A stretch of 64,000 nucleotides of DNA from Roseibacillus sp. (GTDB taxonomy: Bacteria; Verrucomicrobiota; Verrucomicrobiia; Verrucomicrobiales; Akkermansiaceae): contig JBPOGI010000002.1 in NCBI GenBank assembly GCA_051251855.1, positions 288,001-352,000 on the forward strand, written 5' to 3'. Of this stretch, positions 1 through 64,000 are shown piece after piece (the stretch's first letter is position 1; each line of letters opens with the position of its first letter). A model generated the notes under the pieces. That model saw only the letters and a list, made by a program, of their open reading frames with translations, was not told the DNA's origin and did no database searches. A program made the position numbers and the translations under genes.

Positions 1-349
1 GGAAGGACTCGAAAGTGAACCTCAACGCGTCCGCTCCATTTGTTAACAAGTTAGTTCCATTTTGGCTTTGGATGTTTTCCCATTGAATTTCGAGACTGCT
101 TTGGCCATGGCCCAAGTATTCGACATTGAGTTGGCCATCTCCGATTGAGGCTTGAGAGCCGGTTCGAACACCAACCTGACGACGAAAGAATGGGCCCAAA
201 GAAAAATTATAGGTAGATAAGTTATTAGAAGTAGGCCCTGCACTCAATGTGGGGTGTGAAAAATCGTCAATCAAAGCTGCGACAGAGGCCTGTGCGGGCT
301 GGGCAATGAGTAATAGCATAAGCCCGAAGGAGGATTTTGTTTCCCGCAT
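1..349 (-). CDS. Secreted hypothetical protein, N-terminal part only (runs off the left edge)
   Basis: Manual translation from ATG 349: MRETKSSFGLMLLLIAQPAQASVAALIDDFSHP..., open to position 1. Signal peptide with AQA site. Absent from the ORF track because truncated. Confidence 0.7.
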   Translation of the reverse strand, partial: MRETKSSFGLMLLLIAQPAQASVAALIDDFSHPTLSAGPTSNNLSTYNFSLGPFFRRQVGVRTGSQASIGDGQLNVEYLGHGQSSLEIQWENIQSQNGTNLLTNGADALRFTFESF

Positions 350-471
350 ATCCAATGTAATTACAAAGTGATTAATAATAAGCAAGGGGAAAGTGGGCTA
401 TCTGTATGAAATAAGTATAAGTCCGCGGTCCGTTGGGTCGACAATCTGGGTGGGTTGATTATGTTCAAAAG

Positions 472-1161
472 GTGAAACAGCTGTTCGTTTTCCTTTTGTT
501 GGGTGGTTTATTGGCTTCGGTGCTTTTTGGAGAGCCTTCGGCGGAGGAGGAGTTTACGAGGCAGGATAAGGCTTTGAATCAGGTCTATGGGGAGTTGAAG
601 AAGGAGTTGGAGCCTCACTTGTTTGGGATTGTTCAGAAGGAGCAGCGGGATTGGGTGGAGTATCGTGATTATATCAGTGAGTGGCAGAAGGGGTATGAGG
701 ACACTTCGGATGAGGAGGCTCAGCTGGAGATGGCGGCTGGGTTGACGGAGTCGCGGGTGGAGTGGTTGCAGGCCTGGAAGTCAGAGGGTAAGCATGAGGG
801 TTTGGAAGGGGAGTATCGCGATAGCTATGGAGGTCTTTTGCAAATCGTGAAAGAGGGCGAGCAATACTACTTTGCGTTGGATGTGGTGCGGGGGCCGACT
901 TTTCATCTAGGTATTGTTGGAGGAAAGCTGCGCGTGAATGGGAGCACGGCTTGGTTCGAAATGCGTGGCGGAGACGATGGCACTTCATTGACGTGGTTGA
1001 CTTTCGTTCCCACGGAGGATGGTTCGGGGCGGATTCGCGTTGTGAGTGAGAACGCGCAGCATCTTTGCGGGGCTCGGGCTTACTTTGATGGCCGCTATTT
1101 GCGGCTGGGCGCGGTGAGTCAGGAGGACCGCGCGAAAGTCATTTCGGGGGAGATGGAGTAG
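472..1161 (+). CDS. Secreted protein with LprI/DUF1311 lysozyme-inhibitor-like N-terminal domain
   Basis: DKALNQVYGEL...QRDWVEYRD pattern. Signal peptide if started at GTG 472, which has TATGTT 6 nt upstream. Confidence 0.7.
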   Translation: MKQLFVFLLLGGLLASVLFGEPSAEEEFTRQDKALNQVYGELKKELEPHLFGIVQKEQRDWVEYRDYISEWQKGYEDTSDEEAQLEMAAGLTESRVEWLQAWKSEGKHEGLEGEYRDSYGGLLQIVKEGEQYYFALDVVRGPTFHLGIVGGKLRVNGSTAWFEMRGGDDGTSLTWLTFVPTEDGSGRIRVVSENAQHLCGARAYFDGRYLRLGAVSQEDRAKVISGEME

Positions 1162-1236
1162 CTGGATTGGTGACAATTCAGGCGGGGGAGATGCGGAGGG
1201 GGTATACCCCGCCCGAGTTGTCACCAACTCGGCTAC
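1158..1236. repeat. GTAG-type REP doublet (inverted pair)
   Basis: gtagctggattggtgacaattcaggcgggg ... ccccgcccgagttgtcaccaactcggctac: about 30-bp arms with 5 mismatches, between convergent genes. Confidence 0.75.
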
Positions 1237-1249
1237 GGCTAAGCTGTGG

Positions 1250-2749
1250 CTACCGCTTCTTCTTAGCCTTGTATTTCTTCATCCACTCTTGGGTGGGGAG
1301 GAGTTCGCCGGCTTCGAGTCGTTTCCAAAGTTCGGGCTCGTGTTCTTTCACTCCGGCGCGGGCGACTTCGGCGGCGAGGCCGATTTCGGGTTGGCGATTG
1401 CCGAGGTCTGCGAGCCCGAGGTCGGGGAAGGTGCTGGTGTGCTGTTTCTCGAGGGCGCGCATTTTGTCGAGGATGTGAGCGTAATGAGGGTCTTCGGCGA
1501 GGTTGTGGAGTTCGTCAGGATCGGTCTCGAGGTCGTAGAGTTCTTCTTTGGTTTTTTGGTCGAGGAAGAAGGTCTTTTCGTAGTCGTTGAGTTTGCCTTC
1601 TTTTTTGAGGCGGCGCATCACGTGGAGGGCAGGGCGGTTGATTTCGAGGTAGGCTTGGTCGGTGGCCCAGGGGACTTCGGGCATGTGGTTCTCGATGTAT
1701 TTGAAGCGCTTGGTGGTGATGCTGCGTGAGCATTCGTCGATCTCGTCCCAGATGTCGCGGGCGGAGCGAATGTAGCTGCGGTAGGTGGGTGGTTCTTCGG
1801 TGCCGAGGAGGGGCTGGGCGGTAATGTAGTCGGGGATTTCGGCACCGGCGAGTTGGAGGACGGTGGCGGAGATGTCGGTGGTGAGCACGAGGTCGTCGAC
1901 GATGGTGCCGGGTTCGACGAGGCCGGGAGCCCAGATGATCATGGGGATGTGGATGCCGGGTTGTTGGAGGTAGCCTTTGCCACGTAGGTTGCAGCGGCCG
2001 TTGTCGGCGATGAAGATGACGACGGTGTTTTTGTCGAGTTCTTGCTCCTTGAGGTTGTCGAGGAGGAGACCGACTTCGTTGTCCATGAATTCGACCTGGT
2101 CGAGGTAGGCGGCCCAGTCGTAACGAATCTCGGGGGTGTCGGCGAAGTAAGGTGGGAGTTGGATTTCGTCGAGAGAGACGGGGTCCTTGGAGTTTTTGCG
2201 GACCTCGTTCCACCAGTCGCCTCGGTGGGTGACCTTGAGTTGGACTTGGCTGAAGAAGGGTTGTTGGTCCGCGCTGAAGTTGGCGGTGCTGTCGAAGAGT
2301 CCGAAGTTCTTTTCGCCATCCCAAGGTCCGGTGGGGGTGTGTTGGAAGTTGCAGTCAGTTTTGGTGCCACGCTGCATCACGAGGTCGTGGCCTAACAAGG
2401 TGGTGTATCCTTCTTTTCTAAGCCAGTAGGTGATGGGCTTGAAGGGGGCTGGGAGAGGGGTTTTACGATTGCTGCGATGGTGGTGGGAGTTGGTGATGGT
2501 TTGGTCGACGCCGACCATCATGGCCGAACGGTTGGGGGAGCAGATGGGGTTGTTGCAATAGGCGCGCTTGTAGATGGCACCTTCCAAGGCCATGCGGTCG
2601 AGGTTGGGAGTTTGGACTCCAGCCGCACCGTAGCAGGCGAGGTCGACGCCCATGTCCTCGGCCATGAGCCAGATGATGTTGGGCTTTTCTTTTTGGGCTA
2701 AGACGGTGCCGACAAGAGCGAGGGAGGCGGTGAGAAGGAGGAGCTTCAT
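1250..2749 (-). CDS. Sulfatase (formylglycine-dependent, Cys type), secreted
   Basis: KPNIIWLMAED, CSPNRS (CxPxR), ADNG and ELYDLETDPDE motifs. ATG 2749 overlaps the upstream stop (ATGA). Confidence 0.93.
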   Translation of the reverse strand: MKLLLLTASLALVGTVLAQKEKPNIIWLMAEDMGVDLACYGAAGVQTPNLDRMALEGAIYKRAYCNNPICSPNRSAMMVGVDQTITNSHHHRSNRKTPLPAPFKPITYWLRKEGYTTLLGHDLVMQRGTKTDCNFQHTPTGPWDGEKNFGLFDSTANFSADQQPFFSQVQLKVTHRGDWWNEVRKNSKDPVSLDEIQLPPYFADTPEIRYDWAAYLDQVEFMDNEVGLLLDNLKEQELDKNTVVIFIADNGRCNLRGKGYLQQPGIHIPMIIWAPGLVEPGTIVDDLVLTTDISATVLQLAGAEIPDYITAQPLLGTEEPPTYRSYIRSARDIWDEIDECSRSITTKRFKYIENHMPEVPWATDQAYLEINRPALHVMRRLKKEGKLNDYEKTFFLDQKTKEELYDLETDPDELHNLAEDPHYAHILDKMRALEKQHTSTFPDLGLADLGNRQPEIGLAAEVARAGVKEHEPELWKRLEAGELLPTQEWMKKYKAKKKR

Positions 2750-3609
2750 GGATTTGATTGAGTGAGTTTTTTGAGCCAAGCGCGTGCTTGGGTGCGGTAG
2801 GGGCTGGGCTTGTGCATCCAGAGGTCGGTGTGCGGGTGGATGACTGCTTTTTCGGGAATGGTGAAAAGTTGGGTGGTGGGGACGTCAAGAAAAGTGAAGT
2901 CGGCGAGGTCGAGGTGTTGGCCTAGGAATTCGTCCTTGGTTCGGGTGGCTTTGGTCCCGCAAACGAGGACGGGTCTGCCTTGCAGACGTGCGAGGCGGGT
3001 GAGGGCGGATTTGCGATCGCTCTTGGGGTAGTGCCACTCCTTGGCGCCATCGAAGTGGTCGTGAGTCATGATGCCGCGCCAGAGGGAAGCGATGTCGTCG
3101 TCTGCTAGGCCGAGGTAGCTTGTTGCGATGGCGCCACGGGAAAAGCCGCAGAGGATGATGTTCTTGGGGTCGCCGCCGAACTCTTTGCAAATACGGGGGA
3201 GGTTGAGTTTGGCGTAGTCGATGGTTGCTTGCCGGTCTCCCCACCAGGTGACTTCGTTCTGTTTTTTGTTTTCGGAGATGTAAGGAAAGACGACCCAAAT
3301 GAAGTCGCGACTACCGGAGAGGCCGTAGCCGAGGTTGGCTCCATTGACTTGTCCACTTGATTGGCTGGGGGCCCACTTGTTGCCGGTGTATTCGACAATG
3401 ACGGGGAAGTTGCCGTCGGGAGTCCAGTTGTTGGGCAGGTAGAGGGAGTGGTGGACTTGGGTTCCTTGGTATTCAGGGGCGATCTGGCGCACGCGTTTGC
3501 CCGCAGAGGGGGGAGCGTCCTCCATCATGGGTGGGGTGGTGAGGTCCCAAGGAGCGCTTTCGCTGGCTGCAACGAACCCAGCGAACCAGAGAAAGAAGAA
3601 AAACTTCAC
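2746..3609 (-). CDS. Secreted alpha/beta-hydrolase-fold protein
   Basis: GFSRG nucleophile elbow, YLP...PVIVEY and C-terminal HPHTD; signal peptide. Confidence 0.7.
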   Translation of the reverse strand: MKFFFFLWFAGFVAASESAPWDLTTPPMMEDAPPSAGKRVRQIAPEYQGTQVHHSLYLPNNWTPDGNFPVIVEYTGNKWAPSQSSGQVNGANLGYGLSGSRDFIWVVFPYISENKKQNEVTWWGDRQATIDYAKLNLPRICKEFGGDPKNIILCGFSRGAIATSYLGLADDDIASLWRGIMTHDHFDGAKEWHYPKSDRKSALTRLARLQGRPVLVCGTKATRTKDEFLGQHLDLADFTFLDVPTTQLFTIPEKAVIHPHTDLWMHKPSPYRTQARAWLKKLTQSNP

Positions 3610-3612
3610 AAG

Positions 3613-4326
3613 CTACGAAGCAGAGAAAATTTTTAGATCGTCCACGACGGCTTGCTTGGGGACGGAAAGGCGAAGGAGACCTTTGGTGGGATGGGCGATT
3701 CCTTCGGAGGAAAAGCTGCCTACTGTTTTGTTGTTGAGGGTGACGGTGGCGGTGTCGCCTTCGACCGAAATGGCGATGGTCTGCCACTCGCCGTTTGCGA
3801 TTTTAACTGGGAAGGACTTGGTTTTGGTTTTGAGCATCTTCTCGACGTCGGCGGGGAGTGTTCCTGCTTTGCGCATGTCGCGAATTTTGCGGTCCATGAT
3901 TCCGGTCTTGAGGTCGGTAATGGCGATTTTATTCTTATTGATGACCACTTTGAAAAGGTGGCCGGCGTGGACTTCCTTGAAATCCATATCGGCGAAGTTG
4001 AAGCCAAGCTCGTCGTCGGGGTTCTCGAGATTGAAGCGTGCTTCGACCGCTCCGTCTTTGAAGCCAGCCTCGTGTTTGACGGAGACGGCATGGTCGGCGA
4101 CCTCATGGATATAGATGCGCATGGTGCCGTCCTTGAGATCGACTTGCTTGTTGCCTTGGGCGCGGGTCTCGCTGGCGGTGAACCAGCCCTTGCCGATGTC
4201 TTCCTTTTCTTCGGAGGCTTCGTTGCGCTCGAAGTCATCTTCGAAGAGGAGTTTGCGGGTCTCCTCGGCGTGCAGGGCGAGGAGAGAAAGCAGGAGGCTG
4301 GCGGAGAGAAGTGATTTGAAGTTCAT
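3613..4326 (-). CDS. Secreted beta-sandwich (ConA/DUF1080-like) protein
   Basis: Signal peptide, LLFEDDFE start, HAGHL motif, beta-rich. First gene of a tight 3-gene run. Confidence 0.6.
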   Translation of the reverse strand: MNFKSLLSASLLLSLLALHAEETRKLLFEDDFERNEASEEKEDIGKGWFTASETRAQGNKQVDLKDGTMRIYIHEVADHAVSVKHEAGFKDGAVEARFNLENPDDELGFNFADMDFKEVHAGHLFKVVINKNKIAITDLKTGIMDRKIRDMRKAGTLPADVEKMLKTKTKSFPVKIANGEWQTIAISVEGDTATVTLNNKTVGSFSSEGIAHPTKGLLRLSVPKQAVVDDLKIFSAS

Positions 4327-4438
4327 GTAATAGAGAGTGAGGGAGTGAGGGAATGAAGAGACTTTGGAGCATCTTTTACTCTGCTCTGATCAAGAAGATT
4401 GTGAGTGAGAGTTTGCAAAGAACAAGAGGTAAGAAGAC

Positions 4439-5122
4439 TCACTTCTCGGCGACCTGAGTGCGATATCCGATGCCACGTACAGTTTGGATGAGGGTGGGGT
4501 TTGTGGAGTCGATTTCGACCTTCTTGCGCAGGGTTGCGATGTGTTGGTCGAGGGTGCGTGAGTCGGGGAAGTAGTCTTGGCCCCAGCAGGTGTCGAGAAA
4601 GACGTCTCGGCTGACGGGTTTGCCCTCGTTTCTGGCAAGAAGTTGGAGCATTTTGACTTCGCGGGGGGTCAGTTCAATGGTGTCTTGCTGTCGCTTGGCA
4701 AGGAGTTTGTCGGGAAAGACGGTGAGGTCGTGAATGCGGAAATTCTTTACGCAAGAGGAAGGTTGAGATCGGCGGAGATTGGCTCGAATACGTGCCATCA
4801 CTTCACGACGGGTGAAGGGTTTACGGATGAAGTCGTCGGCTCCGATGTCGAGCCCAGCAACGATGTCGATTTCCTGATTTTTGGCAGAGAGAAAGAGGAT
4901 GGGGATTTCGCGGTCGCTGCTGCGGATTCTACGGCAAACGTCGTAGCCAGAAAGTTCGGGCATCATGATGTCGAGACAGATGAGGTCCGGCTGGTGTTCT
5001 CGCCAGAGTTCAATCGCTTGGCGTCCGTCGGCGGCTTGCAGGGTGGAAAAGCCTTCCTCTTCCAGACAGGCAGCGAGTGACTCCAAGGTGATGGGGTCGT
5101 CTTCGGCGAGGAGGATGGTCAT
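4439..5122 (-). CDS. OmpR/PhoB-family response regulator
   Basis: AEDD, LDIMMP, GADDFIRKPF receiver motifs; winged helix ending QTVRGIGYR. Confidence 0.96.
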   Translation of the reverse strand: MTILLAEDDPITLESLAACLEEEGFSTLQAADGRQAIELWREHQPDLICLDIMMPELSGYDVCRRIRSSDREIPILFLSAKNQEIDIVAGLDIGADDFIRKPFTRREVMARIRANLRRSQPSSCVKNFRIHDLTVFPDKLLAKRQQDTIELTPREVKMLQLLARNEGKPVSRDVFLDTCWGQDYFPDSRTLDQHIATLRKKVEIDSTNPTLIQTVRGIGYRTQVAEK

Positions 5123-6681
5123 GCCGCACTGGAGTCAGAGTTTACAACCGCGAGGGCGGGTTTGGCGGGAAGGGCGAGGCGGAAAGTGCAGCCGGTTTCG
5201 GTATCTAACAGTTCGAGTGAGCCCTGCATTTTTTCAGCAAGTTCGCGTGCAATGGAGAGACCCAGTCCGGTCCCGCTTGAGCCTTCCGAAGTACTGCGGT
5301 GGACGCGTTCGAAGGGCTGAAAGATGCGCTCGTTTTCTTTGGTTGGAATGCCAACTCCGCGGTCGCTGACTTCGAGAATGAGTTGGCCTTCTTGTTCCGA
5401 AAGGGAGACTTTGCTCCACTGTCCAGAGAAGGCGTATTTTTCGATGTTAGAAAGGAGATTTCCTAGGATTTGGCGCAAGGCGTCGGGGTCTAAGAGGTAG
5501 GTTGGGAGGGTAGCTAATTCCGTTTCGATTTCGATTTTTCTGCGTGCGAAGGAAGGACGGAAGCTGTCGATAACTTCGGCCACGATTTGGTGGACGAGAA
5601 CGCGTTCTTTGTGAAGTTGGAGAGTCTCTTTTTCTTGGTGGGAAAAGGTGAGGACGTTGGCAACGAGGCGAGAGAGCCGTTCGATTTCTTCGGTGACGAT
5701 GGACAGGCGCTTGCTTGCTCGGGCTGGGTTGTGGGGTAGGGATTGGTTGGCGAGGTCGATATTGAGAGCAAGGTTGGTGAGAGGGCTTCCGAGTTCGTGG
5801 GAGACCCGGTTGACGAAAGAGACTCGTTCGCCAGCGAGACGGAGAGTGCGGCGCTGATGCCAGTAAAGAATGACTCCGGAGGTGATGAGGAAAAGAGCCA
5901 AAGCGGTGGTGAGAATGAGGGTAGTAGTGTCTCGATAAGAGCTGGTTTTGATTCGATCCCAAGCGCGAATCTCAAGGTCGCCGAAGATAGTGCGGAATGG
6001 AATGATGGCGGCGGCAGGTCCTTGCTTGTTGTTTCCTGATGAGAGCAGGTTTTGGTCTTGGAAGCGCACTTGCACTCTTTCTTCGGCTTCGACGAGAGGG
6101 GTTGCTGGGGTTGTGACCCATTTCTGCATTTCACCCTGAAAGACGTTGGCTACTTCCTCGAAGTCGATCACAAATGCGACGACTTGGTCGGGGTCGGGGG
6201 AGCGGTAGTGGACTCGATAGTCGGGGTTGGGAGTCGGGAGCCAAACTCCTTGGGCTGGAACTTTACTTCCAAAAGTGTCGGAACTTAGTGTTACCGCCTT
6301 CTGGGGGTTGAGGGGGTGGTCACGGCCTGCCATCACAATTTCGGGCTGTCCCGCGACGGGGGCGGTGACTCGGATGGAGCGATCTTTCCTAGGTACTCGA
6401 AAGACCTCAACTAGTGGAATGCCGATGGTCTGGTCTGCGACTGCCTTGGTTTCTGCTTCGGATCCGCCTAGGGTAGTACTCGCAATGTTATCTAGGCGTG
6501 TAAGGTAGAGGGATTCCAGTCGTTGGATTTCGATCTGAAGGGAGGCGGAAAAATCGAAGAGGCGTTCGCGGTCGTGGGGAGTGCGTTCGTTGCTTTCTCG
6601 GCGAGACAAACGTTCCCCGCCAACCACTGCCAAGATGGCGGCGGCGAGCATGGGAGCGAGAGTGCAGAGGATAAGGCGCAT
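5119..6681 (-). CDS. Membrane sensor histidine kinase
   Basis: Two TM segments; SHELGSPL H-box, NLLSNIEKY N-box, DRGVGI and GTGLGL. Confidence 0.95.
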   Translation of the reverse strand: MRLILCTLAPMLAAAILAVVGGERLSRRESNERTPHDRERLFDFSASLQIEIQRLESLYLTRLDNIASTTLGGSEAETKAVADQTIGIPLVEVFRVPRKDRSIRVTAPVAGQPEIVMAGRDHPLNPQKAVTLSSDTFGSKVPAQGVWLPTPNPDYRVHYRSPDPDQVVAFVIDFEEVANVFQGEMQKWVTTPATPLVEAEERVQVRFQDQNLLSSGNNKQGPAAAIIPFRTIFGDLEIRAWDRIKTSSYRDTTTLILTTALALFLITSGVILYWHQRRTLRLAGERVSFVNRVSHELGSPLTNLALNIDLANQSLPHNPARASKRLSIVTEEIERLSRLVANVLTFSHQEKETLQLHKERVLVHQIVAEVIDSFRPSFARRKIEIETELATLPTYLLDPDALRQILGNLLSNIEKYAFSGQWSKVSLSEQEGQLILEVSDRGVGIPTKENERIFQPFERVHRSTSEGSSGTGLGLSIARELAEKMQGSLELLDTETGCTFRLALPAKPALAVVNSDSSAA

Positions 6682-7508
6682 TACGGTTTAACCACCACGA
6701 CAGTGGGAGTGACGAAAGCAAACCAAACCTTGTTCGCGGCGTCAGCATCGATTTTCGAGTTGGGTGGGCGATTGATGGTGCCAATGAAACTGGGTTTACC
6801 ATGGGTGCCGGTAATTCCGGTGTTGAATCGGCTTGTCTCGAACTCGGGCATTTCGACAAGGCTTTCGCCCTGACCCCATTTACTAAGTTCAACCTGAAGG
6901 GTATGTTCGGCGTTGAGTCTGATATCGAAGGTTCGAGTGTTCATTCCAATCACCGCTTGCAATTCGAGGGTGACTCCTAAATTCCGGGTTTCGAAGGAGA
7001 CGGCTGTTGCTGGAATTATGATATTCGAGCTCTCTGAAGCACTCGCTGCAGTTGGGTGTGGTGCCTGTTTTTGGTCTTTGATGGGAGAGGCTGGTTCTTC
7101 TTTACTGGGAGCTGTTCCCGATTGGGTAGGAAGTCCTGCTGGTTGGTATTCTGTAGGGTGAATATATTCGATAATACTTTCGGAACTAGAGGTTTCACCC
7201 GAGCGCGATCGAATGACGATCAAGGCCTCTTGTTTGGCCGAACCCGCTTTAATTCCTTCTTGGAGTTTTTGGTAGAAGAGCGCATCGCTTATTTCTTCTT
7301 TTTGAAGGGCTGCCGCATCGGCGAGTGGGAGGGAGAAGGTTTCGTAGCAGATCGAGAGCACCTTTGGGTAATCTTCGTCAGAGTTATTGCCGGATGAAGC
7401 CTTGTTTTGTGAAGGTTTCTTGGCAAAAGGATCGTCGGACTCTTGCGCTGGAGCGATGGCGGTGAAGCTGATGATCGAGAGGCCGAGGAGGAGCGTGTGT
7501 TTCTTCAT
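6681..7508 (-). CDS. Secreted protein with secretin C-terminal-like motifs
   Basis: Signal peptide; EYIHPTEYQP...SFETRNLGVTLE resembles verrucomicrobial secretin barrel segments. Stop overlaps kinase start (TAATG). Confidence 0.55.
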   Translation of the reverse strand: MKKHTLLLGLSIISFTAIAPAQESDDPFAKKPSQNKASSGNNSDEDYPKVLSICYETFSLPLADAAALQKEEISDALFYQKLQEGIKAGSAKQEALIVIRSRSGETSSSESIIEYIHPTEYQPAGLPTQSGTAPSKEEPASPIKDQKQAPHPTAASASESSNIIIPATAVSFETRNLGVTLELQAVIGMNTRTFDIRLNAEHTLQVELSKWGQGESLVEMPEFETSRFNTGITGTHGKPSFIGTINRPPNSKIDADAANKVWFAFVTPTVVVVKP

Positions 7509-7584
7509 GACCTCTCGATCTTGGCAGAAAGAGGAAATGGAAGTGTCAAAGCTCTGTAAAAATTCGAAGGGAAGCTGGAAGTCG

Positions 7585-8298
7585 CTACGAAGTGAGACCT
7601 TTTTTCCTGAGAAATGGCAGGGAGAGAAGAAAGAGGACGATGATGACGAGTCCTAGGACGCTTGCGATATACCAGGGGTGTGGGCCGAGGTGGTCGTAGA
7701 GGGAGGCGTTCTCAGGTTTGTGCATGAGGAAGGCGTAGTTGGTGCCGAGGGCGCAGTTGATTCCGTAGATGACGAGGAGGTATCCGCAGATGATGAAGAA
7801 CACGGTCGCTGTGGTTTTTAGAAGTGGAGTGCGGGGTTTCCAACCGAGGCCGAGGGGTAGGAACAAGGCGGTAATGACGGTGGCGAGGTGGAGTTGGAAA
7901 AAAGAGAAGTAGGTGGGATGGGGGAAGTCGTTGATAAGATTAGGGGTGATGAGTCCCTGTAAGGTTCCGCCGAGGCCGAGGTAGTAGGCGAGTTCGCAGA
8001 GGAGGGGCTTGCGAGTGAAGAGGGCGGCAGCGGCGACGAGTGAAGTGAGGTCGCAGAGGTGAAGGGGGAGGATGTGGTTGAGATCTGTGGCTCGACCTGA
8101 AAAGTAGTGGGAACCCGAGGTGTGGAAGACGGCGGTGAGGTTGGCGAGGATGAGAACGAGGAGAGTGGTCTTCGCTGCTTTCGATTCGGGATTTCGACGA
8201 TGGGCGATGATAATGAGAACTAGAAAGAGGACCCCCAGAACGAGAACAGCCCCATGGCTGGGTGAATAGGCGGTAAAGCGAGTGGTTGCGAGGAGCAC
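7585..8298 (-). CDS. YwaF/TIGR02206 (TMEM164-like) integral membrane protein
   Basis: LPLHLCD, LITP, FFQLH, GTNYAFL and LGPHPWY motifs; multiple TMs. Start uncertain (GTG 8298 chosen; ORF extends to 8445). Confidence 0.8.
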   Translation of the reverse strand: MLLATTRFTAYSPSHGAVLVLGVLFLVLIIIAHRRNPESKAAKTTLLVLILANLTAVFHTSGSHYFSGRATDLNHILPLHLCDLTSLVAAAALFTRKPLLCELAYYLGLGGTLQGLITPNLINDFPHPTYFSFFQLHLATVITALFLPLGLGWKPRTPLLKTTATVFFIICGYLLVIYGINCALGTNYAFLMHKPENASLYDHLGPHPWYIASVLGLVIIVLFLLSLPFLRKKGLTS

Positions 8299-8439
8299 GG
8301 GATGAAAGTGAACGGGTTGGACTGTTTCGTCAGTCCATTTTTCAGAAACCGGAAGCAAGGCAGCGCGAATGAGGACTTTTCTTTCGGTTAGAGAAATCTT
8401 TCCGCTTGGCCGTGATTCATTAAGGGTACAGCTTTCGCT

Positions 8440-9432
8440 GTGCACGATACTTTAGGGCGACCTTTGCGAGACCTTCGGATTTCGGTGACGGATCGGTGCA
8501 ATTTTCGCTGCCGTTACTGTATGCCGATAGAGGTTTTCGGCCCGGGTTATCGTTTTTTGGATCGGAAAGAGGTTCTGACCTTCGAAGAAATCGTCCGAGT
8601 GACGCAAGCGGCAGTGGATTTGGGGGTTGGGAAAGTGCGTTTGACGGGGGGAGAACCTCTTCTGAGGCGAGGGGTGGAGGACCTGGTGGGTTTGCTGTCG
8701 GCTCTTGATGGAGTGGAGGATTTGGCCCTTACCACGAACGGAGTCCTTTTGGCCCATCATGCGGAAGGCCTGAAGTTGGCTGGACTCAATCGGGTGACGG
8801 TGAGCTTGGATGCACTGGATAGTGAGGTCTTTGCAAAAATGAATGGGGTGGGGGCCAAGGTGGAGCGAGTAATGGCTGGAGTAGAGGCTGCTTTGATGCA
8901 CGGATTGCCAGTGAAAGTGAATGCGGTGATTCAGCGAGGAGTGAATGAGCAGGAGATTTTGCCTCTCGTTCGCTGGGGACGAGATTTTGGGGTGACGGTG
9001 CGCTTTATTGAATACATGGACGTGGGGGAGTCCAACGGTTGGAAGATGGATGAAGTGGTTTCGGCGCGGGAAATTGTGGAAATGGTTGCTTCGGAGTTTC
9101 CTTTGGAGGCTCGTGAGGCCGATTACCGTGGTGAGGTGGCGGGGCGTTGGAGGTTTTTGGATGGGAAGGGAGAATTTGGAGTCATTGCTTCGGTGACGAA
9201 GCCGTTTTGTGGCGATTGCACGCGGATGAGGCTTTCGGCGGAAGGGAAACTCTTTACCTGCCTATTTACGGGCGAAGGGCGAGATGTGAAGTCGTTGCTG
9301 CGAGAAGGTGCGACCGAGAATGAGATTCGAGAGATACTCGGTGGAACTTGGAGTAAGCGTTCGGACCGGTATTCCGAAGAGCGTGGTCTAGTGACGGTGA
9401 AAAAGGCCGAGATGAGCTATCTGGGAGGCTAG
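8440..9432 (+). CDS. moaA: GTP 3',8-cyclase (molybdenum cofactor biosynthesis)
   Basis: LRISVTDRCNFRCRYCMP radical SAM motif, FCGDCTR..C cluster, C-terminal GG. Confidence 0.97.
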   Translation: MHDTLGRPLRDLRISVTDRCNFRCRYCMPIEVFGPGYRFLDRKEVLTFEEIVRVTQAAVDLGVGKVRLTGGEPLLRRGVEDLVGLLSALDGVEDLALTTNGVLLAHHAEGLKLAGLNRVTVSLDALDSEVFAKMNGVGAKVERVMAGVEAALMHGLPVKVNAVIQRGVNEQEILPLVRWGRDFGVTVRFIEYMDVGESNGWKMDEVVSAREIVEMVASEFPLEAREADYRGEVAGRWRFLDGKGEFGVIASVTKPFCGDCTRMRLSAEGKLFTCLFTGEGRDVKSLLREGATENEIREILGGTWSKRSDRYSEERGLVTVKKAEMSYLGG

Positions 9433-9846
9433 TGCCCGCTGGGGCTCTCTTTGCACCGTTGAAGGAACAGATTTTCTCCATTCGGGATGTTTAGTGAAGT
9501 TTACGAGCGTTTTCAGGGCGCACTCTTTCAGAGTTTTCCTCTCCTAGGTAGGTGGAGAGAGCTGTTTTCAACGGAATCCTAGTAGATTCTCGTAATGATT
9601 CGGTGAAAACGGGAGCTTTGTCTTTAAAAATTAGATGTTTGATTAGACGTAAATCTTACCAGTCTGCATTATTGTCAGCTTAACTTAATTGTTAATATTG
9701 ATTAAATTTTGAATTTATTAGGTTAGGTGGCCATTGATTTTAAGTGGGTTATGAAATTAGAGAAAATGTTTTTTGAAATTTTATAAACTGAGATTGCTTC
9801 GGAAGGGTTTATTTTTTACAAATCGGCAGTTCCAACTACTCCAAAT

Positions 9847-10644
9847 ATGAAAACATTTAAATATTCAGTTTGTTCCCTTCTACTTCTTCTTGGCAATACC
9901 CTTGCAAGTGAAGATGCCCCCACTGGCTACCTGGATGCCTCTTCACTCTTGGTGCGTGCCACAAGTAAAGTGAACCTCGATTGGAAGGTTGAGTTTCCTG
10001 GCGGAGATGAAATCGAGGAAATCTGCGAAATCGATCCCGAGACCGACACTGTTACCACTACTACCGAGACTTCAGTGAAGATTCGTCTCTTGGGAGCCGG
10101 TTACGGAAACGATTATGCCTATGGATGGCAGGAAAGCTGGGTGAAGTTCTCTGATGAGTGGGTTGCTGGAAAGTTCTTCGAAGGCACGGGTGATACTGTG
10201 AACCCCAACGAGATTCTTAAAAACCGCACTGTTGGCGAGGGAATCGAGTTGAACATGGGTTTCCGTGGATGTGTTTATGCTACGGCTTCAACTCCTTGGT
10301 GGAAGCGTACTTGGAATGATTGGCGCATGATGGGTGTGGGTCACGGTGGAATCCTAATTCTCAAAAACGGAGACCTTGCTCCCCAGTTTTCTCCAGAGAG
10401 CAGTAACCAGCTTTCAGCTAAAACGTTCCTAACTCCATACCTTTCCGCTGATGGTGAGAACATCAAGATTGGGCCCCGGGACTTGATTATCCTTGTCGAC
10501 TTGAACAAGTCATCTGCTGCTGAAGGTGCTGACTATCAGGACCAAGTGATTCTCATGACCTTCAACGACGAGGAAGTCGAAGTTGAGGAAGAAGACAATA
10601 GCGGAGATTCTCAAGGTCGTCGCAGTGGACGCGGAAGAGGTTAA
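9847..10644 (+). CDS. Secreted hypothetical protein with DUF4114-like C-terminus
   Basis: Signal peptide; IGPRDLIILVDL...DYQDQVILMTF. Preceded by an AT-rich region. Confidence 0.7.
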   Translation: MKTFKYSVCSLLLLLGNTLASEDAPTGYLDASSLLVRATSKVNLDWKVEFPGGDEIEEICEIDPETDTVTTTTETSVKIRLLGAGYGNDYAYGWQESWVKFSDEWVAGKFFEGTGDTVNPNEILKNRTVGEGIELNMGFRGCVYATASTPWWKRTWNDWRMMGVGHGGILILKNGDLAPQFSPESSNQLSAKTFLTPYLSADGENIKIGPRDLIILVDLNKSSAAEGADYQDQVILMTFNDEEVEVEEEDNSGDSQGRRSGRGRG

Positions 10645-10707
10645 TATCGCCATAAATTAATAATTGGCTAAATTAACCCTGTCATGATATAAAACTTTTC
10701 TTTACTA

Positions 10708-11238
10708 ATGAAAATAGTGTCCCCCATGCCTTTCTTGGCTCTGTCTTTGGCAGTCACCTTGGTCCAGCCAGTATCGGCTGAGATTCGGAAGGCTCCGACC
10801 GCAGATGAAGTCTCGGCAAAACGTCGCCAGGTGAATGCGGTCTACGATTCCGCTGGAACTAAGGCTGTCGAAAGCGAAGTGAAGATTGAGAAGGCCAGAA
10901 CGAACCTCTTGGCGACTTCTGAATACTTGGTCGGTCCCCATGGCTTTGTGCTAATTCCCAAGGGGGCGCTCATCACTGAGGGGAATATGGTCACTGTTTC
11001 TGCAACCGCTCCTACGGATACTAAATTTCTCACTTGGGATGACTTTGTCAGAAAGCACCGAGCGGGAATCCGCCTTATTTCCATCAGCGAGCAGCAGTGG
11101 ATGGGCGAAACTTCGCTCGACTCTCTATTACCAAAGCTGGAGGCCGCAAAAAAGGGGTCGTTTACAGCCCTTACTTCATTGAATGGCTCAGTGGTTAGCC
11201 TGCCTGCTATTCAGAAACTTCTCACTTCAAAATCATGA
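10708..11238 (+). CDS. Secreted hypothetical protein
   Basis: Signal peptide; ATGA overlap with the next gene. Confidence 0.75.
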   Translation: MKIVSPMPFLALSLAVTLVQPVSAEIRKAPTADEVSAKRRQVNAVYDSAGTKAVESEVKIEKARTNLLATSEYLVGPHGFVLIPKGALITEGNMVTVSATAPTDTKFLTWDDFVRKHRAGIRLISISEQQWMGETSLDSLLPKLEAAKKGSFTALTSLNGSVVSLPAIQKLLTSKS

Positions 11239-12338
11239 AATCTCGTTATCTTTTCTTAGCTCTTACTCTTCCTGGTTTTGTCGCGGTGAATGTCCATGCC
11301 GACACTGACGATTGGATTGTAAGTCTTTTGCAGCATCAGCTCGCAACAGGTGGAACCCATGAGACCTTTGTCGCTGCTGAAGGGCAAGGTCTCTCGGCAG
11401 CTCCAGTTCCCGAAGGAGGATCAGAGTTTATTCTGAGAGCAGTTCGTCAAACTGACTCAGGAATGGAAGAAGTCATCATCGATCGTGAAACTGTGGGTTC
11501 TTATATGCCGTCCGGTGAATTAACGATTACCACGGAGGACCCTTATAGTGGACCGATTCCTCGGACCCGTATCGATCGCGGTTTCACTCTGGCCTACGAG
11601 GTGGATGGAATTGTTCAGGAGAGTGCGAGTAGCGATGTTCCGCTTGCTGCCCGCCAAGTCTTGTTGGACCACGAAGTTGCTAATTACGATGTCGGGACGA
11701 TTCAAACGCCACTTCTGGGAGCAGTTATTTCGGTGGTTGTGGAGGATGTTTTTGGTGAATTGCTACCCGCAGTGAATTTTGATCAGCGTATGATTACAAG
11801 CAACGGGCTTCAAAACCTGAGCTTTAGCGCCTCCAATATTGCAGGAGATAATGTCTACCAAGATGCAGGAGTGGAGACATTCCGCCTCTATGCCTTGCCT
11901 GATGGTGAAATTGCGCAGCTTCAGTTAGATGAGGTCAAAGTGCAAGTTTGGCCGATGACTGAGGCTGAAATGACGGGGGTGGAGATGCACGAAACCTACA
12001 CCACGATTCCTGAAATCGCGGTTGAGCTCTCAAATCTCTATCCCGATAGCACGACTTGGGTTCAGCTCTACCTCGGTGAGCATGAGCCGGGAACTGAAGG
12101 TGAGATGGTTAATGAAAGCACAATCGTAGTGGAAGATGTTCTTCCGCGCTCTACACGCCTCGTCTTCCGCGACCTTCCTCAATACTTTACCGAGAATGGT
12201 CTTTGGACTCTCGAGGTATTGACTGAGACACCCTTCGGAATTGAGATTCTTGATTACACGACCCTCGATGTTGCGCTCGATGTTGACAAAGACACCATCA
12301 AGGTAAGGGGGTCGTTCCAAGGCCTCGCCGATAATTAA
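11235..12338 (+). CDS. Secreted acidic beta-rich hypothetical protein
   Basis: Signal peptide (VHA), 367-aa ORF, translationally coupled to the previous gene. Confidence 0.8.
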   Translation: MKSRYLFLALTLPGFVAVNVHADTDDWIVSLLQHQLATGGTHETFVAAEGQGLSAAPVPEGGSEFILRAVRQTDSGMEEVIIDRETVGSYMPSGELTITTEDPYSGPIPRTRIDRGFTLAYEVDGIVQESASSDVPLAARQVLLDHEVANYDVGTIQTPLLGAVISVVVEDVFGELLPAVNFDQRMITSNGLQNLSFSASNIAGDNVYQDAGVETFRLYALPDGEIAQLQLDEVKVQVWPMTEAEMTGVEMHETYTTIPEIAVELSNLYPDSTTWVQLYLGEHEPGTEGEMVNESTIVVEDVLPRSTRLVFRDLPQYFTENGLWTLEVLTETPFGIEILDYTTLDVALDVDKDTIKVRGSFQGLADN

Positions 12339-12467
12339 AATTGCTTTCAAAGGCATCCGCATAGCTCACGAGGTCGAGTCCCTCAACCTAGAGACTCTCT
12401 TGCGTGAGCTATGCTCCCATTTCTCAAATTTGTTCACCTCAATTAACCCCATTAACTTGTTTACCTT

Positions 12468-12656
12468 ATGAAGCGATTTTCTAGCAGCTTTCTCTCCTTT
12501 CTTGGTGCTGTTCCCCAATCTGTCTTGGAGCCTACTCATCCCAAAGGAGGGGTGCCCGTTTCTTCCCCGCAGCGGGAGGACTTGCGAAAAGAGCAAGCTC
12601 TTGCCAAGGCGCTTAAGTCTACTTCCTTGGCTTCTAGCGAATTCCAAGAAAACTAG
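12468..12656 (+). CDS. Possible small hypothetical protein
   Basis: 62-aa ORF filling the gap, converging on the rfbB stop; no motif. Confidence 0.25.
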   Translation: MKRFSSSFLSFLGAVPQSVLEPTHPKGGVPVSSPQREDLRKEQALAKALKSTSLASSEFQEN

Positions 12657-13618
12657 TGGGCGGCTCCCAAATCCACGGAAAGCGCTCGGACGACTTCAGG
12701 GAATGCTTCACGGAAGTCGGCTTTGGGCTGCCAGCCAAACCACATCAAGGCTTTCTCGGTATCGAGGGCGTAGCGTTCATCATGGCCTAGTCGGTCAGGG
12801 ACATGCTCAATGAGGGTGTGAGGCTTACGCAAGGCGTCGAGGATTGAGCGGGCCATCCCAAGGTTGGTGCGTTCGCGGTGGCCTGAGAAATGGTAAATCT
12901 CACCTGATTTCCCACGTCGCCAAGCAGCTAAGAGGCCCTCGCAATGGTCATCCACGTGGATCCAATCGCGAATCTGATGGCCGCTTCCATAAATGGGCAA
13001 AGGCTGGTCTCTGAGCGCTTTTTGAATAAAGAGAGGAATGAGCTTCTCGGGATGTTGTCGAGGGCCGTAGTTATTAGTGCACCGAGTGATGATGGTTTCT
13101 ACGCTGTGGGTGTGTGTCGCGGCTAAGCAAAGGAGGTCGGCAGAAGCCTTGCTCGCGGCGTAGGGTGAGCTGGGGAGGAGAGGACTTGTTTCCTTGGCTT
13201 TCTCTGGTGAGGGGATGGGGCCGTAAACTTCGTCAGTCGAGCAATGGAGGAGGGGGAGATTGTGTTTCTGGGCGGCGGCCAGTAAGGTGGCAGTCCCAAC
13301 AACATTGGAGATGACGAAATTCTCCGAGTCTTCGATAGAACGGTCGACGTGTGACTCGGCCGCGAGATGAAAAATACCTGTGATGTTGTGTTCTTGAATG
13401 AGCCTTTCCAATAGCGCGCCATCACAAATGTCTCCTTGGACAAAGTGGCAGCGAGGATCTTGCTCGGGTAGAGCGAGGTTCGAGCGATTACCGGCGTAGG
13501 TCAGTTTGTCGAGGACGACGAGAGTTCCCAAATCTTCCTCTGCAAGAAGATGTCGCGCCAAGCTCGAGCCGATAAAGCCGGCTCCGCCGGTGAGGAGGAT
13601 AGATTGGAGGCTACGCAT
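12653..13618 (-). CDS. rfbB: dTDP-glucose 4,6-dehydratase
   Basis: TGGAGFIG, DKLTYAG, HLAAESHVDRSI, STDEVYG, YAASK, NNYGP. Confidence 0.95.
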   Translation of the reverse strand: MRSLQSILLTGGAGFIGSSLARHLLAEEDLGTLVVLDKLTYAGNRSNLALPEQDPRCHFVQGDICDGALLERLIQEHNITGIFHLAAESHVDRSIEDSENFVISNVVGTATLLAAAQKHNLPLLHCSTDEVYGPIPSPEKAKETSPLLPSSPYAASKASADLLCLAATHTHSVETIITRCTNNYGPRQHPEKLIPLFIQKALRDQPLPIYGSGHQIRDWIHVDDHCEGLLAAWRRGKSGEIYHFSGHRERTNLGMARSILDALRKPHTLIEHVPDRLGHDERYALDTEKALMWFGWQPKADFREAFPEVVRALSVDLGAAH

Positions 13619-13888
13619 AATGCTGTAAGCAAGATACTCTGCTCTGTGGTCGGGTGATAGGCTGCATTTTTGCCAAGTGCGGCATTTCGGAGAAGGGCCC
13701 TTGGAATGAAAGAGGGGGAGTGGTCGGAAAAAGGGGCAACTTCTCACCTCAATCTCGCCATTTGTCTTGCATCATTTCGGCTCTCCAGTCAGAAGAGCGG
13801 CGCTCCATACGGACGCGTTCTGACAAGCAGGCGACTCCCCGGATGGAGTGAACCTTAAGCGGTCTCCTCAGAGGCCAAACGGCAGAAC

Positions 13889-15058
13889 ATGGATAGTCTT
13901 TCAAATCGAGTACAGGCGGTCACCCCATCGGTGACCTTGGCGGTGACCAATCAGGCGAAAGCCTTGCGAGCCCAGGGAGAAGAAATTTACGGACTGGCCG
14001 GTGGCGAGCCCGAGATGGACACCCCTAATCATATCAAGACCGCGGCAATCACGGCTTTGCAAGAGGGGAAAACGAAATACACACCCGCAGCAGGAATTCC
14101 TGAGTTGCGTGAGGGTATCGCGAAGAAGCTCCTGACGGAGAATAATATCGAAGTCGAGACCAAGGGCGTCTGCGTCACCAGTGGCGGTAAACAGGCGTGC
14201 TTCAATGCTATTCTGGCAGTGGTTGAAGAGGGTGACGAAGTCATCATTCCTACTCCTTATTGGGTGAGCTACCCCGAGATGGTGCGTCTGGCAGGCGGAA
14301 CACCGGTGATGATCGAAACTACTGCCGCAAATGGTTGGAAAATCACTGCCGATCAGTTCGAGGAAGCGATGACCCCCGCTACCAAGATGATCATCCTCAA
14401 TTCTCCCGGTAACCCAACCGGAACGATTTACACCGAAGATGAACTCAAGGCTATCGGCGAGATTGCTGGTTATGAAGACATCGTCATTCTGTCTGACGAG
14501 ATTTACGAAAAGCTGATCTATGGTGACAAGAAGCATGTGAGCATTGCCTCCATTAGCGAGGAGCTTGCTCAGCTGAGTGTTGTCGTTGGTGGATTCTCCA
14601 AAGCATATTCTATGACGGGTTGGCGTTTGGGTTACACCGCGACCGCGAATGCCGCGATCGCCCAGGCCCTTTCCAAGATTCAAGGACACACCTCCTCCAA
14701 CGCGACGACCTTTGCTCAATACGGCGCCTTGGCTGCGCTCGAAGGACCGCAAGATTTTATCGAAGATATGCGCCAGGAATATGATGTGCGTCGTCAGTTT
14801 GTTGCTGGTCGCTTGAAGTCTATTTCCAACGTTTCCTTTGTGGAGCCGGAAGGCGCTTTCTACTTCTTCGTGGATTGCACCGACATGGGTCTCAAGTCTC
14901 AGAATCTCTGTGACAAGTTGCTGAACCGCTACAAGGTCGCAATGGTTCCTGGCATTGCCTTTGGCCATGATGCCTCGGTTCGTCTGAGCTATTGCACTAC
15001 TCTTGACGTGCTTGCTGAGGGACTCAGCCGTTTCGAAGAATTCTGCGAAAGCCACTAG
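13889..15058 (+). CDS. aspC: PLP-dependent class I/II (aspartate) aminotransferase
   Basis: GEP, NSPGNPTG, SDEIY, FSKAYSMTGWRLG. Confidence 0.9.
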   Translation: MDSLSNRVQAVTPSVTLAVTNQAKALRAQGEEIYGLAGGEPEMDTPNHIKTAAITALQEGKTKYTPAAGIPELREGIAKKLLTENNIEVETKGVCVTSGGKQACFNAILAVVEEGDEVIIPTPYWVSYPEMVRLAGGTPVMIETTAANGWKITADQFEEAMTPATKMIILNSPGNPTGTIYTEDELKAIGEIAGYEDIVILSDEIYEKLIYGDKKHVSIASISEELAQLSVVVGGFSKAYSMTGWRLGYTATANAAIAQALSKIQGHTSSNATTFAQYGALAALEGPQDFIEDMRQEYDVRRQFVAGRLKSISNVSFVEPEGAFYFFVDCTDMGLKSQNLCDKLLNRYKVAMVPGIAFGHDASVRLSYCTTLDVLAEGLSRFEEFCESH

Positions 15059-15070
15059 CCCTACTTAAAG

Positions 15071-15853
15071 ATGAACTCGACCGCACACGGTATTGATTTG
15101 TCTGCCTTGCTTGCTGCGACCAAGCAGGCAGGGGAAGTGATTTTGGAGGTTTATGCCCGCGACTTCGAAGTGGAGTATAAGGGTGATGATTCTCCACTCA
15201 CTGAAGCCGATAAAGCCGGTAACGCGGTCTTGATGAAGTTTCTTCGGGGAACATATCCCGAGATTCCGGTCATCTCAGAAGAGAACAAGCCCGAGGAGTA
15301 TTCCGTGCGAAAGGATTGGGAGCGCTTTTGGCTCGTGGATCCTCTCGATGGCACCAAAGAGTTCATCAAGAAGAATGGCGAGTTCACGGTGAACGTTGCT
15401 TTGATTGAAAATGGGGTGCCGATTTTGGGCGTCGTTTACCGACCTACTACCGAGACTTTCCATCTGGGTGTAGTGGGCGAAGGAGCTTGGCGTATCGAGG
15501 GCGACTCCGAAACTCTTCTTGAGCCTCAGCCTCACTATTCTTCTTTGCAGAAAGTACGGGTCGTTGCCAGTCGTTCTCACCTCACGCCTGAGGTGGAGCA
15601 GTTTGTGGCGGACCTCAAGTCAGAGGGAAAGGAAGTGGAGTTTCTCTCGGCGGGAAGTTCTCTCAAGCTTTGCTTGGTAGCGGAAGGGGCGGCGGATGTT
15701 TATCCTCGCTTTGGTCCTACCATGGAATGGGATACTGGGGCGGCTCATGCGGTTGCACTGGCAGCAGGTCGTCAGGTGAATCATCGCGAGACTGGTAAGC
15801 CATTGGCCTACAATAAGGAGAATCTCCTGAATCCTTATTTTATCGTGGAATAG
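15071..15853 (+). CDS. cysQ: 3'(2'),5'-bisphosphate nucleotidase
   Basis: KGDDSPLTEAD, LVDPLDGTKEF, GSSLK, EWDTGAAHA. Confidence 0.95.
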   Translation: MNSTAHGIDLSALLAATKQAGEVILEVYARDFEVEYKGDDSPLTEADKAGNAVLMKFLRGTYPEIPVISEENKPEEYSVRKDWERFWLVDPLDGTKEFIKKNGEFTVNVALIENGVPILGVVYRPTTETFHLGVVGEGAWRIEGDSETLLEPQPHYSSLQKVRVVASRSHLTPEVEQFVADLKSEGKEVEFLSAGSSLKLCLVAEGAADVYPRFGPTMEWDTGAAHAVALAAGRQVNHRETGKPLAYNKENLLNPYFIVE

Positions 15854-15872
15854 TTTCTGCAATAAGAGCGGC

Positions 15873-16967
15873 ATGAACGTTCTCATTGCCTGCGACAAAT
15901 TCAAAGGGTCACTCTCCGCGCGGGAAGTGGCTCTTTCTATTCAAAAGGGTCTCGGCGAGGCCTATCAGTGCGAACTTTGCCCGATTGCGGATGGGGGGGA
16001 GGGCTTTGTGGATGCCATGCTGGCAGCGCTGGGTGGCGAGGTGAAGAAATGTGTGGTGCAGGATGCGATGGGGCTGGAAGTGGAAGCCAGCTACGGGATG
16101 TCCGGTGAGATGGCGATCATTGAGATGGCTGATGCCTCGGGTCTCTGGCGTATCGAGGAAGAGCGTCGTGACGTCTTGAGCGCCTCCACTTATGGGACGG
16201 GTCAATTGATTCGTGATGCTATGGCGCAAGGAGCCAGCAAGATTCTTCTAGGGGTGGGCGGCAGTGCTACCAACGATGGCGGAGTCGGGATGGCGGCGGC
16301 TTTGGGTTGGCAATTTTTTGACGAAGAGGGAGAGGCGCTGGCGACGAATCCAGCAGCGTTAGCGGATCTCGCAACTTTGGATGGAAGTGCGGTTCATCAG
16401 CTTCCCGAGATCGAGGTGGCTTGCGATGTTGAGAATCCCCTCCTTGGCGAGCGTGGGGCGACGGCTATTTTCGGTCCCCAGAAGGGGGCTGGTCCTGAGG
16501 AGCGAGAGTATTTGGAGGCTTATCTCACCCATCTCATGGAAGTGAGCGGAGGGGAAGGTTTAGCTAAGATTCTAGGTGCCGGGGCTGCGGGCGGGTTGGC
16601 TTGGGGGCTGATGAAATTCGCCAATGCGCGCTTACGACCTGGTTTCGATATCGTTGCTGATGCGACTCATCTTCACGAGCGTATTGCCAAGGCCGACCTC
16701 GTGATCACGGGGGAAGGTTCTTTGGACGCGCAAAGCTTGGAAGGCAAGGGGCCCATTGGAGTGGCTCGTCTCGCAAAAGCCCAAGGAAAACGGGTGGTCG
16801 CCATTGCGGGGTATATTTCGGAGGAGGTAAAAGCGAGCGGACTTTGTGATGAAGCGATTGCGCTGGCGGATTCGGGGCATCCTCTGGAGCATCTCATTGC
16901 TCATGCTCACGAATTCGTGGAAAAGGGGGCCCGTGACTTTGCTGAACGTGAAGAATTGAAGGGGTGA
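15873..16967 (+). CDS. glxK: Glycerate kinase (GlxK/GarK family)
   Basis: DKFKGSL, PIADGGEG, GGSATNDGG, ITGEG. Confidence 0.93.
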   Translation: MNVLIACDKFKGSLSAREVALSIQKGLGEAYQCELCPIADGGEGFVDAMLAALGGEVKKCVVQDAMGLEVEASYGMSGEMAIIEMADASGLWRIEEERRDVLSASTYGTGQLIRDAMAQGASKILLGVGGSATNDGGVGMAAALGWQFFDEEGEALATNPAALADLATLDGSAVHQLPEIEVACDVENPLLGERGATAIFGPQKGAGPEEREYLEAYLTHLMEVSGGEGLAKILGAGAAGGLAWGLMKFANARLRPGFDIVADATHLHERIAKADLVITGEGSLDAQSLEGKGPIGVARLAKAQGKRVVAIAGYISEEVKASGLCDEAIALADSGHPLEHLIAHAHEFVEKGARDFAEREELKG

Positions 16968-17041
16968 GGAGACTGCGGAAAGGATTCTCTGTAATCAGGG
17001 ATGGCTTAATGAGGCGTGATTGAGGACCATTGAACCGATTC

Positions 17042-18463
17042 ATGAAAATCTCTCTAAAAATACTCGCCATTTTTCTCGGTCTGCTTTTCGTTGCGCCCTT
17101 TTCTCTGGGTGAGGTCTTTCTCGGGCAAGGTTGTATGAGTGGGGAGGTGACGGAGTCGTCGGTCTATCTCCAAACTCGCCTGACTGCATCCCAAGGATTG
17201 AACAAGCAGGGAGACCTAACGGGGGTGGCGGGAGTGGTTGCTTTCGAATGGAGTGTTGAGGAGGGTTTTGCGAACTTAGAGAAAACGGCCTTTCTTTCGA
17301 CAGAGATCGGCAATGATTTTTTAGTGCGAACTCAGCTCACCAACCTTTCGCCTAAAACCCGCTATTACTATCGGGCGCATTTTGGAGAAAATGAGAAGAA
17401 GCTTCAAGTTGGGCCGGTTTGTTCGTTTAAAACCCTTCCCGGGGGAGATGGTGATGGGGAGGTAACCTTTATCGTTGGGAGTTGCATGAACTATTGCAAG
17501 TTTATGTATGGCCGAGACGCAAGGGCGAGTGGGCCCGTGACCGCGACCGACGAAGATAAGCGGCTGGGCTATCCCGCACTTGATCCCATGCGCGAGATGA
17601 AGCCGGATTTCTTCGTGGGGACGGGGGACATCGTTTACTACGACAATCCGGCTCGCAATGCGAAGACCTTGCCCGAACTGCGAAAGTGTTGGCATGAGCA
17701 ATTTCGCTTTCAGCGTATGAAGGACTTCTTGCAGGACGTTCCAAGTTATTGGTCGAAGGACGACCATGATTTTCGCTACAACGACTCTGACAATTCTGGA
17801 GGAGAAAAGTGGGCATCGGCCGAATTGGGGATCAAGATTTTCAAGGAGCAGCTTCCGATTGGCCCGTTGGGTAACAAGGAGACGAAAACCTATCGTACGC
17901 ACCGAGTGAGTGAGCATCTGCAGATTTGGTTCACGGAGGGGCGTGATTACCGTTCACCTAACAAAATGAAGGATGGACCGGAAAAGACGCTCTGGGGTGC
18001 AGAGCAATTGACTTGGCTGCAAAGAACATTGAAGGAGAGTGATGCCAAGTGGAAGTTGTTGATCACTCCGACGCCTCTAGTGGGGCCGGACGATGCCTAC
18101 AAGAAAGACAATCATGTCAACGAGGGTGGCTTTCAATATGAGGCGAATGTTTTCTTCGATTGGTTGGAAGAAAATGCGATCGAGAACTTCATGACCGTCT
18201 GCGGTGATCGTCATTGGCAGTACCACAGTATTCATCCCAACGGACATGAGGAGTTTGCGTGCGGTGCGCTCAATGATGAGAATTCGCGTATGGGGCGGGC
18301 ACCTGGAAGTCCCAAGAGCACGGATCCGGAGGCTCTGATCAAGCAACTGTTTTCCTCGCCCCAGCCGCGAGGAGGCTTTGTTCGTCTGAAAGTGGGGGAG
18401 AGTTTTTCGATCGAGTATTTTACCGCGACGGGGGAGAAGCTTTATGAGGTGAGCAAAAAATAG
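17042..18463 (+). CDS. Alkaline phosphatase D (PhoD) family protein
   Basis: GSC, GDIVYYD, DDHD, GRDYRS and GDRH metallophosphatase motifs. Confidence 0.88.
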   Translation: MKISLKILAIFLGLLFVAPFSLGEVFLGQGCMSGEVTESSVYLQTRLTASQGLNKQGDLTGVAGVVAFEWSVEEGFANLEKTAFLSTEIGNDFLVRTQLTNLSPKTRYYYRAHFGENEKKLQVGPVCSFKTLPGGDGDGEVTFIVGSCMNYCKFMYGRDARASGPVTATDEDKRLGYPALDPMREMKPDFFVGTGDIVYYDNPARNAKTLPELRKCWHEQFRFQRMKDFLQDVPSYWSKDDHDFRYNDSDNSGGEKWASAELGIKIFKEQLPIGPLGNKETKTYRTHRVSEHLQIWFTEGRDYRSPNKMKDGPEKTLWGAEQLTWLQRTLKESDAKWKLLITPTPLVGPDDAYKKDNHVNEGGFQYEANVFFDWLEENAIENFMTVCGDRHWQYHSIHPNGHEEFACGALNDENSRMGRAPGSPKSTDPEALIKQLFSSPQPRGGFVRLKVGESFSIEYFTATGEKLYEVSKK

Positions 18464-18472
18464 CGCTTTGGC

Positions 18473-18755
18473 CTAGTGTCACGTCAAGAGAATACCGACG
18501 GATGGGAATTTTGTAGAGTTTTTGGGAGAATGCTCGCTTTGCTCGTGAGAAAAGAGAGTTCTCGTCGCTTTTCGACAAAAACTGCGTTGCTCGTCAGTCA
18601 TGAATCCCGATTGCCTCCGCTCCGCTCCTGCTACGCGGTCTGCAACTTCCTCCTCCGGAAGTCGGGAAAGGTTTGCGTTCACTCCTTCCTCGCGCCTTGT
18701 TTTTGGCAAAAATCGACTTCGCCGATCCGTCGCAATTCTCCTGACGCAACACTAG
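18473..18755. mobile_element. Putative MITE (283 bp) with 31-bp imperfect terminal inverted repeats ending in CTAG
   Basis: Left end ctagtgtcacgtcaagagaataccgacggat; reverse complement of right end ctagtgttgcgtcaggagaattgcgacggat (5 mismatches). No transposase. Confidence 0.75.
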
Positions 18756-18836
18756 GTGGGAGTGATTTTTGGATGAACGAGCAAAGCGGGCTTACATGTT
18801 GCGTAAAATTACATAACGGTTACGTTAATACCTGAA

Positions 18837-21320
18837 ATGCGTAAAACCCCTGCATCTTTCCAAGAGGAAGCAAAGCCCCTTCTCAATCAGTTTCTTGCAA
18901 GAGTGAAGTACGTAGAGTGCCCCTGCTTTCGTGCCTTGAGCCTTTGCCTTTTGAGTGGATTTTCGTTGTCGTTGAATCAGGCTTTGGGACAAGAGATTCC
19001 CGGTTGGGATTTGGTTTGGTCGGATGAATTTACGCAAGCAGATGGAACTGGGCCTGATTCTTCGAAATGGGGTTACGATATTGGGAGAGGTTCCAATGGT
19101 TGGGGAAATGCCGAACTGCAATACTACACCAGCCGAACCGACAATGCTCGTATTGAGAATAACGAGTTGGTGATCGAGGTGAGGCAGGAGAACAACTATG
19201 CGAACTCAGGAGCGAATTACACTTCGGCGCGCCTCCTGACGCAGGATAAGTGGGATTGGACTTACGGTCGCTTCGAAGCTCGCATCAAAGTGCCGAGTGG
19301 TAGTGGTTTGTGGCCTGCCTGTTGGATGTTGGGCAACAATATCGACACCGTGAGTTGGCCTCAATGCGGAGAAATCGATATCATGGAGTTTGTAGGTCGC
19401 TTGCCGCAGGAGATTTTTGGAACAATCCACGGGCCTGGCTATGCGGGTGGAGCTTCCTTTGGAAATATCTACGACTTTGGGTTCGATGTCGCGGATGATT
19501 ACCACGTGTATGTGGTGGAATGGGAGGAAGACCTGATTCGATGGTATGTGGACGGCATTCTCTATCATACTGCCGAACCTAGTGATGTCGCTCCTAACGA
19601 GTGGGTCTTCGATCATGGCCAATTCATGCTGCTCAATGTAGCGGTAGGCGGAAACTTTGGGGGAACCTTGGACCCGGCAGTGACTTTTCCAAAGCAGATG
19701 CTCGTGGATTATGTACGAGTGTATGCGGCGGAAGGTGATGGCAATGTCTTAATGAATCCAGGTTTGGAGTCGGGGGATTTGAGTTCGTGGACTCCCTACG
19801 ATGCTGCAGGGGCGAATGATCCGGGAGCTTTCGTTGAGTCGACGAGTTCGACCTATTACAATGGAGGAAACGGAGGAGGCGACAATGTACTGACTCATTC
19901 GGGAACGTATGTGGCGAAGGTCTTTGGAGACTTTATCGGGGCTGAGAACTTTAATGGCTTTTATCAAGATGTTGCTGCGGCTCCGGATACGACTTGGAGC
20001 GCAGGTGGTTTTGCGCTCACTCATCCTCAGGATCTGATGTCGGGGAATAATACCGCATGGCTGGAAGTGAGCTTCCGTGATGGCTCGGGAACTGTCTTAG
20101 GGCTCTACCGTTCGGATGTTTTGACGTCAGCAAATGTGACGCCGGGGGCTTGGATGGCTTTGTCGGTAAGTAATGAGATAGACCCAAATACTTTTGCGGT
20201 TTTAGGGACGACTTCGGAACTGGAGGCTCCAGCGGGGACGACGATGATTCGTTTCCAAACGGTTTACCGACAAGATGGAGGCAACGATGGGGGATCGATG
20301 TATTTTGATGATCTGAGTTTGGTTGAGATTGTGGTGGTGCCATTGGAAGCTTGTTTTGAAAAAGGAACACTTCTTGAGTGGACTGCAGGAAGCTCGTCGA
20401 GTACTTACCAGCCTCAAACATCTCTCGATGGTCTTTCTTGGGATGACCTTGGTGATATTATTGTTGGTGATTCTGTGACTTCGTTTTTCGCTGCGGAGGA
20501 AGCTGCCTTCTATCAGGTAATTGAAACGACATCGGGGACGACCGGAAACGGGGTTCAGAATCCAGGCTTTGAAGTTGCAGAGGCTCAGATTCATCCCAGC
20601 GTTGGTGCCACCCAGTGGACCATTGCAGGTGCTGAAGATACTGACCCATCCAATGGATTGGCGACGATGACAGCGGAAAGCTCTTACTCCACTTTTACTC
20701 CTCGTAGTGGAAGTCGCATGTTGGTTTTTGAAAGCACCACTCCTCCTGCGCCGGCGGGCGTGAACGCTCCCTACTCGGATGTAAGGAGTGCTCATATCGA
20801 TGTGGATGGTGATACGAGCTATGAACTCTCATTCTATGCGGCGCATGTGATGAAGATCGGAGGAGCGAATCCTCAGGTGAATATTCGATTCTACAACTCG
20901 GGAGGAGCCTATGTAGGTGATGCCGGGTTCGAGAGCTTTTCTTCGCTTGGTTCCACTTGGACGGAAGTGACAAAGACCTTCACCGCTCCTGCCGAGGCGG
21001 CCTTCGCTGAGGTTTCTTGGATTCAAGCCCTTGGCGCTGGCAATGACTGGCATTGGGTAACTCTCATCGACGATGTCGAAATTCTAACGGATAATCTTCC
21101 CGGAACGGATACGGTTCTCCCGACTGTGGTGGAAGAAGGCTATCAGATTTCCTGGCCTTCAGTGTTGGGAAGAAATTACCAGGTGACTTCGAGCGCAGAT
21201 CTGATTGATTTTACAACCGTTGAAGGCTCATTTACGGGCGATGGAACAATGAAGAATCATGCGGGGGCCGCGAATGAGCCTCAGAGGTTCTTTAGGGTAG
21301 AGGAAGTGGTTCTTCCCTAG
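18837..21320 (+). CDS. Secreted GH16 glycoside hydrolase (laminarinase-like) with two CBM4-like modules
   Basis: WSDEF, WGNAELQYY, YTSARL, WPQCGEIDIME (ExDxxE). NPGLE and NPGFE...IDDV jelly-roll modules. Confidence 0.92.
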   Translation: MRKTPASFQEEAKPLLNQFLARVKYVECPCFRALSLCLLSGFSLSLNQALGQEIPGWDLVWSDEFTQADGTGPDSSKWGYDIGRGSNGWGNAELQYYTSRTDNARIENNELVIEVRQENNYANSGANYTSARLLTQDKWDWTYGRFEARIKVPSGSGLWPACWMLGNNIDTVSWPQCGEIDIMEFVGRLPQEIFGTIHGPGYAGGASFGNIYDFGFDVADDYHVYVVEWEEDLIRWYVDGILYHTAEPSDVAPNEWVFDHGQFMLLNVAVGGNFGGTLDPAVTFPKQMLVDYVRVYAAEGDGNVLMNPGLESGDLSSWTPYDAAGANDPGAFVESTSSTYYNGGNGGGDNVLTHSGTYVAKVFGDFIGAENFNGFYQDVAAAPDTTWSAGGFALTHPQDLMSGNNTAWLEVSFRDGSGTVLGLYRSDVLTSANVTPGAWMALSVSNEIDPNTFAVLGTTSELEAPAGTTMIRFQTVYRQDGGNDGGSMYFDDLSLVEIVVVPLEACFEKGTLLEWTAGSSSSTYQPQTSLDGLSWDDLGDIIVGDSVTSFFAAEEAAFYQVIETTSGTTGNGVQNPGFEVAEAQIHPSVGATQWTIAGAEDTDPSNGLATMTAESSYSTFTPRSGSRMLVFESTTPPAPAGVNAPYSDVRSAHIDVDGDTSYELSFYAAHVMKIGGANPQVNIRFYNSGGAYVGDAGFESFSSLGSTWTEVTKTFTAPAEAAFAEVSWIQALGAGNDWHWVTLIDDVEILTDNLPGTDTVLPTVVEEGYQISWPSVLGRNYQVTSSADLIDFTTVEGSFTGDGTMKNHAGAANEPQRFFRVEEVVLP

Positions 21321-21350
21321 GAACGCAGTCGTGACCGGGTCGTTTTTATT

Positions 21351-22031
21351 CTAAGAAGTTGATTGAGCATTTTCGTTGAATCGAAGAATTGAAACGTTTT
21401 TGGGGCGGCTTTCTGTCGCTAAGTGGCAGACGAAGTCTTGGCCGCAGTCGATGGCGGTCAGCTGCATAATGGCTCTGTGACTGGAGGAGATACTTGCGAA
21501 GTGGGGAAGATCGGTTTCAACGTCACAGGGTTCGATTTCAAAGCCTGTTCCCAAGGCTTTCAAGTAGGCTTCTTTTGCGGTCCAGAAGCGGTAAAAGGTT
21601 GTGAGGAGCTGGTCTGCTGTGAGCTCGAAGAGGGTCGCCTGTTCTGTGTGGGTGAGGACTCTCTTGGCGAGTTCTTTTAAGTCTTCTAGGGGGAGGTTTT
21701 TTTCAAGATCGATGCCGAGGGAGGGGGCTGTTGAGACGCCGAGAACGCTGAGTCCCTCGGTGTGCGAAATGTTGAACTCCAATCCGGGGAGGGAGGGTTT
21801 CCCCTGGTTGCTTTCTTCGAAAACGAGGTCTCGGGGATGCTGGGCGAGGTAGTTGGCGAGAATGATTCGTTTAGCGTTTTGAGTGAAGGCGTAGCGTTGG
21901 CGGTCTCTTTCAAAACGGTAGCTCTCTAAGCGGGCGCATTCTTCCTTGTTTAAGCGTGCGGTCTCAATTTCACGATGCTCTAACAGCCAAAGATGAACTT
22001 CATCACAGGCTGGCAGGGTAGGGGTGGTCAT
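21351..22031 (-). CDS. Sfp-type 4'-phosphopantetheinyl transferase
   Basis: GKP, FNISHT, GIDLE, WTAKEAYLKA; starts 3 nt after the megasynthase stop. Confidence 0.95.
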   Translation of the reverse strand: MTTPTLPACDEVHLWLLEHREIETARLNKEECARLESYRFERDRQRYAFTQNAKRIILANYLAQHPRDLVFEESNQGKPSLPGLEFNISHTEGLSVLGVSTAPSLGIDLEKNLPLEDLKELAKRVLTHTEQATLFELTADQLLTTFYRFWTAKEAYLKALGTGFEIEPCDVETDLPHFASISSSHRAIMQLTAIDCGQDFVCHLATESRPKNVSILRFNENAQSTS

Positions 22032-22034
22032 GGT

Positions 22035-25000
22035 CTAGACACGGTTTCCGAGGAATCCTCGTAACTTGGCTGCGAGGGTGGTGACGTGAGGTTCTTGGAA
22101 AATAGTGAGATGCTCGCCGGGAATGGTGATGACTTTAAGGTCGCCACGGACATAGCCTTCCCAGCCGAGGTGCGGCGGGTAGATGACGCCGTCGCCTTGG
22201 TCTTCGGCAGTGAAAAGCACGACATCGCCATCGTAGGCTTTGGGTGAGTAGCGTCTCATTGCTTTGTCGTGGGCTTCGCGCACGATGACCGTTTGGATCT
22301 TTGGCCCGACGTCCATGCCGGTAGAAGTTGCGACGCTGGCGGCGGCCTTCTCACTCTGGACCTTGAGCTTGTTCACTAATCCTTCGCCAAAGCGTCCGCT
22401 GAGCTTGCCTACGCGACCGACCCAAGACCTATCCGAGTTTTCCGACCATTGGCGGGAGGCGCGTTCAGCAAGGGAGAGGTAGCGTGGAGCCACTGAGGGA
22501 TTGTCGGTGTCGAAGAGGCAGAGGAGTTCAACTTCGTCACCGGCTGCCTTGAGTTGCTGTGCGATTTCGTAGACTACAATGCCACCGAAGCAATAGCCAC
22601 CTAACAGGTAGGGACCTTCTGCTTGTACAGTTTTGATTTGCTTGAGGTAGGTCTTGGCCGTTTCTTCGATGGTGGGAGCAACATCTCCTTCTCCTGAGAG
22701 AGCGGGTGCTTCAAGGGTGTAGAAGGGCCTGTCCTTGGCCAAGCCATCGGAAAGCTGGCGATAAATGAGGGTGCCTCCATCGCCGCCGTGGATGCAGAAT
22801 AGAGGGGATTTTTCGCCCTTCTTGTGAAGAGCCGTGAGGCTGGCCGGAGTCGCTTCGACTGGCTCGCGTGGGGCGAAGCGGGCGGCGAGTTGTTCGATGG
22901 TGGGAGCTTCGAACAAAGTCGAGAGGGGGAGCTTCTTTCCGAACTCTTTGTCGATTTGATTGAAGAGCTTGAGCGCTTGAAGGGAGTGGCCTCCGAGGTC
23001 GAAGAAGGATCGATTAACGGGAAGGTCCGCGGTGCCGAGGACTTTACTCCAAATGGCGGCCATGCGCGTTTCGGTTTCGCCTTGCGGAGCGCGCTCGGAT
23101 TCTTGCGCTGGGGCGTCGTAGCTTTCGAGTTGAAGAAGGGCGCGGTCATCGACTTTGCCGTTTTCGGTAACGGGAATGGTTTCGACGAGAACGATGCGGG
23201 AAGGGATGAGGTGACCCGGCAAGAAAGACTGCAGAAAGATCTTGGCATCAGCCTCGGTGAGGTCGGTGTCTTGAGATGTGAGGTAGGCTACGAGAGTTTT
23301 CTCCTCGGCGTTTTCCCCTTGAGCGACCACGCGTGCTTGGGTGACGTCATGGTGACGGCAAAGCGCTTCTTCGATTTCAGCAGGGTCGATGCGGAAGCCT
23401 CGGATTTTGACTTCGTTGTCGGTTCGGCCCAAGAATTCGATGACGCCGTCGGGGCGATAACGAGCGCGGTCACCAGTGCGGTAGAGCTTGCTGTCGTTCT
23501 CGGATGAGAAGGGGTTGTCAATGAAGCGCTCGGCAGTGAGGGCCTCGTTCTGATAATAGCCGCGTGCCAGTCCATCGCCACCGATGTAGAGCTCACCCTC
23601 GGACATGGGAGGGAGTGGGTTGAACTGTTTGTCTAACAGGTAGACTTCGGTGTTTGAGATGGGTTTGCCAATTGGGACGGAGGCGTTTTCCAGATCGGCG
23701 GATGTGATGGTGTGACAGCAGGTGAAGGTGGTGTTCTCGGTAGGCCCGTAACCGTTGATAAGCTTGAGGTTCGGTAACTGGTTAAGAACTTTGGCAACGT
23801 GATGCTTGGAGAGTACGTCTCCACCGGCGAGGAGTTGCTTGAGGGGGCGGAGTACTTCGAGGTTCTCGTCGACCATGAGTTGAAAGAGTCCTGATGTGAG
23901 CCATAGCGTCGAGATGTCGTAGTCGCGAATGTGACTGGCGATGGTGTCGAGGCTAGGTGCGCCGGGTGGCAAGAGGACGAGCTTGCCGCCATTCAGGAGG
24001 GGAGCCCAAATCTCGAAGGTAGAAGCGTCGAAGGAAAGGGAGGAGGCTTGGAGGTAGACTTGGTTCTCGTCGAGTTGAGCGTAGTTGGTATTGCGAACCA
24101 ATCGTACGATGCCGCGATGAGTGACTTCGACTCCCTTAGCATTGCCGGTAGACCCTGAAGTGAACATCAGGTAGGCGAGGTCGGTGGGGCCGTTTTTGAG
24201 AGGGAGGTTCGAGGTTCCGCTGTCGTTGGCGTCTTCGTCATTGAGAACTTCATCAACGGAGATGACTTTTCCTGAGAAGGACGTGACTTGCTCCTGATAA
24301 TTGGAACGAGTCAAGAGCACGGGCGCGTCGGTCTGGTCCAAGAGGCTGGTGATCCGCTCAACGGGGTAGCAGGGGTCAATAGGAAGGTAGGCTCCTCCTG
24401 CTTTCATCACTGCAAGAGCGGAAATAATGAAGTCGAAGGACCGATCCAGCACGACCGGGATAGGCTGGCTGGCTTTTACGCCGGCTTCGCGAAGTTGAAC
24501 CGCGAGGCGATTGGCAAGGCGGTTGAGAGTTTGGTAGCTCATCGACCAGTCGCGCATTTGGAGGGCGGTTCGCTCAGGGTAGGTGGCGGCGACTTCTTCA
24601 AAGAGTTGCTGCACTGTCGAGGTGCGAGGATAGTCCGTGGTGTTGTTGGCGGACAAGGGGAGCGGGCGTCCCATGGTCTCAGGCGCGGGGGCGGGGAGCT
24701 CTTTACGAGTGGGTCCCTCGGGCTTGTTCGCTATTTCTTCGAGGATTCCGCGATATTGCTTCATCCAGCTTTCGACGGTGCTGTGCTCGAAGACCGCGGT
24801 ATTGAAGTGGCACTCGATACTGACTCCGTTTTTGGATTCAACGAGGTTGAGGAAGAGAAGTTGGTTGACGAAAGACTTCGGGCTATCAAGGAACTCGGTT
24901 TCGAGTCCGTCGAAGGGTTTAAAGTAGTCCATGCGCTCGAGGTTGAAGCCAACTTCGGTCAAGGGCATGCGGCCGGGACGGCGTTGCAGTTGAAGCTTGG

Positions 25001-28000
25001 GGACGAGTTGACCGTAGGTGCAGTCTTGATGCTCGTAGGCTTCGAGAACGCGAGAAGCGATGTCTTTGACGAGTTCGCTGAAGGGTTGGCTCGGTGCGAC
25101 CTTGGCGCGGAGAGGGAGAAAGTTGACGCAGTGACCGACGAGGTTCTCCAAGCCTTGGGAGGACTGCCCAGCGGCGGGGATGCCGATGACGAGGTCTCCT
25201 TGACCGGTGAGGCGGTTGAGGAGAATGCTAAATGCGCTCAGGGTGGTTGCGTAAAGAGTAGCCCCTGATTTGGCTCCAGCTTTGCGTAGCTTCTTCAGAA
25301 GGTCGGCATCGATGTTCTCGTGCAAAGTTGAGCCTGAGAAGGTGCGGTGATTAGGGAAAGGACGGTCTGTTGGGAGATTGAGGAGGGGGACGGTGTCGGG
25401 ATACTGTGAGACCCAGTAGTCGAGATGCGGGTCAGGAGTGTTGGACTGTTCGCGCTCGGCGCGGGCTAAGGCGTAGTTGGCGAAGCTCGCAGAGGGGGTG
25501 AGGGGATTGCTTTGTCCTTGGGAGAAGGCGTTGTAGCAATCGCTCAGGTTTTCGATGAGGACGTTAAAAGACCAACCGTCAGCCACCATATGGTGAGCGG
25601 TGAGGAAGAGGATGTGGCGGGTTTCGCTCACTTTGCTTAGCTTGGCTCGCACGAGGGGAGCTTTATCGAGATCGAACGGAGTGAAGGCCTGAGTCTGAGT
25701 GGCGAGACGGATGGCTTCTGCTTTGTCGTCTTCCGAGAAGGAGCTAATGTCGCGGAACTTGAAGGGGACTTGGACCTTGTCTGCGATTTCCCAAGTGTTG
25801 CCATCGAGGTCGAAGGTGGAGCGCAGGGCGTCGTGGTGATTGACGGCGGTGTTGAGTGCTTTTTCGAGAGCGGAACTGTCGAGGGGGCCGTCGAAGATAA
25901 GTGAGGTCGCTTCGTTGAAGGCGCAGGAAGCTTCGTGACCGAGTTGGCAGGCTAGCCAGATTTCCTGCTGGGCTTCGGTGAGCGGAAGTTCGGTGTGCTT
26001 CTTAGGTGCTGCAGGAGGGGCAACAGGGGCTGGAACTGGGAGAGGCTGGGCGGTGCCTTTTCCGAGGCGGGGAGAGGGACCGGTGAGCTGAGGCTCGCTG
26101 TTGATCTTGAGAGCTTCGGTCTCTTTGAGAAAGCCTGCCGCTTGCAGTTCGGCCACCGCCTCTTTAAAGGCACGAATGACATAGTCGATGTCCTCGTCGG
26201 TGTGGGTGGTGGTGATGTAGGAGGGGAAGCCTTCGAGGATGAAGACACCACGCTTGCGAAGGTGGAAGAAGAGAAGGTTGCCGTATTTGCAGTCCTCGCC
26301 GACTCGCACGAAGAAGCGGGAGTTGAGACCGGGGAGGCGGATGGAGACTTCATTGTCGACCATGAATTGGTCCACCGTCTTGTAGAGTCGCTCCGCCTTG
26401 GCATTGAGGTCAGCCCAGAGTTGCGGACCTTGCGCCTTGAGATGGGTGAGGACTGCGTGGGCAGCAGCGATGCCGAGGGGGTGGCGGACGAAGGTGCCTG
26501 CGAAGAAGGTGACGTCGCCTTCGGGGAAAGAGTCGTCGCCGTATTCCCAATGGCCACCGTCGAAGGTGTCCATGTATTTGGCTTTGCCGGCCACGATGCC
26601 GATGGGAAGTCCGCCGCCGATGACTTTGCCGTAGGTGGAGATGTCTGACTTGACGCCGTAGAAGCCTTGCGCGCCATGAGGGCCGTCGCGGAGTCCGCAA
26701 ATGACTTCGTCGAAGATGAGGAGAGCGTCGTTGTCGTCGGCGAGGGTGCGGAGTTCTTTAACGAATTCCTTGGGCTGGAACTCGGGGCGGCGACTTTGCA
26801 CGGGCTCAATCATGATGGCCGCGAGCTCGTGGGCGTGCTCTTTGAGAATCTCCATTGATTCTTCAGTGCCGTAGTCGAGCACGAGCATGTTAGAAACCGC
26901 GGACTTGGGCACGCCGGGCGCGCTGGGGAAGGTGCGGGGTTTCTTCTTGGCTTGGGAGCCACGGAGTAGGACTTCGTCGAAATTACCGTGGTAGTCTTTG
27001 GTGAAGACTGCGATTTTGTCTCGTCCGGTAGCAGTTCGTGCGAGGCGCATGGCGGCTTGGACCGCTTCGGAACCAGTGCAGACGAAGGAGCAACGCTCGT
27101 TGCCAGTCATCTCGCAGAACATTTGCGCGGTTTCGCCAGCGAGAGGGGTTTGGGGACCGACTTCGTAGCCGGACATCATCTGCTTTTGTACTGCTTCTAG
27201 AACGAAATCAGGAGAGTGGCCGAAGAAGCCGGGGCCAAAGCCGTTGAGGATGTCGATGTATTCGTTGCCATCGATGTCGAGGAGGCGGGAGCCTTTCGAT
27301 TGCTCGACCACGAGCTGGTAGATCATTTCTTTCCAGTTGCGATCGAATCCGGAGACGGTGCGTGGGTCGGCGTGGAAGCGGCGATACTTGGCGGTCCATT
27401 CTTTGGAAGATTTGGTGCGGGCCACGTAGCTGTTGACGAGTTGCTCGATGTGCTCGCGCTGTTGGGCGGTGAGGCTGTCGTCGGCATCTCGGCTGATGGT
27501 TGTGGTGGAGCCAGAGGCGGTGCCGGAAGTAGGTTTGTTTTCCTTAGCTTTCGAGGGCTGCGCAGTCGCAGAAGGAGAAGGGACGGCGGGGATTTGGGCG
27601 GCTGCGGGCTGGGGGGGAGGAGTAGGAGCCGCGGGGGTAGCGGGAATGCCTGCGAGCATCTGCATTTGAGCCTGCATGAACTGCATTTGCTGCATCTGCA
27701 TGTTCATCATTTGGGCCATCATGCCGGCTTGGTCGCCGCCGGGAGCGACCGTAGTGGTCGGGAAAGGTTGCTGAAGTGCTGGTTGCTGCAGTGCGGCTTG
27801 GGGAGCCTGTTCGGCGGGTGCTTCGACGGCGGGTGCTGCAGGTTGGAACTGGGAGGGGTCGGCTTCGTTGTCGAGATGGTTCACGATGTCGCCGATGGTG
27901 GGGAGTTCGGCGAGGAGCTGACGCATGGTGGTGGTCACACCAAAGGCTTTTTCGATTTCTTTGCTCACTTGGGTGAGCATGAGGGAGTCGAAACCAAGCT

Positions 28001-31000
28001 CAATGAGAGTGGCTTCGAATTCCATTTCTTCGGTTTCGATTCCGGAGAGGTCGTTGAGAACTTCACAAAGGCGTTCGTGAATCAAAGGCTTGCGATCAGT
28101 GGACATAACAGTGGGAACAGTTTGGTTGGGGACAGGGGAGGTGACCGCGACCGGCTGGGGAGCGGCTGGAGCGGCGAGAGTTTGGGGCGCTTGGGGGAGA
28201 GAAGGGAGTTCGGCAGCGAGAGACTTGGGTTCGATCCAGAATCGCTTGCGTTCGAAGGGATAGGTGGGAAGAGGAACGCGCTTGCGGACTTCGTCGCCAT
28301 TGTAGGCCTTCCAGTCTATGGTGTGGCCATGAATCCAAAGCTGTCCGAGGGCGAGCTGGAAGTGAAGCGCATCCGAGGCGTCGTCGGTGGCGTGGCCAGA
28401 GACCGAGAAGATGGCTTGTTTTGCCTTTTTGTCCGCGACCTGGCGGGAAAGGGTGGAAAGAGTTTGTCCGGGGCCGACCTCTAACAAGGTGGTCTCGGGA
28501 GATTCGCAGAAGTGTCCAGCAGCTTGGGTGAAGCGGACGGTCTTGCGCACGTGGGAAGCCCAGTAGTGCGAATCGGTGGCTTGTTCGTCGCTGAGCCATT
28601 CAGTGGTGACAGTGGAGCGGATGGGGATGGAAGGAGGATTGAGCTGAGCCTTTTCGATGACCTTTTGGAAGGGCTCGATAACTCCGTCCATCATCCAGCT
28701 GTGGAATCCGTGGGAGGTGTGGAGAGGTTTGGCTGCGATGTCTTGTTCAGTGAGAAGGGCGGTGAACTTTTCGAGTTCGTCGTGTGGTCCTGCAACGACG
28801 CAGAGTTCGGGGCCGTTGACGGCGGCGAGGTCGAGTTTTTCGGGGATGAGGGGAGTGAGCTTTTCTTCGCACAAGCGGACGGAGAGCATGCCGCCTTTTT
28901 CGACCGCTTGCATGAGAGCGCCGCGTTGGGCGAGAATGCTGAGGGCGTCTTCGAGAGAGAGGATGCCTGAGATGGTGGCGGCGACGAGTTCACCGACACT
29001 GTGGCCGACAAGGGCGGTGGGCTGGAGACCCCAGTGCATGAGGAGTCGGGCTTGGCAGTAGCTGAGGACAAAGATGGCGGGCTGGGCCATGATGGTCTGC
29101 TTGATGCGGAGGCCGGCGGCTTCTTGATCGGCATCGGGGTTTGGGAAAAGGGTGTCGCGGAGGTCCTCGCCGAGATGTGGTAAAAGGATTTCGGCGCAGC
29201 GGTCGAGTTCGGCGCGGAAGTAGGGCTCGGACTGATAAAGGTCGCGGCCCATGCCGACGGTTTGGGAACCTTGGCCGGGAAACATGAAGACGAGCGGGGC
29301 GTCAGCTTGTTTGGGAGTGCCTTTAACGGAGCGCGCTTTGTCGAGAGAGAGCAGGGAGTCGCTGACGAGGATTTGGCGCTTGGCGAAGTGTTTACGACCG
29401 ATGCGTAAGGTGTGGGCGACGTCGGCGGGGTTTGTGGAGCTATTGTTTGCGCCGTAGTTGACGAAGTTTTCTTTGGCTTGAGCGAGGGCTTCGTCGCTGC
29501 GAGCGGAGAGGGGAAAGAATTGGAAGGGGCGCAGAGAGGTAGAAGACTCCTGTTCGGGAGGCTCTTCTAAGATGACGTGAGCATTGGTGCCGCCGACACC
29601 GAAGGACGAGATGCCTGCGCGACGAGGAGCGTCTTTGGGATGCCAGTCGGTCAGGCTATCGTTGACGTGGAAGGGAGAGCTGGCGAAGTCGATTTTGGGA
29701 TTCGCTTTTTGAAAGTGGAGAGTGGCGGGGATCTTTCCGTGTTCGAGGGAAAAGGCGGTTTTGATGGTAGCGGTGACACCGGAGGCGATATCGAGGTGGC
29801 CAACGGTGGGTTTGACGGAGCCAAGAGCACAGCCCTGGTTGTGGGTCACACCGAGGTCGCGAAAGGCTTTGGTGAGACCAGCGACCTCGATGGGGTCGCC
29901 GAGGGGGGTGCCGGTGCCGTGGGCTTCGACGTAGGAAATGGTGGAGGGGTCGATGCCGGCGTCGGCGATGGCGTCTTTGATGACTCCGGCTTGGCCATCG
30001 ATGCTAGGGGCGGTGTAAGAGTGCTTGCGACCGCCGTCGTTGTTGAGGGCGCAGCCTTTGATGATCGCATGGATGTGATCGCCATCGCGCAGAGCGTCGT
30101 CGAGACGCTTGAGAAGCACGATGCCGGCGCCGTTAGAGAAAACAGTGCCAGTGGCTTGTTCGTCGAAGGTGCGGCAATGGCCGTCTTGGGATAGGATGCC
30201 GTCGGGGGTGAAGTAGTAGCCTTTTTTCTCGGGGAGAGTGATGGTGATTCCTCCCGCCATGGCCATGTCGCAGGCGTTAGCGCGCAGGCTTTGGCAGGCA
30301 GTGGAGATGGCGACGAGGGAAGTGGAGCAGGCGGTCTGCACCGTCATGGCGGGGCCGCGCAAGTTGAGCTTAAAGGCGACGCGGGTTGCGAGGTAGTCTT
30401 TGTCGTTGCCTAGCTCGGCTTGTAGGGTGCCGACTTGGATTTGGGGAATCCAGTCGGCGAGGAATTCGCGGTCGGTAGCGAGATTGGAAAGGGCGTAGGT
30501 GTCGAGGTAGTTGCCGGCCCAGAGCCCAATCTTGCCTTCGTACTCTTCGGAATTGTAACCGGCGTCTTCGAGGCAGTCCCAAGCGAGTTCGAGGAAGACT
30601 CGATGCTGGGGATCCATGAGCTTGGCTTCGTTGGGGAGGACTCCGAAGAACTTGGCGTCGAAGTTCTCGACGTTTTCCATGAGGCCTTTAACTGGCACGT
30701 AGCCGGGGTCGTTGCGGACTTTGGCAGGGTCAACGTTAGCGGAGAGGAGTTCTTCGTCGGTGAGTTGAGTGAGGCACTCTTTGCCGTCGACAAGATTTTG
30801 CCAGAAGGCTTGCACGTTGGGGGACTCGGGAAGGCGGCAAGACATGCCGACAATGGCGATGTCACGGCTTTGGTCGTTGTCCTTGGCTGGGGATGTTTGT
30901 TCGGCGGGAGCTTGTTCTTGCTCGGTTAGAAGCTTGGCTTGGGTGGCGACGGTCGAGTTTTGGAAAAGCTCTGCTGCGGTGAGAGGCTTTTGGAAATAGC

Positions 31001-32960
31001 GATTCAGTTTGGCGAGCAGTTGAATGACCTGAAGGGATTTTCCGCCGAGGTCAGCAAAGCGGTCGTGGCGACCGATAGGTGAGAGATGAAGGACTTCGGT
31101 CCAAAGTGAGGCGATTGCTTTCTCAGTTTCGCCTTGAGGGGACGTGAAAAGTTCCGAGAGCTCGGGGCGGCTCGCTGCTTGGGCGCGAATGTCGCTCGTG
31201 ATTTTGTCGACAGAAGAGCGCATCGCGATAGTGCGGTAGTCCTCTGAGGAAACGAGATTGGTGGCGTATTTGGAAGAGCTGCTTTGTGAGGGGGTGGGGC
31301 TTGCTTTGGCTGCAGGTCGCTGGGTTGCGGATTGGGCGACTTTGAGAGGAAAGCGATAGATGATTTCGTTACCAGCAGATTGAGCGTGTTTGCTTCCGAT
31401 GCCGTCGAGAAAGCCTCTGGCTGGGGTGTTGCGGTCGGTGGGAAGGAAGGGGAAGTGGATTTCGGTAGCCTCTGTTTGCTTCGCACTCTTGACTAACTGA
31501 GCGAGGATTTTTTGCTCTACTCCTTTGCCAAGAACGCGGCAACTTAGGAGGAAGGAGTCGACGTGAAGAGCTTCGTCTTTGGTTTCGAAAACGACCAATC
31601 CTACAAGCCCGTAGTCACCAAAGCGGTCACTAACTTTGACCGCGAGAATCTCTTTGCCGTTTTGCGAAAGAGAGGTCACTTCGTCTTCTTGGCGACGAAT
31701 GGTGGTGGTGTTGAACTGGTTGGTGCGCTGAGTAAGCTGAGCCAACCGGCTTTTGTTCTCCGAGGTGAGACCTTCGAAGCGAACCTTGAGCTTGAGTTCT
31801 TGTAGGAACGTTTCGTAGCTGGTGGCTTGCTCGCGGACTTCTTCGCGGGCGAGCATGGTCTGATACATCGCAGTACGTTGACTGTCTTCCTTGGTAGAAG
31901 AGTTCGGGAGGTCCAAGCGCCAGTGATGCTTAAGCAGGGTGGGGAATTTCTCGGTGTCTTGGGGAAGGAGAATGGTAGTGACCGTGGGGAGGGCGGCGGC
32001 CACTTCGGCGATTTCCATGGGGTTGTCGTCGATGAAGACAAAGGAATCGAGGGCGAGATTGAGCTGCTCGGCGAGGGCGGCGATATTTTTGGACTTAGCC
32101 TCCCAGTTGACTTTCCAGCCCACGATGTCTTCTTCGCGAAGAATCATGCCGGAATTCTTTTGGAAAACCTCGCGAACGTCGCTCTCTTCGTTTTTGGAGG
32201 CGAGACAGAGAATCATTCCAGCATCCATGCGTGACTTGAGGAAGTATTGCAGAGCTGCGTAAGGTTTAGTTATTTCGAGTTGTTCGGCGCCAATTTCGGC
32301 TGCGACTCCGGGCCAGAGGGTGGAATCGGCATCGACGACGAGGACTTTGGCGGGAGGAACGAGAGTGGCGTGAATCCGCCGCGCGATGAGGGTGGCGAGA
32401 GCATGGAAGTAGTCGTCGCGGTAGGGGAGGTGACCTTCTTGATCGGCGATGGGATCGAGGATGTCTTCGACTGGGTAGGAGCTGAGGAGCTTTTTCTCAG
32501 AGACGATTTGAAGCTTTAGCGTGCGGCATTGTTCGACAATCTCCGTGGAGAGCTCTTGGACGAATGCTGCGAGGACGGGGTCTAGGGCGATGCCTTCCGA
32601 AGGCTCTGTGAGAATGATGAGGTATCGTGAAGGAGTGGGGCTGGCTTGGGAGCGCAGAATGTCGAGGAACTCGCGAGTGTTCTTGCGGAGCTCCTCCTTC
32701 CATTCGGATGAGCCGAGCTCCCCAAAGCGCTGCCAGTCCTCGGGACGAAGGAGAATAAGGTTGAGGCCGTTTTCGTTGCGATGGAAGGGGGAGTTGGGGT
32801 CGAGAAGGCTTTGAAAAACTTGGTTGTAGGGAGCGTAATTGATGTCCGCTGGGAGATGGAGGCGCTTGAACCAGTGGTTGAGGGCAGGGGTGAGCGGCTC
32901 TGCGGTGAAGGTGGCCGAGATTTCGAGAGAATATCGGGAGCTGGAGGGGGATAGGCTCAT
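22035..32960 (-). CDS. Hybrid PKS/NRPS: FkbH-ACP-KS-AT-ACP-aminotransferase(III)-C-A-PCP-TE
   Basis: FkbH: DADSTLW, FIDDNP, QRTNQFN, LLSCRV. ACP: LGGKSL. KS: TACS, HGTGT, GHL. AT: GHSVG, HGFH. ACP: GFDSL. AMT: FDEV, GKVIGGG. C: HHMVADG. A: TSGSTG, YGPTE, YRTGD. PCP: GGHSL. TE: GYCFG. Confidence 0.96.
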   Translation of the reverse strand: MSLSPSSSRYSLEISATFTAEPLTPALNHWFKRLHLPADINYAPYNQVFQSLLDPNSPFHRNENGLNLILLRPEDWQRFGELGSSEWKEELRKNTREFLDILRSQASPTPSRYLIILTEPSEGIALDPVLAAFVQELSTEIVEQCRTLKLQIVSEKKLLSSYPVEDILDPIADQEGHLPYRDDYFHALATLIARRIHATLVPPAKVLVVDADSTLWPGVAAEIGAEQLEITKPYAALQYFLKSRMDAGMILCLASKNEESDVREVFQKNSGMILREEDIVGWKVNWEAKSKNIAALAEQLNLALDSFVFIDDNPMEIAEVAAALPTVTTILLPQDTEKFPTLLKHHWRLDLPNSSTKEDSQRTAMYQTMLAREEVREQATSYETFLQELKLKVRFEGLTSENKSRLAQLTQRTNQFNTTTIRRQEDEVTSLSQNGKEILAVKVSDRFGDYGLVGLVVFETKDEALHVDSFLLSCRVLGKGVEQKILAQLVKSAKQTEATEIHFPFLPTDRNTPARGFLDGIGSKHAQSAGNEIIYRFPLKVAQSATQRPAAKASPTPSQSSSSKYATNLVSSEDYRTIAMRSSVDKITSDIRAQAASRPELSELFTSPQGETEKAIASLWTEVLHLSPIGRHDRFADLGGKSLQVIQLLAKLNRYFQKPLTAAELFQNSTVATQAKLLTEQEQAPAEQTSPAKDNDQSRDIAIVGMSCRLPESPNVQAFWQNLVDGKECLTQLTDEELLSANVDPAKVRNDPGYVPVKGLMENVENFDAKFFGVLPNEAKLMDPQHRVFLELAWDCLEDAGYNSEEYEGKIGLWAGNYLDTYALSNLATDREFLADWIPQIQVGTLQAELGNDKDYLATRVAFKLNLRGPAMTVQTACSTSLVAISTACQSLRANACDMAMAGGITITLPEKKGYYFTPDGILSQDGHCRTFDEQATGTVFSNGAGIVLLKRLDDALRDGDHIHAIIKGCALNNDGGRKHSYTAPSIDGQAGVIKDAIADAGIDPSTISYVEAHGTGTPLGDPIEVAGLTKAFRDLGVTHNQGCALGSVKPTVGHLDIASGVTATIKTAFSLEHGKIPATLHFQKANPKIDFASSPFHVNDSLTDWHPKDAPRRAGISSFGVGGTNAHVILEEPPEQESSTSLRPFQFFPLSARSDEALAQAKENFVNYGANNSSTNPADVAHTLRIGRKHFAKRQILVSDSLLSLDKARSVKGTPKQADAPLVFMFPGQGSQTVGMGRDLYQSEPYFRAELDRCAEILLPHLGEDLRDTLFPNPDADQEAAGLRIKQTIMAQPAIFVLSYCQARLLMHWGLQPTALVGHSVGELVAATISGILSLEDALSILAQRGALMQAVEKGGMLSVRLCEEKLTPLIPEKLDLAAVNGPELCVVAGPHDELEKFTALLTEQDIAAKPLHTSHGFHSWMMDGVIEPFQKVIEKAQLNPPSIPIRSTVTTEWLSDEQATDSHYWASHVRKTVRFTQAAGHFCESPETTLLEVGPGQTLSTLSRQVADKKAKQAIFSVSGHATDDASDALHFQLALGQLWIHGHTIDWKAYNGDEVRKRVPLPTYPFERKRFWIEPKSLAAELPSLPQAPQTLAAPAAPQPVAVTSPVPNQTVPTVMSTDRKPLIHERLCEVLNDLSGIETEEMEFEATLIELGFDSLMLTQVSKEIEKAFGVTTTMRQLLAELPTIGDIVNHLDNEADPSQFQPAAPAVEAPAEQAPQAALQQPALQQPFPTTTVAPGGDQAGMMAQMMNMQMQQMQFMQAQMQMLAGIPATPAAPTPPPQPAAAQIPAVPSPSATAQPSKAKENKPTSGTASGSTTTISRDADDSLTAQQREHIEQLVNSYVARTKSSKEWTAKYRRFHADPRTVSGFDRNWKEMIYQLVVEQSKGSRLLDIDGNEYIDILNGFGPGFFGHSPDFVLEAVQKQMMSGYEVGPQTPLAGETAQMFCEMTGNERCSFVCTGSEAVQAAMRLARTATGRDKIAVFTKDYHGNFDEVLLRGSQAKKKPRTFPSAPGVPKSAVSNMLVLDYGTEESMEILKEHAHELAAIMIEPVQSRRPEFQPKEFVKELRTLADDNDALLIFDEVICGLRDGPHGAQGFYGVKSDISTYGKVIGGGLPIGIVAGKAKYMDTFDGGHWEYGDDSFPEGDVTFFAGTFVRHPLGIAAAHAVLTHLKAQGPQLWADLNAKAERLYKTVDQFMVDNEVSIRLPGLNSRFFVRVGEDCKYGNLLFFHLRKRGVFILEGFPSYITTTHTDEDIDYVIRAFKEAVAELQAAGFLKETEALKINSEPQLTGPSPRLGKGTAQPLPVPAPVAPPAAPKKHTELPLTEAQQEIWLACQLGHEASCAFNEATSLIFDGPLDSSALEKALNTAVNHHDALRSTFDLDGNTWEIADKVQVPFKFRDISSFSEDDKAEAIRLATQTQAFTPFDLDKAPLVRAKLSKVSETRHILFLTAHHMVADGWSFNVLIENLSDCYNAFSQGQSNPLTPSASFANYALARAEREQSNTPDPHLDYWVSQYPDTVPLLNLPTDRPFPNHRTFSGSTLHENIDADLLKKLRKAGAKSGATLYATTLSAFSILLNRLTGQGDLVIGIPAAGQSSQGLENLVGHCVNFLPLRAKVAPSQPFSELVKDIASRVLEAYEHQDCTYGQLVPKLQLQRRPGRMPLTEVGFNLERMDYFKPFDGLETEFLDSPKSFVNQLLFLNLVESKNGVSIECHFNTAVFEHSTVESWMKQYRGILEEIANKPEGPTRKELPAPAPETMGRPLPLSANNTTDYPRTSTVQQLFEEVAATYPERTALQMRDWSMSYQTLNRLANRLAVQLREAGVKASQPIPVVLDRSFDFIISALAVMKAGGAYLPIDPCYPVERITSLLDQTDAPVLLTRSNYQEQVTSFSGKVISVDEVLNDEDANDSGTSNLPLKNGPTDLAYLMFTSGSTGNAKGVEVTHRGIVRLVRNTNYAQLDENQVYLQASSLSFDASTFEIWAPLLNGGKLVLLPPGAPSLDTIASHIRDYDISTLWLTSGLFQLMVDENLEVLRPLKQLLAGGDVLSKHHVAKVLNQLPNLKLINGYGPTENTTFTCCHTITSADLENASVPIGKPISNTEVYLLDKQFNPLPPMSEGELYIGGDGLARGYYQNEALTAERFIDNPFSSENDSKLYRTGDRARYRPDGVIEFLGRTDNEVKIRGFRIDPAEIEEALCRHHDVTQARVVAQGENAEEKTLVAYLTSQDTDLTEADAKIFLQSFLPGHLIPSRIVLVETIPVTENGKVDDRALLQLESYDAPAQESERAPQGETETRMAAIWSKVLGTADLPVNRSFFDLGGHSLQALKLFNQIDKEFGKKLPLSTLFEAPTIEQLAARFAPREPVEATPASLTALHKKGEKSPLFCIHGGDGGTLIYRQLSDGLAKDRPFYTLEAPALSGEGDVAPTIEETAKTYLKQIKTVQAEGPYLLGGYCFGGIVVYEIAQQLKAAGDEVELLCLFDTDNPSVAPRYLSLAERASRQWSENSDRSWVGRVGKLSGRFGEGLVNKLKVQSEKAAASVATSTGMDVGPKIQTVIVREAHDKAMRRYSPKAYDGDVVLFTAEDQGDGVIYPPHLGWEGYVRGDLKVITIPGEHLTIFQEPHVTTLAAKLRGFLGNRV

Positions 32961-32963
32961 GAA

Positions 32964-33755
32964 CTAGAGGATGTTTTGGACGCCGATGTTGACGGGATCG
33001 TGGCGATCATTACTGGCAGGGAAGTCTTGCCGCCATTTTCGGACAGAGGCGAGGTCGAGAGGTGCGGAAAGGATTTCGACGGAACCACTGCCCTCTGCGA
33101 GTACTTCGCCTTTGGGATCGACGATGAGAGAGCAGCCAGGGAAGTCGAGATTCGGATCGGAACCCACGCGATTGACGCCGATAACGTAGGCTTGGTTCTC
33201 GATGGCGCGTGCTTTAAGCAGGGTGACCCAGTGTTCGACGCGAGGAGTAGGCCAATTGGCGAGGACGATGAGAAGCTCGGCAGCAGGAGTGGCGAGGCGA
33301 AAAATTTCGGGGAAGCGTAGATCGTAGCAGACGAAGGGAGCGAGGGTCCAGTCGCCGAGCGGCATCGTTTTGACCCAAGAACCAAAAGAGCCAGCATCTT
33401 TCTCACCAGAGGGGGTGAAAGGGTGGATTTTGGCATAATCGCCGACTACTTTCCCAGATGAGTCGATGAGGATGGCCTCGTTGGTGAGGAGATTTTCACG
33501 ATTGGAGACCATTCCGGCTATGATTGCGGCTTGGTATTTTTGGGCGATTTTGGAGAGAAAATCGAGTGTGGGTGAGTTGGCCGGGGTTTCAGCAATCTTT
33601 GCGAAATCCATGCTGAATCCTGTCGCAAACATCTCAGGGAGAACGATTAAGGAGTTTGGTTCAATTTTTTGGCCAGACAGTAGGTTCTCCAAGATCTCGA
33701 AGTTCGAGGCCTTGTCTTCCCAAATGGGATTAAGCTGACAGCAGTATACGCGCAC
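32964..33755 (-). CDS. Carbon-nitrogen hydrolase (omega-amidase/YafV/Nit2-like)
   Basis: E-K-C triad: LPEMF, YAKIHPF, VCYDLRFPE; ARAIENQ. Ends 3 nt before the megasynthase ATG. Confidence 0.92.
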   Translation of the reverse strand: MRVYCCQLNPIWEDKASNFEILENLLSGQKIEPNSLIVLPEMFATGFSMDFAKIAETPANSPTLDFLSKIAQKYQAAIIAGMVSNRENLLTNEAILIDSSGKVVGDYAKIHPFTPSGEKDAGSFGSWVKTMPLGDWTLAPFVCYDLRFPEIFRLATPAAELLIVLANWPTPRVEHWVTLLKARAIENQAYVIGVNRVGSDPNLDFPGCSLIVDPKGEVLAEGSGSVEILSAPLDLASVRKWRQDFPASNDRHDPVNIGVQNIL

Positions 33756-33783
33756 GGAGAGTCGGGACAGAATTACCGTGATG

Positions 33784-33818
33784 ATTATAGTTTAATGACA
33801 GAAGAATTAAACTATAAT
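33784..33818. promoter_or_regulatory. Perfect 13-bp inverted repeat (candidate operator) upstream of the amidase-PKS/NRPS operon
   Basis: attatagtttaat-N9-attaaactataat, 28 nt upstream of GTG 33755. Confidence 0.55.
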
Positions 33819-33913
33819 TGAGTGTTTTTTGAAGCGAGCCCTGTCAGCGAGGAAGGCAGGTGTCAGAAGGGGCTCTCAGAATAGTGAGTTTAGCTCTCTC
33901 TAAGTTATTCGTG

Positions 33914-34597
33914 CTAAGCTAAATGAAGCGTCGAATGGTGCAACTTGGGTTCGTGGGAAAGGTTGGGAAATTCTTCCCAATAGTTCCATGCGATTTCGGT
34001 GTCGGTGACCTTGAGATATGAGCGAGACCATGTCTGAGCGTCGGGTCGGTTCATGCGTACGGTGAAGGCGGAAAGAGGGGTCTGCTGGGGGTTCTGAAAG
34101 TTCTCAAGGTTGTTGCTTTCTTGAAATGCTTTTTGGCGAGCGGCTCTTACCTTTTCGAAACAAAAGGAGGAGCTGGTGACCGGAATCTGAGGTTGGAACG
34201 TGTTCAAGGTTTTCCCGCTCCAGCTAAAGGCTGCGACCTTACCTTTCTGAAAGAAGACGAGGTCAAAAGGTTTGGCTCCGGAGCACTTGGCTGAGAAGTT
34301 TTCTCGGATACTCGCGAATGACTTACAATCTGCGAGTTCCGTGACAACAAGTCCTCTGCTTTTTGAAAAAAACTGGCCGCTTTCCTCGTGCCAGCGGTTG
34401 AGAAGACAGGCGACCAAGCCATGCTCGTTAGCCAGTATCCAAGTGCCGCCCGCCTCTGGGTCGGTGGGTGCCAGATAGCGGGTGCCATTTTCAGTTTTAC
34501 GAGCGCTGGGGGGCTCAGCTCGACGGCGTGTTTTCAGCTCGTCTCGATTAAAAAAGACTTCGAGGCTATCTTGGCCGCGCCAAGTGAGTGTACACAT
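33914..34597 (-). CDS. NRDE/TANGO2-family protein (Ntn-hydrolase-like)
   Basis: MCT start, FNRDE, GGTW and SRG motifs. Confidence 0.88.
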   Translation of the reverse strand: MCTLTWRGQDSLEVFFNRDELKTRRRAEPPSARKTENGTRYLAPTDPEAGGTWILANEHGLVACLLNRWHEESGQFFSKSRGLVVTELADCKSFASIRENFSAKCSGAKPFDLVFFQKGKVAAFSWSGKTLNTFQPQIPVTSSSFCFEKVRAARQKAFQESNNLENFQNPQQTPLSAFTVRMNRPDAQTWSRSYLKVTDTEIAWNYWEEFPNLSHEPKLHHSTLHLA

Positions 34598-34639
34598 TCT
34601 TTAAGGGGGAAGCCGTGTTTTGGCTTACCTTTGAGAGTA

Positions 34640-34903
34640 TTATTGAGCGAAGGGGTCTGCGACTTCCACTTTAGGAGCTTCCGCTTCTGGCTCTTCAGGT
34701 TCGCTTTTTTCGGTGTTGCCGACCGGCAACGCTGCGCCTGCTTTTCCTCATGTGCTCCCGCCCGGGGAGTTTCCAGAAGACATTCATGTAGAGACGCCCA
34801 TAGAAGGCAGAATCCACAACTGAGCAGCGAAATAGAGCCCGACGATAGCCACGAGGGCAAGAACGCCGGTGAGACTGCTTCCTCTTTGGTTCATTGTATT
34901 CAT
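34640..34903 (-). CDS. Candidate small membrane selenoprotein, 87 aa with two in-frame UGA (U40, U52)
   Basis: MNTMNQRGSSLTGVLALVAIVGLYFAAQLWILPSMGVST-U-MSSGNSPGGST-U-GKAGAALPVGNTEKSEPEEPEAEAPKVEVADPFAQ-TAA; a hairpin follows each TGA. Confidence 0.75.
34715..34730 (-). promoter_or_regulatory. SECIS-like hairpin for the second UGA (34748-34750)
   Basis: GUUGCC-GGUC-GGCAAC, starting 17 nt after the UGA; resembles the E. coli fdhF SECIS apical part GUUGC-AGGUCU-GCAC. Confidence 0.72.
34755..34769 (-). promoter_or_regulatory. SECIS-like hairpin for the first UGA (34784-34786)
   Basis: CUCCC-CGGGC-GGGAG, starting 14 nt after the UGA; G-rich apical loop. Confidence 0.6.
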
Positions 34904-34971
34904 CTCAGGTAGGATAGTCGGGATTCGAAATTATTCCCGTTAAAAGTGCGATCTAATTGTCTGGGAGGGAT

Positions 34972-35382
34972 TTAGGCCGATGCACACTTATTACATTTAA
35001 GGTCGAAGCTCCAAGAGCCTGCGCCTTTCCAAATTACAAAAATGGAGAGGGCAATGAGGAGGAGAGGCAGGGCTAAGGGTGGTTCATCAGCCCAATCGTA
35101 GACGAGGTGAGTGTAGGTTGCCATTCCCATGGCTGGAATGGTGAGAGCTGCACCCACTCTGGCAAAATAGCCGGATACGAGAAGTGCTCCTGCTAGGAGC
35201 TGGAGGACGGGGCCAACAATGGCATTGAGTTCGGGAAAGGGGACCCCAGCGCCTCGCAAGATGGGCTCCAGGGGAGCAATACCAATGAGATGCTGGCTGC
35301 TGATGGCTAGGAGGGGAACAGCGATGAGGATGCGCGCAATGGCGGCTGATTTCTGGTTGGTGGTTTGGGTAATCTGTTTCAT
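34972..35382 (-). CDS. DoxX-family membrane protein with C-terminal CxxC
   Basis: ARILIA, four TMs, GAGSWSFD motif; ends LKCNKCASA. Confidence 0.85.
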   Translation of the reverse strand: MKQITQTTNQKSAAIARILIAVPLLAISSQHLIGIAPLEPILRGAGVPFPELNAIVGPVLQLLAGALLVSGYFARVGAALTIPAMGMATYTHLVYDWADEPPLALPLLLIALSIFVIWKGAGSWSFDLKCNKCASA

Positions 35383-35483
35383 GTTCACAGGGAAGAAGCG
35401 CGAACTTGGGCCTTTATTCCTTCTAACCACTCAGGCCTTGCGAATTCCGTTCATTTCGGGCAGAGTGCTTTTATTACGTAGTT

Positions 35484-36953
35484 ATGGAAATTTTGATAAA
35501 CTTAATCGCCATTGTGGTGGTTGTCCTCTTGTTCAACTTCATGATCTTCATTCATGAACTGGGCCATTTTTTAGCTGCCAAGTGGCGGGGATTAGAAGTC
35601 GAGAAGTTCTATATTTGGTTCGGAAAACCTCTTTGGAAAAAAACGATTGGCGGAGTGGAGTATGGCATCGGAAGTATTCCCGCAGGGGGATATGTGGCCT
35701 TGCCGCAAATGGCACCAATGGAGGCGATTGAAGGAGGAGATTCCGAGCGACGAAAGCAGCTTCCTCCCATCAAGCCGATTGATAAAATTATCGTCGCGTT
35801 CGCGGGACCGCTTTTTAGTTTCCTACTGGCCTTTGCGGCTGCGTGTGCAGTCTGGGTGTTTGGTAAACCTGCGGATACGGTTCATTCAACAGTGGTTGGC
35901 TACATTCAGGAGGGCAGCCCAGCAGAAAAATCGGGTATTGAGCTTGGAGACAAGATCGTTGCAGTGGATGGAGAAAAGGTCGGGCGCTTTTTGGGAGGCT
36001 TGGATGGTCTGAGTGAAAAGATTATGCTCAGCAAGAACAAGTCGGTGGAGATCACGATCTTACGTGATGGTGTCGAGAAGACGGTGACCTCTACTTTTCT
36101 GGTTGATGATACTTCTTGGTGGCAGCGTCGCGCGATGCGTCGGATTGGGGTGAGCTATGCCGATCCGCTTGTTATCGAAAATATTGAGAAGGAGAGTCCC
36201 GCTGAGCGAGCTGGTTTTCAAAAGGGGGATATCGTGGAAACAATCAATGGAGTGAGAATTTATAGTGTCCCGCAGATGAGCGATTTGCTGAAGGCGAACA
36301 TCGGAAAGAACGTGAACCTAGTGGTGCAGCGGGCTGGGGAGGACGTGGCGATTACGGTTGATTCGGTAGTGCCCAATGACAAGGTGACGGGTAAGGCGCA
36401 TCCTGATGGCCGCGCCATGATCGGAGCAAGATTTGAAACAGCCTTCGACCTTTCCCTAGTGAAGCCAAGTCCGGGTGAACAGGTAAAGGAAGGTTTGTTG
36501 TTGATGTTGACGACCTTGCAAGCAATCACCGCCAAGAATTCTAACGTTGGGATTCAGCATCTGAGCGGACCAGTAGGAATCGGTCATGCCATGTTTGGAT
36601 TCATTCGCACCGACGAGGCCTTGCGGCGAATTCTGTGGTTCATGGTGGTGCTTAACATCAATCTCGCGATTATGAATATGCTGCCTCTTCCTGTCCTGGA
36701 TGGTGGACATATTGTGCTGGCGATTGGCGAGCAGATTATGGGGCGTCCTGTGCAGTTGCGTCTCCTTGAAATTATTCAGACTGGCTTCGTTGTCGTTCTA
36801 TTGACCCTCTTTGTTTACATTACGAGTAAGGATATCGGCGGGCTAATACCTGGAGCCAAGGAAGAGCCTTGGGGTGAAAGAGGAATCGTCTGGCCCATTT
36901 TGACACCGACTGAACCAGCTCTCAATGGAGAGCTTTCCCCTACGTCGGAATAA
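35484..36953 (+). CDS. rseP: RIP metalloprotease RseP (site-2 protease with two PDZ domains)
   Basis: HELGH, AGP, two SPAE.AG PDZ domains, NMLPLPVLDGGH. Confidence 0.95.
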   Translation: MEILINLIAIVVVVLLFNFMIFIHELGHFLAAKWRGLEVEKFYIWFGKPLWKKTIGGVEYGIGSIPAGGYVALPQMAPMEAIEGGDSERRKQLPPIKPIDKIIVAFAGPLFSFLLAFAAACAVWVFGKPADTVHSTVVGYIQEGSPAEKSGIELGDKIVAVDGEKVGRFLGGLDGLSEKIMLSKNKSVEITILRDGVEKTVTSTFLVDDTSWWQRRAMRRIGVSYADPLVIENIEKESPAERAGFQKGDIVETINGVRIYSVPQMSDLLKANIGKNVNLVVQRAGEDVAITVDSVVPNDKVTGKAHPDGRAMIGARFETAFDLSLVKPSPGEQVKEGLLLMLTTLQAITAKNSNVGIQHLSGPVGIGHAMFGFIRTDEALRRILWFMVVLNINLAIMNMLPLPVLDGGHIVLAIGEQIMGRPVQLRLLEIIQTGFVVVLLTLFVYITSKDIGGLIPGAKEEPWGERGIVWPILTPTEPALNGELSPTSE

Positions 36954-36977
36954 TTTCGACTCGTATCATCTGTTCCC

Positions 36978-38075
36978 GTGAAACCAATTAAGCTTCTTCG
37001 GTCGCCCTCCTCTGTCAATGTGGCAAGGCTGGGTTTCCTCCTCCTTTGTCTTCTGACAGGCGTCGCCCTGCACTACGGTTTTGGCGTCGATAATACGGGA
37101 ACTGATCTTCTGTCTATGACCCAAGCATTAGCTGGGGCGCTCCTGGTGGCGGGAACATTGATTTGGGTCGAGTCCTTGATTCGGGATGTCTCTCTGCGTG
37201 AGTTTTCGACAGGAACCTTTGGTCTTGCGGTGGGCGTTTTTTGCGGATGGTTGCTCACTCAGCTGAAGGTGGAGGAGGTTCTGTTTAAGCTCATCGAAGT
37301 GAATAGCGGGGCAGATTCGCCTTATATGGATAGCAGTATCCAAGACCTGATAGCGCTGGCTTTTCGGGTGGTCTTCATCGGGGGGATGGGTTTCATTGCA
37401 TCTACTCTCGCGCTTCGCAGCGGCAAGGAGGATTTCGCGTTCGTGGTGCCCTATGTTCGCTTTCGACAGGACGGAACTTCGGGCGCTCCCATTATCGTGG
37501 ATCGTGAGGCAGTCTTGGACGGACGGATTGAGTCGGTGATGAGTTCTGGGTTTCTAGCTGGGCGTATTGTGGTGCCGCGCATGGTTCTGGATGATTTACA
37601 GGCAATGGTGGATTCGCCTGAGGCCCAAGATAAGCAGAGGGCGCAGAGAGCCTTGGATGCCTTGGCCCGTATGAAGGCTAATGGCGACTATCGTCTCACC
37701 GTGCATGAGCACCCTGCCAATACTTCTGCAGATGATCCGAAGAGCCAGTTAGTGCGTATTTCGCAAATGCTGGCAGGGCGTATTCTCACCGTGAGCGACG
37801 AGACTGCGAAAATCGCGGAAGTGCAAGGGGTCGATGTGCTCAACCTTCACGAGCTGGTCGAGGCCCTGAAGCCAAAGGTGATTGTCGGTCAGCAAGTGCG
37901 CCTAGCGCTCGTTCGTAGCGGGCGGGACGAGCATCAAGCGGTGGGATATTTAGCAGATGGAACCATGATTGTGGTCAATAATGCCGCTTCTCGGATGAAT
38001 AGCACTCAGGATGTGGTGGTGATTTCCAAGCTAGAGACTACCAGTGGTGAGATGGTGTTTGCTGAGTTGGCTTAG
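36978..38075 (+). CDS. Membrane PIN/TRAM-domain protein (YacL family)
   Basis: Four TMs, DGRI, VLNLHEL, QAVGYLADGTMIVV. Confidence 0.88.
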   Translation: MKPIKLLRSPSSVNVARLGFLLLCLLTGVALHYGFGVDNTGTDLLSMTQALAGALLVAGTLIWVESLIRDVSLREFSTGTFGLAVGVFCGWLLTQLKVEEVLFKLIEVNSGADSPYMDSSIQDLIALAFRVVFIGGMGFIASTLALRSGKEDFAFVVPYVRFRQDGTSGAPIIVDREAVLDGRIESVMSSGFLAGRIVVPRMVLDDLQAMVDSPEAQDKQRAQRALDALARMKANGDYRLTVHEHPANTSADDPKSQLVRISQMLAGRILTVSDETAKIAEVQGVDVLNLHELVEALKPKVIVGQQVRLALVRSGRDEHQAVGYLADGTMIVVNNAASRMNSTQDVVVISKLETTSGEMVFAELA

Positions 38076-38137
38076 AGTGTTGCAGCGAGCGAGAAGAGAC
38101 TCTGGATTAGCCCGAAAGCAAATTTAGTTGAGAGACC

Positions 38138-39028
38138 CTATTTTTGGTCCGAGGTTTTGTTCTCGATGATTTGTAAAAAAGGTTGGGAGGGTTCGTTGAG
38201 GCACCATGCAAATGCTCGCATCATGACGATCTGGAAGCTCACGCTAAAGGCGACTTCATCAGGATGGCCGATGACGCAGCAGAATACCTTGCCTGGGTTC
38301 TGTCCTGCCTTCGTAGCGTGCTCGACTGTCCAGAATACGGGCCATTTCGTTGCGTCCGGTACTCCTTCCGATTTGTTCTTTTCCTTCGGGGCACTGGTTT
38401 CTCCAAGAATGGAAATTTTTCCCTGTGCTCCCTTTGTTAGATTCCAATAGAGTTCGTCGCTCACACTAATGGTTTCAGGGAATCCACGGAAAACCTCATG
38501 CTTTTTGTCGAGTTTGATTTCGAGTTCTCCTCGTCCCCACTTTGACTTCGCTGAAGATTCTGCCCAGGAGAAGGCTAAGCCAATTCGTTGGGCCCATTCT
38601 TCGTAGCCGACTCGTTGCACTAGTGCTTGATGGACGACCATGATCGAGCCTCCTTGGGCTAGGTGGTTGTCCATGGCTGCAAGCTGTTCTTCGGAGAGGT
38701 TACTTTGTGTGAGGTTAAAAACGACTAAGTCTGCCGATTCCCACTGCGTCGAGCTTGGAAAGCCGTTGACGGCGGAAGTCTGCACCTTACCTACTTTGCT
38801 GAGTAGGGAGGAGAATCTCTGAGCAAAGGGCTGGTAAGAGTGAGTGTGCTTCGGGTGATCTGCTTTTGACCAACAGAAGAGAACACTCTTAGGTGAGGAT
38901 ATCTCTCTGTTTGTTTCCCTTTCGAGTTGGAGAAGTTCTTGAATTTTTTCGGAAGTAAGAAACTCCTTTGCTTGCGAAAGTGGAATAATCGTAAGAATGA
39001 ATAACAAAGATAGAAATGCGTGATTCAT
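38138..39028 (-). CDS. Secreted ThuA-like (class I GATase fold) protein
   Basis: DHPKHTHSY, GGSIMVVH, DELYW, IGH; signal peptide from ATG 39028. Confidence 0.75.
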   Translation of the reverse strand: MNHAFLSLLFILTIIPLSQAKEFLTSEKIQELLQLERETNREISSPKSVLFCWSKADHPKHTHSYQPFAQRFSSLLSKVGKVQTSAVNGFPSSTQWESADLVVFNLTQSNLSEEQLAAMDNHLAQGGSIMVVHQALVQRVGYEEWAQRIGLAFSWAESSAKSKWGRGELEIKLDKKHEVFRGFPETISVSDELYWNLTKGAQGKISILGETSAPKEKNKSEGVPDATKWPVFWTVEHATKAGQNPGKVFCCVIGHPDEVAFSVSFQIVMMRAFAWCLNEPSQPFLQIIENKTSDQK

Positions 39029-39158
39029 AAAGATGACGGAGGCAGGAATGTCCCTTGGTGATGAGTAATGCAGATGGGGTCCTTGTGTCAATTCGGTAGG
39101 AGATGAGCACTAAGGAGAAGGCTGACTCGGTTTCATTCTGGATGGCTGAAGAAGTACG

Positions 39159-39605
39159 TTATTGCGGTCTGACTTGGACAAATTTTCTTACCTTGCGAAT
39201 CGTTATTCCTAGGCCAGGAAATTCTGAAAAGACTCCGATGGAAGCGTCCCAATAGTCGTGTTGAGTGGCCACCATTCCGTTTTTGTTGAAAGTGAAGTAG
39301 CTGACACCTGGAAGTTCGCGTTCTTTGCCGCGAAAGCGATAGCGCATTACCCACTTGAGAAAAGCGGCTTGTTCATCGCCGCGAGAATCTGTGACGTCGA
39401 TACGGATATGTTTGAGTTGCTTAAAGAGGTCTTGAAAGATCACAGCCAGATCTTTCAAGCCGTTTCCCTCATTGATGGGATCGATAAAGTGAACCCGATC
39501 GGAGTAAAAGTTTTCTAACCGTTCGACGGAGTCGGGTTGGAGGTCAGTAAGAAAGGAAGTGATTCTCGCGATCGGGTGAAGAGTCGTCGAGGGCGTGTTT
39601 TCCAT
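39159..39605 (-). CDS. NTF2/SnoaL-like protein
   Basis: YSDRVHFIDP, GVS, HDYWD. Confidence 0.85.
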   Translation of the reverse strand: MENTPSTTLHPIARITSFLTDLQPDSVERLENFYSDRVHFIDPINEGNGLKDLAVIFQDLFKQLKHIRIDVTDSRGDEQAAFLKWVMRYRFRGKERELPGVSYFTFNKNGMVATQHDYWDASIGVFSEFPGLGITIRKVRKFVQVRPQ

Positions 39606-39680
39606 GTGTTGATAACAACCTACTAACTTCGTGGGCGAATCTTGCGGAATATTCGCTAGATTCCGATTCACATCAAAGTG

Positions 39681-41918
39681 TTAGAAGGTTCCGTTCAGCT
39701 TGCGGCCGGTCCAGAACAGACCGAGAAGAATGATGAGGAAGATGGCAACGAAAGGATGCGCCCAGAGGCGGAGGGGGATGACTTGAGGGCGAGGGGTGGG
39801 CAAGAGTTGAAGGTCTTTGAGGAGGCCTGGAAGGTCGGCAGTGGTGGCAACATTGCCGCGAGAGATGGAGGAGAGTTCGGAGAGGACATCGATTTTGGCG
39901 GGTTGGCCGATTTTTTCGAGTTGTTCGTCTTGGGCGAGAATGACGGTGCTGAGTTGTGGGGTGTCGCGGCTTTCTCCGGGGAGAAAGGCGTCAATGGTCC
40001 ATTCGCCGGGCTGGGTAACGGTGAAGCGAGTGCTAAAGGTGCCCCAAGTGTTGTCAGCTTGCTCGGCTTTGAGCTCAATGCGGGTGGTCTTTCCCGAGGG
40101 TTGGGTCAGTTCGAGAGGAATGGGGCCTTCTTTGAGGGGAGCGCCGTTGGCATCGAAGACGTTGGCGGTGAGAGTGACTTTATCGCCGGGTTTGGGACGC
40201 TCGGGCGAGAAGTAGAGGCGGATGCGTTGGTCGGTAGCGATGTTGCGCTGATAGGACATCCAGCGGGCGACTTGGCCCCAGAAGCGATAGTGATAGAGGT
40301 CTTCTACGCCGCGACGCCAGCGCCAGGCAGAGTCGTGGCCTAGGAAGAGAACCTTGCCGCTGCCGACGCGATTGGTGACGAGGAGGGGGATACGTCCATA
40401 GTCGTTGCGGCGGTTGGAGTGGACGGCGAGGACTTCGGTTCCAGACTTGGCGCGGACGACGGGGGCGTGCCAGAAAAAGCCGGGGAGGGAGGACCAGACG
40501 GAGGGGTTCTGGTCTTCGCTATCGGCGAGCATGGTGAGGAGTGAGGAGCGGCCTTCGGAGGTGAGTTCGAGGGGAGCAGCGGATGCTTCGGCGAATCCGT
40601 TGGGCTGCTTGTCGTCTAACAGAACAGGAAGAAGGTCGCCGAGGGGGGATTCGATGAGGCTTTGCCAGTTGCCTTGGCTTCCGGGAATAAAGACGAGTCC
40701 GGATGCGAGGTTCTCGACGAGGCCTTTGAGTAAATCGGCTTGTTCAATAGTGAGCTGGCCTTCGCCAATGCCGATGTCTCCAAGAAAGATGACGTCGTAT
40801 TTTTGAAGGTCTTCCGGCTTTTCTGGGAACTCTTTGATGTAGTCGGGTCCGTCGCCGGCACCGAGTTTGGGGTGGAGGAGGAGACAATCGACTTTAACGC
40901 CGGGGTCCCGGGAAAGGGCGTTGCGGATGAAGCGATACTCCCAGCGGGGAAGGGTTTCGATGACGAGGACACGAATGTCTTCAGGTTTTCCTGAGAGGGT
41001 GAAGCTGCGGCTGTTGTTGTCGGGGAGGAGTTCACCATTAGCGGGAGGAAGGGTGAGGGTGAGGGTGTTGGAGCCTTCCTTTTGTAAGCGGTAGAGGATG
41101 GATTCGTAAACAGTGCTGCGGGCTGGGATGGTGAGGTCTTTGGAAATCTCATTCCCGCTGGAGTCGCGCAGGCGAACGATGGTGCGCAGGTCGCGGTCGA
41201 GGGAGGAGCGGACAGTGAAGGGGATTTGTACATTCTCGCCCACGATGCCGTAGGTGGGAGCGGAGACGGCGACGAGTTCTAGGTCAGGGAGGCGGGTCTC
41301 GGAGCCAATGGGGACGGTGAAGATGGGGACGTCGCGGAGGCGATACTTTTGGGCAGCAGTGACGGGGGGCTTGCCTTGGTTCCAATCGCCATCGCTGAGG
41401 AGGACGACGGAGCGGAGATTGGGGCGGTTTTCAAGAAGATTGGAAAGCGCTGCTTCTAGGTTAGTTCCGGTTTGAATACCGGGCTCGGGGTTTTCGGGCG
41501 GGGAGCCAAAAGTCTCGATGTTGACAGTGGTTTTTCCGTCTTCGAGGAGGGGGAGATAGAATTCAGACTCAAGAACACTTTGAGCCAGAATGGAGCGGGG
41601 AGTGATTTCAGGACGTGCGCTTTCGGGATCTGATTTGGCGTCCACGGTCATCATTGAGCCGGAGGTGTCGGCGAGGATGACGATTTCGGGTTCCTCGGTG
41701 GGATTTAGAACGCGGTGATACTCAGGCTGAAGGAGGAGAAGAACGACAAGTGCGGCAATGAGAAAGCGGAGAAGCTCCAAAAGACCAGTTCTTACAGGGC
41801 GAGCAGCGCGTCGGAAAGCGGTGAAGCAGTAGAAGCCGATGGCGGCTAGAAAGAGGAGACCCAGCCAGACAAAGATGCTGGGAGCCGCGAAATGGAGTTG
41901 GTTGATTTGAAATTGCAC
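39681..41918 (-). CDS. Membrane protein with VWA and glutamine-amidotransferase-like domains
   Basis: MIDAS DTSGS...TNL...LSDG; PRWEYRFIRNAL, WRWR; N- and C-terminal TMs. Confidence 0.85.
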   Translation of the reverse strand: MQFQINQLHFAAPSIFVWLGLLFLAAIGFYCFTAFRRAARPVRTGLLELLRFLIAALVVLLLLQPEYHRVLNPTEEPEIVILADTSGSMMTVDAKSDPESARPEITPRSILAQSVLESEFYLPLLEDGKTTVNIETFGSPPENPEPGIQTGTNLEAALSNLLENRPNLRSVVLLSDGDWNQGKPPVTAAQKYRLRDVPIFTVPIGSETRLPDLELVAVSAPTYGIVGENVQIPFTVRSSLDRDLRTIVRLRDSSGNEISKDLTIPARSTVYESILYRLQKEGSNTLTLTLPPANGELLPDNNSRSFTLSGKPEDIRVLVIETLPRWEYRFIRNALSRDPGVKVDCLLLHPKLGAGDGPDYIKEFPEKPEDLQKYDVIFLGDIGIGEGQLTIEQADLLKGLVENLASGLVFIPGSQGNWQSLIESPLGDLLPVLLDDKQPNGFAEASAAPLELTSEGRSSLLTMLADSEDQNPSVWSSLPGFFWHAPVVRAKSGTEVLAVHSNRRNDYGRIPLLVTNRVGSGKVLFLGHDSAWRWRRGVEDLYHYRFWGQVARWMSYQRNIATDQRIRLYFSPERPKPGDKVTLTANVFDANGAPLKEGPIPLELTQPSGKTTRIELKAEQADNTWGTFSTRFTVTQPGEWTIDAFLPGESRDTPQLSTVILAQDEQLEKIGQPAKIDVLSELSSISRGNVATTADLPGLLKDLQLLPTPRPQVIPLRLWAHPFVAIFLIILLGLFWTGRKLNGTF

Positions 41919-42026
41919 CAGAAAGGGTCCACAGAGCTTCTCCGCGATTCGTATTTAGTCAACGATTCGATGCGGCTAGCTCAGGTGCTCCTTCAGGCTT
42001 TAGCTCAAAAACTATTGATTGTTTGC

Positions 42027-42046
42027 CGTCAGGTTGAAACCTGACG
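42027..42046. repeat. Short palindrome (REP-like or terminator) after comM
   Basis: cgtcaggt-tgaa-acctgacg. Confidence 0.45.
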
Positions 42047-42057
42047 CTCAATATTGG

Positions 42058-43593
42058 TTAAAAGGCGAGGCGGCGGTCGAGGGAGCGGTATTGGATGGCT
42101 TCCATGATTTGGGCGGAGCCGATGTTTTCTTCGCCGGCGAGGTCGGCGAGGGTGCGGGCGACTTTGAGGATGCGGTCGTGGGCGCGGGCGGAGAAGTTGA
42201 GGGTTTCCATGGCTTGCTCAAGGAGGTTGGAGGAGTCTTTGTCGAGTTGGCAGTGGGCGCGGACTTGGCGAGAGGGCATGGCGGCGTTGGTGAGGAGGCC
42301 GGTGGTGCCTTTGAGGCGTTCGGCTTGGACGGCGCGTGCGGTGATGACGCGTTCGCGGATTTTTTCGGATTTTTCGCCGCTGGCGGTGCTGGCGAGTTCT
42401 TTGTATTCGACGAGGGGGACTTCGACATGGAGGTCGATGCGATCGAGGAGGGGGCCGGAGATGCGTTGGCGGTAGTTTTCGACTTGGCGCGGATTGCAAC
42501 GGCAGTCGCGTTTGGTGTCGCCGAAGAAGCCGCAGGGGCAGGGATTGAGGGCGGCGACGAGGACGCATTTGGCAGGGAAGGAAAGGGAGCCAGCGGCGCG
42601 GGTGATAGTGACTTCACCGTCTTCGAGGGGTTGGCGGAGGACTTCGAGGGTGGAGCGGCGGAATTCGGGGAGTTCGTCAAGGAAGAGGACTCCGTTGTTA
42701 GAAAGGGAGATTTCGCCGGGGCCGGGGTTGGAGCCGCCGCCGAGGAGTCCGGCGTCGGAGATGGTGTGGTGGGGAGAGCGAAAGGGTCGGGTGACGAGGA
42801 AGGATTTTTTAGGGTCGAGGAGGCCGGCGATGGAGTGGATCTTGGTGGTCTCGATGGCTTCGTCTTCGCTCATGTCGGGCATGATGGTGGGAAGGCGTTT
42901 GGCGAGCATGGACTTGCCGGTTCCGGGAGGCCCTACCATCAAGATGTTGTGGCCGCCGGCGACGGCGACTTCGAGGGCGCGCTTGACGTGGGCTTGGCCT
43001 TTGACGTCTTCGAAGTCGACTTCGTAGCTGCGTTGGGAGCTAAAGAATTTTTGACGATCGAGTTGGAAGGGGGCGATGGGGCGTTCGCCGGTGAGGTAGT
43101 GATAGGCTTGGTTGAGGTTGGTGATGGGGATGACTTCGATGCCTTCAGTGATGGCGGCTTCGGGGGCGTTCTGGGCGGGGACGAGGATTTTCTTGCGGCC
43201 GCGGTTCTTGGCTTCGATGGCGATGGAGAGGACGCCTTTGACGGGGCGGACGGTTCCGTCGAGGGAGAGTTCGCCCACGATGGCGAAGTCGTCTTCGTTG
43301 GGAAAGGCGGTTTCCATGCCGTTGGCCGCGATGGCGAGGGCGATAGGAAGGTCGAAGGAGGGGCCTTCTTTTTTGAGGTCGGCGGGGGCGAGATTGACGA
43401 CATTGACGACGCAGTCGCGAAAGCCGGAGGAGGTGATGGCAGAACCGACGCGCATGGCGGACTCGCGAACGGCGGCGTCGGGGAGGCCGACGACGATGGT
43501 TCCGGGCTTTTCGCCGTCGCGGCCGTGGACTTCGACTTCCACTTCGACGGCGTCCACCCCGCGTAGGGCGGCTGAGAACAATCTCGTTATCAT
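42058..43593 (-). CDS. comM: YifB/ComM Mg-chelatase-like AAA+ ATPase
   Basis: VGLPD, NLAPADLKKEG, GPPGTGKS, PFRSPHH, LFLDELPEF, NPCPCG, SGPLLDRID. Confidence 0.95.
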   Translation of the reverse strand: MITRLFSAALRGVDAVEVEVEVHGRDGEKPGTIVVGLPDAAVRESAMRVGSAITSSGFRDCVVNVVNLAPADLKKEGPSFDLPIALAIAANGMETAFPNEDDFAIVGELSLDGTVRPVKGVLSIAIEAKNRGRKKILVPAQNAPEAAITEGIEVIPITNLNQAYHYLTGERPIAPFQLDRQKFFSSQRSYEVDFEDVKGQAHVKRALEVAVAGGHNILMVGPPGTGKSMLAKRLPTIMPDMSEDEAIETTKIHSIAGLLDPKKSFLVTRPFRSPHHTISDAGLLGGGSNPGPGEISLSNNGVLFLDELPEFRRSTLEVLRQPLEDGEVTITRAAGSLSFPAKCVLVAALNPCPCGFFGDTKRDCRCNPRQVENYRQRISGPLLDRIDLHVEVPLVEYKELASTASGEKSEKIRERVITARAVQAERLKGTTGLLTNAAMPSRQVRAHCQLDKDSSNLLEQAMETLNFSARAHDRILKVARTLADLAGEENIGSAQIMEAIQYRSLDRRLAF

Positions 43594-43706
43594 CTGGGGA
43601 GGCTAGCGAGGGGGAGTTCGGGTGAAAAGTGTTTTTTTGAACACCTCTCATAAGCCTAGTATATTAAGGGTGCAACTTTGGCGCTGGCTTGGGTGTATGG
43701 TTCGGC

Positions 43707-44984
43707 ATGAAGCGATTTTCGGTGCTCGTTCTTTTAGTGAGCCTTTCTACTCAGTTGCTCTCCGCTTGGGAGGCGGCCACGAAGGAGGATGAGGGCATTT
43801 TTCCCAACCCTGAACGGGGTTTTTATTTTTTCCAAGACTTGGCCCTTTCTCCGGGGGACTGGAATGCGGTTCGCAAAGAGAAGGGGATCTCTTTGATCGG
43901 AGGGAAGGTGGTGTTGGAGAAGTTCCGTGAGGTGGCTGTGCTGCCGGATTCGTTTGTGGAGAAGGTGGAAGCTGGTTTTAAGAAGGCGCGACAATCGGGA
44001 ATGAAGGTGGTGGTGCGGGTGAATTACGGTCACAAGGGGCCGGGGGGGGATTATAAGACTTATGAAGATCCGGCGAAGGAGATTATCTTGGGGCATATCG
44101 AGCAGTTGGCTCCGGTTTGGGAAAAGAACGCGGATGTGATCGCGTTGTTCGAGGCGGGATTCGTGGGGCCGTGGGGGGAGTGGCATTCGACGACGATTGC
44201 CAACGAGCCAGAACTGCAGCGGGAGGTTTATCTGAAGATTGTGGGGAATACTCCCAAGAATCGGATGGTGCTGTTGCGTTACCCTGAGCTGAAGCGGAGC
44301 ATTTTTGAGAAGCGTGAGGCGTTGACGGAGAAGGACGCTTATCAGACGAGTGATTGGGCGCGGACGGGACATCACAATGATTGTTTTTTGTCTTCGGAAA
44401 ATGATGTCGGAACTTATGGCCGCGGGGATGATGACCGTGAGGGGGAGGTCGATTATTTGGCGCAAGAGACGCGCTTTACTGCCTATGGTGGCGAGACTTG
44501 TGCGGTGCATGACTTTAATGATGCCGCGCGAACGTTGGTGGAGTTGGACTTGCTGAATGCGAGCTATCTGAATTGGAGTTATCATCCCAAGGTCTTGGAG
44601 AAGTGGCAGGCGCAGGGTTGTTACGAGGAGGTGGCGAGGTTGTTAGGTGCTCGGTTTGTTCTTTGTGATTTTGATGGGGAAAAGGTGCAGCTTGAGAATG
44701 TGGGGTTTGCTTCTCTTTACAATGAGAGGAAGGCTTATTGGGTTTTGGAGAAGGAGGGAGAGATTGTGGAACGGATTCAAATTGCGGCTGATCCGCGGAG
44801 GTGGAAATCGGGAGTGAAAACCGAGTTAGAGTTGCCTGCGGAGCTGGAGGGAGTGAGTCGAGTGGGGCTTTGGATGCCGGACTTGGCGGAGAGTCTGCGG
44901 GAGGATTCGCGGTATGCGATCCGGTTCGCGAATGAGGGGTGTTGGGATGAGAAGAGTGGAGTGAATTGGATTTTGAGCCGGTAG
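43707..44984 (+). CDS. Secreted DUF4874/DUF4832 protein (glycoside-hydrolase-like)
   Basis: NPERGFY, AGFVGPWGEWH, GHHNDCFL, GGET. Confidence 0.8.
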   Translation: MKRFSVLVLLVSLSTQLLSAWEAATKEDEGIFPNPERGFYFFQDLALSPGDWNAVRKEKGISLIGGKVVLEKFREVAVLPDSFVEKVEAGFKKARQSGMKVVVRVNYGHKGPGGDYKTYEDPAKEIILGHIEQLAPVWEKNADVIALFEAGFVGPWGEWHSTTIANEPELQREVYLKIVGNTPKNRMVLLRYPELKRSIFEKREALTEKDAYQTSDWARTGHHNDCFLSSENDVGTYGRGDDDREGEVDYLAQETRFTAYGGETCAVHDFNDAARTLVELDLLNASYLNWSYHPKVLEKWQAQGCYEEVARLLGARFVLCDFDGEKVQLENVGFASLYNERKAYWVLEKEGEIVERIQIAADPRRWKSGVKTELELPAELEGVSRVGLWMPDLAESLREDSRYAIRFANEGCWDEKSGVNWILSR

Positions 44985-45032
44985 GCAGAATTTTTTTGAA
45001 TGGGTGAGGTGTTTGAGTGGTCTAAGGAGACT

Positions 45033-45446
45033 ATGACAACTCTTGCGCGTATTGCTTTGATGGCTTCGTTTGTTTCGGCGATTGGTTTTTCAGGGCTGAT
45101 GGCTTCAGAAGTTTCGACAGCCCCGCAGGTGCGCCCGGCGACGCCGTCGAAGGATTTGGTGATTCGCTTGTTGAGTGAGAGGGACGAGCGTTTTGCGAAG
45201 GATTATGAGGTGGCCTTGATTTTACCTGGGGAGACGGAGTTCCAAGGGATGACGGTTGCGAATGCGGCAAGGGTGACTTTTTTTGGCCCAGCTACGAAGA
45301 AGGGGCAGAAGAAGCGGACTCTTTCCAAGGAGCTTTTCTTGTGGAACGAGGAAAATGGGTGGTTTTTATGCGAGATCGGAGAGCGTTTGGGGCGGACGAC
45401 CGTGTTCATTTGGAGCGAGCTGCGGGGCGAAGTCGAAATCGACTAG
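45033..45446 (+). CDS. Secreted hypothetical protein
   Basis: Signal-peptide-like N-terminus; LFLWNEENGWF. Start could be 45000. Confidence 0.65.
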   Translation: MTTLARIALMASFVSAIGFSGLMASEVSTAPQVRPATPSKDLVIRLLSERDERFAKDYEVALILPGETEFQGMTVANAARVTFFGPATKKGQKKRTLSKELFLWNEENGWFLCEIGERLGRTTVFIWSELRGEVEID

Positions 45447-45520
45447 AATTTGACTCAAAAGGGCCTCATTTCGTTGCATTTTGGGTTTTGCGTTTCGCGT
45501 AGCCGTGGCATCTTGCGCCC

Positions 45521-46720
45521 ATGACTCCCGCAGAATTGCAAGCGACTCCTGACTCCTCTGGCCACTACGGCGACTTTGGTGGAATGTTTGTGCCTGAGAC
45601 CTTGATGGCTCCTTTGCAGGAACTCTCGGAGGAATACGAGAGGGCAAAGAAGGATCCGGCATTTCAGGCGGAGCTGGATGGGTTGTTGGCTGACTTCTGT
45701 GGGCGCAAGACACCTCTCTATTATGCGGAGCGTTTGACGGAGAAGCTTGGGGGGGCGAAAATCTATCTCAAGCGCGAAGACCTTCTTCATACGGGTGCGC
45801 ACAAGATTAACAATGCTCTCGGGCAGGTCTTGATTGCAAAGCGCTTGGGCAAGACGCGCATTATTGCGGAGACGGGCGCAGGTCAGCACGGGGTGGCGAC
45901 GGCGACGGTGTGTGCGCGGTTCGGGTTGGAGTGCGTGGTCTACATGGGCGCGGTGGATATGGAGCGGCAGGCGCTCAATGTGGCGCGGATGCGTCTGATG
46001 GGTGCGGAAGTGCGTGGAGTGGAAGCGGGACAACGGACTTTGAAAGAGGCTGTCAATGAGGCGATGCGCGACTGGGTAGCGACGGTTGATCATACTCACT
46101 ACATTATTGGTTCAGCGCTTGGTTCACATCCGTTCCCGATGATGGTGCGTGATTTTCACCGCGTGATTGGGGTGGAGGCTCGCGAGCAGATTTTGGAGAA
46201 AGAAGGGCGTTTGCCTGATATCTTGGTGGCTTGCGTGGGTGGAGGTTCGAATGCCATTGGGTTGTTCCATCCCTTCTTGGATGCGGAGGATGTGCGTATG
46301 GTGGGCGTGGAAGCGGGAGGCGATGGTATCATTCCAGAGCGCCACGCGGCTCGTTTTCAGGGAGGTAAGTTGGGAGTGCTGCAGGGGACCAAGACTTGGT
46401 TGTTGGCGAATGATGATGGTCAGATCGAGTTGACCCATTCGGTGAGCGCGGGCTTGGACTACGCCGCTGTTGGGCCAGAGCATGCCTTTTTAGAGCATGA
46501 AGGTCGGGTGGAGTATACCTACGCGACGGATGAGGAAGCTTTGGCTGCGTTCAAGGAATTGGCGCAGACGGAGGGAATTTTGCCGGCGTTGGAGACGAGT
46601 CACGCGATTGCGTATGGGATCAAGGTGGCGGGGAGTTTGCCGAAGAGCGATATTATGATCATCAATTGTTCGGGCCGAGGAGATAAGGATGTCGAGACGG
46701 CGGCGAAGCATTTGTTGTAG
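45521..46720 (+). CDS. trpB: Tryptophan synthase beta chain
   Basis: [42 protein letters not shown]. Confidence 0.98.
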
Positions 46721-46742
46721 TGGGTAAGTCTCTTGATGAGCA

Positions 46743-46844
46743 GGAGTGACGACTTGAGTCGTCATCTTCTGTCGTTTTTGGTCGATGATGGAGGACTGAA
46801 GTCGACCCGCCTATCCAAAGCGGCGCGCAGCGCAGCACTCCAAG
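46743..46844. repeat. GGAG-type REP doublet plus a third GGAG palindromic unit
   Basis: ggagtgacgacttgagtcgtc ... gaggactgaagtcgacccgcc (inverted), then ccaaagcggcgcgcagcgcagcactccaag. The doublet matches 55084-55172. Confidence 0.65.
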
Positions 46845-46849
46845 AGACG

Positions 46850-46883
46850 AAAAAGCCGCACCTCGGAGAGATGCGGCTTTTTT
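46850..46883. terminator. Bidirectional intrinsic terminator between trpB and ndk
   Basis: aaaaagccgca-N11-tgcggctttttt. Confidence 0.85.
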
Positions 46884-46903
46884 GAGAATGATAGGTCGAT
46901 GGG

Positions 46904-47338
46904 TTAGGCAAACACTTCGCCTTCGCCGAAGAAGCGCTTGATTTCGGCAGCGGCGGCTTCGGGGCTGTCGGAGGCGTGGCAAACGTTGCGCATCTTGGAG
47001 TCGCCGGATTTATCGCCAAAGTCACCACGGATGGTTCCAGCAGCTGCGACGGTGGAGTCAGTGGGTCCGATAAGGTCTCGGACCTTGTTGATGACGTCTT
47101 CGCCAGCGAGGGCGAGAGCGATGACAGGGGTCTCCTGCATAAAACCACGAACGTCAGGGAAGAAAGGCATCTCAGCGATGTGAGAGTAGTGCTCGGCGAG
47201 GATTTCGTCGGAAAGGGTCATCATCTTGATGCCTTTGATTTGAAAGCCAGCAGCTTCGTAACGAGCGAGGACGGTTCCGACGTTGCCTTTGGAGACTGCG
47301 TCGGGCTTGAAGAGGATGAGTGTGGTTTCTTGAGCCAT
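46904..47338 (-). CDS. ndk: Nucleoside diphosphate kinase
   Basis: KPDAV, HY, GTIRGDFG, NVCHASDS. Confidence 0.97.
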   Translation of the reverse strand: MAQETTLILFKPDAVSKGNVGTVLARYEAAGFQIKGIKMMTLSDEILAEHYSHIAEMPFFPDVRGFMQETPVIALALAGEDVINKVRDLIGPTDSTVAAAGTIRGDFGDKSGDSKMRNVCHASDSPEAAAAEIKRFFGEGEVFA

Positions 47339-47394
47339 GTTGATGCGGGATTAGCGCGAAAGAGGGCCCTTGGCAAGACTGGGTTTGTCGCTGC

Positions 47395-48246
47395 TTAGAG
47401 CGGCTGAGCGTAGGTGGCGCATCGATTTTGCCAGCCAGCGTTCCAGCGGACGTCTTTGCCTCCGGAGTTGGCGACGCGGCGTGCCATCACTTTCTTGGCT
47501 GAGGCGGAGAATTCCGATGCGGCGGCTTGTCCCGTGGAAGAGCCTCGCATCTCTTGGAGAACTTGGAGTAAGCCCCAACCTTGGCCGTTGTATCGCTCAT
47601 TGGTGTTGATTCCTTCGCCCTTAAAATTGACGTAGTCGATGAGGGCGTATTGGCCGCTGGCGCTGGTGGCGGTGCGGTTGTAGTTGCCTTGCACTCGAGC
47701 GGCGTCGCTTCCGGCTGCTTGGAGGATTTTGGGGAGGGAGGCGCGGGATTTGGCGATGATGAAGTCGGTTTGGAGAGCGACGTTGTTGGCGAGCCAGTCA
47801 CGGAGGCCGGTCATGGCGCGGCCGTTGAATTCGCTTTTGAAGGCGATCTGGGTGGGCCAAGGAGCGCCGCGACTGAGGGCGATGGCGGGTGGATTGGCGC
47901 CTTGTTGGCGCGCGAAGGCAATGAATTGGGGGAAAGATTCGGTATAAGGACCGCTTTTTCCGGCAGGATACCAAATGAAGTGTCCGATTCCGAGAGAGGG
48001 GAAGGCTTCGCCGTCGTTCCAGGCGGTGAGGCCGTTGCGGGTGCCGCCGGACTCGTTTTGCCAGATTTTACGGCCGATGGTGGCCTTTTGGCTGGCGGTG
48101 AGGGTGCTGCGAGTGGTGGCGACTGCCATAGTGCGAGCAGGTTGAGCTGCGGCAGACCCTTGGTTGGCGCGGGGGCCGTCGGCTGGGGTGCAGGCGATGA
48201 GATTGACGATAATTACGGGAGAGAGGAGGAGAATGGCTTTCATCAC
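47395..48246 (-). CDS. Lipoprotein, possible lysozyme-like fold
   Basis: Lipobox NLIAC; IWQNESGG...SLGIGHFIWYP; DYVNFKGEG. Confidence 0.7.
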   Translation of the reverse strand: MMKAILLLSPVIIVNLIACTPADGPRANQGSAAAQPARTMAVATTRSTLTASQKATIGRKIWQNESGGTRNGLTAWNDGEAFPSLGIGHFIWYPAGKSGPYTESFPQFIAFARQQGANPPAIALSRGAPWPTQIAFKSEFNGRAMTGLRDWLANNVALQTDFIIAKSRASLPKILQAAGSDAARVQGNYNRTATSASGQYALIDYVNFKGEGINTNERYNGQGWGLLQVLQEMRGSSTGQAAASEFSASAKKVMARRVANSGGKDVRWNAGWQNRCATYAQPL

Positions 48247-48324
48247 TTGTGGGACAGCTCAATGAATTGAGCTGCAAGAGTCAAGACGGCTTGAGGACAG
48301 CGTTTATTCAGATAAGGTGGGCGA

Positions 48325-48723
48325 ATGAAAATCGATTGGAGTGCGCTTGGTCGTGAATTGATGACGTGGAGCTGGATGGATGGGGCTAAGTTGCTGCTGA
48401 GCGCTCTCATTATTGTATTAGTGACCAAGGTGCAGGTGGTGAATGACAAGATGTCGGCGCTGCTGATTGCCCTGCCGCTGACGTCTCTTTTGGCGATGAT
48501 GTGGATGAATAGCGAGAAGCAGGGGAATGAGCGCATTGCGAATCATGCCGAGGGAACGTTCTGGTTCGTCTTGCCGACTTTGCCGATGTTTTTGGTGCTG
48601 CCTTGGATGCTGCGTAAGGGTTGGGGTTTTGGTTGGTCGCTGGCGGCGAATTGTTTGCTGACCATCGTTTTGTTCTGGGTGATGGTATGGTTTTTGCGGA
48701 AGGTGGGAGTGAAGGTGATTTAA
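48325..48723 (+). CDS. DUF3147-family membrane protein
   Basis: ALLIALPLTSLLAM, FWFVLPTLPMF. Confidence 0.8.
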   Translation: MKIDWSALGRELMTWSWMDGAKLLLSALIIVLVTKVQVVNDKMSALLIALPLTSLLAMMWMNSEKQGNERIANHAEGTFWFVLPTLPMFLVLPWMLRKGWGFGWSLAANCLLTIVLFWVMVWFLRKVGVKVI

Positions 48724-48794
48724 GGAGAGGGGGGCTTTGATTTGTCTTTTGTGCTTGAGGTGGAGGAGCGGTTCAACGAATTCTCTTTCTCAGA

Positions 48795-49187
48795 ATGGAT
48801 CTGGATTTTTTTGCAAAACTCCTCTTGTTTTTACTCGTTGTGGGAACAGGAGTGCTGCTGGCAGCGGCTTGGCGTGCTGATAGCGCGAATTCGACTTGGG
48901 CGACGAGGTGTCAGCTTTTTTCGGGTTTGGGTCTCTTTCTTTCGATAGGTCTTGGATTTCTGTTTATTGTTTTAGATGCGGACGCCGGAAATTCTGCTTC
49001 GAACGCTTGGGCGGTGGTGGTGGGGATTTCTGCTATCGTTTTTATCATCGGGGTTATCGGCTTTTGCGCTCGGTTTGGTGCCACCTGTCGACGAATCACC
49101 CAGCTGGAGGAAATTGAGAGTGCCTTGAGTACGGCGGTGGCTCATTCCGCTGCACAATCTCAAAGAGATGAGGGGCAGTCGTCATGA
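48795..49187 (+). CDS. Hypothetical 3-TM membrane protein
   Basis: Three hydrophobic segments; ATGA overlap with the next gene. Confidence 0.7.
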   Translation: MDLDFFAKLLLFLLVVGTGVLLAAAWRADSANSTWATRCQLFSGLGLFLSIGLGFLFIVLDADAGNSASNAWAVVVGISAIVFIIGVIGFCARFGATCRRITQLEEIESALSTAVAHSAAQSQRDEGQSS

Positions 49188-49612
49188 ATTCCGAGATGAT
49201 TTTTGCAGTGGTCCTGGTGCTTGGTCTCGTGGCCATTCCTATTGTCCCTCCGCTTTTAGTTCTCCGTGGACGGCGTTTTTGGGCTCCTTGGACGATGTTG
49301 GGGGCGGTGGTGCTCTTCGCGCTGACTTTGGTTTCTAATATTGGGGTGCAGTTCTATTTGGGGAAGAGAATGCGAGAGGTGACGGCAATCGGAGGAGCTG
49401 CGATCTATGAATCACCTGAGTGGGAGCGCATCCTTGAGCTGATGCAACTCGCTGCCGTCGTTTTCGGCGGGCTAGTGGTGTTGTCCTTGATCGTCTATGC
49501 GGCTGGGCTTCTCGGGGTGGCTTGCCGTTGGAAGGAGACTTCTCGGCGAGCGAGGGAGTTGGAGGCAAAGACGGCCGAACTGGCCCGCCTTCGTGAAACG
49601 GGATCACCCTAA
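49184..49612 (+). CDS. Hypothetical 3-TM membrane protein (possible paralog of the previous gene)
   Basis: Same topology and C-terminal RR..xLE motif. Confidence 0.7.
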   Translation: MNSEMIFAVVLVLGLVAIPIVPPLLVLRGRRFWAPWTMLGAVVLFALTLVSNIGVQFYLGKRMREVTAIGGAAIYESPEWERILELMQLAAVVFGGLVVLSLIVYAAGLLGVACRWKETSRRARELEAKTAELARLRETGSP

Positions 49613-49648
49613 GGGTTGTGGAGGCTTTTGTTCTGACAAGAAAGTTGG

Positions 49649-51262
49649 CTATGATTCGGCCTTGCGGTGTTTTGGGAGTTTGGCCTTTTTGACAAGTGTC
49701 AGGAATTCTTTGCGGAAGCCGTTGGGGTCGTGGCTGAGGCCCGCCTTGGCCCATTGGCGAATGTTGCTGGGGGTGGTGATTCCCTTGTGGGTGGAGTCAC
49801 GGAGCAGCATGCCAAAGGCGGCCACGGAGGAGGCAAACTGGAATTCGTCGGAGGCTTTTTGGAAGGGGTTTCCGCTGTCGCTGATGGGGACGGTTTGGAG
49901 TTTGCTGCGAGTCGAGGTGGGAGCTTTATGGCGGACTTTGAGGGTGAAGAGTTGGCCGGTGGTTTGGGGTTGAGGCTCGATTTCGTAGAGGGCGGTGACG
50001 CGGTGGCCGGCTCCCATTTCTCCGGCGTCCTTGCGATCGTTGTCGAAGTCCTCGGTGGCGAGGAGACGGGTTTCGTAACCGACAAGGCGGTAGCTTTTGA
50101 CTTTGGCGGGGTCGAAGACGACTTGGATTTTCACGTCTTTGGCAACGATTTGGAGGGTGGCTCCGAGTTGGGTGACGAGAACTTTTTTGGCTTCTAAGAG
50201 GGAGTCGATGTAGGCGGCTTGGCCATTTCCGTTTTGCGCCAACGTTTGCATGGTGTCGTCGCGGTGGTTGCTCATGCCAAATCCGAGAGCGGTGAGGGAG
50301 ATGCCGTTTTGGGCTTCTTTCTTGATAAGGGCTTTCAGCTGCTCTTGGTCGCTGATCCCGACGTTGAAGTCCCCGTCGGTGGCGAGAATGATGCGATTGA
50401 TTTTTTCGGATCGAAATTGTTTGCTCGCAATTTGGTAGGCTTTTTTGAGCCCGCCTTCGCCGTTAGTGGAACCGCCTGCACTGAGGTCTTCGAGGGTGCG
50501 CAGGATGCGGTTACGTTCCGAACAAGGAGTTGAAGGGAGGGCGACCCGCTCTTCGCCGGCATAAGTGACGATGGCGACGCGGTCGCGGTCATCGAGTTGA
50601 TCAAGGAGGAGACGAAAGGATTTTTTAAGGAGAGGAAGCTTGGAGGGGGAGTCCATCGAGCCAGAGACATCGAGTAAGAAGACGAGGTTAGCAGGCGGGC
50701 GTTCGATGGAGGGGACTTCGGCGGCTCGGAGTCCGATGAGAGCGAGTCGGTTGGTGGGTTGCCAAGGACAGCTTGCGACCTCGGCGGTGATGGCGAAGGG
50801 AGCATTGCCTTGGGGTAGGGGATAGTTGTAGTCGAAGTAGTTGACCATCTCCTCAATGCGGACGGCGCTGGCGGGTGGGACCTGCTTGGCTTTGAGGTGG
50901 CTTCGAAGATTGGAGTAGGAGGCGGTGTCGACATCGACCGAGAAGGTGGAGGTGTTTTCTTTGTGGGTGGCGATGAAGGGGCTTTCTTGGAGTTTCGGGT
51001 AGGATTGGCTTTGTGGGGAGAATTTTGAAGAAGCTCGGTTGGGATTGTTGAGCACTGAGTCGATGGAGTTCTGAGTGATGGCAAAATCACCTGACCGCAA
51101 TCCTGCAGTGGCGCTGCCGCTTGCACTCGACATGCTGTAGGCTGGGGCACCAACGGTGACGGATGGGACTACAGAGGCGCCTTTGGCGAAGCGATGGTTG
51201 TTTGTTTGTGAGCAGCCAGCGACACAGAGAAAGGCGAAAAGCGGCCAAGAACGTTCGGTCAT
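49649..51262 (-). CDS. yfbK: YfbK-like VWA/DUF3520 lipoprotein
   Basis: Lipobox VAGC; STFSVDVDTASY, VRIEEMVNYF, DVSGSM, LATDGDFNVG, YRLVGYE. Confidence 0.9.
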   Translation of the reverse strand: MTERSWPLFAFLCVAGCSQTNNHRFAKGASVVPSVTVGAPAYSMSSASGSATAGLRSGDFAITQNSIDSVLNNPNRASSKFSPQSQSYPKLQESPFIATHKENTSTFSVDVDTASYSNLRSHLKAKQVPPASAVRIEEMVNYFDYNYPLPQGNAPFAITAEVASCPWQPTNRLALIGLRAAEVPSIERPPANLVFLLDVSGSMDSPSKLPLLKKSFRLLLDQLDDRDRVAIVTYAGEERVALPSTPCSERNRILRTLEDLSAGGSTNGEGGLKKAYQIASKQFRSEKINRIILATDGDFNVGISDQEQLKALIKKEAQNGISLTALGFGMSNHRDDTMQTLAQNGNGQAAYIDSLLEAKKVLVTQLGATLQIVAKDVKIQVVFDPAKVKSYRLVGYETRLLATEDFDNDRKDAGEMGAGHRVTALYEIEPQPQTTGQLFTLKVRHKAPTSTRSKLQTVPISDSGNPFQKASDEFQFASSVAAFGMLLRDSTHKGITTPSNIRQWAKAGLSHDPNGFRKEFLTLVKKAKLPKHRKAES

Positions 51263-51448
51263 GGCTAGGAAACTAGCATTTCGAATCGGGGTTAAAAGCT
51301 AAAAATGTAGCATTTTAAAGTGAGAGGTCTGGAGAGGCTGGTAGTTTTGGATGACTGCTCGGCCTCAGAGCTTAGCGAGTTCGTGGGTCACCTTTCGCGC
51401 TTCGGGCTTGCATGAGGGGCGGGGGAATGGTTTTTCAGCTGGAGAAAG

Positions 51449-53329
51449 ATGGCAGACGAGAAACAGCGGAAGACTTTGGAAGAGCGGCATGGAATGTCGG
51501 ACTTGGAGCGATTGCGGCATTCCTGCGCCCATGTTTTGGCGACGGCAATTGCGCGGATTTGGCCGGATGTGCAGTTTGCGGCGGGGCCTCCGGTTGATGG
51601 TGGCTTCTATTACGATATGCTGCTGGAGCACCGGATTTCGCCGGACGACTTCGAGAAGATCGAGGCCGAGATGAAGAAGATCGTGAAGGAGAACCAGACT
51701 TTCGAGCGTATGGTGGTTTCTCGCGATGAGGCGATGGTGATGGCGAAAAGTGGTCGCTTGGCCGCCAATGGCGAGCGGGAGGTGGAGTCGACGTTCAAGG
51801 TCGATTTGCTGGATAGCATTCCCGAGGGCGAGGAGATTTCGATTTTTAAGAATGGCGACTTTTGGGACCTCTGCGCGGGGCCTCACGTGGGCCGGACGGG
51901 CAATTGCAAGGCTCACAAGCTGATGAGCGTGGCCAGTGCCTTTTATAAGGGGGATAAGGATAATCCTCAGTTGCAGCGGATTTACGGAACGTGTTTTCCT
52001 AATAAGACGCAGCTGACTGAGCATTTGGAGCGTCTCGAGGAGGCGAAGAAGCGTGACCACCGTAAGTTGGGCAAAGAGTTGGGTCTCTTTACTTTCGACG
52101 AGATGGTGGGGCAGGGCTTGCCGCTTTGGAAGCCGAAGGGTGGTCTCGTGCGCCGTGGGTTGCAGGACTTTATTACCGAGGAGTTGGACAAGCAGGGTTA
52201 CTCGCAGGTCTTTACCCCGCATATTGGTAAGCTGGATCTTTATCGTACGAGTGGGCACTTTCCTTATTACGAGGACAGCCAGTTTCCACCGATGGCGGAG
52301 CGCGATGTTTGGGAAAAGCTCGCCGATGAGAAGGCGGATTGCGGCACTTTGCTGAATGGTCTGCGCACGGGCGAGTTCGAGGGGTTCATGCTGAAGCCGA
52401 TGAATTGTCCTCATCACATCAAGATTTATGGCAGCGACCGTCACAGTTACCGCGACCTGCCGGTTCGTTTGGCGGAGTTCGGGACGGTATATCGCTGGGA
52501 GCAAAGTGGTGAGTTGGGTGGCCTGACTCGGGTGCGGAGCTTTACTCAGGACGATGCGCATATTTTCTGCACCCCGGACCAGGTGGCGGCCGAGATTCAG
52601 GGATGCTTGGGTCTTGTGAAAAAGGTTCTCGGGACTCTAGGAATGGAGGATTACACGGTGCGTTTGTCGCTTCGGGATCCGGATTCGGACAAGTATATTG
52701 GGGAGCCTGAGAATTGGGACAAAGCCGAGGATGCTTTGCGTGAGGCGGTCAAGGTAATGGGCGTGGAGGCGATTGAGGAGCCCGGCGAGGCGGCTTTCTA
52801 CGGTCCTAAGATTGATTTTGTGGTGAAAGATGTCATCGGACGTGAGTGGCAGCTGGGCACGGTGCAAGTGGACTACAATTTGCCTGAGCGTTTCGACCTT
52901 TCCTATATTGGAAGCGACAACAAGCCGCACCGTCCAGTGATGATTCACCGAGCGCCGTTTGGTTCGCTGGAACGCTTTACGGGACTGCTTATTGAGCACT
53001 TTGAGGGGAAGTTCCCGACGTGGCTTTCTCCGGAGCAGGTGAGGGTGTTGCCTATCTCTCAGCAATTTAACGATGAGGCCCAAAAGGTGGTCGACAAGCT
53101 GGCGGCGATTGGGGTTCGAGTGAAGCTGGACGGCAGTGGCGACAAGGTGGGGGCCAAAATTCGTCTTGCGAGGCTAGATCGAGTGCCCTATATGTTGGTC
53201 TTAGGCGCACGTGAGATTGAAAATAATCAAGTGAGCGTTCGCCACCGGGACCGCGAGGATCTCGGAACCCAATCGGTGGATGACTTTGTTGCTAGCATAC
53301 AAAAAGAAATTTCGGAGCGGTCGCTTTGA
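51449..53329 (+). CDS. thrS: Threonyl-tRNA synthetase
   Basis: RHSCAH, DLCAGPH, RDHRKLG, KPMNCPHH, FYGPKID, MIHRA. Confidence 0.98.
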   Translation: MADEKQRKTLEERHGMSDLERLRHSCAHVLATAIARIWPDVQFAAGPPVDGGFYYDMLLEHRISPDDFEKIEAEMKKIVKENQTFERMVVSRDEAMVMAKSGRLAANGEREVESTFKVDLLDSIPEGEEISIFKNGDFWDLCAGPHVGRTGNCKAHKLMSVASAFYKGDKDNPQLQRIYGTCFPNKTQLTEHLERLEEAKKRDHRKLGKELGLFTFDEMVGQGLPLWKPKGGLVRRGLQDFITEELDKQGYSQVFTPHIGKLDLYRTSGHFPYYEDSQFPPMAERDVWEKLADEKADCGTLLNGLRTGEFEGFMLKPMNCPHHIKIYGSDRHSYRDLPVRLAEFGTVYRWEQSGELGGLTRVRSFTQDDAHIFCTPDQVAAEIQGCLGLVKKVLGTLGMEDYTVRLSLRDPDSDKYIGEPENWDKAEDALREAVKVMGVEAIEEPGEAAFYGPKIDFVVKDVIGREWQLGTVQVDYNLPERFDLSYIGSDNKPHRPVMIHRAPFGSLERFTGLLIEHFEGKFPTWLSPEQVRVLPISQQFNDEAQKVVDKLAAIGVRVKLDGSGDKVGAKIRLARLDRVPYMLVLGAREIENNQVSVRHRDREDLGTQSVDDFVASIQKEISERSL

Positions 53330-53470
53330 CCGTGCCAACCACCTTCGCGCTCAACGATGAACCCTGTTTCGTCAGTGGCGCTTGCCTTTCGAAACCAGCC
53401 AGGAGGCAATTTTCTCGAAATGAGGAACACTTTCTGCGGTTTTAAAAACTGAACCAAAACCACAAAAGCC

Positions 53471-54289
53471 ATAGCTAAGAAAAAGAGACCGAAAAGACAG
53501 CGGAGAGAAATCATCCGGATTAACGACAAGATCCGCGCCAACCGAGTGCGTGTGCTTGCCCCCGATGGAGCTCAGCTGGGAGTGATGGACCTGCGTGATG
53601 CCGTGAAGGCCGCGAAAGAGAGAGGTCTCACTTTGGTAGAAGTGGCCGGCAAGGTTGACCCACCTGTTTGTCGAATCGTCGACTATGGTAAGTGGCGTTA
53701 CGATCAGTCTAAGCTGAAGAAGAAGAAGGACATCACTGCCAAGATGAAGGAAGTGAAGTTCCGAGTCCGGACTGAGGAGCATGACTACAACATTAAGATG
53801 GGTCGTCTTGAGGAGTTCTTGGATGCTGGTTTTAAGGTCCGGGTGCAGCTTCAGTTCCGTGGTCGTGAAAACGCGCACAAAGAATTGGGAGTCGTTGTTC
53901 TGAAGAAGGTGAAGGAGGACGCTAAGTTGATGGGTCATTGCGATCAAGAGCCTCGCATTGCGGGTCGTGCGGTCAACATGGTGCTCTCACCGCTGCCGAA
54001 AGGTCAGCGCAAGCGCCGCTTCAAACTGATTCATGGTGATCTCATCGATCCTGATGAAGATTACGAGGATGATGACGACGATTTCGAAGAGGACGAGCAC
54101 GAGGAGGGAGTCGCTGAGGCTTCTGATGTGCCCGCGCCTGACGACGCTTCTGATGAGGCGGAAGAGCCAAAGTCTGAGAAGGCAGAGGAGTCCAAGGCTG
54201 AAAAGGCTAAGGAGTCCAAGGCTGAAAAGGCTAAGGAGCCAAAGCCTGAGAAAGCAGTGAAGCCAAAGTCTGAGAAAGAAAAAGACTAG
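53471..54289 (+). CDS. infC: Translation initiation factor IF-3, probable non-canonical ATA start, long acidic/repeat tail
   Basis: RINDKIRA, PPVCRIVDYGK, KEVKFR, FRGRE. In-frame TGA at 53450 and no ATG/GTG/TTG before the conserved IN motif. Confidence 0.9.
   Translation: MAKKKRPKRQRREIIRINDKIRANRVRVLAPDGAQLGVMDLRDAVKAAKERGLTLVEVAGKVDPPVCRIVDYGKWRYDQSKLKKKKDITAKMKEVKFRVRTEEHDYNIKMGRLEEFLDAGFKVRVQLQFRGRENAHKELGVVVLKKVKEDAKLMGHCDQEPRIAGRAVNMVLSPLPKGQRKRRFKLIHGDLIDPDEDYEDDDDDFEEDEHEEGVAEASDVPAPDDASDEAEEPKSEKAEESKAEKAKESKAEKAKEPKPEKAVKPKSEKEKD
54158..54277 (+). repeat. Five 24-bp tandem repeats (AxxxKxEK) in the infC 3' end
   Basis: AEEPKSEK/AEESKAEK/AKESKAEK/AKEPKPEK/AVKPKSEK. Confidence 0.85.
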
Positions 54290-54305
54290 AGAAACGATTT
54301 GCTAG

Positions 54306-54353
54306 ATGTCATTGGACTGTGAGCTTTTGCTTGGTCCAATGGCATTTTTTTTT
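54306..54353 (+). terminator. Intrinsic terminator after infC
   Basis: atgtcattggac...gtccaatggcat stem followed by a long T run. Confidence 0.7.
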
Positions 54354-54406
54354 GGTAGGCAGGGCGCGCTGACGCTCGTGGTTTGCTGGGAACCTTAACT
54401 TTTGAA

Positions 54407-55093
54407 ATGATGGAAGAACGACTACTCCTTTTTGATATTGATGGCACTCTTGTGGATACGGGTGGGGCGGGGATGGCGGCGCTGGTGGATGCTACTCGCG
54501 AAGTTTTTGGGGATGATGGGCCAAAGTTGGACTTGGCGGGTGCCACTGACAGCGGGCTTTTGAAGAATATCTACCGAGCCTTTGATCGAGAAGAAGATGA
54601 GGCAACGACGGCTCGGTTTTTTGACCTTTACCTTGCGAGGCTGGAGTTGAATTTGGGGAATACCTGCTTTTCTGGATGCGCGCTGGAGGGGGTGGTTTCG
54701 ATTTTAAAAGAAGTGGAGGCGGCGGGAGTTTGCAAAGGACTTCTTACGGGAAACATCGCTGCTGGTGCAGAGGTGAAGATGAGGCACTACGGCATGGATG
54801 GATTCTTTGCTTTCGGAGCCTATGGCGATGATCACCATGATCGGAACAAGCTCGGACCTATTGCGCTGGAGCGGGCGAAGGGGGTGGCTGGAAGGGGTTT
54901 CCAGGGGCAGCACGCGATTGTGGTGGGAGATACTCCGAAGGATATTTGGTGCGCACAGGCGTTTGACGCGAAGTCGGTTTGTGTGGCAACGGGGAGCTTT
55001 ACCGCCGAGCAGTTAGAGGCTGAGGGGGCGGATGTGGTGTTCGAGGATTTCTCGAATGTTGAGGCGGTGCTGGCGGAGTTGTTGGAGCGTTGA
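54407..55093 (+). CDS. HAD-family hydrolase (phosphoglycolate-phosphatase-like)
   Basis: FDIDGTL, LTGN, VGDTPKD. Confidence 0.9.
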   Translation: MMEERLLLFDIDGTLVDTGGAGMAALVDATREVFGDDGPKLDLAGATDSGLLKNIYRAFDREEDEATTARFFDLYLARLELNLGNTCFSGCALEGVVSILKEVEAAGVCKGLLTGNIAAGAEVKMRHYGMDGFFAFGAYGDDHHDRNKLGPIALERAKGVAGRGFQGQHAIVVGDTPKDIWCAQAFDAKSVCVATGSFTAEQLEAEGADVVFEDFSNVEAVLAELLER

Positions 55094-55169
55094 CTTAAGT
55101 CGTCGAAGGGGTGGCTAGTTTGCGGGAGAGGGTGATCAAGTTGGCTTTGGACGACTGAAGTTGACCCTC

Positions 55170-55172
<3 letters not shown>
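55084..55172. repeat. GGAG-type REP doublet
   Basis: ggagcgttgacttaagtcgtc ... gacgactgaagttgaccctccta; contains the stop codons of both convergent genes. Confidence 0.65.
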
Positions 55173-55934
<762 letters not shown>

Positions 55935-55940
55935 GGCGGA

Positions 55941-56912
55941 CTATTTTTTGCCTTTGTATTCGAAGGAGCGGCCTTCGGCTTCGTCTTTGCCGGGGAAGTC
56001 CTTAGGAATCTCTTGGGTGACTTGTCCGCTGGCAGCCCACTCGGAACCACGCAGGAAGGTGACGATGAATCCGACGCCTTCGAAGGCTTCGGTATCGTGT
56101 CCGAGGGTGGTGTGAAAGACGCGACCTTTGCCGTAGTCGATGGTCATGAGGATAGGTTCGTTGCGGCCTTCTTTTTGCAGGGCAGGGGTGTCGGCTGCGG
56201 TGGCGAGGATGGTCATGTTTTCACCGGGTCCGCGAAGCTTGGAGTAGCACTCGTCTTTGCTGTGCATCCAGAAGTCGGGGAGGCCTTTGGTGATAGGGTG
56301 GTCCTTGACACGCATGGTGATCAGGAACTCGGACTGGGGTCCGTGGTGTCCACACTTACCTTCGCTCTCGTCACGGACGATATTGCCGTCGGCATCGTAG
56401 TAGACGTAGGGTCCGTGCTTTTCGTTGCGTCCGCCCCAGCCGCCGAGGCCGATCATTTTGTTGAACTCAGGCCAATCAGCCCAGCTGTTGTTGGCGGCAT
56501 GTACGATGGAGAGTCCGCCGCCGTTGTTCATGTATTCTTCGAGATTACGCTTGGTCTTTTCAGGCCAACCAGCGGCATTGTAACCGAAGTTACTGACGAC
56601 GAGGTCATACTGGGAGAAGTCAGGGTCAAAATTTGGATCGGCTTTGGGCTTTTTGAGGCCTTCCCATTCACCGGTTCCGGCGTATTCTAGCCACTTTTCC
56701 TCGCGCTCGTGCTTCCAGAGGAATTTGGTGCGCTCGATATCCACTTCGAAGAGGCCGGTTTCTTCGAGATACTGCTTCATCATGATGGTGGACTTGGGCC
56801 AGACCGCGTGGTTGTTTTGACCGTCGACGATGAGAGCTTTGAGCTTCTCTGCTGCGGTGAGGGGGGCGGCCAGCGCGCAGAGGGTTGCGGTAAAAGTAAG
56901 GATGTTCTTCAT
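55941..56912 (-). CDS. Secreted ThuA-domain protein
   Basis: ALIVDGQNNH, GGGLSIVHAAN, DECY, YGKGRVFHTTLGH. Confidence 0.88.
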   Translation of the reverse strand: MKNILTFTATLCALAAPLTAAEKLKALIVDGQNNHAVWPKSTIMMKQYLEETGLFEVDIERTKFLWKHEREEKWLEYAGTGEWEGLKKPKADPNFDPDFSQYDLVVSNFGYNAAGWPEKTKRNLEEYMNNGGGLSIVHAANNSWADWPEFNKMIGLGGWGGRNEKHGPYVYYDADGNIVRDESEGKCGHHGPQSEFLITMRVKDHPITKGLPDFWMHSKDECYSKLRGPGENMTILATAADTPALQKEGRNEPILMTIDYGKGRVFHTTLGHDTEAFEGVGFIVTFLRGSEWAASGQVTQEIPKDFPGKDEAEGRSFEYKGKK

Positions 56913-57025
56913 GTTGATAGAATTCAAACAGGGAACGGTCGCACGAAAAGGAATATTTCGAGTTCTGCGGAATTCGGCATCGTTTTTGCCAAAAGGGATT
57001 GGTAAGCGGGCTACTGCTGAAAGCT

Positions 57026-57352
57026 TCAGCTGCGTTTCTTTTTACGACCAGTCTTGTCGCGAGCGGCGAGCTGTTTTTCTCGGGCCAAGAAGCGGGGGAG
57101 GAGTTTTTCCTCGATCCAGTCGAATCCTGCTTGAAGCCCCTGTTCGTCGTAGACACGGCCGATTTCGGCTTCTACTGAGGTGGGGTTGCCTTGGAAGCGA
57201 AGGAAATCATTCGATGTGAAGCGGATGAAGGCTTGCCCGTCGAGGCCTTCGCCTTTGGCGAGAATCCATTTGCGGACATAGAGGGCGAGGACTGCATCCC
57301 CGATCCAAGCTTCTTCGCGCTCCTTGGTGAGCGCGTCTTCGTCAACTTTCAT
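57026..57352 (-). CDS. Minimal RNase III catalytic-domain protein (Mini-III-like, no dsRBD)
   Basis: EEAWIGDAVL, SN and VEAEIG match RNase III signatures; 108 aa. Confidence 0.7.
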   Translation of the reverse strand: MKVDEDALTKEREEAWIGDAVLALYVRKWILAKGEGLDGQAFIRFTSNDFLRFQGNPTSVEAEIGRVYDEQGLQAGFDWIEEKLLPRFLAREKQLAARDKTGRKKKRS

Positions 57353-57969
57353 GAGCCGGAGGTCGCGTCTTGTGCTTCCATTTTTGAGCGGAGTTTTTTC
57401 TCCGAGCTTTGGTCCCAGAAGCCACTATCGAGTTCGATAAAGATGGAGGAATAGGGGAGGGCGGTCTTGGTTTTGATGACTAAGACGGCAAAGGTTTTGG
57501 AGTCGTCTTCGAGTACGACGGAAAGGTAACGGTATTGGAAGTCGCGAATCTCATGGCCGCGAAGGGCTTGGGTGATATTGGCGCGATAGGTGTCGATTCC
57601 TGGCGCGGCGTCGTTCTCGACAAAACCGAGTTCGCGCGTGCGGTAGAACACGGGGGTGACATGTTGCTGACTCTCGAGGACGTCGATCACTCCGCTGAGG
57701 ACTTCAGGGATTTCTTTGTCCACAAGGAGGGTGCGCACTCCGCGGCGGGTATGAAGGGGAAAGGATTCGTCGGCGATGACAATCCAATTGCGGTTGCCAA
57801 GGGCTCGGACTTCGCGAACGAGACCGGGGTCCAGTTCTTCGTATTGTTCACCCTGTTTCTTCCCCAATACGCCGCAACCTGACAAAAAAAGGGAGGTTAG
57901 AAGGATGGTGATGGAGAGAAGGGAGCGCACGTCAAGAGGGGATAGTAGGAGGGGATGCTCGAAAGTCAA
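57349..57969 (-). CDS. RbsD/FucU-like lipoprotein
   Basis: LSGC lipobox; NWIVIADESFP, IKT..PYSSIFIEL. Start uncertain. Confidence 0.7.
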   Translation of the reverse strand: MTFEHPLLLSPLDVRSLLSITILLTSLFLSGCGVLGKKQGEQYEELDPGLVREVRALGNRNWIVIADESFPLHTRRGVRTLLVDKEIPEVLSGVIDVLESQQHVTPVFYRTRELGFVENDAAPGIDTYRANITQALRGHEIRDFQYRYLSVVLEDDSKTFAVLVIKTKTALPYSSIFIELDSGFWDQSSEKKLRSKMEAQDATSGS

Positions 57970-58021
57970 TTCGTGTAAATGCCTTTCATCTTTCAGAAAG
58001 CCTAAGAATCAGTTGTCTAGG

Positions 58022-59548
58022 TTACATCATTTGGGCGCCGGCTTCGGCGAGGGGGCTTCGTTCGCCTCGGCTGAGGGAGACGTGAGCAACGAAAGGTTGG
58101 CCTTTGAGGCGTTTACGCGTGTAGACGAGGCCGTTGCTGCGGCTATCTACATAAGGGTTGTCGATTTGGGCGGGGTCGCCCACGAGGACGAGCTTGGAGC
58201 CGCGGGACATCCGAGTGACGATGGTTTTGGCTTCTTGAGGGGTGAGTTGCTGGGCTTCGTCGAGAACGAAGAAGCGATTGGGGATGGAGCGTCCGCGAAT
58301 GTAGGCGAGGGCCTCGACTTCGATAATGCCTTGCTCGATGAGTTGGTCGTATGGCTTGCGGCCGGCCTCGGTGGCGGGTTCGGGTTTACTTTGCTTTCGC
58401 TTGGGGCCTTTGGTGGCGGGGGGGACCATGAGAAGGTCGAGAGCGTCATAAACGGGCTGGAGCCAAGGACGCATTTTTTCCTCGAGGGTGCCGGGGAGAA
58501 AGCCCATCTGTTCGCCCATGGCGACGACGGGGCGGCTGATGGTGAGGCCGTTGTAGTTGCGGGCAAAGACTTCGCTGAGTCCGGCAGCGATGGCGACGAG
58601 GGTTTTTCCGGTTCCGGCTTGGCCGTAGCAGGTGACAAGTGAGATGTCGGGATTAAGAAGGGCGTCGATGAGGCACTTTTGCCCGAGATTGAGCGGCTTG
58701 AGATTGGTTCCGCCGGAGATGCGGATGCTCTCGGGGATGGCGAGGCGAACGAACTCGTTGCGGTCGTTGAGGCGGGCGGGCATGGTCTGCTTGGGGCCGG
58801 CTTCGAGAAGGACGTATTCGTTGGTGGCTACGAAATCGATTACTTCGGGGAGTTCCACGCTGCCGGAGCTGGCGAAGCGTTGCAGGTCGTTGGGGTCGAT
58901 TTCGATGCGGCGCAGGTCGTAGTTGGAGACTTCCTGAGGGTCGACCTTGTCGTTGAGGTAGTCATCGCACTCGATGCCTACGGCCTTGGCCTTCAATTGC
59001 ATGTTGAGGTCCTTGGTGACAACGACGACGGGTGGACTATTGAATTCAGCTACTAACAAGGCGGCGGCTAAAATACGGTGGTCAGCGCGACTGCGGTCGG
59101 GAAAGACGCGGAAGAATTGTTGCATTCTCTCGGTTGTTTTCCCGCAGAGGTTAGGGTCAAAAACAACGAGGCGAATGGAGCCTCCCCCAGTGGTGGGGAC
59201 GCCGGTGGTGGGGCTTTGTCCGTTGGAGAAAAGGGCAGTGAGGTCGCGATGAACCTGACGGGCGTTGGCTCCGCGCTCGCTTTGCTCGTTCTTAAATCGG
59301 TCGAGTTCGGAGAGCACGTCGGCTGGGAGGCAGACGTGGTTGTCTGCAAAGCGGTCGATGCAGCCGGGGTCGTGCAGCAGGACGTTGGTGTCGAGGACGA
59401 AGTTTTTTCCGTGTTCGGAGGGGGCAACGAATCCGAATTCGCGAGCTTTGGCCTTGGTCAGGCGAGGCGGGTTGGTGCCGGCGGGGAGATTGCTTGTGGG
59501 CGAGGCTTCATCAAGGAGTTGGATCTGCGATCCGTCAGCGGTCTGCAT
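58022..59548 (-). CDS. PIN-PhoH fusion (PhoH2-like RNase/ATPase)
   Basis: FVLDTNVLLHDP, TKDLN (PIN); GQAGTGKT, ISRP, RGRS, DEAQ, GDPAQID (PhoH). Confidence 0.93.
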   Translation of the reverse strand: MQTADGSQIQLLDEASPTSNLPAGTNPPRLTKAKAREFGFVAPSEHGKNFVLDTNVLLHDPGCIDRFADNHVCLPADVLSELDRFKNEQSERGANARQVHRDLTALFSNGQSPTTGVPTTGGGSIRLVVFDPNLCGKTTERMQQFFRVFPDRSRADHRILAAALLVAEFNSPPVVVVTKDLNMQLKAKAVGIECDDYLNDKVDPQEVSNYDLRRIEIDPNDLQRFASSGSVELPEVIDFVATNEYVLLEAGPKQTMPARLNDRNEFVRLAIPESIRISGGTNLKPLNLGQKCLIDALLNPDISLVTCYGQAGTGKTLVAIAAGLSEVFARNYNGLTISRPVVAMGEQMGFLPGTLEEKMRPWLQPVYDALDLLMVPPATKGPKRKQSKPEPATEAGRKPYDQLIEQGIIEVEALAYIRGRSIPNRFFVLDEAQQLTPQEAKTIVTRMSRGSKLVLVGDPAQIDNPYVDSRSNGLVYTRKRLKGQPFVAHVSLSRGERSPLAEAGAQMM

Positions 59549-59614
59549 AAGTGGTTTTTCCGAACAAGGGTGAAAGTGTAGGACTTAAAAAAAGCGCACA
59601 CGCAGGAACCCGCT

Positions 59615-59630
59615 AGCAAGGGAAGTGCCA
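59615..59630 (-). promoter_or_regulatory. Sigma-54 (-24/-12) promoter upstream of PIN-PhoH
   Basis: TGGCAC-ttccc-TTGCT, an exact TGGCAC-N5-TTGCW match 66 nt upstream of the ATG. Confidence 0.75.
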
Positions 59631-59678
59631 GTTCGAGTTGCTGCGACATACTTCTTAAAATTTTAGAGACCTCTATAG

Positions 59679-60752
59679 TTAGACTGAGCCTTGAGTATCA
59701 GGCAATAAGGAATCTTGTTCATTCGTGACTTGTTCTGAGAGTGTGCGGTAATCGACTTTGCCTAAGGGAGTCAGCGGCCATTGTGGAATGAAGGTGGGAG
59801 AGAGGCAGCGGGAGAAGGCGGGCAGCGTCTGGTTCCAGTCGGAGATGATATCGGAGAGGCTGTTGTCGGGAGGGCCTTCGATGACGGGTATTAAGGAAAA
59901 GTTGCGGCGGAGATCGGGAAAGGGGAGAACGGTTGAGCGATGGTTTGGAAGTGTTGAGGCAAGGCTTTTTCGCAGTTGGGCAAGGTCGACGAGTTCTCCG
60001 AGGATTTTGATTTGGTCGTCGCTACGGCCTCGAATAGTGAGGGTGTGAGCAGAGACTTTGGCAAGATCTTGGGTCGTGAACGGGGGGAGTGTTTTTTTGA
60101 GCCCGTCTGCATTGAGGTAGCCTTGGAAGAGGCCGGGGCTGGTGATGGTGAGGAGGCCTTGCTCGTTTGTTTGGAGATCCCATCCGGGAAGGGAATTAAG
60201 GTCCTTTTTTCCGATTTCAGAGGCCGCGACGAGACCTGCGGTTTCGGTCATGCCGTAGCTAGCGACGAGAGGCCAGCCGAGAGCGACAGCTTTTTCGAAA
60301 AGAGAGTCTGCGAGGTTTTCGCCGCCAATGAGGGCGAGGCGGAGTGCTGGAGGCGCATTTTTGCGAAGCGAGACGAGGTCGAAGATTTGGGTGGGGACGA
60401 GAGAGGTGATGGTGGCCTGAGATTCGATGAGCCATTGATGGAAGGCTTGGGCATTCCATTTCTCTTGGAAACGGGCGAGGTCTCCTCCGGCAAGTTTGGC
60501 ACGGTGGGTAAGGCAGTAGCCGCCGACATGGAAGTGGGGGAGGGCGAGGCCCCAGATGTCTTTGGATGTGCAGTCGAAGTGCTTGTTGACCGTTTCGGCG
60601 CACCAATCGAGGCCTTCTTGGGAGTGGAGCACCCACTTGGGCTCGCTGGTGGTGCCGCTGGTAGCAAAGAGGGAGCCATCGAGTTGGGGATGGGCTTGCG
60701 CGAGCTCTTGGGCGATCTCCGTAAGATGAGGAGGGGTGAAAAAGCGCGCCAT
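59679..60752 (-). CDS. menE: AMP-binding enzyme, o-succinylbenzoate-CoA ligase-like
   Basis: TSGTTSEPK, LPHFHVGG, SLVPTQ, SYGMTET, GRSDD, terminal GK. Short MenE-like length; other men genes not in window. Confidence 0.7.
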   Translation of the reverse strand: MARFFTPPHLTEIAQELAQAHPQLDGSLFATSGTTSEPKWVLHSQEGLDWCAETVNKHFDCTSKDIWGLALPHFHVGGYCLTHRAKLAGGDLARFQEKWNAQAFHQWLIESQATITSLVPTQIFDLVSLRKNAPPALRLALIGGENLADSLFEKAVALGWPLVASYGMTETAGLVAASEIGKKDLNSLPGWDLQTNEQGLLTITSPGLFQGYLNADGLKKTLPPFTTQDLAKVSAHTLTIRGRSDDQIKILGELVDLAQLRKSLASTLPNHRSTVLPFPDLRRNFSLIPVIEGPPDNSLSDIISDWNQTLPAFSRCLSPTFIPQWPLTPLGKVDYRTLSEQVTNEQDSLLPDTQGSV

Positions 60753-60841
60753 GCCTTGAGTCTGGCTCTCTTCGAGTATTTTGGCAAGGGGGAGACGATG
60801 GGGAGAAAGGGCAAGGAAAGGCGTTGCGGGTTTTGGTCAAG

Positions 60842-61867
60842 ATGTCCAAGCTGACGGGGATGGCCCCTGGGGAAATGACGGAAGAGTTCAAAGAGTCGGC
60901 GTGCCGTGCGGCGCGGGCGATGATTACGGCTCGGATTCTGGAGGATAAGCTGCGCAGTCTCTATAAGGCAGGGCAGATTGTGGGGGGAGTTTATTTAGGG
61001 CGTGGGCAGGAGGCGCTGAGTGGGGTGTTGGGAACGCAGTTGCAGCAGGGTTCTGATGTCTTTGCGCCACTGATTCGGGATCAGGCGGGTCGGACGGGGT
61101 TTGGTGAGGAAATTTTAGATGTCACGCGAACTTATTTGGGTTCAGTGGAAGGGCCGATGAAGGGGCGGGATGGCAATATTCACCGAGGTCGACCCGAGAT
61201 GGGGATGCCGGCGATGATCAGTCATCTTGGTTCGGCGGTGTCGGTGGTGACCGGGATGCTTTTGGCTCGGCGATTACAGGGGAAGTTAGAAGGAGTGGTG
61301 GGCGCGACTTGTATTGGTGATGGCGGGACTTCGACAGGGGCTTTTCATGAGGGATTGAATTTGGCAGCGGTGGAGAAGCTCCCGTTGGTGGTCTTGGTGG
61401 CGAACAATCAGTATGCTTACTCGACGCCAAATACGCGGCAGTTTTGTGGCGACCTTTTTGCGCGAGCAGAAGGTTACGGCATCCAAGGTTGGAAGGCGCG
61501 GGGGAATAGTCTGTTAGATTGTTTAGTGCAGGTGGGAGGCGCAGTGGCGGCGGCTCGGAAAGGCGGAGGTCCTCAGATGGTGGTGGCTGATTTGTTGCGG
61601 TTGAGCGGTCACGGAGAGCATGATGATGGAGCCTACGTGGAGGACGCTTTGAAGGCTGGAGAGTTGGGGCGTGATTGCATGGAGGTGGCGAAGGAAGAAT
61701 TGTTAGAGGCTGGTCTGATTGATGAGGTGACTTGGAATGGATGGGAAGAGCAGGCTCGTGAGGAAGTGACGGCGGCGGTGGCGCAGACGCAACGCGAGTC
61801 GGCTCCGGATTCGCGAAAAGAGAATTGGCGTGCGATGAAGGATTTGGCTCCGGAGGGAACATTTTAA
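60842..61867 (+). CDS. 2-oxoacid dehydrogenase E1 alpha subunit (TPP-dependent)
   Basis: GQEA, GDG...NNQYAYST TPP motif, RLSGHGEHDD. Confidence 0.92.
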   Translation: MSKLTGMAPGEMTEEFKESACRAARAMITARILEDKLRSLYKAGQIVGGVYLGRGQEALSGVLGTQLQQGSDVFAPLIRDQAGRTGFGEEILDVTRTYLGSVEGPMKGRDGNIHRGRPEMGMPAMISHLGSAVSVVTGMLLARRLQGKLEGVVGATCIGDGGTSTGAFHEGLNLAAVEKLPLVVLVANNQYAYSTPNTRQFCGDLFARAEGYGIQGWKARGNSLLDCLVQVGGAVAAARKGGGPQMVVADLLRLSGHGEHDDGAYVEDALKAGELGRDCMEVAKEELLEAGLIDEVTWNGWEEQAREEVTAAVAQTQRESAPDSRKENWRAMKDLAPEGTF

Positions 61868-61876
61868 GAGGGAGAG

Positions 61877-62845
61877 ATGGGAGAAGTTACTTATATCGAT
61901 GCCATTCGGGATGCTCAGCGCGATTTGATGCGCGAGGATGATCGGGTGTTTATTTATGGTCAGGACGTGGGTTCTTTTGGAGGAGCCTTCAAGGCGACTC
62001 AGGGGTTGAAGGTGGAGTTTCCAGAAAGGGTATTAGATACGCCGATTAGTGAGGATGCCATGGTGGGGGCGGCGATTGGGGCGGCGATTGAAGGGATGCG
62101 ACCGATTGTGGAGATGCAGTTCGCGGACTTTTCCTCGATTGCTTTCAATCAAGTGGTCAATCATGCCGCGACTTATTTTTGGCGGACGGGGACTTCGATC
62201 CCGATCACGCTGCGCTTGCCTTCGGGTGGGACTCCGGGTTCGGGGCCTTTTCACAGTCAAATGATGGAGGCGCTCTACTCGCACTATCCGGGTATGATGG
62301 TGGTGGCTCCGGCGACGGTGGGGGATGCCTACCACATGCTCAAGCAGTCGGTGGCGTTCGACGATCCGGTCATCTATTGCGAGCACAAGTTTCTGTATCG
62401 CTGGCTCAAGGCTGATAGCTATGAGTCGGATGGCCTGCCCTTAAATCAAGCGCGTATCACTCGAGCGGGCAAGCATGCCACGGTGGTAACTTATGCGGCT
62501 ATGGTTCATGAAGCGGTGAAGGCTGCTGAGGAGTTAGCCAAGGATGGCTGGGAGATCGAGGTAGTGGACCTTCGTTGTGTGAAACCCATCGATACCGATA
62601 CCATCATGGCGAGTGTGGCTCGGACGGGACGACTTTTAGCGTTGGGAGAGGCATTTCCTTGGGGAGGCGTGACTGCGGAAGTGGTTTCGCGAGTGGTGGC
62701 GGAAGGTTTTCATTTGTTAGATGCTCCACCGGCCCGTCTTAATGCGAAGGATACTCCGATTCCTTATCATCCCAATCTCTGGCGTGCTCATCGGCCGACT
62801 CCGGAAACGATTATCGACGCTTTACGTAAACTCTTAAACTTCTAA
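61877..62845 (+). CDS. 2-oxoacid dehydrogenase E1 beta subunit
   Basis: GQDVG..GG.F, DTPISE, EMQFADF, GPFHSQ, EHKFLY, VVDLR. Confidence 0.95.
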   Translation: MGEVTYIDAIRDAQRDLMREDDRVFIYGQDVGSFGGAFKATQGLKVEFPERVLDTPISEDAMVGAAIGAAIEGMRPIVEMQFADFSSIAFNQVVNHAATYFWRTGTSIPITLRLPSGGTPGSGPFHSQMMEALYSHYPGMMVVAPATVGDAYHMLKQSVAFDDPVIYCEHKFLYRWLKADSYESDGLPLNQARITRAGKHATVVTYAAMVHEAVKAAEELAKDGWEIEVVDLRCVKPIDTDTIMASVARTGRLLALGEAFPWGGVTAEVVSRVVAEGFHLLDAPPARLNAKDTPIPYHPNLWRAHRPTPETIIDALRKLLNF

Positions 62846-62851
62846 ATAACG

Positions 62852-64000
62852 ATGCCTCTAGTAGCTGTTACCATGCCCCAACTGGGCGAGTCTATTGCCG
62901 AAGCCACTGTCATTCGGCTCGATGTTGAGCTCGGGAGTGAGGTCGTTGCGGACCAAGAAGTGATCGAAGTGGAGACCAACAAGGCGACGATGGGAGTGAC
63001 GACTCTTTGTGGCGGAGTGGTGAAGGAGCTTTTTGCGGAAGAGGGCGAGACCTATGCAGTGGGGACGATACTTGGGCTCTTGGAGGTGACTGAAGAAGAG
63101 GTCGAGCGCACGGGTGTGACGGTGCATGGAGGCGACGAGGCGGAAGTGGAACCGCTAGCCGAGGAGGTGAATCGGCCGCATGACTACCGTCCTGGTGAGG
63201 AGGAAGACAGTTATACTCCTCCGAAGGTGGAAGTGGAGCCGAGTGTGCAGGGCTACAAGGTGCCTGCGGGAGGTTTGCAAGGAGCGCATTATATTTCGCC
63301 AAGAATGCGGGCGCGCATGAATGAGCTGGGTTTACAGGGGGCGGATGTTTCCGCGATTGCGGGTAGTGGTGCGGGTGGACGCGTGACGGTGGAGGATCTG
63401 GAGAGCTTTTTGTCCTACATCGAAGGATGGCCGAATACGAAGTCGTCTCCGATGAGGCAGGCGGTGGCGGATGCGATGCGTCGGAGTTGGACGAGACCTC
63501 TGGCGACAGTGGGGATGGCAGCGCCTCTAGAAAAGTTGTTGGCCTACCGCAAGACACTGAACCCAAAGCCGGGATTGACTTTGTTTTTACTTCGAGCGTT
63601 CGGAATTGCGCTCAAGGAGCATCCTGCTACGGCGGGCTTCTTGGTCGGACAAAAGATTGTGCACCCTAAGGCCTACGATATCGGAGTGGCGGTGCAGGTG
63701 GATGGTGGAGTGGTCGTGCCTGTGCTCCGCAATGTGGACGAGAAGAGTGTTGTTGCGCTTTCGGCCGACTACGAGCATGTCGTGACCCAGTCGCGTGACA
63801 AGAAAGTGCCGGAGAGTGCGGTGGGCGGTGGAATCGCTACCGTGACGAATTTCGGAACCTTCGGTTTGAAGTGGGCGACGCCGGTGCCCTTGCCGAGTGA
63901 GACTCTGATTCTTGGAATGGGTTCCGGTGAAAAGCGACCCAAGTGGGACGAAGCTGCTGGGCGGTTTGTTCCGGTGTTAGAGGCTGAGCTGACTCTGACT
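62852..64000 (+). CDS. Dihydrolipoamide acyltransferase E2 (3' end beyond the window)
   Basis: Manual translation from ATG 62852: MPQLGESIAEATV...VETNKA lipoyl domain, SPR...GSGAGGRVT..D E3-binding domain, TVTNFGTFG catalytic domain. Absent from the ORF track because truncated. Confidence 0.92.
   Translation, partial: MPLVAVTMPQLGESIAEATVIRLDVELGSEVVADQEVIEVETNKATMGVTTLCGGVVKELFAEEGETYAVGTILGLLEVTEEEVERTGVTVHGGDEAEVEPLAEEVNRPHDYRPGEEEDSYTPPKVEVEPSVQGYKVPAGGLQGAHYISPRMRARMNELGLQGADVSAIAGSGAGGRVTVEDLESFLSYIEGWPNTKSSPMRQAVADAMRRSWTRPLATVGMAAPLEKLLAYRKTLNPKPGLTLFLLRAFGIALKEHPATAGFLVGQKIVHPKAYDIGVAVQVDGGVVVPVLRNVDEKSVVALSADYEHVVTQSRDKKVPESAVGGGIATVTNFGTFGLKWATPVPLPSETLILGMGSGEKRPKWDEAAGRFVPVLEAELTLT

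Follow-up and report, generated by a model that had tools for sequence, protein, structure and literature searches.

An FkbH-primed PKS-aminotransferase-NRPS cassette of Roseibacillus sp. and its possible role in exopolysaccharide decoration

The window analysed is a stretch of 64,000 nucleotides from the marine Verrucomicrobium Roseibacillus sp. (GCA_051251855.1 JBPOGI010000002.1:288001-352000; the genome is named G000 below). ORF calling reveals a cassette of three intact genes, all transcribed from the minus strand in the order amidase, megasynthase and phosphopantetheinyl transferase (PPTase):

32964..33755, minus strand: nitrilase-superfamily amidase (YafV/MtnU-like), 263 aa, triad E41-K109-C143, likely an omega-amidase for 2-oxoglutaramate
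22035..32960, minus strand: megasynthase FkbH_N-FkbH-T-KS-AT-T-AMT-C-A-T-TE, 3641 aa
21351..22031, minus strand: Sfp/HetI-type PPTase, 226 aa, motifs GIDLE and FWTAKEAYLKA

The three genes and the 3-nt gaps between them, reported in a first-pass annotation of this DNA, are borne out by the ORF coordinates and by the start and stop letters (TAG-ttc-ATG and TAG-acc-ATG). No transporter or regulator gene adjoins the cassette at this locus, as also claimed there: it is bordered by TANGO2, on the same strand and 158 nt upstream, and by a convergent GH16 gene. Neither is retained as a cluster member, nor are a glycerate kinase gene (15873-16967) and a UDP-glucuronate-decarboxylase-like gene (12653-13747) nearby. 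In congeners TANGO2 and the latter two genes are found on separate contigs from the cassette, and GH16 is absent from the cassette flanks. The megasynthase reading frame is not a product of chance, since it stays open over 10.9 kb and has full-length orthologues with 42-81% identity. It is the sole NRPS/type I PKS, and the PPTase the sole Sfp-like one, found in the genome by tblastn. A scan for promoters and terminators was uninformative: promoter-like sites number 7, for 3.4 +/- 1.9 expected, without any on the coding strand upstream of the amidase gene, and terminator-like sites number 20, for 18.4 expected.

The megasynthase comprises the following parts, from its amino to its carboxyl terminus:

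32361..32933, minus strand: FkbH_N-like domain, aa ~10-200 (PF21211 lead; PDB 3SLR is matched weakly in its N-terminal part)
31389..32351, minus strand: FkbH glyceryl transferase/phosphatase, DADST motif with D210 and SCR motif with C474
30921..31142, minus strand: carrier T1 (Ser642)
29556..30866, minus strand: ketosynthase (C878, H1014, H1055)
28338..29291, minus strand: acyltransferase (S1321; HGFH)
27861..28088, minus strand: carrier T2 (Ser1659)
26136..27473, minus strand: PLP aminotransferase of the MycA-AMT type (D2084, K2112)
24699..25997, minus strand: condensation domain (HHMVADG)
23136..24602, minus strand: adenylation domain, code DAFWLGGTFK (Val-type)
22866..23093, minus strand: carrier T3 (Ser3326)
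22038..22838, minus strand: thioesterase (nucleophile Cys3457, position-I Asp3484, His3617) with an amphipathic, basic lid helix

Pfam assigns KS, AT, Aminotran_3, C, A and TE domains and three PP-binding stretches, and finds no KR, DH or ER in the megasynthase; the flanking ORFs match CN_hydrolase on the amidase side and ACPS on the PPTase side. FkbH is assigned by TIGR01686 (aa 204-524, 314 bits for a cut-off of 147). Together they confirm the order FkbH-ACP-KS-AT-ACP-AMT-C-A-PCP-TE, lacking reductive domains, of the first-pass annotation. The likeness of the amino terminus to FkbH_N (PF21211) is an Atlas lead with a score of 0.93-0.94, the family being present on 29-68% of the cluster members.

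FkbH domains load glyceryl units from 1,3-bisphosphoglycerate. Their DxD and SCR motifs are kept in 55/55 aligned FkbH-type proteins, among which the DADST variant is unique; the others have mostly DADNT or DADHT. The remaining catalytic motifs are intact as well as FkbH Asp210/Cys474: the KS Cys-His-His set, the AT, AMT Lys2112 and the C-domain HHxxxDG. The AT motif HGFH, of a kind assigned to malonyl-specific ATs, is replaced by HAFH in 48/55 FkbH-type family members. KS-AT-ACP-AMT is followed by C-A, as in the beta-amination module of the MycA/McyE type, and the best PDB match of the AMT is that of MycA (6KFM/6KFU, E 2e-123 over 443 aa), with intact PLP motifs. The A-domain code, whose positions are numbered relative to GrsA, is common to 20/52 FkbH-type proteins, the remainder having near variants. 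DAFWLGGTF(K) is the listed Val code of malacidin MlcM, and the pocket is closest to that of the Val-activating PA1221. The glycerate-malonate-amination chemistry proposed at first, and its choice of valine as the probable amino acid, thus hold as predictions. From the AMT match to MycA and the A-domain pocket we infer that the unit made would be 3-amino-4,5-dihydroxypentanoyl-Val.

The beta-amination order is common to the cassette, MycA/ItuA (mycosubtilin, iturin) and McyE. MycA/ItuA start from a fatty acyl-AMP, whereas the cassette has an FkbH-loaded starter, a single amino-acid module followed by the TE, no lipopeptide chain and a link to exopolysaccharide (EPS) genes. Neither the fatty acyl-AMP ligase starter nor the multi-module chain of iturin-type lipopeptide synthetases is found in the megasynthase. 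Glyceryl-carrier starters or extenders made by FkbH are known from OzmB, ZmaN, tetronate pathways and loading modules of the BryA/OocJ type. Unlike these systems, the megasynthase has no DH, KR or MT in its loading module and no oxidation to hydroxymalonyl, and its FkbH feeds a KS-AT-T-AMT module directly. The presence of FkbH does not prove its use, since the OocJ FkbH module is described as non-functional in a passage of PMC4552970. Searches of open-access papers yielded no characterised cluster of the same architecture, which agrees, within that scope, with the initial statement that no such pathway is known.

The amidase has the nitrilase Glu-Lys-Cys triad (E41, K109, C143), common to it and to the omega-amidases YafV, MtnU and Nit2. 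Its best NCBIfam match is PRK10438 (YafV), at 171 bits for an equivalog cut-off of 249, while deaminated-glutathione amidase scores only 86 bits; PDB matches are 3P8K, 2E11, 1F89 and 2W1V. The gene is located directly upstream of the megasynthase in 17/30 non-duplicate FkbH-type loci and stands first in AMT clusters with different starters too (G045, G049, G057 and G602). Of 61 relatives, 12 have the amidase without an AMT match at E <= 1e-70, and no orthologue of it was found in 4 AMT carriers. Glutamine is the amino donor of the MycA AMT, as stated in part of PMC3870968, and an omega-amidase renders glutamine transamination irreversible according to a section of PMC6302742. The cassette enzyme likely clears the 2-oxoglutaramate left by glutamine transamination. 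Gene order couples it to the aminotransferase of an assembly line, whereas YafV/MtnU are coupled to a methionine-salvage transaminase. The pairing makes it possible to test whether a glutamine transaminase and an omega-amidase are coupled in such a line.

The TE nucleophile Cys3457 lies in a GYCFGG motif. Such a cysteine occurs in 8/51 FkbH-type TEs and is specific to this lineage. The first-pass annotation mentions neither it nor the FkbH_N-like domain, and assigns no role to the amidase. A cysteine TE might close a strained ring (beta-lactam or beta-lactone), as SulM and ObiF1 do, and yield a warhead antibiotic. This is very improbable here: 43/51 family members keep serine, the Gln-Cys-Asn motif of SulM is replaced by Tyr-Cys-Phe, valine offers no beta-nucleophile, and the sequence and fold matches listed for the TE include neither SulM nor ObiF1. 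The triad Asp3484 follows beta-6 at position I, as in AB3403, and is invariant in 20 aligned TEs; it is not at position II, the feature of SulM and ObiF1, and the assignment as a beta-lactam/lactone thioesterase is rejected on this ground. The top sequence and fold matches include the Pks13 TE. A basic, amphipathic lid helix is seen in most of the 20 TEs. It gives only a hint of membrane contact, since amphipathicity is common in lid helices and the window analysed was chosen as the best one.

The megasynthase architecture is common in Verrucomicrobiales (51/120 database proteins examined). In genus g8 an identical architecture is found directly upstream of, and co-directional with, the genes of an exopolysaccharide operon, barrel-Wza-Wzc-WcaJ-Wzx (G598, G541, G657 and G578, which are 4/4 of the fetched genomes having that layout). 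The amidase, megasynthase and PPTase genes of G565 are head-to-head with barrel-Wza-Wzc-WcaJ-GT-GNAT-PIG-L, in G510 and G465 the megasynthase adjoins WcaJ-GT4-GH99-like genes, and two metagenome loci carry the barrel-Wza-Wzc layout (L124) or the barrel (L117). The same enzyme adjoining a slime-polysaccharide operon in many relatives suggests that its product is a polysaccharide decoration rather than a free-standing antibiotic. In view of this linkage, and of the almost perfect co-occurrence of megasynthase and exopolysaccharide genes in the family, the original view of a functionally self-contained operon for a free small molecule is not supported.

Among 401 genomes sampled from the order, whose members are major users of polysaccharides in the sea and in soil, the AMT core is present in 92, the barrel in 84 and both in 59, of which 41 have the two within 14 kb on one contig; these counts overstate significance because kin are not independent. 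The barrel without AMT occurs in 25/401 genomes, 23 of them in family f5 (E 1e-27 to 1e-52). The reverse occurs in 33/401, and 4/4 of those checked carry the other EPS gene set. Family f1 (193 genomes including G000) has 38 AMT carriers, 37 barrel carriers and 37 genomes with both, adjacent in 30; one has the AMT hybrid without barrel, and none has the barrel without AMT. G022 is a genome with an AMT hybrid and no barrel. In genus g5 AMT and barrel are each found in 12/47 genomes, and these are the same 12.

The association is by linkage in the relatives and by co-occurrence only in G000, whose orthologous EPS locus is on another contig (C8:408-420 kb) with WcaJ at C1:64 kb. Both cassette and EPS locus are present, unlinked, in 5/9 genomes of the genus. 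In G003 the EPS locus is present and the PPTase gene sits at a contig end. G006, a genome 90% complete, carries the EPS locus, and no cassette was found in it. The G005 amidase gene is followed not by the UDP-glucuronate-decarboxylase-like gene but by a match to a different epimerase gene, the one located after the G004 cassette. The separate contigs in G000, and the movement of the three genes as a unit with changing flanks in this genus and several other loci, would suit a cluster that is complete in itself and yields a free conjugate of amino-sugar acid and valine, unconnected with polysaccharide. Such a self-contained cluster is rather improbable in view of the family f1 counts and of G005, which has neither megasynthase nor EPS barrel. 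G008 likewise lacks both cassette and EPS locus.

The linkage extends to sister enzymes. A valine-primed family, A-T-KS-AT-T-AMT-C-A-T-TE, shares AMT clade and back end with the cassette, but the chain is started by an A domain bearing a Val-type code instead of by FkbH, leading to a predicted vicinal diamine; its second residue is often of the Gly or beta-Ala type and the amidase is mostly not adjacent (it is in G602). Its hosts are Rhodobacteraceae, Bacteroidota, Acidobacteriota and rhizobia, often with the genes inside EPS loci. Glycan genes are present in the flanks of 10/20 A-domain-primed loci, the other 10/20 having none within ~5 kb, and also accompany these enzymes in L025, L026 and 2/3 plasmid records. 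Across the family starters are FkbH, A or NRPS, with second-residue codes of the Val, Gly and beta-Ala type.

Several systems acylate glycans from a carrier: Dlt D-alanylation, Vibrio cholerae O1 tetronate and butirosin AHBA transfer, and the Pks13 TE transfers its product to trehalose. The cassette resembles them in an acyl unit built on a phosphopantetheinyl carrier and, as proposed, passed to a sugar. They rely on separate ligase and carrier proteins or on a lipid PKS, while here one multimodular PKS-AMT-NRPS would deliver an N-acyl amino acid unit.

The best reading of these sequence comparisons is that the cassette belongs to an EPS-decoration system from which it has become detached. The proposal that it builds a 3-amino-4,5-dihydroxypentanoyl-valyl unit, likely handed to the cell's Wzx/Wzy-type exopolysaccharide, has about an even chance of being right. 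The PPTase would prime the three carriers and FkbH would load glyceryl from 1,3-bisphosphoglycerate onto T1. KS/AT would add malonate and the AMT would aminate the 3-keto group, taking the amino group from glutamine as MycA does; this step would be irreversible because the amidase would hydrolyse the 2-oxoglutaramate by-product. C-A-T would then add Val or a similar branched residue. Finally the acyl-Val (+C10H18N2O4, 230.127 Da) would either be placed by the TE on the lipid-linked repeat unit, at a hydroxyl or an amine of a sugar, or be set free for a different transferase to use. The cassette lies away from the EPS genes in G000 and its genus.

The candidate transferase or acceptor-forming enzymes TupA, PIG-L and GNAT are patchy among carriers. 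A TupA-like ATP-grasp, found in 1/61 relatives and neither in G000 nor in other cassette carriers among the 61, is rejected as the ligase. PIG-L deacetylase was not found in 3/5 genomes tested (G598, G541 and G657), so that an amine made by PIG-L is rejected as universal acceptor, and the GNAT of G565 has no match in G000. That no universally shared enzyme of this kind was found, together with the terminal TE of the family, speaks for release of 3-amino-4,5-dihydroxypentanoyl-Val as a free EPS/biofilm signal, regulator or non-covalent additive, in the form of a linear acid (C10H20N2O5, [M+H]+ 249.144), a lactone or a diazepanedione. Genetic linkage, including co-transcription with EPS genes, is also compatible with a co-regulated free molecule. 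Yet the loci scanned show no gene for a transporter, receptor or regulator accompanying the cassette. The EPS linkage is maintained in spite of differing starters and second residues, as would be expected of a structural decoration more than of a specific signal. A free molecule is unlikely, though to be kept in mind.

The unit might instead be attached to something else in the envelope that is exported along with the EPS system, for instance a surface protein of the PEP-CTERM type, a lipid anchor or a cross-link. This is suggested by the resemblance of barrel, Wza and Wzc to the PEP-CTERM/exosortase-associated TIGR03016, 03027 and 03007 (all below cut-off) and of a neighbour of sister loci to TIGR03100. 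However, the linked genes serve repeat-unit assembly and export (WcaJ, Wzx, GT4) and no exosortase was found among the neighbours scanned, making such a target more improbable still than a self-contained cluster.

Decoration of the carrier's own exopolysaccharide would re-assign many "orphan secondary metabolite" clusters to cell-surface chemistry, and could be the reason why no small molecule tied to such clusters was found in the literature. The amine-bearing, amino-acid-linked substituent would likely bear on adhesion and charge, and on how well glycan-degrading enzymes or phages are resisted. The broader proposition, slightly more apt to fail than to hold, is that the megasynthase makes amino-deoxy-pentonoyl-valine from a glycolytic intermediate, that its TE acylates exopolysaccharide and that it belongs to a widespread swappable-starter class with an omega-amidase ratchet. 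If true, it would define a class of assembly-line glycan tailoring, with glycerate, valine or peptide starters, that genome-mining tools count as orphan antibiotic clusters. For Roseibacillus, the consulted part of PMC11427321 mentions only an antiSMASH NRPS/PKS match. The megasynthase of G004 has a 98%-identical match to a Roseibacillus persicicus entry, and such cultured relatives of the carriers make the EPS-decoration reading directly testable.

The cassette is formed by the three genes that the first-pass annotation had proposed, since an ORF and gap check on the window DNA returned the same ORFs, strand and two 3-nt gaps. They and the genes around them are arranged as follows:

Window 15873-16967, plus strand: glycerate kinase gene, 4.4 kb from the cassette
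Window 18837-21320, plus strand: secreted GH16 protein of 827 aa that includes a CBM4-like stretch; its gene and the PPTase gene converge
Window 21351-22031, minus strand: PPTase
Window 22035-32960, minus strand: 3641-aa megasynthase
Window 32964-33755, minus strand: amidase
Window 33914-34597, minus strand: TANGO2/NRDE-family gene, co-oriented with the cassette and 158 nt upstream of it

Pfam and NCBIfam agree with the domain order described earlier (FkbH, T, KS, AT, T, class-III aminotransferase (AMT), C, A, T, TE) and with the absence of reductive domains from the megasynthase. Its FkbH domain matches TIGR01686 in NCBIfam with 314 bits against a cut-off of 147, and an Atlas lead gives a resemblance of the first ~200 residues to FkbH_N. 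Catalytic motifs are complete throughout the protein, the motif check locating FkbH D210 and C474, carrier serines S642, S1659 and S3326, KS C878/H1014/H1055, AT S1321, AMT D2084/K2112, HHxxxDG in the C domain, D2978/K3269 in the A domain and TE C3457/D3484/H3617. No further NRPS, type I PKS or Sfp-like PPTase was found by tblastn in the whole 4.96-Mb genome. The closest named homologue of the megasynthase is from Roseibacillus persicicus, an entry 98% identical to the protein of congener G004.

The TANGO2/NRDE-family gene could be co-transcribed with the cassette; it is unlinked to it in congeners. No GH16 gene was seen beside congeners' cassettes; one also flanks the sister cluster, primed by an A domain instead of FkbH, in a Rhizobium exopolysaccharide (EPS) locus. 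The glycerate kinase was rejected as part of the glycerate-primed line because none of the five congeners searched has it on the contig of the cassette or amidase.

FkbH domains load glyceryl units. The AT motif, HGFH here versus HAFH in 48/55 family members, is of a type that we take to be malonyl-specific. The best solved relative of the AMT is that of MycA (E 2e-123), whose amine donor is Gln according to passages of PMC3870968. The A-domain code DAFWLGGTF(K), common to 20 of the 52 FkbH-type family proteins and closely varied in most others, is identical to the Val code of MlcM given in part of PMC9113097, and the pocket is nearest to PA1221, Val-activating in the relevant section of PMC8857579. 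PMC4552970 has FkbH loading unusual units and mentions a non-functional example. Together the MycA likeness, Val code and pocket, AT motif and glyceryl loading lead to the predicted unit 3-amino-4,5-dihydroxypentanoyl-Val, with computed masses of 248.137 Da as free acid and 230.127 Da as acyl residue. The chemistry is plausible and the prediction reasonable though unproven, with the caveat that the diol intermediates could lactonise early.

Among 120 database proteins from two sequence searches (8 + 112), the full FkbH architecture is present in 51, the sister form A-(T)-KS-AT-T-AMT-C-A-T-TE is seen in 35, and the remaining ones are partial or longer. Matches bearing names are Verrucomicrobiota for the FkbH type and include Rhodobacteraceae and Cellvibrionaceae for the A-primed type. 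A tree of 122 AMT sequences (FastTree, without topology test) interleaves the FkbH-, A- and NRPS-primed forms, so the starter was exchanged on a common back end. A split copy (L019:6189-15613, genome G048) comprises two ORFs and scores weakly for the AMT; no TE was found in it, the amidase is elsewhere in the genome, and the copy is possibly decaying. At L021:6925-10393 (G058) a stand-alone 612-aa FkbH protein precedes an ORF of 489 aa that looks like a membrane protein and may be similar at its start to AlgI/MBOAT acyltransferases; glyceryl transfer to a glycan is possible for this pair. Loci L022 and L023 have comparable stand-alone FkbH genes. Small genes recurring within sister clusters (L027:11488-12357, L108:14703-15623, L094:15569-16441) code a TIGR04325 methyltransferase, a cupin-like protein and a TIGR03100-like hydrolase, all without match in the window's genome, G000.

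The operon had also been called self-contained, which holds for gene order and not beyond it, as relatives show linkage to or co-occurrence with EPS genes. Of 20 A-primed loci scanned, 10 have glycan genes in their flanks, as do loci L025 and L026 and 2 of 3 plasmid records. A search for the EPS export barrel that adjoins FkbH-type locus L124 covered the same 401 Verrucomicrobiales genomes as that for the AMT: 92 have the AMT, 84 the barrel, 59 both, 33 the AMT only, 25 the barrel only and 284 neither, and in 41 of the 59 the two are at most 14 kb apart on one contig. In the window's family the two genome sets almost coincide (38 AMT, 37 barrel, 37 both, 30 adjacent). Of the seven genomes in which the two are not adjacent, three belong to the window's genus (G000, G004 and G007) and four are drafts with the systems on separate contigs. 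An FkbH megasynthase of identical architecture, at 42-46% sequence identity to the window's, is directly upstream of barrel-Wza-Wzc-WcaJ-Wzx in G598, G541, G657 and G578, and G565 has a complete amidase-megasynthase-PPTase cassette divergent from barrel-Wza-Wzc-WcaJ-GT-GNAT-PIG-L. In G510 and G465 the megasynthase is beside WcaJ-GT4-GH99-like genes. Two genomes with a detached cassette, G038 and G059, have the GH99-like gene of this second set elsewhere (the set is whole in G059); it was not found in control genome G044.

G000 carries the following genes at other sites:

Contig C8, 408-420 kb: orthologous EPS locus with Wzc, Wza, barrel, zinc-ribbon-like protein, Wzx-like protein, methyltransferase, PIG-L and three GT-like genes
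Contig C1, 64 kb: WcaJ
Contig C8, 424565-428631 (L182:8665-12731), minus strand: another barrel-Wzc-Wza trio, lying 12 kb away from the EPS locus above
Contig C6, 250534-251415 (L183:7534-8415), minus strand: SAM methyltransferase, ~58 kb from the cassette

Within the genus, cassette and EPS locus are both present and unlinked in G000, G001, G002, G004 and G007; G003 has the EPS locus and a PPTase at a contig end, G006 the EPS locus alone, and neither system was found in G005 and G008. The C6 methyltransferase is homologous to genes adjoining sister clusters L025, L026, L031 and L178. The five relatives out of 61 in which it was found all carry the AMT, and it is a possible trans-acting tailoring enzyme. 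As for the two trios on C8, G045 has a similar second trio close to its first.

The best reading, of middling confidence, is that the cassette belongs to an EPS-decoration system from which it has become detached. Linkage is equally compatible with covalent decoration and with a co-regulated free molecule, and a free molecule associated with EPS ranks second, as a rather unlikely alternative. Against decoration stand 23 genomes of family f5 with a distant barrel but without AMT, the absence of a universal transferase among genomes examined, the non-independence of related genomes in the co-occurrence counts, and the 33 AMT-only genomes, of which no more than 4 were examined for a different EPS set. 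The flanks of many FkbH-type loci, the window's included, show no glycan gene. A free metabolite unrelated to EPS comes third and is improbable. Every cassette part is of a known kind, and no characterised example of the combination was found in literature searches on FkbH/aminotransferase PKS-NRPS lines, a scope outside which MIBiG and EPS linkage fall. The window contributes the glycerate-primed single-protein form, detachment with co-occurrence retained, the amidase pairing and a Cys thioesterase.

Of 30 non-duplicate FkbH-type loci with upstream DNA visible, 17 have the amidase gene directly upstream of the megasynthase; the gene also heads AMT clusters with NRPS or A starters in G045, G049, G057 and G602. 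Among 61 relatives scanned it clusters with the AMT hybrid in 10 of the 11 having both, and occurs alone in 12, including G005. In 4 AMT carriers no amidase orthologue was found. The gene is thus an accessory independent of the starter. At L152:1-985 G005 keeps the amidase gene, followed directly by the epimerase gene found behind the cassette in G004, and lacks megasynthase and PPTase; nesting of its amidase within the cluster-linked clade suggests secondary loss. The best family is YafV-like, with a score below cut-off, and the catalytic triad is intact. Omega-amidases removing 2-oxoglutaramate render Gln transamination irreversible, as stated in part of PMC6302742, and the cassette amidase probably has this role.

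Eight of the 51 FkbH-type TEs have Cys as nucleophile, every one of them inside the window's well-supported clade; the remainder have Ser. By the position-I/II criteria for TE class taken from PMC11298585, the triad Asp occupies position I, like that of AB3403, whereas SulM and ObiF1 have it at position II; formation of a strained ring is unlikely. The predicted TE model (pLDDT 82.5) best matches the AB3403, Skyxy-type, Pks13 and NocB TEs. In the related split FkbH-type clusters L131 and L132 the TE has Cys and lacks the catalytic His in the alignment, and may be inactive or act differently.

Follow-up and report, generated by a model that had tools for sequence, protein, structure and literature searches.

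Bacterial insertion of selenocysteine (Sec) depends on a hairpin located just 3' of the UGA codon, which recruits SelB. The minimal E. coli SECIS element follows an 11-nt rule for its distance from the UGA, and in the fdhF SECIS the upper stem has a bulged U and the apical loop a GGUC-like G and U. Bacterial SECIS elements are described in PMC1088965 as hairpins present after the UGA within the coding sequence, whose apical loop is small and bears a conserved G. Several bacterial families with more than one Sec are included in Table 1 of PMC13188914 (2026), namely the UxxU metal-binding protein (NF041115), TsoB with its UxxxxU motif (NF045694), MbdU, the FmdB-family UxxU protein and the selenobacteriocin (TIGR04081). 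The same table lists the YeeE/YedE thiosulfate-transporter selenoproteins (PF04143), in which the Sec motif is G-U-x-S-G. For the membrane selenoprotein SELENOS, a selenenylsulfide between Sec188 and Cys174 has been proposed (PMC3628699).

We compared these systems with a small gene on the minus strand of a 64,000-nucleotide stretch of DNA from a marine Roseibacillus sp. (Verrucomicrobiota), which is referred to here as the window. Judging from its sequence and from that of its relatives, the gene at 34640-34903 probably encodes an 87-residue single-helix membrane protein of a widespread family, with UGA40 as well as UGA52 read as Sec and each provided with a SECIS of its own (probability about 0.82). 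Coordinates of the features are presented in Table 1.

Table 1. Features of the predicted mini-selenoprotein gene and of its immediate neighbours, with positions in the window.
Feature	Position	Strand	Remarks
DoxX-family membrane protein	34972..35430	minus	directly upstream, 68-nt gap; Pfam PF07681, E = 4e-08
Putative mini-selenoprotein CDS	34640..34903	minus	87 codons plus TAA; predicted Sec at codons 40 and 52
Hydrophobic helix, predicted membrane anchor, residues 9-34	34802..34879	minus	AlphaFold2 helix; hydrophobic segment conserved in all members
Signature W-I-L-P-S-M-G-V-S-T, right before first predicted Sec	34787..34816	minus	residue conservation in alignments
First predicted Sec, TGA codon 40	34784..34786	minus	site does not vary across the family; occupied by Cys in the Cys forms
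Candidate SECIS hairpin 1, CUCCC-CGGGC-GGGAG	34755..34769	minus	14 nt after TGA40, ends 4 nt before TGA52; encodes S-P-G-G-S
Second predicted Sec, TGA codon 52	34748..34750	minus	kept in two-U forms, at least 11 further genomes; in-frame tail conserved
Candidate SECIS hairpin 2, GUUGCC-GGUC-GGCAAC	34715..34730	minus	17 nt after TGA52; encodes conserved L-P-V-G
C-terminal motif E-V-A-D-P-F-A-Q	34643..34666	minus	end of acidic, Pro-rich disordered tail
TANGO2/NRDE-family protein	33914..34597	minus	directly downstream, 42-nt gap; Pfam PF05742, E = 1e-13

Translation of the frame gives 87 codons between the ATG at 34903 and the TAA at 34640-34642. Around the two UGAs the peptide reads ...LPSMGVST-U-MSSGNSPGGST-U-GKAG... 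and there is no Cys among its 87 residues. Ser-Thr(ACA) precedes TGA40 and TGA52 alike, while the Ser codons are unlike (TCT versus AGC). The first-pass annotation had described the 87-codon frame, the positions and Ser-Thr(ACA) context of the TGAs, the hairpins and the absence of Cys, and each of these sequence details is correct. The AlphaFold2 model consists of a single helix at residues 9-34, with pLDDT values of 82-87 over residues 11-30, and the remainder of the protein is unstructured (mean pLDDT 61.6). The TATCCT present 7 nt upstream of the ATG had been taken as a -10-like box; this idea finds no support because a scan of 34300-35600 for the sigma-70 consensus returned 0 promoter-like sites. 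The region 33900-35450 of the window is present in four seawater-metagenome DNA runs, from which it may derive, and in none of the RNA runs listed.

All of the genes checked for Sec insertion, as proposed at first reading, are present in the Roseibacillus genome: selA (SelA, E = 1.8e-112), selB (SelB wing domain, E = 3.7e-15, within a 754-aa frame), selC (tRNA-Sec, 63.9 bits, over the gathering score) and selD (E = 2.3e-112), the last of which itself contains one in-frame TGA. A changed genetic code was considered and rejected, in agreement with the first reading, since TGA otherwise works as a normal stop in this genome: it terminates 7 of 36 ORFs of 250 aa or more in the window and 462 of 2036 ORFs of 300 aa or more in the genome. 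SelA is present in 20/20 genomes with the TGA form as compared to 30/61 related genomes overall, and it was not found in the sole Cys-form genome of the related set, which is 96% complete.

The first TGA is kept in 19 of the 20 clear matches among the 61 related genomes (the remaining match has Cys), in 80/80 loci retained from a scan of species-representative genomes and in 29/29 matches across 301 Planctomycetota genomes, counts that have to be read keeping in mind that related genomes are not independent samples. None of these homologues ends at this site with TAA or TAG. A profile HMM search of 1.84 billion protein representatives resulted in 832 matches. Among the best 150 of these 832 relatives, at least 114 carry Cys at the first-U site (102 by strict pattern and 12 by eye), which confirms the 'LP..G.PTCMS' proteins brought up in the first-pass annotation; the relative G025, for example, reads T-C-A-S-G-A-C here. 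C42 and C47 are invariant in the alignment of Cys forms. The W, L, P, G and T of the signature are near-invariant in our 21-member alignment and do not vary at all in the alignment of Cys forms. After the first TGA, x-S-G-x-C is seen family-wide, with M-S-G-x-C in the Sec forms. As read from these alignments, the family signature is a hydrophobic helix followed by W-x-L-P-x-x-G-x-x-T-(Sec/Cys)-x-S-G-x-Cys.

Most members of the family have one predicted Sec with a Cys five residues on. This Cys is lost in Roseibacillus and in some Akkermansiaceae relatives, where a second predicted Sec is located 11-12 residues after the first. One relative, the sister Roseibacillus G006, has four TGAs, which result from repetition in tandem of a 36-nt unit made up of hairpin plus TGA; the unit occurs once in the window gene and three times, in tandem and in frame, in the sister gene, where the GGUC hairpin and more tail sequence come after it. 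Sequence conservation in frame after both TGAs, which the first reading had suggested looking for, was found.

The hairpins were analysed separately as GGUC-anchored and CGGGN-class alignments, and both types turned out to be conserved and covarying, a check called for in the first-pass annotation. The 63 GGUC sites form a 7-bp helix in which 84.7% of the cells are paired versus 57.7% in shuffled alignments, with 121 double-change cells versus 44.6 and a covariation of 0.748 versus 0.206 (slid controls gave at most 0.21). For the 22 CGGGN-class sites, 92.9% of the cells are paired versus 82.9% in the shuffled ones, with 19 versus 7.0 double-change cells. As a measure of chance, a loosely SECIS-like hairpin follows 5,872 of the 175,628 TGA trinucleotides in the genome (3.3%), and a hairpin of at least 5 bp with a GGTC loop at the same spacing follows 59 genomic TGAs (0.034%). 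An Rfam scan of the region gave chance-level matches only (E >= 1.1); to our knowledge, Rfam holds no bacterial SECIS model.

Comparison with fdhF reveals both similarities and differences. In the commonest single-Sec relatives a 16-nt hairpin begins 11 nt past the UGA, which matches the rule for the minimal E. coli element. Hairpin 2 has a GGUC loop; the same loop is found in the Trx-like UGA gene beside selA in the Roseibacillus genome, and the loop of the SECIS in selD of this genome, AGGUCU, is the one quoted for fdhF at first reading. In contrast to fdhF, the family stems are perfect helices of 5-8 bp and neither of the window hairpins has a bulge, the two window elements are arranged back to back, and the family hairpins dictate conserved peptide motifs. 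The conserved peptide motifs PVG and SPGG are the hairpins themselves in codon form, and together with CSVEQ they would persist at the peptide level only because the RNA must fold. The loop of hairpin 1 (CGGGC) is devoid of the U that comes after GG in the GGUC type, which counts against the two-Sec reading. As a whole, the family hairpins show the features given for bacterial SECIS elements in PMC1088965, being located 9-19 nt after the UGA, in frame and with a small G-containing apical loop.

Two of the alternatives let the protein end earlier. In the more likely one, UGA40 alone encodes Sec and UGA52 is a true stop, so that the product is a one-Sec peptide of 51 residues with Ser-Thr at its end, and the GGUC hairpin is a 3' element, for example one that adds stability or a second SECIS acting at long range. 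Bacterial Sec insertion is inefficient, so a share of the ribosomes probably stops at UGA52 in any case, and among the 21 aligned relatives there are 6 whose mini-gene has TGA as its genuine stop. The pN/pS of the tail after TGA52 is 0.37-0.41 among the three closest genomes and 0.5-1.2 for more distant pairs (G003, G005); since synonymous sites are near saturation in these comparisons (pS about 0.9) and the composition is of low complexity, the support from pN/pS for reading past TGA52 is moderate. Against a stop at this position, every indel in the tail is in frame, and several genomes conserve a DPF-x-Q or KDQ-x-KK end followed by a TAA, TAG or TGA stop; in 4 Roseibacillus genomes the E-V-A-D-P-F-A-Q end is conserved despite in-frame indels upstream of the motif. 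Moreover, UGA40 is already served by hairpin 1, the distance of the GGUC hairpin from UGA52 is the one observed after the single Sec codon of the relatives G016 and G009, and the tandem units of the four-TGA relative run in frame into the GGUC hairpin and the tail. The one-Sec reading seems unlikely to us. A stop at the first TGA already would leave a 39-residue hydrophobic micro-protein, with the downstream conservation residing at the RNA level or being accidental. This is exactly the gene-caller product (34784-34903), and 23 of the best 150 of the 832 relatives end at the Thr before the TGA, a truncation by gene callers that the first-pass annotation had predicted. However, the majority of the same 150 (the at least 114 with Cys) continue into x-S-G-x-C, the TGA forms are confined to genomes with SelA and both hairpin types covary, which makes the micro-protein hardly credible.

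Other readings retain the locus but change the nature of the product. The small size and the conserved Cys/Sec core after a hydrophobic N-terminal segment would also fit a precursor peptide of the RiPP or bacteriocin kind, from which a selenopeptide is secreted or made by modification and whose hydrophobic N terminus would be a leader or export signal. A hybrid PKS/NRPS ORF of 3641 aa lies 1.7 kb from the mini-gene, the DoxX family includes the RiPP-maturation subfamily HvfX, to which the DoxX protein in the window has a weak match (E = 0.011; 15.9 bits, the cut-off being 80), and a two-Sec selenobacteriocin family is catalogued in Table 1 of PMC13188914. Nevertheless, across the 21 and the 80 related loci no enzyme for RiPP modification, no pair of peptidase and exporter and no PKS/NRPS is found repeatedly beside the gene, and neither the selenobacteriocin model TIGR04081 nor any other NCBIfam model is matched. 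We regard such a precursor as highly improbable. The possibility that the real gene is a 174-codon plus-strand ORF (34388-34912), with the minus-strand frame as its shadow, can practically be dismissed: the ORF exists, but it runs across the mini-gene and also across the beginning of the TANGO2 gene, which is well supported, it is down to 90 aa or gone in the closest relatives, and the conservation, the Cys/Sec pairing and the polarity of the hairpins all fit the minus strand.

A protein with two predicted Sec residues, each with its own hairpin, thus remains our preferred reading, and its family is widely distributed. We confirmed 233 loci in species-representative genomes of Verrucomicrobiota, Planctomycetota, non-photosynthetic Cyanobacteria (Obscuribacterales), Acidobacteriota and others, and the 832 protein database matches are representative clusters that include the Cys forms. 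The source names of the database relatives are all 'hypothetical protein', and the sole lead in the ESM Atlas is likewise a 'hypothetical protein' cluster (score 0.85). The window protein has no match in Pfam (E <= 0.01) or NCBIfam release 20 (E <= 1), and the 21 aligned members at E <= 1 gave isolated single-member chance matches only. Neither the window protein nor the members match TIGR04081, and no credible match was obtained with the Pfam and NCBIfam models among the 119 families and subfamilies of Table 1 of PMC13188914. In the literature covered on bacterial selenoproteins and SECIS elements we found no description of the family; Table S2 of BSepDB falls outside this coverage and could list it. 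We also found no paper linking selenocysteine with DoxX, TANGO2 or NRDE. The two TGAs of the mini-gene are very probably read through as Sec, and on this sequence evidence the family would represent widespread bacterial selenoproteins absent from the catalogues checked. As far as we could find, it would be the first bacterial single-helix membrane mini-selenoprotein. Orthologues are present in two cultured type strains, Roseibacillus persicicus KCTC 12988 and R. ishigakijimensis KCTC 12986, and therefore the claim is testable at the bench.

The gene neighbourhood is not conserved family-wide (21 related, 80 species-scan and 29 Planctomycetota loci) and therefore functional inference from it is weak. 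The arrangement with DoxX upstream is also seen in G001, G006 and G025, and the TANGO2/NRDE gene is downstream in 9/21 related and 11/80 species-scan loci; the TANGO2/NRDE-family protein has an invariant N-terminal M1-C2. Complex prediction for the natural all-Cys G025 homologue with its own TANGO2 neighbour gave a score of 0.01, which speaks neither for nor against binding. Some relatives in the 80-locus set have sulfur-handling neighbours (TauE/SafE, SulP, CoADR-rhodanese). Within the 1.5-kb flanks of the 29 Planctomycetota loci, CoADR-RHD, at one locus, is the only label carried over from the earlier neighbour clusters.

In the mechanism that we propose, the ribosome would pause at each UGA, whose own hairpin would recruit SelB with Sec-tRNA(Sec); hairpin 1 with its CGGGC loop would serve UGA40 and hairpin 2 with its GGUC loop UGA52. 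The second Sec would take the place of the lost Cys, being supplied by the 36-nt unit (spacer, hairpin and AGC-ACA-UGA), and one relative may have amplified this unit to reach four Sec codons. Tentatively, and with somewhat less than even confidence, we suggest that the two chalcogens are placed at the membrane surface and switch back and forth between the selenol and the diselenide (or selenenylsulfide) state, or that they act as carriers of a soft metal, of selenium or of sulfane sulfur; the 'redox or metal-binding' role put forward in the first-pass annotation is a matter of inference for us as well. Partners served by the pair would be sulfur-redox proteins of the membrane or the cytoplasm, for instance DoxX, CoA-disulfide-reductase/rhodanese proteins or TauE exporters. 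The K/R charge bias of 247 members leaves the topology ambiguous (C-in 118, N-in 64, tied 65). A thioredoxin-fold CxxC/UxxC oxidoreductase was considered and rejected: the motif is U-x4-C or U-x11-U, AlphaFold2 predicts one helix with a disordered tail, and there is no match to a Pfam model of the Trx family.

Among the described systems, the multi-Sec families of PMC13188914 share with the mini-protein the presence of more than one Sec in a bacterial polypeptide and a presumed redox or metal-binding chalcogen pair. The mini-protein differs from them in the distance of 11-12 between its Sec residues, in having a SECIS for each and in being a single-helix membrane peptide, and their models are unmatched; its relative with four predicted Sec exceeds the at most 2-3 described in PMC13188914. 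The U-x-S-G of YeeE/YedE at the end of a membrane helix resembles T-U-M-S-G of the mini-protein, a likeness that is four residues long and serves as a lead only. Unlike YeeE/YedE, the mini-protein has one helix and is not a multi-pass transporter, and none of the 21 aligned members matches PF04143 even at E <= 1. SELENOS and SELENOK, as the mini-protein, have one N-terminal membrane helix followed by a disordered, charged tail rich in Gly, Pro and Ser that carries Sec, and the Sec188/Cys174 pair proposed for SELENOS (PMC3628699) resembles the Sec...Cys or Sec...Sec pair of the family. In the family, however, Sec is located beside the helix instead of at the C-terminus and the SECIS lies within the coding sequence instead of the 3'UTR. 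No sequence relationship to SELENOS or SELENOK was detected, and a functional analogy with them is one that we only infer.

If the two-Sec reading is true, the known selenoproteins gain a widespread family that gene callers do not see and that is not among the 119 families and subfamilies in Table 1 of PMC13188914. The two- and four-Sec variants would indicate how closely bacterial SECIS elements can be packed, with a hairpin that stops 4 nt short of the following UGA, and that a hairpin-plus-UGA unit can be amplified; this would directly help the engineering of multi-Sec peptides and studies of the processivity of SelB. The family would also be an example of peptide motifs (PVG, SPGG, CSVEQ) that exist solely through the need of an RNA to fold. 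More speculatively, and we consider this doubtful, the 36-nt unit could be a self-contained, duplicable Sec-insertion cassette and the family a dedicated membrane-tethered chalcogen carrier that hands selenium or sulfane sulfur between membrane transporters or DoxX-type proteins on one side and cytoplasmic persulfide reductases on the other, a functional counterpart in bacteria of the eukaryotic selenoproteins S and K. In that case, tandem duplication alone would let bacteria build poly-Sec peptides.

The first-pass annotation had described a minus-strand mini-gene with two in-frame TGA codons, TGA40 and TGA52, each followed by its own hairpin, and its coordinates, codon positions, stems and spacings were all reproduced in our analysis. 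The translation of the frame, MNTMNQRGSSLTGVLALVAIVGLYFAAQLWILPSMGVST-U-MSSGNSPGGST-U-GKAGAALPVGNTEKSEPEEPEAEAPKVEVADPFAQ, where U stands for a candidate selenocysteine (Sec), contains no Cys and places Ser-Thr(ACA) ahead of each TGA, as had been noted. The structure model (AlphaFold2, 21 homologues) shows a single helix at residues 9–34 while the rest remains disordered. The TATCCT box proposed as a −10-like element is present ahead of the gene, but its reading as a promoter was not supported, since a consensus scan found no promoter-like site near the mini-gene. UGA had also been taken as a normal stop elsewhere; among long ORFs it terminates 7 of the 36 within the window and 462 of the 2036 counted genome-wide, and the genetic code is therefore standard. 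A loosely SECIS-like hairpin follows 3.3% of the 175,628 TGA trinucleotides of the genome, which represents the chance background, and a GGTC-loop hairpin at the spacing of the mini-gene follows only 59 of them (0.034%). The sequence by itself is therefore suggestive of a selenoprotein, and the comparative data decide.

Features of the mini-gene, its four-TGA relative and other loci mentioned in the text
Feature	Location	Strand	Remarks
Mini-gene frame, 87 codons	ATG 34903 to TAA 34640	minus	TGA at codons 40 and 52
Hairpin 1, CUCCC-CGGGC-GGGAG	34769-34755	minus	starts 14 nt past TGA40; ends 4 nt before TGA52
Hairpin 2, GUUGCC-GGUC-GGCAAC	34730-34715	minus	starts 17 nt past TGA52
36-nt unit	34783-34748	minus	codon after TGA40 through TGA52: 14-nt spacer, 15-nt hairpin, 4 nt, TGA
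Four-TGA gene, L016 (G006:C82)	locus 1366-1671; tandem array 1444-1537	minus
selD, itself a selenoprotein gene	G000:C7:93121-94050	plus	in-frame TGA; hairpin loop AGGUCU; outside the window
Thioredoxin-like ORF beside selA	G000:C1:1811877-1812785	plus	in-frame TGA in VPG-U-GPC; outside the window
Hybrid PKS/NRPS, single 3641-aa ORF	22035-32960	minus
Carbon-nitrogen hydrolase gene	32964-33755	minus	upstream of the PKS/NRPS ORF, same strand
Membrane-anchored ORF, 365 aa	36978-38075	plus	adjoining an RseP-like M50 protease

The organism can make selenoproteins. Its assembly (G000; 4.96 Mb, 13 contigs, 95% complete) contains selA, selB, a tRNA-Sec scoring above the Rfam gathering score and a selD whose own in-frame TGA lies at the active site (SSCAG-U-ASK), so that the search for selA, selB, selC and selD proposed earlier found all four. 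The thioredoxin-like ORF beside selA has a hydrophobic N terminus and the hairpin CUUCG-GGUC-CGAAG after its TGA, and is probably a further selenoprotein of this genome. As selD and this ORF both have GGUC-type loops, such loops represent the local SECIS apex; hairpin 2 of the mini-gene carries precisely such a GGUC loop.

Searching 61 related genomes with the window protein, stops read through, gave 20 clear matches, 19 with TGA at the first site and one with Cys (G025); inspection by eye added one more, divergent member with two TGAs. Members share a hydrophobic helix followed by W-[IV]-L-P-x-x-G-[IV]-x-T-[U/C]-[ML]-S-G-x-C, in which W, L, P, G, T and the two chalcogens are invariant. A species-wide scan by pattern and tblastn, using one genome per prokaryotic species, gave 334 pattern matches, of which 233 were confirmed, and TGA occupies the first site in 80/80 loci kept. 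These come from Roseibacillus, Akkermansiaceae and Verrucomicrobiales, from Pirellulaceae, Gemmataceae and Planctomycetaceae, from Candidatus Obscuribacter and other Melainabacteria, and from Acidobacteriota, Myxococcota, Spirochaetes and Syntrophales. Of 301 evenly sampled Planctomycetota genomes, 29 have the gene, always with the in-frame TGA (29/29). Orthologues are also found in two cultured type strains.

When 1.84 billion protein representatives were searched with a profile, 832 relatives (29 at E ≤ 1e-10) were recovered. Among the best 150 of these, the Sec site is Cys in 102 by the strict pattern and in 12 more by eye (F/Y/V replacing W), which bears out the LP..G.PTCMS-type proteins with Cys at the first U that the first-pass annotation mentioned. 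Another 23 terminate at the very Thr that precedes the site; these are Sec forms truncated by gene callers, as had been anticipated. The remainder carry W (nine entries), R, S or G (one each) or an aberrant residue (one); W, R, S and G are most simply explained by a gene caller reading TGA under another code. The Trp (P0007, P0010, P0044, P0057, P0064, P0084, P0094, P0121 and P0144) and Gly (P0115) entries are probably hidden Sec forms from metagenome gene callers using codes 4 or 25. Every source name given in the ten database clusters looked up is 'hypothetical protein', and family members match no Pfam or NCBIfam model. SelA is present in 30/61 related genomes, including all 20 with the TGA form, and was not found in G025 (Cys form, 96% complete genome); this is the pattern that Sec decoding predicts, in genomes that are related and not independent.

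For the hairpins, the alignment was anchored on the loop sequence and not on pairing. GGTC occurs 12–30 nt downstream of 63 of 114 Sec-TGAs (94 distinct members). In this GGUC class 84.7% of cells are paired versus 57.7 ± 1.7% after shuffling (0/500 shuffles reach the observed value), 121 cells are changed on both sides versus 44.6, and the covariation score is 0.748 versus 0.206 (best slid-partner control 0.21), with 3–5 pair types at each of 5/7 pairs. The CGGGN class, which contains hairpin 1 (22 sites), gives 92.9% versus 82.9%, 19 versus 7.0 cells, and 0.535 versus 0.31 (control 0.29). Judged by this covariation, both classes are real RNA structures. Further loop types are AGGUG, (A)GUC(U), AGUU (Planctomycetes), GGC and GGU, all but AGUU containing GG or GU, and in the commonest family forms a 16-nt hairpin starts 11 nt past UGA. 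When translated codon by codon, the hairpins themselves give the conserved peptide motifs: L-P-V-G corresponds to (C)CG-GUC-GG, S-P-G-G-S to UCC-CCG-GGC-GGG-AGC, and C-S-V-E-Q of the commonest single-Sec forms to UGC-UCG-GUC-GAG-CAG. A stem switch from C-G to U-A is synonymous on one side and changes Gly to Glu on the other, and thus the RNA shapes the protein. At L134, from an uncultured bacterium MAG, the frame ends six codons past the TGA (U-M-R-D-G-C-K-stop) and the sole hairpin lies beyond the stop codon, possibly a bacterial SECIS located in the 3′-UTR.

The mini-gene is a genuine gene of a genuine selenoprotein family, and TGA40 would encode Sec with a probability of about 0.9. That both TGAs do so is also likely, if a little less firmly. 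Translation past TGA52 is favoured by the tail beyond it, where pN/pS is 0.37–0.41 in the three closest genomes; this support is limited by nearly saturated synonymous sites, by low complexity and by the values of 0.5–1.2 in more distant pairs. The GGUC hairpin lies 17 nt past TGA52, the same spacing as after the only Sec codon of the related genomes G016 and G009, and the second TGA is kept in the two-U forms of two groups (U-x11-U in Roseibacillus, U-x10-U in an Akkermansiaceae clade). Indels leave the frame of the tails intact, and their C-terminal ends are conserved: four Roseibacillus genomes share EV[AE]DPF[ASG]Q, whereas the ends in the Akkermansiaceae clade are KDQ-x-KK-like. Both observations favour coding beyond codon 52. 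We therefore regard a plain stop at TGA52 as improbable. Sec insertion is inefficient, and hence partial termination at TGA52 is likely in any case.

The codons after TGA40, through TGA52, form a 36-nt unit that, from its repetition, appears to be a duplicable cassette. In G006, an uncultured Roseibacillus, three tandem copies (period 36, 2.6 copies, 79% matches by Tandem Repeats Finder) yield four TGAs in the product U-MSGGSSQSGST-U-GSASPSQSGST-U-GSTTNSQSGST-U-NSKSTSPVG, with a hairpin in each copy and a GGUC hairpin after the last TGA. By sequence comparison, the two-U form itself may be a mosaic, with a CSPGE-type first module minus its Cys ahead of a PVG-type module. In two Verrucomicrobiales MAGs (L098, L117) a second in-frame TGA with its own hairpin lies ~30–50 codons past the first U, within a conserved A-P-T-U-G-x-T-G-C-P-P motif just ahead of the stop, and this is a third route by which the family gains a second Sec.

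In the window, a DoxX-family membrane protein gene, the mini-gene and a TANGO2/NRDE-family gene, whose product has an invariant N-terminal Met-Cys, follow one another on one strand with gaps of 68 and 42 nt. Across 21 related and 80 scan loci, which overlap in genomes, TANGO2 lies downstream in 9/21 and 11/80 and DoxX upstream in 4/21; in the scan loci a truncated globin (11/80) or, on the same strand, a CoA-disulfide-reductase-like flavoprotein with a rhodanese domain (8/80; Obscuribacterales, Planctomycetales, Pyrinomonadaceae) lies directly upstream, a TauE/SafE exporter is adjacent in 10/80 and a SulP permease upstream in 4/80. An SQR-like flavoprotein, DUF1641, DsbD_N and AhpC are adjacent in single cases, and many loci have unrelated neighbours. 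Within ±3 kb the reductase, with its C-terminal rhodanese, is seen at L081, L100, L106, L111, L114, L121 and L127, the mini-gene being mostly directly downstream (gaps ~70–120 nt) and TauE/SafE often nearby. What these neighbours have in common, where they recur, is sulfur, persulfide and thiol redox at the membrane, and for this reason a selenol/diselenide (or selenenylsulfide) relay or a chalcogen carrier is tentatively favoured as the function. A K/R-rich N tail predicts an N-in topology for the Roseibacillus forms; C-in is predicted for most Cys forms, whose N tail is short and whose W-x-L-P is immediately preceded by an Arg. Also in the window, the PKS/NRPS ORF shows by eye KS, AT, aminotransferase, condensation, adenylation, carrier and thioesterase regions, and its position beside the mini-gene is not conserved in relatives. 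The 365-aa ORF is conserved beside the RseP-like M50 protease gene in Roseibacillus, with no Pfam match and a weak match to an NCBIfam ATPase model (E = 5.5e-05, far below cut-off).

The family uses the same mechanism as classical bacterial UGA recoding. It does not appear in the passages covered of deep-Sep, BSepDB and the Haft preprint. Its nearest architectural analogues are the eukaryotic membrane selenoproteins S and K, which likewise combine one helix with a disordered tail and to which no homology was detected; selenoprotein S is described as having a Sec-Cys pair (PMC3628699). Two to three Sec are described for prokaryotic selenoproteins in a 2026 review (PMC13188914), a number that the four of the G006 protein, if true, would exceed. 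The family is distinguished by its single-helix form together with a tandem hairpin-plus-UGA cassette, which would provide up to four Sec.
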